A stretch of DNA of 23,977 bases from an uncultured Thermoplasmatales archaeon (GCA_964514975.1 CAZESS010000026.1:1-23977); one strand, 5' to 3'; counted from the first letter of the stretch, positions 1-23,977 are shown. Numbers and translations: made by a program. Notes: generated by a model from the letters alone, not told the origin.

Positions 1-89
1 TCACAATCACAAACTGAACTAAGAACACTATTTTTACCCTACTGTCAAAGTTGGGTTATACACGATGTCACATGGTCACCCTCGAACCA

Positions 90-3068
90 TCACTGCCCCG
101 CATCGTCAGACGCCGGGGCGGCATCCTCCGTTGCCCGCCCGGAGACGAGCTCACGCCCGCAGTCAGGACATGTTCCGACGCGCGTGGCGCAGCTCCGATG
201 GAACAGGGCGCCACAGGCACAGCGCACCGATGCGGCGTCGGCCTTCAGCTTCCCCCGGCAGACGAGGCACCGCTGCACCTCCCGTCCATCCTCCACTCTG
301 ACCTGTCGATGAACCCTGGCTGTTTTCCTGCGCCACAGGTACACCCCGCCCACGATGACGGCCGCCACCGCTGCCGCTATCAGCGCGATGGGAAGCCAGC
401 AGATGGGCACGTCGACATGCATGGTGTTGTTCGTCTCGTTGCGCTCGGGGAACTCGTCATCCGGGTCGACATCCGCCCTGACAGTATGGGAGCGCAGCGG
501 CGACAGGTTGACGGTGAACGACAGGGTGGCTGTGCCGTTGGCTGTCAGTCTGCCGATGGTTTGGCTGTCAATGGTTTTTCCGTCGACGGACAGCGTGCAC
601 GACACGTTTTCCGCCGTTTGGGTTCCGGTGTTCGCGATGGACACCCGGGCGCTGTCGCTGCCGAGCAGCGATGTGTCGATGTCGATGTCAAACACGCTGA
701 ACTCGTATTCGGGCTGCGGCGGGGTGTCTGGCTGCACCGTGACGGTATGGGAGACGGTGCCAGTGGCGCCGTAGCTGTCCGTTACCCCCAGCGTGACGGT
801 GTATCCGCCCGCCATGCTGTAGCTGTGGGACGCGTTTCGCTGGTAGCTCTGGGTGCCGTCGCCGAAATTCCATGTCCAGTTGACGACGCTGCCCGTGTCA
901 TCGGTGGAACGGTCGGTGAAATTGACGACGCTGCCGGCGGTGACGGTGTCCGGCACGTCGAACGCGGCTGCCGGCGGCGTGTTGACGACCAGGGTTTGCT
1001 CCGCGGTGTCGGTCAGCCCGTCGCTGTCCGTCACGGTCAGCGTGACAGTGTAGCTGCCCCCCTCGCTGTACTGATGCTGCACCTGTTCGCCGCTGCCGCC
1101 GTCGCCGTCGCCGTAGCTCCACTGCCATGCCGTGATGTCGCCGTCGGGGTCGCTGCTCTGGTCGGTAAATGCCACTGTGCGCTCGTCGATGCTGTAGATG
1201 AAGGCGGCGCTTGGCGGCTCGGGCTCCGGCGGCGATGGCTTCCGCTCCGTGGTGAAGCTCCATGTGTCCGATGTGTTGGTGCCGCTGCCGTCGTCGGCGA
1301 CCGCGTACCAGCTATAGGTGGTGTTGTAGTTCAGCCCGTTCCATGTCACGCTGGCGGTGCCGCCGCTGGCGACGCCGGTGACGGTGTCTATGCTGTCGTT
1401 GTTGCTTGCATCGTGAAAGGTGACGTTCAATGTGTCGCCGTCGGGGTCGGACACGGTGACGCTCAACGGTGGAGTGATGCCTGCGCCGCTGCTGCCGTCA
1501 TCCGGTGAGGGGCTGAAGGGCGGTGCCGGCGGTGCGTTGACCGTCAGCAGCGCCGTCTCCGTATCCGTGGCGCCGTGGCTGTCTGTTACCTCCAGCGTTA
1601 TGTTGTAGTCACCGCCGGCGGTGTAGCGATGCTGCACCTGTCCGCCGTGGAGCATGGTTCCGTCATCTATCTGCCAGGTCCAGTTGACGATGCTGCCGTC
1701 GGGGTCGCTGCTGGTGCTGTTGAAATAGACGGTGGTGTGCGTGGAGGGCGTTGCGGGTTCAATTGTGAACGACGCATGGGGTGGCCGATTGCTCACTATG
1801 ACGGTGTCGCTTGCGTTGCCGGTTGCGCCGCTGTCGTCTCTCACCTCAAGGGTGATGGTGTAGCTGCCCGCCATGCTGTAGCTGTGGGACGCGTTTCGCT
1901 GGTAGCTCTGGATGCCGTCGCCGAAATTCCATGTCCAGTTGACGATGCTGCCGTCGGGGTCGCTGCTCGTGTCCGTGAACTGTATCGTTTCCATGGTGGC
2001 AGGCTCGGACGGGCTGATGGTAAAACCGGCGCTGGGCGCCACATTGTCGACGATTTCAAACGTCCGCGTGCCTGCTGTGCCGGTGTTACCGGCGAGGTCG
2101 ACGGCGCGGTACAGCAGGGTGTGATTGCCCTGCCCGGTCACGGGAAACATTCCACCATAGGCCGTCCAGGCGCCGCCGTCGAGGCGGTATTCGCTGTAGT
2201 TGACACCCGATGGCGCATCCTGCGCGGTTACCTCAACCGTGACGTTGTCCCGGTACACGTCGCTCGCTGTCTCCATACCGGTGAGCGTTATGTTCGCGAA
2301 AGGCGCCGTGCCATCCACCTGGACGGGGAAGGCCGTACTGTTGACGTTGCCGCCGCTGTCGGTTGCCCGCAGCGCTGCGGTGTGGTTTCCGCTCGTGGAG
2401 ATGGAAAACGAGGTGGTGCTGCCCGCGGTGGTGTGCCAGCTGCCCCCGTCGACACGGTAGCTGACGTTCGCTACGCCATATGTATCGCTGGCGTTGACCG
2501 ACACGTTGACCGGGCTTACATACCAGCCGTTGTCGCCGTCGGGGATGGCGGGGGAGAGCGTGTATGCAAGCGACGGTGGCGTGCTGTCGTTTTCGATGAC
2601 CACGGTGTCGTTGACGGTGATGGCGGGCAGCAGGCCGCCGCCCCCGGGGTCGGTCAGGTTGACGTTGACGAGCCGGATCCATCCCAGGCCCGGGGCGGTT
2701 GCGTTGAAGGTCACGGTGGCGAAGACGCCCGTGTCCGTCGTCGTGTTGCCGTCAAGGTTGAGCCCCACCATATTGCGGATGCTTCCGTTGCCGTTATCGA
2801 CATCGACGCTGCTGTTCAGCCAGATGTCGAACAGGCCGCCGCCGTCGACCCGCCATGCCTCAAGCACCGACGCGTTGAACATGATGCCGCACTGCATCCC
2901 GCCCAGCGCTTCCCCCGGTGCAACGGTTACGTTGACCGTGACGGTGTCGCCGGGACGTGCATGGCCGGGCGTCTCAACCGCGACAATGCTTTCCGGTGCT
3001 GCGGTTGCCTGGTGCCACGTGCAGACCAGGAAGATAATGATGATGACCGCGAGAGCTTTCCGTCGCAT
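90..3068 (-). CDS. Large cell-surface protein: signal peptide, cohesin-like domain, two Ig-like (OmpL47-type) repeats, four PKD domains plus one FnIII-like domain, CARDB, TM helix, cytoplasmic C4HC3 zinc finger
   Basis: ORF 90..3158. Start moved to ATG 3068, where MRRKALAVIIIIFLVCTW...A reads as a signal peptide. Cohesin-like motifs (GDTVTVNV..MQCGIMFNASVL..GVFATVTFNA), repeated SSDPDGSIVNWTWNFGDG PKD motifs, CARDB end (DPDDEFPERNETNN), TM WLPIALIAAAVAAVIVGGVYLW followed by RRK, then CLVC..CAC..H..C..CPDC. Confidence 0.9.
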   Translation of the reverse strand: MRRKALAVIIIIFLVCTWHQATAAPESIVAVETPGHARPGDTVTVNVTVAPGEALGGMQCGIMFNASVLEAWRVDGGGLFDIWLNSSVDVDNGNGSIRNMVGLNLDGNTTTDTGVFATVTFNATAPGLGWIRLVNVNLTDPGGGGLLPAITVNDTVVIENDSTPPSLAYTLSPAIPDGDNGWYVSPVNVSVNASDTYGVANVSYRVDGGSWHTTAGSTTSFSISTSGNHTAALRATDSGGNVNSTAFPVQVDGTAPFANITLTGMETASDVYRDNVTVEVTAQDAPSGVNYSEYRLDGGAWTAYGGMFPVTGQGNHTLLYRAVDLAGNTGTAGTRTFEIVDNVAPSAGFTISPSEPATMETIQFTDTSSDPDGSIVNWTWNFGDGIQSYQRNASHSYSMAGSYTITLEVRDDSGATGNASDTVIVSNRPPHASFTIEPATPSTHTTVYFNSTSSDPDGSIVNWTWQIDDGTMLHGGQVQHRYTAGGDYNITLEVTDSHGATDTETALLTVNAPPAPPFSPSPDDGSSGAGITPPLSVTVSDPDGDTLNVTFHDASNNDSIDTVTGVASGGTASVTWNGLNYNTTYSWYAVADDGSGTNTSDTWSFTTERKPSPPEPEPPSAAFIYSIDERTVAFTDQSSDPDGDITAWQWSYGDGDGGSGEQVQHQYSEGGSYTVTLTVTDSDGLTDTAEQTLVVNTPPAAAFDVPDTVTAGSVVNFTDRSTDDTGSVVNWTWNFGDGTQSYQRNASHSYSMAGGYTVTLGVTDSYGATGTVSHTVTVQPDTPPQPEYEFSVFDIDIDTSLLGSDSARVSIANTGTQTAENVSCTLSVDGKTIDSQTIGRLTANGTATLSFTVNLSPLRSHTVRADVDPDDEFPERNETNNTMHVDVPICWLPIALIAAAVAAVIVGGVYLWRRKTARVHRQVRVEDGREVQRCLVCRGKLKADAASVRCACGALFHRSCATRVGTCPDCGRELVSGRATEDAAPASDDAGQ
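807..893. repeat. Intragenic direct repeat, copy 1 (PKD core); partner at 1866-1952
   Basis: 85/87 nt identical to 1866-1952 by manual alignment. Confidence 0.9.
1866..1967. repeat. Intragenic direct repeat, copy 2; 1933-1967 also exactly matches 1678-1712
   Basis: Manual alignment: an 87-nt match to 807-893 with 2 mismatches, and a 35-nt exact match to 1678-1712. Confidence 0.9.
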
Positions 3069-3174
3069 GATATCCGTCAGGCCGTCCTGCTCCACGCGAT
3101 GGCGCCGGGCAACGAAAAGCATATCCGGGAGGCGGGGATGGAAGCAGGCATACGGCAACTAATACATCTGTCTC

Positions 3175-3190
3175 ATTTAAAATTAACTTT
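3175..3190 (-). promoter_or_regulatory. Putative BRE/TATA promoter of the surface-protein gene
   Basis: Minus strand reads AAAGTTAATTTTAAAT, an AT-rich island in GC-rich DNA upstream of the ORF. Confidence 0.5.
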
Positions 3191-3266
3191 GCGCTGCGAC
3201 GTCGCCGCCTTCATGCTGGTCATGCAGTGCGGTCACGGCTTCTCCCTCGCGTGGTCGCGCGATGAC

Positions 3267-3279
3267 GAAAGATATAAAT
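3267..3279 (+). promoter_or_regulatory. Putative BRE/TATA promoter
   Basis: GAAAGATATAAAT lies 28 nt upstream of ATG 3308. Confidence 0.65.
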
Positions 3280-3307
3280 GAAACAGACAATTTACTACCG
3301 TTGTAAC

Positions 3308-4540
3308 ATGAAAGCATGGGTTCAAGCACGGGCGTTTTTCGTGGTCATCCTTCTCCTGGCTGTAACCGGTGTATTGCAGGTGCAGGGAAACGACGGATTG
3401 CCGGGTCAGCCTGGCGCGCAGCCGGTTGCCATGTTCACCTACGCCCTCGAGGGGGCAACCGTGTCCTTCAACGCCTCGGGCTCCGTGGCCGGTGATGCGC
3501 CCATCGTCAACTACACGTGGAGCTTCGGCGACGGCGCCGCAGGGTACGGCATGACCACCTTGCATACCTACGGGCAGGAGGGCACCTACTGTGTTACCCT
3601 GACGGTTACCGATGACGACGGCAGAAGCAACGATTCCACGGCATCCATCATGGTTGACCTTGCCGCGCCCGCTACTACCCTCACGTCGGCGCCGGCCCGT
3701 CCGAACGGACAGCATGGCTGGTGGGTGACCGCTGTGACCATCACGCTAGCCGCCAGGGACGACATGTCGGGCGTCAACGCGACCTATTACACGATAAACT
3801 ACGCGACGCAGCAGGAATACACCGGGCCGTTTTCCCTGACCGGGAGCGGCACGTACAACGTCAGCTATTATTCCATTGACAATGCGGGGAATCGTGAATC
3901 ACGGCATTCCCGCACTTTTCGCATCGACCGCCATGCCCCGACATCCTCATACATGATTGACGGGGCGGCGCCAACCGAAACCGGCTGGTATACCTCCGGT
4001 GTGGACCTGTCGCTGTCAGCCTCAGACGGCCGCGAGGGTTCCGGCGTCGACGCGACCCTGTACCGTATCATCGGCAAAAACAGGTCGTTTCAGCAGTATG
4101 GAGAGCCGCTGAACCTGACCGCCGAGGACACGCATGTCGTCCAGTATTACAGCAGAGACGTGGCCGGCAACGCCGAGCGCCTCAGAAACGTCACCGTCCC
4201 CATAGACAGAACGAAGCCCGCTGTTTCCATTGATGTTCCCCGCACCTCATATCTCTACATAAACGGACGGGAAATGCTGCCCCTCGCCATGGTCAACAAG
4301 GCCGCCGTTGTCATCGGCTCGCTCACCGTGCAGGCCACCGCCTATGACGCGACAGCAGGGGTCCGCAACGTCAGCTTCTCCGTCGACGGAGAGATCCAGA
4401 GCATTGACAACCGGACGCCGTACACCTGGGAATGGAACGAAAACACGGCCGGCGCCGCAACGGTCAGGGTGACGGCGGAGGATGCCGCGGGGCATACCGC
4501 CAGTGCCGAGGTATCGGTGGTAGCCTTCATCCGCCGGTAG
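3308..4540 (+). CDS. Secreted protein with a PKD domain, two Ig-like (OmpL47-type) repeats and a C-terminal Ig-like domain
   Basis: Signal peptide MKAWVQARAFFVVILLLAVTG, PKD motif (IVNYTWSFGDG..HTY..VTLTVTDDDG), YYS.D.AGN.E repeats, C-terminal PYTWEW domain. ATG 3308 is preferred because ATG 3278 overlaps the TATA box. Confidence 0.85.
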   Translation: MKAWVQARAFFVVILLLAVTGVLQVQGNDGLPGQPGAQPVAMFTYALEGATVSFNASGSVAGDAPIVNYTWSFGDGAAGYGMTTLHTYGQEGTYCVTLTVTDDDGRSNDSTASIMVDLAAPATTLTSAPARPNGQHGWWVTAVTITLAARDDMSGVNATYYTINYATQQEYTGPFSLTGSGTYNVSYYSIDNAGNRESRHSRTFRIDRHAPTSSYMIDGAAPTETGWYTSGVDLSLSASDGREGSGVDATLYRIIGKNRSFQQYGEPLNLTAEDTHVVQYYSRDVAGNAERLRNVTVPIDRTKPAVSIDVPRTSYLYINGREMLPLAMVNKAAVVIGSLTVQATAYDATAGVRNVSFSVDGEIQSIDNRTPYTWEWNENTAGAATVRVTAEDAAGHTASAEVSVVAFIRR

Positions 4541-4559
4541 CACGGGCAGCGGGTACACA

Positions 4560-5543
4560 ATGCATTGTCTTGGATTGGAAGGAACGGCCCACACTGTTGG
4601 CGCGGGCGTCATCCGCGACGAGCCACCGTTCGTGCTGTCCAACGTGACGCGGATGTACCGGCCGACGGAGGGCGGCATCCATCCGCGTGATGCCGCGAAT
4701 CATCATGCCGCCGAGCTCGTACCCGTCGTCAGGGATGCGCTCGACGATGCCGATGTTACCCCCGGCGACATCGACCTGGTCGGGTTTTCGATGGGGCCCG
4801 GACTGGGTCCCTGTCTGCGGACGGTTGCGACGGCGGCCCGGTCGCTGGCGCTGCATCTCGACGTGCCATTGCTGGGTGTCAACCACTGCATCGCGCATCT
4901 TGAGATTGGCCGGGCGTTGACGGATGCACATGACCCTGTTTTGCTGTACGTGTCGGGCGGGAACACCCAGGTTATCGCGTTTTTGAACGGCCGCTACCGC
5001 GTCTTCGGTGAAACCCTGGACATCGGCATCGGCAACTGCCTGGACAAGTTCGGCCGCCATTTGGACATGGGGTTCCCCGCCGGTCCCCGGGTAGAGGAGC
5101 TGGCGCGCCAGGGCTCCCGGTATCTGGAGCTCCCCTACTCGGTGAAGGGCATGGACGTCTCGTTTTCGGGCATCCTGACAGCGGCGCTCACCCTGGCCGA
5201 CAACGCGGCGCTGCCGGATGTCTGTTATTCGCTGCAGGAGACCAGCTTCGCGATGCTGACAGAGGTGACCGAGCGGGCGATGGCGCACACCGCCAAGGAC
5301 GAGGTGCTCCTGGGCGGCGGCGTCGCCTCGAACCACCGGCTGCAGGACATGGTTACCACGATGGCGCAGGCGCGCGGCGCCCGGTGTTTTGTGCCGCCGG
5401 GCGACCTGCTGGTGGACAACGGAGCCATGATAGCGTGGACGGCGCTGCTGATGCACCGGTCTGGCGTTTCCATGGATGTCGCGTCGACTGAGGTCAGACA
5501 GCGGTTTCGTACCGACGAGGTGGACGTGGTATGGCGCGACTGA
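4560..5543 (+). CDS. kae1: tRNA N6-adenosine threonylcarbamoyltransferase Kae1 (KEOPS)
   Basis: GLEGTAHT, GGIHPRDAA.HH, GPGLGPCL, VNHCIAHLEIG, YVSGGNTQV, GETLDIGIGN, DNGAMIA, RFRTDEV. Confidence 0.97.
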   Translation: MHCLGLEGTAHTVGAGVIRDEPPFVLSNVTRMYRPTEGGIHPRDAANHHAAELVPVVRDALDDADVTPGDIDLVGFSMGPGLGPCLRTVATAARSLALHLDVPLLGVNHCIAHLEIGRALTDAHDPVLLYVSGGNTQVIAFLNGRYRVFGETLDIGIGNCLDKFGRHLDMGFPAGPRVEELARQGSRYLELPYSVKGMDVSFSGILTAALTLADNAALPDVCYSLQETSFAMLTEVTERAMAHTAKDEVLLGGGVASNHRLQDMVTTMAQARGARCFVPPGDLLVDNGAMIAWTALLMHRSGVSMDVASTEVRQRFRTDEVDVVWRD

Positions 5544-6154
5544 TACAGCGCGGCGCCGAGGCCGAGATATGCCGCGACAGGTGGCATGGCCGGCAGGTCG
5601 TGGTCAAGCGCCGGGTACCCAAGCGATACCGCATCCCCGAGATAGATGCGGCGCTGCGCAGCCTGCGGACCCGGAAGGAGGCAGCGCTCCTGCACGAGGC
5701 ACGCTGCAGCGGCGTCGCCACCCCGGTTGTCTACGATGTCGACCTGCATGACATGGCGATCACCATGCAGTTTTTGGACGGACGGCGCGTCAAGGACGTC
5801 ATTGATGGGCTAGGCGGCGAGGAGCAGCGCTCGCTGTGCCGGTCGATTGGCAGCGCCGCCGGCCGTCTCCACCGGGGCGGCATCGTGCACGGCGACCTGA
5901 CCACCTCGAATATCATCGTGCACGGCGAGTGTATTTATTTCATCGACTTTGGATTGGGCGAGAAAAGCGACGGCGTGGAGCAGCGGGCCGTCGACATGCA
6001 CCTGCTCATGGAGGCGCTGACCGCGGCACACGAAAACCCCCGGCTGTATGGATGGGTGATGGAGGGCTACACCTCGATGTCCCCGGACGCGGAGGCGGTG
6101 CGGCGGACGGTGGACGACATCGCTGCCCGCGGCCGATATGTGGTGAAACCATGA
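5531..6154 (+). CDS. bud32: KEOPS kinase/ATPase Bud32
   Basis: GAEAEI, K.RVPK.YR..EID..LR..RT..EA, HGDLTTSN, IDFGL, RGRY C-terminus. Overlaps kae1 by 13 nt. Confidence 0.96.
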   Translation: MARLIQRGAEAEICRDRWHGRQVVVKRRVPKRYRIPEIDAALRSLRTRKEAALLHEARCSGVATPVVYDVDLHDMAITMQFLDGRRVKDVIDGLGGEEQRSLCRSIGSAAGRLHRGGIVHGDLTTSNIIVHGECIYFIDFGLGEKSDGVEQRAVDMHLLMEALTAAHENPRLYGWVMEGYTSMSPDAEAVRRTVDDIAARGRYVVKP

Positions 6155-6693
6155 AACTGCGGTTTGTGACGGGCAACGAGGGAAAGCAGCGGGAGGTCAG
6201 CGCCATGCTGCCCTGTGAGGTGGTGCAACATGACGTCGGCTACCCGGAGATACAGGCTGACACGCTGCAGGAGGTGGCGCGCTTCGGGCTGGACTGGCTC
6301 CGCCCCCGTATCGATGGCCCGTTCATGCTGGAGGACGCCGGCCTGTTCATCGATGGCCTTGACGGCTTTCCCGGCGTGTATTCCTCCTATGTCTACAAAA
6401 CCATCGGCATCCATGGCATCCTGCAGTTGCTTGAAAACGCCGGGGGCAGGAAGGCGGTGTTCCGCTCGGTCATCGGCGTGTATGACGGCGAGCAGCATTT
6501 TTTCACCGGGGAATGCCATGGCTCCATTGCCAGGGAGGTGTGGGGCGAGCACGGCTTCGGCTACGACCCAATTTTCGTGCCGGAGGGCAGCGAGATGACG
6601 TTCGCCGAGATGCAGCCGACGGAGAAAAACAGGTATTCGCACCGCGGGAGCGCGGTCGAAAAGCTCTCCGCGTATCTAGCGATGCTCCCGTAG
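6151..6693 (+). CDS. rdgB: Non-canonical purine NTP pyrophosphatase (XTP/dITP diphosphatase, HAM1/RdgB family)
   Basis: True start is ATG 6151 (ATGA overlap with the bud32 stop). Motifs FVTGNEGK, PEIQ, EDAGLFI..L.GFPGVYS, GFGYDPIF, EKNRYSHRG. Confidence 0.96.
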   Translation: MKLRFVTGNEGKQREVSAMLPCEVVQHDVGYPEIQADTLQEVARFGLDWLRPRIDGPFMLEDAGLFIDGLDGFPGVYSSYVYKTIGIHGILQLLENAGGRKAVFRSVIGVYDGEQHFFTGECHGSIAREVWGEHGFGYDPIFVPEGSEMTFAEMQPTEKNRYSHRGSAVEKLSAYLAMLP

Positions 6694-7344
6694 CAGCGTC
6701 TCGATGCGGTCCAGGCGCTCCAGCAGTTCCTGCCGCGCCAGAATCTGGCCGGCGCAGCGCTTCAGGTCGCTGAACGACAGCGACCGTTTCGGCAGCACGC
6801 TCCTGTCGGACAGCCGCGTCAGCTCCCGTCCGAGTTCGTCGTCGTTCATGTCAAGCTTCTTTGCTGCAGCAGCGAAGTCTCCGGTAGTGGCCAGCGCATG
6901 CAGCACCTTTCTGTCACGTTCGTCGAGCGACACGTTGTAGGGCAGGAAGCCATACTGCTCCATGGTCTCCTCCATGCACGTTTTGATGATGGACTCCAGC
7001 TCCTCGGGCTCGAGCAGCAGGTGATATTCGCTGAACGCAATGATTGATACATCGAGCTGCGCCGCTGACTCCCGGACGGCGTCATCGGCTTTTTTGCAGA
7101 TGAGCATCGGCTGCATGCCAGCGAGCTGCGCGTTGGCGTAGGCCTGGCGCACCGAGCTGAGATTTGCTCTGCCCGCTTTGACCTCAACCGCATAGCGCAC
7201 GCCGTCTTTTTCCGCCAGGATATCTATCTCGGCGATGGTTTCGCCCTTCGAGTGCAGCTCATGGTTGGCCTCGATGATGGCGTAGCCCATGCTGTCCAGC
7301 ATGCGTCGGGCAATCCGCTCGGCTGATAGACCACGTTTGCCGAT
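6676..7344 (-). CDS. PD-(D/E)XK restriction-endonuclease-like protein (YraN/Mrr/Holliday-junction-resolvase-like) with a C-terminal HTH-like region
   Basis: AEIDILAEK...AVEVKAG catalytic motif and RQAY helix; C-terminal FAAAAKKLDM..ELGRELTRL. The first ATG is at 7302, but motif I (RG..AE.IA) extends to about 7344, so the start is uncertain. Confidence 0.8.
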   Translation of the reverse strand: MGKRGLSAERIARRMLDSMGYAIIEANHELHSKGETIAEIDILAEKDGVRYAVEVKAGRANLSSVRQAYANAQLAGMQPMLICKKADDAVRESAAQLDVSIIAFSEYHLLLEPEELESIIKTCMEETMEQYGFLPYNVSLDERDRKVLHALATTGDFAAAAKKLDMNDDELGRELTRLSDRSVLPKRSLSFSDLKRCAGQILARQELLERLDRIETLLREHR

Positions 7345-7370
7345 GCTACCATCCCCGGAAACGTCGTGGT

Positions 7371-8480
7371 TCAGACGTCCTCGAAGCGACCCCGCACCCG
7401 TTCCATGACCTTCGGCAGCGTCGTGTATTCCATGTCCGCGAGCGGGAGACGATGCGGCTCGAACGGGCCATGGCGGCGCATGTAGTCGGTGACCTCCTGC
7501 GCCTGCCGCCGGCTTGCATCGAAGGCCGGGTCGTCGAACAGGTCGGCGGGCCCGGTCAGCCTGCCCTTTTTGACCTGGAAGCCCAGAGCGACCACGCGTG
7601 GTGGGCCGTCAAACCGCGTGCAGGTCGCCTCCTGTTCGCTGACGGGCATCAGCGGGCCGTTGTGGGAGCCGCGCATCCATCCGGACACGAGATGCGGAAA
7701 CGAAAAACCCTCCAGCACCTCGCCGAGCGCGGGCAGACCGGACTGCGCCCTGACAGCCGCGACGGGGTCATCCTTGCCCACGTATTCACCGGCGATGTGA
7801 TACAGCTTCTCCGTAGACACCACCGCGACGGGCTCATCGGCGGGGAGCTTGCCGCCCTCCTTGGGGAATACGCGCTTGATGACGAACCGGGACTTGGCGC
7901 CGAGGAGGGCCAGGGCGTCGTACATCTCCTCCGGCATGTCCATGAAAATACGGGTGTGCTCCTTGATGTCCCATATCTCGAGGCGGAAGCCCGCGTGCAG
8001 CGAGGGATCGATGACCAGCCCTGCCGTCGAAAACGGGTCGGCGAACATCCTGAAAACCGGGAGGTTGAACGCGCCGGGCTCCGTCTTGTCCATCAGAAAC
8101 GCGACGAGGGGTTCCGACTTCCGCTCGGTGAACGCCATCTCGGCGATGCCCGGGCCCATTCCCCGGACGTTGCCGGAAAACGCGTCCTTGAGCAGGTCCT
8201 GCCCCGCGCCATAGAGACCAAGCTCCCGGGCCGTCTCGGTGGCATCCTTGAACGTGTCCCATGCCAGGGAGTGAATCTCCTCGTCGTCCTCGCCCCGGGT
8301 ATGCGTCATCAGGAGCTCCAGGTCGTCGCCGCAATGCGCCACACGGAAATCGGTGAGCAGCCCGTCCTCCATCGCCCCGGAGAGGTGCTTCTCGGCTGTC
8401 TCGATGAGCCGGGGGTGCACCTTTGAATGACCGGGAAAGCCGCCCACATCTGCCTTTATAATGCTAAAGGTCGTTGTCAT
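7371..8480 (-). CDS. fbp: Bifunctional fructose-1,6-bisphosphate aldolase/phosphatase (FBPase class V)
   Basis: SIIKADVGG.PGH, GDDLEL.MTH, LYGAGQDLLKDAFSGNVRGMGPG, DKTEPGAFN, YVGKDDP, GWMRGSH.GPLMP, MRRHGPFEPHRL..MEYTTLP. Confidence 0.97.
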   Translation of the reverse strand: MTTTFSIIKADVGGFPGHSKVHPRLIETAEKHLSGAMEDGLLTDFRVAHCGDDLELLMTHTRGEDDEEIHSLAWDTFKDATETARELGLYGAGQDLLKDAFSGNVRGMGPGIAEMAFTERKSEPLVAFLMDKTEPGAFNLPVFRMFADPFSTAGLVIDPSLHAGFRLEIWDIKEHTRIFMDMPEEMYDALALLGAKSRFVIKRVFPKEGGKLPADEPVAVVSTEKLYHIAGEYVGKDDPVAAVRAQSGLPALGEVLEGFSFPHLVSGWMRGSHNGPLMPVSEQEATCTRFDGPPRVVALGFQVKKGRLTGPADLFDDPAFDASRRQAQEVTDYMRRHGPFEPHRLPLADMEYTTLPKVMERVRGRFEDV

Positions 8481-8500
8481 GGGGGTGTAATGCGGGAGCG

Positions 8501-8514
8501 CTACAAAAAACTTT
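8501..8514 (-). promoter_or_regulatory. BRE/TATA promoter of fbp; leaderless transcript likely
   Basis: Minus strand AAAGTTTTTTGTAG ends 20 nt before ATG 8480, and there is no SD. Confidence 0.65.
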
Positions 8515-8535
8515 GGCCGCTATCGCCGCCGGTGC

Positions 8536-8973
8536 TCATCCGTCCTGCTGCTGGAAAAACCGGTCGACCATCTCCGCGAACTCATGGAACGGGACCGTCC
8601 GCTCCACGACCTTTTCGGCATAGGCGTCCAGGCTGTCGCTCCATTCGGTGCCGAACCATGCCGTGTAGCCCCAGATGCGAATCCCGTCATCGAGGTCAAG
8701 CAGCGCCTTCGTGGTCCGCACTCCGTCCATCCGGTCGCTGCCCGTCCGATGCCGCTCGACCGCGTCCATGTCCCCCTCGCCTGACAGGTTGAGATCCATG
8801 ACGACCAGGTCGGGTCGTTTCTCCTGCTGTAGCAGCTGGCGGTAGGTCTCCACGGCGTCCTCGCCGGTTTCCGCATGGTGGAGCTCCACCGGCGTGCTCA
8901 TACGCTCGAGATGCGCTCCCAGCAGGTCATGGATCATTGGCTCGTCGTCGACGATAAGAATTATTTTACTCAC
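8536..8973 (-). CDS. Stand-alone (CheY-like) response regulator receiver, atypical
   Basis: ILIVDDEP, PDLVVMD (phospho-acceptor Asp), MDG, GYTA. Start taken as GTG 8973, 5 nt after the SD GAGGTGA and overlapping the upstream stop. Confidence 0.9.
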   Translation of the reverse strand: MSKIILIVDDEPMIHDLLGAHLERMSTPVELHHAETGEDAVETYRQLLQQEKRPDLVVMDLNLSGEGDMDAVERHRTGSDRMDGVRTTKALLDLDDGIRIWGYTAWFGTEWSDSLDAYAEKVVERTVPFHEFAEMVDRFFQQQDG

Positions 8974-11488
8974 AGATTTCACCTCTCTGCGTCACGTTTT
9001 TTACGACGGATTCCACCCGCGATATGGCTCTGCGGGCCGCCAGTATCTTCTCCCGATCCTCCCCGGGAAGGCTGTCCGAGACCAGGTCGATGTATCCCTT
9101 CGCGATGGAAATCGGGTTGAAAAAATGGTGGGCGGTCTTAAGCTTGAAGACCCGTTCTTTTTCCAGCGCGCGTTCCATCTCCTCGTAGGCTCGCTTCCGC
9201 TCGGTGATGTCATAGGCGGTGCCCAGGATGGCCGGCTTTCCCTGATAGATGATCGATGTCGCCGTCAGGTCCGCCCATTTTTCGTCGCCGTCACGGGTGA
9301 GCACCTTGACCTCATAGCGCGTCGGGATGGAGCTGTCGCCCGCCATCCGCTGTCTCCCGCGCTCTCTGACCATCTCCCGGTGGTCCGGATGGACGATGTC
9401 CCAGAACGGCATCCTTTGTAGTTCACCCCGGTCGTATCCGGACATCTCCTCCATGGATGGGTTCACATACTGGAACGTCTCCCCCTGATGGATGAAAATA
9501 GCGGAGGTGGAGGACTCGGCCAGCAGCCGGAACTTTTCCTCGCTTTCCTTCAGCGCCTGCTCCATCTCTATCCGGGTGGTGATGTCGCGGAGGATGCCCA
9601 TCACCAGCGGCATGTCCTCCGTGCCGATGTCAACGGTGGCTACCTCGACCACCCTGACGTCGCCGCCGGCAGCGATTACCCGGAACTCGTAGCGGCTGGG
9701 TACCGCCTCGCCGCTCTCCCGGGCAGCCGCCCGTTTTTTTACGATGTCATGGTCGTCGGGGTGGATGATGTTCCAGAAGGAGAACGTGTTGCTGTATATC
9801 TCGTCGGCGCTGTAGCCCGTGATGTCCTCGAAGGCCGGGTTGACGTACTGGAATCCTTTTTCGGGATGGATGATGTAGATGGCGTCATGGGCGTTCTCCA
9901 CCAGGTTCCGGAACCTTGTTTCGCTGTGCTCGAGCGCCAGCTGCGCCTGTTTCCTGGCGGTGATATCCCGGGCGATGCCCTGCACGGCATATGGCTCCCC
10001 CTGCCGGTAGATGAGCGACCCCTCTGTTTCCACCCATACGATGCTGCCGTCCCTGGCGCGCAGCCGGTACTCCGTCGGCTCATGCTGGGTGCCGGTCTCA
10101 CGTATCTCCTCGATGGTCTCCATCGCCCGCTCGACATGTGCCTCGTCGTCAAGCAGCCGGGAAAACGACAGCATGGACATCTCCTCCTCGGAGTAGCCAA
10201 GCAGGTCACGCGTCGCCTGATTCGCGTCGATGAAGTTCCCCGAAAAATCATGAATGTACACGGCGAGCATGGTCCGGTCGAAAAACGCCTCATAGCGCGC
10301 CTCGCTTTCACGGAGCGCCTTCTCTGCCATCTTCCGGTCGGTGATGTCCTCCACCGTCCCCACGAAATATGCGACCTCGCCATCGTCGTCGCGGACGGTA
10401 CGGGCGCTCTCCGATATCCATATCGTGGCCCCGTCCTTGCGGTAGACCTGCGATTCGAAATCCACGACCTCGCCCTCTTCGAGCAGCCGTCTGACCAGCT
10501 CCTCCCGTCGCTCCGGGGTGACGTAGAGCTGCGAGCCGATGTCGCGCATACCGTGAAGCAGCTCCTCCGGGGACTCGTAGCCATAGATGCGGGCGAGCGC
10601 CGGGTTCACGCTGATGTGGTAGCCCTCCGGCGTGCTCTTATAGATGCCCATGACGGCGTTCCTGAAAATGTTTTTATAGTTTTCCTCCGCGACGCGCAGC
10701 GCATCCTCCGCCCGTTTTTGCCGGGTGATATCCCGGACGATGGCCTGCACCATCGAGGCGTCCTCCAGCTCGATCCGGTTGAGCGACACCTCCGCCTCGA
10801 ACGGTGTGCCGTCCATGCGGACATGCCGCCAGTAAAACCGCTGTGGCTCCCCTGTAAGAGCGGCCCGGATGCGGGCACGTGCCTTCTCCGCCGAGTCAGC
10901 GCCGTCGGGCTGCCGCGGCGGCGAAAACTCCCCGGGCGAATGACCGATGATGTTTTCCTTCTTGCATCCAAACATCTCCAGCGCCTTCTGGTTGCAGTCA
11001 ATGAACACGTCCTCAGTCATCAAAAAAATCGCGTCGTTGGCAGACTCGAACAGCGTCCGGTATTTCCGCTCGCTCGTTTTCACCTTCACCAGCGAGCGCT
11101 CCCGCCGGGTCACGTTCCGGAGCATACCCACGACACGGGTTTCATCGCCGGGAAGCGCAACCGTGTTCACCTCGACATGTCGGACGGAGCCGTCCTTCGA
11201 CACAATCCGGAACTGGTACACCGGATCCAGTTCATCTCCGCGCTCCCGTGCCTGCTCCCGCTTTTCTATCAGCGCCCGGTCGTCGGGATGGATGACGTCC
11301 CAGAAATCAAATGCCTCGGAGCAGACCTCGTCGGCGCTGTAGCCCGTGATGTCCTCGAAGGCAGGGTTGACATATTCGAAGCCGGACGGCGTAATAATAT
11401 ATATGCCGTCGAGAGCGTGCTCGACGAGCGTATGATAGACGTGCTCCCGGTCGTCGGGCATCCGGGCTGAACCGCTGTCGCTTGCCAT
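8966..11488 (-). CDS. Cytoplasmic six-PAS sensor ending in a HisKA/DHp-like hairpin with no HATPase domain
   Basis: Six PAS/PAC units ending RNVT, RDIT, EDIT, RDIT, RDIT and YDIT, then TAHHFFNPISIAKGYIDL and a stop about 50 aa later. GGGAG SD before the ATG. Confidence 0.92.
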   Translation of the reverse strand: MASDSGSARMPDDREHVYHTLVEHALDGIYIITPSGFEYVNPAFEDITGYSADEVCSEAFDFWDVIHPDDRALIEKREQARERGDELDPVYQFRIVSKDGSVRHVEVNTVALPGDETRVVGMLRNVTRRERSLVKVKTSERKYRTLFESANDAIFLMTEDVFIDCNQKALEMFGCKKENIIGHSPGEFSPPRQPDGADSAEKARARIRAALTGEPQRFYWRHVRMDGTPFEAEVSLNRIELEDASMVQAIVRDITRQKRAEDALRVAEENYKNIFRNAVMGIYKSTPEGYHISVNPALARIYGYESPEELLHGMRDIGSQLYVTPERREELVRRLLEEGEVVDFESQVYRKDGATIWISESARTVRDDDGEVAYFVGTVEDITDRKMAEKALRESEARYEAFFDRTMLAVYIHDFSGNFIDANQATRDLLGYSEEEMSMLSFSRLLDDEAHVERAMETIEEIRETGTQHEPTEYRLRARDGSIVWVETEGSLIYRQGEPYAVQGIARDITARKQAQLALEHSETRFRNLVENAHDAIYIIHPEKGFQYVNPAFEDITGYSADEIYSNTFSFWNIIHPDDHDIVKKRAAARESGEAVPSRYEFRVIAAGGDVRVVEVATVDIGTEDMPLVMGILRDITTRIEMEQALKESEEKFRLLAESSTSAIFIHQGETFQYVNPSMEEMSGYDRGELQRMPFWDIVHPDHREMVRERGRQRMAGDSSIPTRYEVKVLTRDGDEKWADLTATSIIYQGKPAILGTAYDITERKRAYEEMERALEKERVFKLKTAHHFFNPISIAKGYIDLVSDSLPGEDREKILAARRAISRVESVVKNVTQRGEICE
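9791..9898 (-). repeat. 108-nt inverted repeat, arm 1 (in PAS5); partner at 20430-20537
   Basis: The reverse complement is 107/108 identical to 20430-20537. Confidence 0.95.
11327..11362 (-). repeat. 36-nt exact third copy of the repeat core (in PAS1)
   Basis: Identical to 9800-9835 and to the reverse complement of 20493-20528; encodes AFEDITGYSADE. Confidence 0.9.
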
Positions 11489-11539
11489 GATGCTCCCTGC
11501 TACGAGGCGAATATGTGCATCTCAAAGCGGGATGCAATG

Positions 11540-11552
11540 CTATAAACGTTTC
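11540..11552 (-). promoter_or_regulatory. BRE/TATA promoter of the PAS-receiver operon
   Basis: Minus strand GAAACGTTTATAG, about 50 nt upstream of ATG 11488. Confidence 0.7.
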
Positions 11553-11566
11553 GGAAAAAAACCCGG

Positions 11567-11986
11567 CTACCGCCATCGTTCCAGGGGCGACGCCGACAGC
11601 CCATGATGCACGAGCAGACGGGACAGCGCCTCCCCGTCGGCACGAAACAGATGGCTGGAACACCGGCAGTCGCTGCACCCGAATTTGTCCACGGCGGCAA
11701 AGCGTGCTGCAAGCGCCCTTGCCACCTCGCACTCCCGCCGCTCATCCGGGGTATGCCATACCCTTGTCACGGTGGCCTCCCGTAGCAGGTAGTCGATGTG
11801 CCAGTGCACTGTTTTGTCGGCGCGGAGATGCCTGGCGATGCGACGCCGGAGGCCGTTCATCGCGGAGCCGACATAGGCATACCCTCCCGCATCGAACCGA
11901 ACACGGCCGAGCGCCCCGACCACCATGTCGGCGGGAGCAGGCAGCTCGATTTCCAGCACATAGGTGCCCGGCACGTCGGCAGCCAC
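11567..11986 (-). CDS. DUF123 / GIY-YIG (Uri superfamily) nuclease
   Basis: GTYVL...VGALG...G.YAYVGSA..GL..RI.RH, HWHIDYL, ECEVA, FGCSDCRC.SHL. Confidence 0.9.
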   Translation of the reverse strand: MAADVPGTYVLEIELPAPADMVVGALGRVRFDAGGYAYVGSAMNGLRRRIARHLRADKTVHWHIDYLLREATVTRVWHTPDERRECEVARALAARFAAVDKFGCSDCRCSSHLFRADGEALSRLLVHHGLSASPLERWR

Positions 11987-11987
11987 G

Positions 11988-12791
11988 TTATTCCCCGACA
12001 GCAGCCTCTATCCGCTCCACGATGTCCATGAAGGCGGCTGCGGCCGCCGACGTCCCGCCGGCGAACGGCTCGCCGGCATCCCCGGAGGCGGCGACCGCCG
12101 TGTCCAGGGGCACCGCGCCCAGGAACGGCACGTCGAGCTCCTCCGCCGCCCGCCGGCCGCCGCCCTGCTTGAACAGCTCGATGGACTCGCCGCAGTGCGG
12201 GCAGGTGAAACCGCTCATGTTCTCGATGACGCCCAGCACCGACATGTTGACCTGTCTGGCGAACATGACGGCCTTCCGCGCGTCGAGCAGCGCGACATCC
12301 TGCGGCGTCGTCACCACCACGGAATGGCCGCCCGGGATGATCTGGGCGATGCTGAGCGGCTCGTCACCCGTCCCCGGGGGCAGGTCGATGATGAGATAGT
12401 CGAGCGGGCCCCACTGCACGTCGCCCAGGAACTGCCGGATGACGCTCATCTTGAGCGGGCCGCGCCATATCACGGGCAGGTTTTTGTCCTGCAGCAGAAA
12501 CGCCATCGACATCACCTTGAGGCCAGACGGGGTTGTCGCGGGGATGATGCTGTCCTCGTCGCCGGAGACGCGGACGTCCTCGATGCCCAAAAGCTTCGGG
12601 ATGTTGGGGCCGTGGATGTCCACGTCGAGGAGGCCGACGTCGTGGCCACGCATGGCGAGCGCCGTCGCAAGGTTGGCGGCCACGGTGCTCTTGCCGACGC
12701 CGCCCTTGCCGCTGATGACCGCCAGCGTATGCCCGATCTGCGCAAGGTTGTCAGCCAGCTTTTCGTCCTTTTTATCTCTCTGTTGCTGCAT
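11988..12791 (-). CDS. apbC: Mrp/NBP35 (ApbC) Fe-S cluster carrier ATPase
   Basis: SGKGGVGKST, DVDIHGP, VIWRGPLK, WGPLDYLIIDLPPGTGDE, VTTPQ, ENMSGFTCPHC. Confidence 0.95.
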   Translation of the reverse strand: MQQQRDKKDEKLADNLAQIGHTLAVISGKGGVGKSTVAANLATALAMRGHDVGLLDVDIHGPNIPKLLGIEDVRVSGDEDSIIPATTPSGLKVMSMAFLLQDKNLPVIWRGPLKMSVIRQFLGDVQWGPLDYLIIDLPPGTGDEPLSIAQIIPGGHSVVVTTPQDVALLDARKAVMFARQVNMSVLGVIENMSGFTCPHCGESIELFKQGGGRRAAEELDVPFLGAVPLDTAVAASGDAGEPFAGGTSAAAAAFMDIVERIEAAVGE

Positions 12792-12812
12792 GGAGAGGCA
12801 ATGCCGCGGCGG

Positions 12813-12852
12813 TAATCAATGTTTCCCCTGTGGCCACCCGAAATTATTATAG
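12813..12852. promoter_or_regulatory. Back-to-back divergent promoters for mrp (minus) and the C25 lipoprotein (plus)
   Basis: Minus strand GAAACATTGATTA (12813-12825) ends 21 nt before ATG 12791; plus strand GAAATTATTATAG (12840-12852). Confidence 0.6.
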
Positions 12853-12886
12853 AGACGTAGCATATATGGATATCACCGTGATGCCA

Positions 12887-15724
12887 ATGAATAGAAAAGA
12901 GATGAAGGTCATGGTCGTCTTTGCTATCGCCATCATGATCGGTGCCACCCTGAGCGGGTGTGTGGATAACGCCGGCGTCAAGGAGGTCAAGGGCTTCGAC
13001 ATGGACGACATCGACGACATTGACGTGGAACGAAAACAGGGAGCCATGCCGGTGGTTGCTGCCGAGCACACCCCCCTGTATGCGCTCATCGGCACCCCCA
13101 TCGCCGCCTATTATGAGGGCAACGAGAGCATGATTGCGCCGCTGCTGGTGAAAAACATGACGGACCCGTCGAAACCGGTTGCCCGCTTTGACCGCCAGTA
13201 TCCATACAGCGGCGAGATAACGCTCGACGATGGCACGCCGGAAAACCTGTCGCTCGACCTGGTGCCGCAGATATGGGACAAGAGCGATGCGGTCGTGCTC
13301 GTGGAGGACAGCGAGCGGGGCTACAGCCTCGGCGTCGCCGCGACGCCAATCGCCTCATATCTCAACATCCCTGTCGTCGTGACCGACGAGACCGACGATG
13401 TCCGCGACCTGCTCGACGACCTCGGCGTCAAATATACCTTCATGTGCGGTGACCTGGAGGGCCATGAGCGAACCTGGCGCTTCAAAAACGACCAGGCCAT
13501 CACCAACTTCCTCGTCGACTACGTGAAAGAGCGGTTTGGCTCCGTGGAATACCTCTCCATCACCAACCCCCGGGATGCCTACCCCCCGGCGGTGTTGAAC
13601 ACCACCTCCTATGACTTCAGCGGCACCCTGAACTCGGTTGCCATCCTGCCATCGACGCTGGGCTCAACGGCCAGGGGCTTCCTCCAGCCGCGGTATCACA
13701 ACTTCACCATCCCCGAGGGCTACAAGTATGCCCGGGTGAAAATTGACCTCATAAACCTCAACTCGGAAAACGTGCAGGAGATGGGTGACCACGTCACCAT
13801 ATCGGGCGGCCCGCGCCTCGAGGACCTGCCCGCTGCGCAGCAGAACTACGAGCTCGTGCAGATAAACACCATGGCCGGCATCCCCGAACGGGACGAAAAC
13901 GGCGACATCGTCACCGACAGGCTGCACTACGAGACGGTGCTCTATGACCGCGGCGGCGTCACCTATGACCTGTCGCTGATGGGCACCTGGCTCGCCAGCA
14001 AGCAGGGCGAATACCGGCTCGACGTCACCGTCGAACAGCTCAGCGACCCATACATCTCGACGATGCCGAAGCTCTCGGCCGTTGCTCCCTATCTCACCGC
14101 CTACCGGCAGGGTGTCATCTGGGCGGAGCGGGACTTCGCGTTTGCCGCCACCGACAACGTGACGGTCAACGGCGACACCTGCCCCGGTTTCTACGTCCCC
14201 CGGAAAAACCCGGACCTGGCGGAGCCGCTCAACGATAAGCTCATGGAACGCCACGAGGAGCTCAACATGTTGCTCGGCAACATGTCCAACATCTCCGGCG
14301 ATGACACGAAGGCGCTCTGGCAGCACTACAGTGACAACCCCATCAACGTCGCGCTCGTCGGCGGCACCACCATGCTGCCCCAGTACATCCATGACAACCC
14401 GGACACGCCCCGGGACGACCCAATGGGCATCTACTACTTCGGCTACGGCACCCCGAGCGACGTCATCTACGGCAACATCGACCCCAAGCAGGGCGACCCC
14501 AAAAACGACACCTTCAGCTACTGGCCGCGACAGGAAAACATCGTCGGCCGCATCACCGGCTGGGACGTCCAGGATGCCTCGGCGCTCGTCTGCCGCACCA
14601 TTTTCTATGAGGAAATCATCCAGGACATGGGCGACTGGAAGAGCAGCGCGACGGTGCAGTCCGGTACGGGCACCGATTTCCAGAAGGTGCCGGTCATCGA
14701 GCAGGTCAAAAACCTGCTGGCGCCGTTGCTCGGCGGCGCCGCGGGCGACCCCATGAAGTTTCCGTCCGGGGCAACCCGGTTTGCCGGCGACGCCGTGGCA
14801 GCCAGCATCGAGGACGGCGGCTACGAGGTCGACCGCACCTATTTCACGTTCTCGCAGCGCAAGGGCTTCAGCGACGAAGCGTTAACGGATATAAAGCGCA
14901 GCGGCCTGCTCAACATGCTCCTGTTCCCCAAGTTCGAGATAAAAATGCTCAGTGGCGAGGACGTCGTCGTCGGCGGCGAGCTGCAGCCCGAGAGCAACAT
15001 CATCTACGAAAACGGGCACGGCAGCATGCACCTCTACGAGTTCGGCGACGTGGTCATGTGGGGCCTGGGCATCGGCTACTTCTTCGGCCCGCTCATCATG
15101 GGCTTCCTGACCCGGATTTCGATGTTCGCGACGCCGATGGCCGCGCTCGGCACCTATAGCCCGCGCGGCGTCGAAGACATGGAGCTCGGCCCGTCGACCA
15201 TGATGATCGAGAGCTGCGTGAACGGCAAGATAGACGGCATGTATATCCCCAACAACATCGGGCAGGCATACATCCACGCCGGCGTCAACTCGCTGCTGGC
15301 GTCGACCACGTTCACCAATGTCGCCGGATATCTCAAGCCACGCCCGTTTATTCACAGCCTCGGTATAACCGCCTACGTGAAGGCCTGGTATGACCTGCTC
15401 GTCAACGGCGAGTATCCCCGTTTGAACTTCGGGATGCTGATGCACGAGCAGATGTTCCATGACATGGCGCAGAACGACACCACGATAGGCATGGCGTTAC
15501 GGAACGCCCGCAACGACTATCTGCCAAAGGATGCAAACGAGACGTTTCTGTGGGTGCCGCCGCTCGGCGGCGAGGCGAGCACCACCTACCAGGGCGACAC
15601 GGGCATCCTGAAGCCAGACAGCCGCGGCGACCGGGTGCTCCTCAAAAAATACAACACCTACCTGCAATACGCAATCTACGGCGACCCGGCGTTCAACCCG
15701 TATCAACCGGTGAACAACGGCTGA
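12887..15724 (+). CDS. Lipoprotein, putative peptidase C25 (gingipain-like, clan CD) with N-terminal CWB2-like repeats
   Basis: Lipobox signal MNRKEMKVMVVFAIAIMIGATLSG-C, V.LVGG, SD..YG, VGRITG, NGHG (putative catalytic His), ESC (putative catalytic Cys), TIG.ALR.A.N.Y, YGDPAFNPY. Start could be 12881, 12887 or 12902. Confidence 0.75.
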   Translation: MNRKEMKVMVVFAIAIMIGATLSGCVDNAGVKEVKGFDMDDIDDIDVERKQGAMPVVAAEHTPLYALIGTPIAAYYEGNESMIAPLLVKNMTDPSKPVARFDRQYPYSGEITLDDGTPENLSLDLVPQIWDKSDAVVLVEDSERGYSLGVAATPIASYLNIPVVVTDETDDVRDLLDDLGVKYTFMCGDLEGHERTWRFKNDQAITNFLVDYVKERFGSVEYLSITNPRDAYPPAVLNTTSYDFSGTLNSVAILPSTLGSTARGFLQPRYHNFTIPEGYKYARVKIDLINLNSENVQEMGDHVTISGGPRLEDLPAAQQNYELVQINTMAGIPERDENGDIVTDRLHYETVLYDRGGVTYDLSLMGTWLASKQGEYRLDVTVEQLSDPYISTMPKLSAVAPYLTAYRQGVIWAERDFAFAATDNVTVNGDTCPGFYVPRKNPDLAEPLNDKLMERHEELNMLLGNMSNISGDDTKALWQHYSDNPINVALVGGTTMLPQYIHDNPDTPRDDPMGIYYFGYGTPSDVIYGNIDPKQGDPKNDTFSYWPRQENIVGRITGWDVQDASALVCRTIFYEEIIQDMGDWKSSATVQSGTGTDFQKVPVIEQVKNLLAPLLGGAAGDPMKFPSGATRFAGDAVAASIEDGGYEVDRTYFTFSQRKGFSDEALTDIKRSGLLNMLLFPKFEIKMLSGEDVVVGGELQPESNIIYENGHGSMHLYEFGDVVMWGLGIGYFFGPLIMGFLTRISMFATPMAALGTYSPRGVEDMELGPSTMMIESCVNGKIDGMYIPNNIGQAYIHAGVNSLLASTTFTNVAGYLKPRPFIHSLGITAYVKAWYDLLVNGEYPRLNFGMLMHEQMFHDMAQNDTTIGMALRNARNDYLPKDANETFLWVPPLGGEASTTYQGDTGILKPDSRGDRVLLKKYNTYLQYAIYGDPAFNPYQPVNNG

Positions 15725-15744
15725 ACGGGCGCCGTTTCTCTCCC

Positions 15745-15796
15745 TTTTTTTCTTCTTTTGGTGGTACCCGGAAAAGAAGCTGTAACGGGGAAAAAA
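15745..15796. terminator. Probable bidirectional oligo-T terminator between convergent genes
   Basis: T-tracts on the plus strand (15745-15759) and minus strand (15771-15796); an 8-bp inverted repeat CTTCTTTT/AAAAGAAG at 15752-15779. Confidence 0.6.
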
Positions 15797-15800
15797 CTGG

Positions 15801-16103
15801 TCAGTATTCGCGCCACTTGTAGCCGCACCCGGTGCAGGTATAGATACGTGTCTCGGGTTCATCGGCCGCACGGGTCTGCCTGAGCACCCAGTATGCCTCG
15901 TTATGACCGCATTCGGGGCAGGTCACCTGGGTTTTCGGTAGCACTTCGAGGTCTTCCTCGCTGTCGATGACGGTCAGCTCCTGCTCCTCCCGGCCGGCGA
16001 CGATGCACCGTTCCCCGGTCTTTTTTTCCCGGTGTTCGCACTTGCGGCAGACCATCTCGTTGCCGTCAGGATACAGCAGAGACCCACAGTCCGGACAAAA
16101 CAT
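15801..16103 (-). CDS. tfs: Transcription factor S (TFS, RpoM/TFIIS-like)
   Basis: MFCPDCGSLLYP..C.KC and CPECG..AYW..RQTRAADEPETRIY.C..CG.KWREY, with an intact catalytic DE. Start is 16103 or 16109, not 16331. Confidence 0.95.
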   Translation of the reverse strand: MFCPDCGSLLYPDGNEMVCRKCEHREKKTGERCIVAGREEQELTVIDSEEDLEVLPKTQVTCPECGHNEAYWVLRQTRAADEPETRIYTCTGCGYKWREY

Positions 16104-16123
16104 AGACATCGTATGGCGACTCC

Positions 16124-16174
16124 CATAAAAATGTTTTGCGGCAGACAGGACAATTTCCAATGGGTATATATACC
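16124..16174. promoter_or_regulatory. Divergent promoter region for tfs and the histidine kinase
   Basis: Minus strand AAAACATTTTTATG (16124-16137) lies 20 nt before ATG 16103; palindromic GGTATATATACC at 16163-16174. Confidence 0.55.
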
Positions 16175-16231
16175 GACGGATGCTATCATCTGTATCGCCA
16201 CTGGCGGATATGCCGGGAGGATTGAGACAGA

Positions 16232-19200
16232 ATGGGCCTGGACGCCGCCCTGTATCTGGCACCGCTGCTCGTCGGCGGCATCGTTTCGCTGCTGTTACTG
16301 GTGACGCTGTTTCCCCGGCGCCGCTCGCCACTGGTCCGGATGTTCATGCTGTTTCTCGGCGCCGTCTGCCTGTGGACGTTTGCCTACATCCTCGAACTAT
16401 GGGCGGGTGATTTCTCAGGGACGCTGCTCTGGCGGAAGGTTAGATATGTCGGCGTCTGCTTTGCCCCCGTCCTCTGGTTTTGTTTCGCGATGCGGTACAG
16501 CGGACGGGAGCAATGTACCCGTTTGCGGTCGCTGGTGCTGCTGTCCATTGTCCCCGTGGTGGCCCTGGCTTTTTTGTGGCTCAGCGGCCATGAGGGGCTG
16601 TTTTTTACCGGGATGGCCAGCGTCACCGACGGGCCTTTCACGGTCATCGAGGACAGCGCCGGGCCGTTTTTCTGGGCGCAGGCCGTCTATGGATATCTGC
16701 TCGTGATGGCCGGCATCGTGTTCCTCCTCCGGCATGCGGCGACCGGCGCTCGCATCTATGTCCGGCAGGCGCTCTCCGTCGTGGCCGGCATCCTCGTGCC
16801 GTTTCTGGGCAACCTGTTCGTCGTGCTGGGTGTGAACCCGTTTTCGTTTCCCTATGATGTCACGCCGGCGCTGTTTCCGGTGGCGGCGGTGGCGGTCTGG
16901 TGGAGCATTTTCCGCTTCCGGTTTCTGGACATGGTGCCGGTGGCCCGGCGGGCGCTGTTCGACAGCCTGGACGACATCATTTTCGTCGTTGACGACCGGA
17001 GCCGGATTATTGATGGTAACCCTGCCGCGGTTGAGCTTCTCGCCGGCCTGTCGTCATCCCTTGAGGGCGGCGTGATAGGCCGGCAGGCCGACGACATGTT
17101 TTCGGGGTATCCCGAGCTGGCTGCTATTGCTCGGGCGACCGAGAAGATGGAGACGGAGCTCGCTGTTTCGGCTGGCGACCAGGAGAGATATTATGATGTA
17201 ACCGCGTCGCCGATGTACGGCCGGGGCGGGACATGCGTCGGCCGCCTGGTGACCATGCGGGATATCACCGACCGGAAGGAGGTGGAGAATGCGCTGCGCC
17301 ATCGCATCGAGCTGCAGGAGCTCATCAGCGGCCTGTCGACGCATTTCATCAACCTGCCACCGGATGAGGTCGACGACGGAATCCATGGCGCGCTGCGGCA
17401 AATCGGCCGGTTCGTTGATGTTGACCGGTGCTATGTGTTCAGGTTTTCCGATGACCTCGCTCGGATGGATAACACCCATGAATGGTGCGCCGAGGATGTC
17501 GAGCCGCAGCGGGAGCATCTGCAGGGGCTGTCGGCGGATTCGTTTCCCTGGTGGATGGAACGGCTGCGCCGCTTCGAGGTGATACATGCCCCATGTGTCG
17601 ATGACCTGCCACCGGCTGCCGTGGCGGAGAAAGACATCCTGCAGGCGCAGAACATCAGGTCGCTGGTGGTCGTGCCGATGGCGTACCGGCAGGAACTGGT
17701 CGGGTTCATCGGGTTTGACTCGGTGCGGGAGGAAAAACAGTGGTCGGACGAAACCGTTGACCTGCTGCGGCTCGTCGGCGACATCATCGTCAACGCGCTC
17801 GAGCGGAAAAAAGCCGAGGGGCAGCGACGGTTTCAGCGGCAATATTTCCAGGCATTGTTCAATGATTCCCCGGAGGCCATCGTCTCCCTCGACCGGCATC
17901 ACCGGGTGCTGGATGTCAATCCCTCGTTCCGGAGGCTGTTTGGATACACCGCCGAGGAGCTCAAAGGAGAAAACATCGACGATTATATTCTTCCCGACGA
18001 CGAATATGAGCGCGAGGGCAGGGGTATAACGGACAAGGTAACGCACGGCCAGGAGGTGAAAACGGAGACGGTGCGGCAGCATAAGGACGGCAGCGAGGTG
18101 TACGTATCCCTGTGGGCGTCCCCGATTTTCGTCGACGGCGAAGAGGTCGGCATCTTCGGCATATACCGGGACATAGGGGAGCGCAAGCGGGCCGAATGGG
18201 AAACCCGGCGCCGGGCGACGCAGGCATCGCTCATCTACGAGGTCGGACGGGAGGTCAGCGGCGAGCTCGACCTGCAGGAGCTGCTGCCGAAAATCGTTCA
18301 GGCCGTCCGGGATTCCTTCAGCTATTTCGGGGTGCATCTCTTTCTCGCCGACGAGGACACCGGAAACCTGCATCTGCAGTCCATCGCCGGCGGATACGAA
18401 GAGGTGTTTCCGCTGGAGCTCACCATAGCGCCGGGCGAGGGCCTGATAGGCCGGGCGGCCGAAACAGGTGAAACACAGGTCAGCAACGACGTCAGCACCA
18501 GCCCCCATTATGTGCAGAAGGCAGGTGAGATGACCATGGCCGAGATGGCCGTCCCCGTGAAAAAGGGAGCGCAGGTCATCGGCGTCCTCGACATCCAGGC
18601 CGACACCTCCGACGTGTTTGATGAGAGCGACGTGACCGCGATGGAAACGCTCAGCACCCAGATAGCTGCAGCCATCGAAAACGCCCGGCTGTACGAGCAG
18701 GCGCAGCGAGAAATCGCGGAGCGGCAGCAGGCCGAGAAAAACCTCGCCGAGCTCAACGAGGTGCTCCGGCTGACCAACAAGATACTCCGGCATGACATCC
18801 TCAACGACATGCAGGTCGCGCAGAGCGCCCTTGAGCTGTACCGCGAGGGCGAAAGCGAGGACATGCTCGAGCGCATACGTCGCAGGATACAGCAGAGCGT
18901 CGAGCTCATCAACCGGATGCGCCAGCTTGAATCTCTCATCTCCGCCGGCGGGGACATGCAGGCCTATGACGCCGGAGCCGTCGTTGCGGAGGCAGCGGAG
19001 GACCATCCCGCGACATGCAACGTGCACGGGACCTGCATGGTGAAAGCCGACGACGCCATCCACTCCGTCATCGACAACCTCCTGGAAAACGCGGTCGTGC
19101 ACGGCGGCGCTGACACCATCGACGTAACCATCGAACAGCGGGACGACAGCGGCATGCTACGCATCGCCGACAACGGCACCGGCATCCCCGACGACATCAA

Positions 19201-19375
19201 GCAGCAGGTGTTCGCCGAGGGCTTCAGCCATGGCGATAACGCCGGTACAGGTCTCGGCCTCTACATCGTCAAAAAAACCGTGGAGCGCTACGGCGGCTCC
19301 ATAGCCATCGAGGACAACGAGCCGCACGGCGCCGTCTTCGTGCTGCGGCTGCCCGCAGGGGGGGAGGAACCATGA
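16232..19375 (+). CDS. Membrane sensor histidine kinase: HisKA_7TM-like region, PAS, GAF, PAS, GAF, DHp, HATPase
   Basis: About seven hydrophobic segments ending FRFLDMVPVAR, PAS/GAF motifs, H-box LRHDILND, N-box NLLENAVVHG, G1 DNGTGIP, F-box VFAEGFS, G2 GTGLGL. GGAGG SD upstream. Confidence 0.95.
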   Translation: MGLDAALYLAPLLVGGIVSLLLLVTLFPRRRSPLVRMFMLFLGAVCLWTFAYILELWAGDFSGTLLWRKVRYVGVCFAPVLWFCFAMRYSGREQCTRLRSLVLLSIVPVVALAFLWLSGHEGLFFTGMASVTDGPFTVIEDSAGPFFWAQAVYGYLLVMAGIVFLLRHAATGARIYVRQALSVVAGILVPFLGNLFVVLGVNPFSFPYDVTPALFPVAAVAVWWSIFRFRFLDMVPVARRALFDSLDDIIFVVDDRSRIIDGNPAAVELLAGLSSSLEGGVIGRQADDMFSGYPELAAIARATEKMETELAVSAGDQERYYDVTASPMYGRGGTCVGRLVTMRDITDRKEVENALRHRIELQELISGLSTHFINLPPDEVDDGIHGALRQIGRFVDVDRCYVFRFSDDLARMDNTHEWCAEDVEPQREHLQGLSADSFPWWMERLRRFEVIHAPCVDDLPPAAVAEKDILQAQNIRSLVVVPMAYRQELVGFIGFDSVREEKQWSDETVDLLRLVGDIIVNALERKKAEGQRRFQRQYFQALFNDSPEAIVSLDRHHRVLDVNPSFRRLFGYTAEELKGENIDDYILPDDEYEREGRGITDKVTHGQEVKTETVRQHKDGSEVYVSLWASPIFVDGEEVGIFGIYRDIGERKRAEWETRRRATQASLIYEVGREVSGELDLQELLPKIVQAVRDSFSYFGVHLFLADEDTGNLHLQSIAGGYEEVFPLELTIAPGEGLIGRAAETGETQVSNDVSTSPHYVQKAGEMTMAEMAVPVKKGAQVIGVLDIQADTSDVFDESDVTAMETLSTQIAAAIENARLYEQAQREIAERQQAEKNLAELNEVLRLTNKILRHDILNDMQVAQSALELYREGESEDMLERIRRRIQQSVELINRMRQLESLISAGGDMQAYDAGAVVAEAAEDHPATCNVHGTCMVKADDAIHSVIDNLLENAVVHGGADTIDVTIEQRDDSGMLRIADNGTGIPDDIKQQVFAEGFSHGDNAGTGLGLYIVKKTVERYGGSIAIEDNEPHGAVFVLRLPAGGEEP

Positions 19376-20987
19376 ACCAACGCGAAGGCATCCTCCTGCT
19401 GGCCGCCTCCGTCGTAATATATGTCACATTTTTCTTTCTGTTGTATCCGGTGGTGGGAGCTGCCGTGGTGGGATTGTCCATCGTCGTCCCGCTCATTGGG
19501 GGATGGATGTGGGGATTGCGACCCGGCGTGGCCAGCGGCCTGGCCATGTTCCCGGTGAACGTGGCGCTCCTGCTGATGGAGGGAGAGGCGGCCTGGCATC
19601 TGATGACCCATGGCGGCCTCATCGGGACAATCATCCTGGTGGTGGTCGGGGGCGCGGTCGGCCATCTCCATGACCTTCAGCGCCGAATACGGGAGAGCGA
19701 ACAGAAATTTAGAAAACTGGCTGAGACCACCTCCACCGCCATCATGCTCTACCAGGATAACCGGTGGATCTATGCCAATCCCGCGGCGGAGAACATATGT
19801 GGGTACAGCCAGGAGGAGCTAAGGGGAAAAGAGGTTGAGGAAATTGTCGTCCCGGAACAGCGAGACATGGTACGGAAACGGGCGGAACAGCGACAGCAGG
19901 GAAAACCGGCCCCCTCAGGTTACGAATTTAAAATAGTGACCAAGGAGGGAAACGAGCGGTGGGTCTATCTCGAGGGGCCAACATGGAGCATGAGGGACGA
20001 CCGGCGGGCCTCATATCGGTGCTCGACGTCACCGACCGGAAGGAAACGGAGAAAAAGCTCCGGCTGGCCCAATATAGCCTGGACAACGCCGCGTTCAGCA
20101 TCTTCTGGATTACGCCCGAGGGCCACTTCAAATATGTCAATAAGGCCGCCTGTAAAAAGCTCGGGTACACCCGGAAGGAACTGCTTGACATGTCCGTATG
20201 GGACATAGACCCGGACCATACCCGGGACAGAAGACAGGAGACCTGGAAAGACTACAAGCAAAATAAACTGAAGACCTTCGAAACCAGGCATCGTACAAAG
20301 GACGGCCGGATATACCCCGTCGAGGTGACATCCTGCTACATCCAGCACAAGGGACAGGAATACGAGTTCGCCTACGCGGTTGACATCACCGGACGCAAAA
20401 AAGCGGAGCGGCGATATCGCAGCGTGGTCGAGAACGCCCATGACGCCATCTACATCATCCATCCTGAAAAAGGATTCCAGTACGTCAACCCGGCCTTCGA
20501 GGACATCACGGGCTACAGCGCCGACGAGATATACAGCGACACGTTTTCCTTCTGGGACCTCATCCATCCCGACGACCGGGCGATGGTAGAAGAGCGGGGG
20601 AAAGCGCGAGCCCGAGGTGTGGATGTCCCCGAACGCTACGAGTTCCGGGTGATCGCCAAAAACGGTGCGACCAGGATACTGGAGGCCACCACGGTCGACA
20701 TCGGAACGGGAGACAAGGCCCTGGTGATGGGCATCCTCCGCGATGTCACACAACGGGAGCAGGCCGTCAGGGAAATGAAACGGGCCCTGCAGCTCGAAAA
20801 ACAGTTCAAAGCAGATGCATCCCATTTTTTCCTCAATCCGATCGCCATCGCCAAGGGCTACATGGAGCTAGCCATGGAAGAGATGCCCGCTGTCTGCCGA
20901 AAAAAAATCAAAGCGTCCCGTGACGCCATCAAACGGGTGGAAAACGTCATTAAAAACATCGTCGAAAAAGGCGAAATACGTGAGTAA
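19372..20987 (+). pseudogene. Membrane-anchored three-PAS sensor with a terminal DHp and no HATPase, split by a 1-nt deletion at 19974-19977 (true frameshift or sequencing error)
   Basis: ORF 19372..20208 (TM helices plus PAS up to WVYLEG) continues in ORF 19959..20987 (ANMEHEGRPAGLISVLDVT). Adding one G to GGGG restores a 538-aa protein ending ASHFFLNPIAIAKGY...GEIRE. Confidence 0.85.
20430..20537 (+). repeat. 108-nt inverted repeat, arm 2; partner at 9791-9898
   Basis: 107/108 identity, with a single synonymous mismatch at 20465. Confidence 0.95.
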
Positions 20988-21015
20988 CATCGTGTTGCTG
21001 GTTTACAGCGAACCA
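20980..21015 (+). pseudogene. Relic 5' end of a response-regulator gene
   Basis: GTG AGT AAC... encodes VSNIVLLVYSEP, against VSKIILIVDDEP in the intact receiver, with the same GTGAGTAA start/stop overlap. Confidence 0.6.
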
Positions 21016-21073
21016 TCCCCAGACAGACCCCTATTGACCATCGAGCATACATTGCGCTCAGATGAGGAGCAGG

Positions 21074-23110
21074 TCAGTGGCCCCGCCGCCGATGGAGCAC
21101 CAGCGCCGCCGCGGCGAGCAACAGCAGCGCCATGGAAAACCCGGGTATCTCGTCGCCGCCATCGTCTCTCCGGCCGGGGCGGGCTGGCTCGGTGGTGGTG
21201 AACGATATCGTGTAGCTGTCGTCGAGCCGGATGCCATGCAGGCTGGTAGCGTTGTCATGCAGGATGACAGTATAGCTCGTGCTATGGCTCAGGTTGCCCG
21301 TGGGATGCAGGGTAAGCGTCGTGGTGTTCCATGTGGTGATATGGGGAAAATCTGCGGAGAGCGCGTTTACCACGCTGCCCCGGTCCATCGCCTCCGAGAA
21401 ACGCATCCTGACCGATGTGTCCACGGGCACCTTCCGAGCACCGTTTTCGGGCCATACCGACAGGAGCGTGGGACGGACGACGGTGAAAGACAACGTGTAG
21501 GCTGCGGGCAGATGGTTGCGGTGCCGGTCCGTCGCATGCCGGTTTACGGTCACCGTGTAGGAGCCGGGCTGCAGCACGTCCGTGACGATGGCGAGCACGC
21601 TGCCGTTGTCACTCCATTCGAGATGATGGCTGAACCATGGCTGCAGCTCGAGCGCCCTGATGAAATACCGGGTTTCCATTTCCTCGGAAAACCGGATGCG
21701 GATGGTGCCGTTGGCCGGCATCGTTCCACCCTGCCCGGGATGTGTTTCCTCGACCGAGGGCGGCGTGGTGTCGGCGGAGGCCGTCTGGAATGAAACGCTG
21801 AACGGCCGGGCGAGATGCTGCCCGCTTGTCCGCTGCAGCCGCGTTGACAGCGTGACGGTGTAGGTGGTCTCATAGGCCCACTGCTCCCGGGGAGCTATCT
21901 CCAGGTGTGTGGCGTCGCGCCATGACACACCGGCGAGGACGGACGGCGTTATGGTGACGGCCTGCGCCGCGATGCTCTGGTTCATAGGATGGGAAAACGT
22001 GACCGTGAGCGGGGTGAAAACGTCGACGTCAGTGGCGTCGCCGGATGGTCTGGTGCCCGTGACCGACGGAGGCGAGGTGTCGACGGTGAACTGCCATCTC
22101 GCTGTGGCGGTCTGCCCGGCGTTGTCCTTCGCCCGCACCTCGAAGGTGTAGGTGCCGTCGGCGAGCCCGTCGTAGCTGCTCTGCCGTGTCCCTGTCCATG
22201 GCGACCACGTGTCGCTCCGGCCGAGCAGCCGGACGGAAAACGATATCTCCCCCGCAGGGGTCATGTCGTCGGTGGCCGTCCATCCAAAGGAGGCGTTCCG
22301 CACGCCGATGACCACATCCGGCTTTTCGATGATGGAGACATCCGGCGGCGCATCCTCTGGCGGACGAGCCGCAACGGCAGCGTCGACATAGTGAGCGGTG
22401 AACTGCCGGGTGTTATCCGGCGGGTCGGAGTACCGCTGGTGTCCCTCCGCGTTGAACATCGCAGCAATGACCATGACGTTGTCCCGTGTCACCCCCGTGA
22501 AGCCCGCCTGGCTGGCGTTCCATACGGCGTCGATGGACATGGTGCCGTCAAGGCTGACGGAGCGCTCGATAGCGAAGTCGAGGAACGCATAGCGGTAGTC
22601 CTCGCCGTCGTGGTCCTTCCAGCGAGAGGTTGGCTCGACGACATAGACCCGCAGGGTGCCCTCGTAGGCGTCGCTGCTCCGGATGGTGCCATCGACCGAG
22701 AGCTCGCCGTCCTGCCATGCAACATCAAGGGACAGGTCGACACTCGCCCGCGCCCGGTCGCGGGAGGACTCCACGGCGCTCCGGTAGGGCGTCACGGCTG
22801 ATTTTCCGCCGACCACGAGCTCGTAGCCCCCGTCGAAAAACGAGGTGGGATACACCGCCGGGTTGTAGCCGTCTATCCGGTCAGCGGCCAGGTTGTTTTT
22901 GTCGGTGACCATCATGACATAGATGAAGTCGTCGTCGCTGCGGCGGAGCTGCTCGAGCGCCATGCCGGTGTTGGGGCAGCCCTGGCACCAGCTCGCCGTT
23001 GCCACCTCGCAGAGGACGACGTCGTTGCTGGACGGTGACGCCTCGCCGGGTATGACCTGCAGAAAAGAGAAAAGGAAGAGGAGGGAGAGCGCGAGAGCGG
23101 CTGCTTTCAT
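21074..23110 (-). CDS. Surface protein: thioredoxin-like CxxC (Omp28-like) domain, FnIII-like domain, three Big_5/SbsA Ig-like domains, PGF-CTERM-like tail
   Basis: Signal peptide, EVATASWCQGC, YPTSFFDGG, three P....V.....I...FS..M repeats, IPGF followed by a hydrophobic helix and HRRRGH. Confidence 0.85.
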   Translation of the reverse strand: MKAAALALSLLFLFSFLQVIPGEASPSSNDVVLCEVATASWCQGCPNTGMALEQLRRSDDDFIYVMMVTDKNNLAADRIDGYNPAVYPTSFFDGGYELVVGGKSAVTPYRSAVESSRDRARASVDLSLDVAWQDGELSVDGTIRSSDAYEGTLRVYVVEPTSRWKDHDGEDYRYAFLDFAIERSVSLDGTMSIDAVWNASQAGFTGVTRDNVMVIAAMFNAEGHQRYSDPPDNTRQFTAHYVDAAVAARPPEDAPPDVSIIEKPDVVIGVRNASFGWTATDDMTPAGEISFSVRLLGRSDTWSPWTGTRQSSYDGLADGTYTFEVRAKDNAGQTATARWQFTVDTSPPSVTGTRPSGDATDVDVFTPLTVTFSHPMNQSIAAQAVTITPSVLAGVSWRDATHLEIAPREQWAYETTYTVTLSTRLQRTSGQHLARPFSVSFQTASADTTPPSVEETHPGQGGTMPANGTIRIRFSEEMETRYFIRALELQPWFSHHLEWSDNGSVLAIVTDVLQPGSYTVTVNRHATDRHRNHLPAAYTLSFTVVRPTLLSVWPENGARKVPVDTSVRMRFSEAMDRGSVVNALSADFPHITTWNTTTLTLHPTGNLSHSTSYTVILHDNATSLHGIRLDDSYTISFTTTEPARPGRRDDGGDEIPGFSMALLLLAAAALVLHRRRGH

Positions 23111-23137
23111 CGTAGCGTGAATGAACCGCGCCGTATT

Positions 23138-23563
23138 TCAAGATTTCGTCCTTCGTGCCAGCAGGGCGACGACGGCGACGGCTGCCATGACGACGCCGGC
23201 GGTGAACCCGGGCATCCCGTTGCCGCCCGCCGCTTCCATCCGGAATGCAGTGGAATTGTCATAGGTCACCGACCCGTTCTGATGGGTGACGGTGATGTTG
23301 AGATGCGCCTCACCTGTCTCGTTGATGTAAAACGTATGGCGGAACAGGTCGCCCTGCCGTTCCATCTCGGCAGGGATAAAGCACTTGTCGCCTATGCAGA
23401 CCATAACCGTCGCATTGACCGCCCCGGCAGGCGCGGGAAACGTGGCCGTAATCTCCTCGTGGGTCGCCGGCGTCTCCGGGGAAACCGTGACGTCGAGGGC
23501 GCCGGCCATGGGCGCGCATATGAGCAGCCCCATCAGGAGAACGGTATATGTTGTTCTGTTCAT
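23138..23563 (-). CDS. Small secreted Ig-like protein with a PGF-CTERM-like tail
   Basis: Signal peptide MNRTTYTVLLMGLLICAPMAGA, CIGDKC motif, MPGF followed by a TM helix and RRTKS. Confidence 0.8.
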   Translation of the reverse strand: MNRTTYTVLLMGLLICAPMAGALDVTVSPETPATHEEITATFPAPAGAVNATVMVCIGDKCFIPAEMERQGDLFRHTFYINETGEAHLNITVTHQNGSVTYDNSTAFRMEAAGGNGMPGFTAGVVMAAVAVVALLARRTKS

Positions 23564-23567
23564 GGTA

Positions 23568-23977
23568 TCATCCAAGCTTCAAAACCGTGGTGCTGTCGCT
23601 GGTTCTGCTTTCCTCGCCGTAGGCGAACACCGTTACCGGGACAAGTCCCTCGTCGATAACCTCGTCGTCATCGTAGTCGGTGTTCCACTCCCAGGTATAC
23701 GGCGCTGTCGTGTCGGTGTGCATGACGGCGCGGCCGCAGCCGCAGGCCATCTGCAGCAAAAACTCGACATATCGCACGCCGTCGGATGCCGTGGCTTCCA
23801 CGGTGACGTCGCCGACGACGACCTGTCCCGGGACGGGAAACACCTTGAGGCCGGCCAGGTAGATGCCGTTTTTTGGAGCCGATATAGACACCGACGGGCT
23901 GCCGGAGCGCGCGCGGGATAGCGGCATGGTGACGCTGAGGGTTGCGGTGTCGCTTTTGGCGCCGTTTCGGTCTTCCG
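23568..23977 (-). CDS. 3' end of a secreted Ig-like domain protein (5' part outside the window)
   Basis: The frame is open to the window edge (..EDRNGAKSDTATLSVTMP..). C-terminal domain with GIYL.G, VEF and APYTWEW. Confidence 0.75.
   Translation of the reverse strand, partial: EDRNGAKSDTATLSVTMPLSRARSGSPSVSISAPKNGIYLAGLKVFPVPGQVVVGDVTVEATASDGVRYVEFLLQMACGCGRAVMHTDTTAPYTWEWNTDYDDDEVIDEGLVPVTVFAYGEESRTSDSTTVLKLG

Follow-up and report, generated by a model that had tools for sequence, protein, structure and literature searches.

An ATPase-less family of HisKA-like hairpin proteins and its atypical receivers in uncultured Thermoplasmatota

Described relatives of the hairpin proteins

Archaeal proteins that join PAS/GAF sensors to a C-terminal HisKA-like domain with a conserved His, but no HATPase domain, were described by Galperin et al. 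(2018; J Bacteriol 200:e00681-17, PMC5847659). The class appears there as "nonenzymatic HK-like proteins" and "HisKA, no HATPase", and in P2CS terms as "possible incomplete histidine kinase". Two roles were already proposed for it, phospho-acceptance or phosphotransfer on the one hand and phosphatase activity toward response regulators on the other. REC-PAS-HisKA forms without HATPase are mentioned as well, the class is placed primarily in Archaeoglobi and Methanomicrobia, and the census counts, across 11 Thermoplasmata genomes, just 3 kinases and 4 regulators.

We analysed a stretch of 23,977 nucleotides from an uncultured Thermoplasmatales archaeon (GCA_964514975.1 CAZESS010000026.1:1-23977; the window). 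Two of its genes, here gene 1 and gene 2, resemble this class in having N-terminal sensors (six PAS stretches in gene 1; in gene 2, a PAS domain in frame 1 and two more in frame 3), a C-terminal HisKA-like domain with the conserved His and no recognisable HATPase, as judged from Pfam, ORF ends and 124 strong relatives. A preliminary description of the locus had presented such proteins as undescribed, which does not hold, given that Galperin et al. (2018) described the class with both roles. The family differs from that class in its fixed G-E-I-x-E-COOH end, its aromatic residue or His at H+1, its frequent pairing with a dedicated atypical receiver and its restriction, among the genomes searched, to two uncultured Thermoplasmatota families; the passages of that paper on the class contain none of these four features.

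The bifunctional HisKA kinases EnvZ, HK853, ThkA and CrdS have a homologous dimerisation and His-phosphotransfer (DHp) domain, with the same His, H+4 Thr/Asn position and H+5 Pro, and the mode of REC docking would be expected to be the same, to which our complex prediction points faintly. Unlike these kinases, the hairpin family lacks HATPase_c in 124 strong relatives and has replaced the H+1 Glu/Asp in 82 of 82 members. The isolated domain A of EnvZ reportedly keeps phosphatase activity, to go by the title of a study from 2000 by Zhu, Qin, Yoshida and Inouye in PNAS 97:7808; it too is a DHp domain without a catalytic domain, but an engineered fragment and not a natural protein. Spo0B and ChpT are dimeric, His-bearing helical hairpins devoid of kinase activity, and the hairpin family could likewise shuttle phosphate between receivers, but it differs from them in its large upstream sensor arrays and its invariant H+4 Asn. 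Structures of Spo0B and ChpT include a C-terminal alpha/beta domain, which is absent from the hairpin family because the protein ends after the hairpin.

In the work of Willett and Kirby (2012), kinase but not phosphatase activity requires the H+1 acid, and phosphatase but not kinase activity requires the H+4 Thr/Asn. Liu et al. (2017) proposed that an HxxxT motif acts together with the His in the HK853 phosphatase, and Mideros-Mora et al. (2020) report phosphatase activity to be governed by the chemistry of the His. The residue logic on which the preliminary description relied agrees with the first two of these papers. The hairpin retains the H-x3-N pair, the proposed catalytic pair of the HisKA transmitter phosphatase.

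Two operons on opposite strands

The features of the window that concern us are as follows.

8536..8982, minus strand: atypical stand-alone REC, 145-148 aa (Pfam Response_reg, AF2, Foldseek)
8966..9223, minus strand: hairpin (DHp) domain of gene 1, H-box AHHFFNP at 9113-9133, end GEICE* (direct read)
8966..11488, minus strand: gene 1, sensor of 840 aa with six PAS domains and C-terminal HisKA-like hairpin (Pfam, ORF end)
16232..19375, plus strand: full sensor histidine kinase, 1047 aa, HisKA_7TM-PAS-GAF-PAS-GAF-DHp (RHDILND)-HATPase_c (Pfam)
19372..19977, plus strand: frame 1 portion of gene 2 (5' end), carrying a membrane region and the N-terminal half of a PAS domain (ORF, Pfam)
19974..19977, plus strand: frameshift site of gene 2, a G-run of four (frames read, orthologue alignment)
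19977..20987, plus strand: frame 3 portion of gene 2 (3' end), carrying the remainder of the PAS domain, two further PAS domains and the hairpin (ORF, Pfam)

They form two operons, one on each strand, and the roughly 4.7 kb that separate them contain housekeeping genes; the unrelated genes within 8536-20987 encode a NUBPL/ParA-type ATPase, a C25-like peptidase and a TFS-like protein. The 7TM kinase and the lone receiver had been joined into one integrated system, a proposal that these opposite-strand operons do not bear out: we found nothing in the window that links the two.

Module A (sensor and receiver, 8536-11488) is intact in the window. Gene 1 matches Pfam PAS families over 5-6 stretches, has no HATPase match and stops exactly where its hairpin domain ends, the 3' end reading ggt gaa atc tgt gag taa (GEICE*). 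Pfam HisKA did not match gene 1 at E<=0.01. In an AF2 model from a 78-row alignment, the hairpin consists of helices at 2-49 and 54-80 (pLDDT 90.9), and the protein terminus lies 5 residues past helix 2. The overlap of gene 1 with the receiver gene, GTGAGTAA, is real, because the receiver frame reads GTG AGT AAA from 8973; this GTG (8-nt overlap with the sensor stop) and an earlier GTG at 8982 are the two start candidates.

The receiver scores 40.2 bits against Pfam Response_reg, above the cut-off of 30.2, with only profile positions 1-63 aligned. Its AF2 model has the (beta-alpha)5 fold (pLDDT 86.7) with an extra helix, residues 69-77, inserted in the beta3-alpha3 loop, and matches RR468, Spo0F and CheY in Foldseek at E~1e-7. 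An alignment of 35 sequences shows no variation at D9, D10, D60 and T104. Read by eye from the alignment, the residue after beta5 is mostly R, with K in a few rows, and two extra residues stand ahead of the Pro-Phe near it; we take this to be the position of CheY Lys109.

Module B (kinase and sensor, 16232-20987) is decayed. The kinase ends in cca tga, which overlaps the ATG at 19372, so that the ATGA overlap of kinase and gene 2 is real as well. Direct reads thus confirmed both overlaps reported in the preliminary description, along with its H-box sites (in gene 2, SHFFLNP at 20820-20840) and the shared GEICE*/GEIRE* ends (the latter at 20987), and Pfam found no HATPase in either sensor gene. 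Gene 2 had been taken for one open gene, yet it is frameshifted. Its frame 1 ORF spans 19372-20208 and its frame 3 ORF 19959-20987; the 5' part matches positions 2-69 of 89 of Pfam PAS_3, and this one PAS domain is split between the two frames at 19974-19977. Aligned with two intact orthologues (G004 and G003, open frames of 566 and 555 aa), the G-run is one base short, leaving a 1-column gap. A contig from run X1 matches 19300-20459 with 0 differences at a depth of 14.2. In both same-genus orthologous loci of gene 2, a kinase gene is followed by an intact sensor and then by an atypical REC; in the window, no receiver follows gene 2.

The hairpin family and its neighbours

The C-termini of genes 1 and 2 are 51% identical over 79 aa (E=1.5e-21), and the HisKA-like hairpin that they share comprises 79-85 aa. 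Eleven ORFs of the source genome stop exactly at the end of this domain. Searching 1,835,955,588 representatives with the hairpin gave 318 matches at E<=1e-3 and 124 at E<=1e-10. Among the strong matches, 118 terminate within 3 aa of the domain end, five have tails of 6-13 aa and one is cut by a contig end; none of the 124 continues into any further domain, and hence none has a catalytic ATP-binding domain. The argument that a matching end point speaks against random truncation, made earlier from two genes, is therefore borne out by the own-genome ORFs and the representatives.

Conservation is strict. H-x3-N-P is kept in all 82 distinct members, with Asn at H+4 in every one; H+1 is Y, H or F throughout and never an acid, so the combination first noticed in two proteins (H+1 acid lost; His, H+4 Asn and Pro kept) characterizes the whole family. 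The final residue is E in 81 of 82, and an alignment of 78 sequences has 11 invariant columns, among them H, N, P and the last E. With dN/dS values of 0.057, 0.099, 0.119 and 0.085 in four orthologue comparisons, the hairpin is under purifying selection, and the signs of relaxed selection or of homologues running on into HATPase that would have told against the preliminary description were not seen (dN/dS 0.06-0.12; 0 of 124). The sensor parts of the paralogues vary: PAS, GAF, MASE11, a MASE1-like region or REC, an N-terminal REC of their own being present in 10 of 82 members.

The domain lies at the margin of existing profiles. Gene 2 scores 18.6 bits against Pfam HisKA (PF00512), under the gathering cut-off of 26.9, and paralogues reach 24.6 and 21.8 bits; a separate SHEFFNP-type protein in C1 scores 33.8 bits. 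A hairpin profile searched against PDB sequences gave 6 matches in all at E<=1, with the ThkA DHp (3a0r) on top (E=4.7e-4), followed by KinB and HK853 constructs, and the hairpin His aligned on the phospho-acceptor His of the DHp matches. Foldseek gave the hairpin model no significant match to DHp structures (best E=0.21); RetS and GacS DHp structures are among the weak ones.

A search of 37 other genomes from the two families, f1 and f2, found the hairpin family in every one. Across 301 sampled genomes of the phylum, hairpin and atypical REC are both present in 9/9 genomes of f1 and 11/11 of f2; in the 280 genomes beyond these, there was no atypical REC and the hairpin gave 2 weak matches. 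Apart from these two matches, both protein families are restricted in this sample to f1 and f2, which belong to a single uncultured Thermoplasmatota order.

For 80 members, 500 nt or more of sequence follow the gene. An atypical REC gene overlaps 38 of these by 2-17 nt, an ordinary REC comes next in 8, and the other 34, which include all 16 short members (<=230 aa), have no adjoining receiver. A HATPase kinase lies on the same strand within 4 kb in 11 of the 38 sensor-receiver pairs, immediately upstream of the sensor in 6, and 27 pairs have none within that distance, some of these loci being cut by contig ends. Coupling of such genes to a receiver or a full kinase, seen in the window, therefore recurs in other genomes.

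Distances among the DHp domains and among the RECs are correlated (Mantel r=0.668, reached in 0 of 2000 permutations), as shared descent alone could bring about. A predicted complex of two hairpins and one REC scored 0.56, against 0.26 for the best control; of 80 solved complexes 58 attain the mark, as do 2 of 110 mismatched pairs, but with a score of at most 0.60 there are just 7 of those 80, along with both mismatches. Three runs agreed in at least 62% of contacts, with partner pLDDT of at least 78. The prediction gives weak support to hairpin-REC docking, and the pass may mirror mere likeness to solved kinase-regulator complexes, since such complexes have been solved.

Phosphatase, relay or scaffold

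Genes 1 and 2 are members of a lineage-specific family of transmitter proteins that lack the ATPase, and the comparisons above establish this family, its fixed end, its conservation, its pairing with receivers and their co-distribution. We favour, as rather probable, the view that its members act as signal-gated phosphatases or phosphotransferases on a paired receiver. Varied sensor modules would control a HisKA-type hairpin whose dimer docks the co-encoded atypical receiver and sets its phosphorylation state. The main activity would be that of a phospho-receiver phosphatase, with reversible His-Asp phosphotransfer possible, and phosphate may come from full RHDILN-type kinases, which in a minority of cases belong to the operon itself, or from other donors. 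The observation made in the preliminary description is confirmed, and its interpretation as a whole is partly supported.

Counted against our reading were the 34 of 80 members without an adjoining receiver, the 27 of 38 pairs without a nearby kinase, the 10 of 82 members with their own REC, a relay-like operon (C19), gene 2 falling under the Pfam HisKA cut-off and gene 1 giving no HisKA match at E<=0.01, the non-significant Foldseek DHp matches and the weak complex score. The invariant His was set on the same side, being equally expected of a pure phosphotransferase.

Such a phosphotransferase, with phosphatase activity not its main role, is a possible but distinctly less likely explanation: the hairpin dimer would work in the manner of Spo0B or ChpT in a relay from kinase to REC to His to atypical REC. 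The His invariant in 82/82 members suits it, as do the N-terminal REC of ten members, the 6 pairs with a kinase directly upstream of the sensor and the C19 operon, whose five genes (HAMP-HisKA-HATPase / REC / REC-HATPase / REC-GAF-PAS-hairpin / atypical REC) stand in what looks like relay order; loss of the H+1 acid would also fit a His loaded from Asp~P and not from ATP, if the residue roles of Willett and Kirby (2012) apply. Yet in 72 of 82 members the protein itself contains no REC, and the H+4 Asn, which those authors find necessary for phosphatase and not kinase activity, is invariant in 82/82. Nor are Spo0B and ChpT among the 6 PDB profile matches at E<=1, where ThkA, KinB and an HK853 construct appear, and the hairpin ends the protein where these two would continue into their alpha/beta domain.

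A split-kinase arrangement, in which the catalytic domain of a full kinase, nearby or distant, would use ATP to phosphorylate the hairpin His in trans and the proteins would be extra kinase substrates or sensors, we consider improbable. Gene 2 and three other members (C32 of the same genome, L017 and L068) do lie directly 3' of a full kinase, in the window with an ATGA overlap, but the H+1 acid required for kinase activity (Willett and Kirby 2012) is absent in 82/82 members and the adjoining kinases have a different H-box type (RHDILN). Moreover, the genome has 15 HATPase_c matches, none of them in a short stand-alone ORF and the smallest frame being 324 aa, and the 27 pairs lacking a nearby kinase speak against it too.

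A role independent of phosphate, the hairpin serving only as a dimerisation or scaffold module or titrating full kinases as heterodimers in the RetS-GacS manner, strikes us as very improbable. The 34 members without an adjoining receiver and the weak RetS and GacS matches would agree with it, as would the emphasis of Galperin et al. (2018) on protein-protein interaction as the prevailing archaeal output. A pure dimeriser, however, need not hold H, N and P invariant over 78-82 sequences; translational coupling ties 38 members to a receiver in which D9, D10, D60 and T104 are retained; and the full kinases of the genome mostly have another DHp type, the RHD[ILMVG]xN H-box of the window kinase being common to 10 of the 14 HATPase-bearing kinases examined.

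Finally, truncated pseudogenes or assembly artefacts of ordinary kinases, a reading to which only the frameshifted gene 2 lends itself, are refuted for the family by the end point common to 118 of 124 strong representatives and 11 own-genome ORFs, the hairpin dN/dS of 0.06-0.12 and the presence of the family in 37/37 other genomes of f1 and f2.

Hairpin sensors and their fixed end point

Gene 1 and gene 2, the two sensor genes of the window, end in the same HisKA-like hairpin, a DHp without HATPase:

8966-11488, minus strand: gene 1, 840 aa, with six PAS stretches and no HATPase domain by Pfam
9133-9113, minus strand: H-box AHHFFNP of gene 1, read directly
20820-20840, plus strand: H-box SHFFLNP of gene 2, which ends GEIRE* at 20987

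Their C-termini are 51% identical over 79 aa (E=1.5e-21), and the 3′ end of gene 1, read directly, is ggt gaa atc tgt gag taa (GEICE*). The preliminary description took this shared end point as an argument against random truncation, and it is indeed a family trait. In the own genome (G000), a bin of 1.96 Mb in 66 contigs of which the window is C26, 11 ORFs stop exactly at the end of the hairpin domain. A profile built from these 11 hairpins and run against 1,835,955,588 representatives gave 318 matches at E<=1e-3, of which 124 also passed E<=1e-10. Upon re-scoring, 118 of the 124 strong matches stopped no more than 3 residues from the domain end, five had tails of 6-13 aa and one was cut by a contig end; none of the 124 continued into a HATPase or any other domain. 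Tails of more than 40 aa were confined to 10 weak matches. Nine of them, whose H-boxes are of the ordinary H[DE][LI][RK][TN]P type, run 144-198 residues past the domain and are probably ordinary kinases; the tenth resembles the hairpin-REC fusion of the own genome. The nearest long-tailed proteins score ~40 bits, with the same ordinary H-boxes. Nor was selection on the DHp relaxed, as dN/dS of the hairpin was 0.057-0.119 in four orthologue pairs; neither of the two sequence-level refutations set out in the preliminary description has thus come about. The exact ends of the own-genome ORFs, the end points of the strong matches and the dN/dS values together reject the possibility that these proteins are truncations or pseudogenes. 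The hairpin proteins form a real, well-conserved family.

Two further ATPase-less subtypes occur in the own genome. One (L103, G000 C1:35737-36954) has Glu at H+1 (SHEFFNP) and a stop 3 aa past the domain, followed by an ordinary REC gene; the other (L104, G000 C3:17250-18641) is a PAS-hairpin-REC fusion.

The AF2 model of the hairpin (pLDDT 90.9) consists of helices 2-49 and 54-80 and a 5-residue tail. The family profile, searched against the PDB, matched the ThkA DHp (E=4.7e-4) as well as KinB and HK853 constructs; the family His aligns on the phospho-acceptor His. Foldseek with the model placed DHp domains (ZraS, CpxA) on top at a best E of 0.21, which we do not count as evidence, and NCBIfam returned nothing above threshold, only sub-threshold kinase families such as PhoR. 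All 82 distinct members have H-x3-N-P, with Y, H or F at H+1, and 81 have Glu at the C-terminal end; 11 columns are invariant across 78 hairpin sequences. The sensor parts upstream differ (PAS arrays, GAF, MASE11, a MASE1-like region, N-terminal REC), and the hairpin therefore behaves as a general output module.

Among 41 related genomes the family was found in 38 (f1 12/12 and f2 25/25, two families of one uncultured Thermoplasmatota order, against 0/3 in three other families), and a sample of the phylum gave 23/301 genomes (f1 9/9, f2 11/11, two weak matches elsewhere); since the genomes are kin and not independent, these counts overstate the support. The atypical receiver described below has a parallel distribution, with 0/280 outside f1 and f2. 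Public loci were titled Thermoplasmatota, Thermoplasmata or Thermoplasmatales in 66 of 68 cases. The lineage may be Marine Benthic Group D, a guess on which nothing here relies.

The atypical receiver

In module A (8536-11488), gene 1 is followed by a stand-alone receiver whose frame starts at 8973 (GTG AGT AAA; an alternative GTG lies at 8982), so that the GTGAGTAA overlap noticed earlier is real. Downstream sequence of at least 500 nt was present for 80 members: 38 of these overlap the gene of such an atypical receiver by 2-17 nt, eight are followed by an ordinary receiver gene and 34 by none; the short members (<=230 aa) lacked a receiver in 16/16 cases.

An alignment of the window's receiver (8539-8973) with 34 loci showed that D9, D10, D60 and T104 are retained. 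Its AF2 model (pLDDT 86.7) is a (beta-alpha)5 fold like RR468, Spo0F and CheY. An additional helix is inserted in the beta3-alpha3 loop and has a conserved His and Gly. The residue after beta5, presumably at the place of CheY Lys109, is Arg in most rows and Lys in a few, and two extra residues precede Pro-Phe.

Distance matrices of hairpins and receivers were correlated (Mantel r=0.668, reached by 0/2000 permutations), which shared descent alone could explain. A three-chain complex prediction scored 0.56 against 0.26 for the best control, with a contact agreement of at least 62% between runs and a partner pLDDT of at least 78. The mark was reached by 58/80 solved complexes and 2/110 mismatched pairs; with scores <=0.60, it was reached by just 7 of the 80 solved complexes and by both mismatches. 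The prediction weakly supports the pairing, and its pass may be owed to solved kinase-regulator complexes.

Relation to known sensors and possible function

The preliminary description presented the class as undescribed. This is not so: Galperin et al. 2018 (PMC5847659) describe it, mainly in Archaeoglobi and Methanomicrobia, and propose both phosphotransfer and phosphatase roles. HisKA-like sensors without ATPase are catalogued but are not known to have been assayed, the main obstacle, according to the same paper, being that their partners were unknown. Our literature search found no paper on this hairpin family, its receiver pairing or Thermoprofundales kinases; only Galperin 2018 was relevant, and its Supplementary Table S2 may bear on the matter. 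The hairpin family is thus a new addition to a known ATPase-less sensor class of predicted function. What it supplies is a defined partner, a dedicated receiver gene overlapped by nearly half of the members with downstream sequence, with a full kinase in a minority of operons (same-strand kinase within 4 kb in 11/38 sensor-receiver pairs). Three recombinant proteins would therefore suffice for an in vitro test of the published phosphotransferase-versus-phosphatase question.

The own genome encodes 14 HATPase-bearing kinases (10 of RHD[ILMVG]xN type and four canonical HisKA) against 13 hairpin-only proteins, so nearly half of the transmitters in this uncultured Thermoplasmatota lineage lack a kinase engine. 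The lineage is rich in two-component proteins compared with the 3 kinases in 11 Thermoplasmata genomes given in the 2018 census (PMC5847659). A stand-alone ATPase-domain partner was not found in the own genome, where 15/15 HATPase_c matches lay in frames of at least 324 aa.

The H+1 acid is reported to be required only for kinase activity and the H+4 Thr/Asn only for phosphatase activity (Willett & Kirby 2012), an HxxxT motif including the His has been proposed for the HK853 phosphatase (Liu et al. 2017), and His chemistry has been linked to phosphatase activity (Mideros-Mora et al. 2020). Because the hairpin family keeps the pair of His and H+4 Asn and has dropped the H+1 acid, we favour the reading that its members are probably sensor-gated phosphatases of the paired receiver, possibly capable of reversible phosphotransfer; we infer both binding and catalysis.

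A pure relay role comes second and seems rather unlikely. One own-genome operon (L102, G000 C19:14000-22000) has a gene layout resembling a multistep phosphorelay, with five consecutive same-strand genes encoding HAMP-HisKA-HATPase, REC, REC-HATPase, REC-GAF-PAS-hairpin without ATPase, and an atypical REC.

We also entertain, at a similarly low probability, a kinase-independent module, in which the receiver would load itself from a small-molecule phosphodonor or be loaded by distant kinases. The ATPase-less PAS-hairpin sensor, as a ligand-gated phosphatase acting via its H-x3-N pair, would then be the sole signal-controlled step, and docking would rely on a lineage-specific device made up of the inserted receiver helix and the sensor's invariant C-terminal Glu. 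If so, about half of the transmitters in these Thermoplasmatota would signal by erasing, not writing, phosphate.

Module B, its decay, and the genes around the modules

Module B comprises the 7TM kinase and gene 2:

16232-19375, plus strand: kinase with HisKA_7TM, PAS, GAF and HATPase_c; H-box RHDILND
19372-20208, plus strand: gene 2, frame 1, with a membrane region and the N-terminal two thirds of a PAS domain
19959-20987, plus strand: gene 2, frame 3, with the remainder of the split PAS, two further PAS domains and the hairpin

The TGA of the kinase overlaps the ATG of gene 2 at 19372, confirming the ATGA coupling reported before. Gene 2 is split over two frames rather than forming one open frame, a point that had been overlooked. 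Alignment with two intact same-genus orthologues, whose frames are uninterrupted over 566 and 555 aa, revealed a 1-base deletion at the G-run 19974-19977. A contig from run X1 (other assembler, depth 14.2) spans 19300-20459 with zero differences to the window, which rules out an error of the bin assembler in the frameshift region; X1 may be the source sample and is not an independent population. At both orthologous loci the order is kinase, intact sensor, atypical receiver, and the receiver is absent downstream of 20987 in the window. The frameshift and the missing receiver show that the kinase-sensor-receiver module is decayed or decaying in the own genome. Runs X2-X5 contained 0.04-0.06 of the sampled words, X2 and X7 aligned to the window only in short conserved PAS pieces and X6 gave no match, results that are uninformative on habitat or distribution.

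The two modules had been united in a single integrated system. This is not supported, since they lie on opposite strands and are separated by unrelated genes, which encode a NUBPL/ParA-type ATPase, a C25-like peptidase and a TFS-like protein; no tie between the 7TM kinase and the lone receiver was found in the window.

The 964-aa protein between the modules (12830-15724, plus strand) has an N-terminal hydrophobic stretch and matches Peptidase_C25 weakly over residues 496-616 (48.6 bits). A 678-aa protein (21074-23110, minus strand) combines three Big_5 Ig-like domains with a Y_Y_Y domain. At its C-terminus, PGF precedes a hydrophobic stretch and basic residues, a pattern that resembles an archaeal PGF-CTERM sorting signal. 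At 4560-6154 (plus strand), a Kae1/TsaD gene precedes a small gene for a RIO/Bud32-like kinase, as is usual for the KEOPS pair in archaea, and with Ham1, FBPase class V and TFS-like genes nearby the chromosomal context is ordinary.
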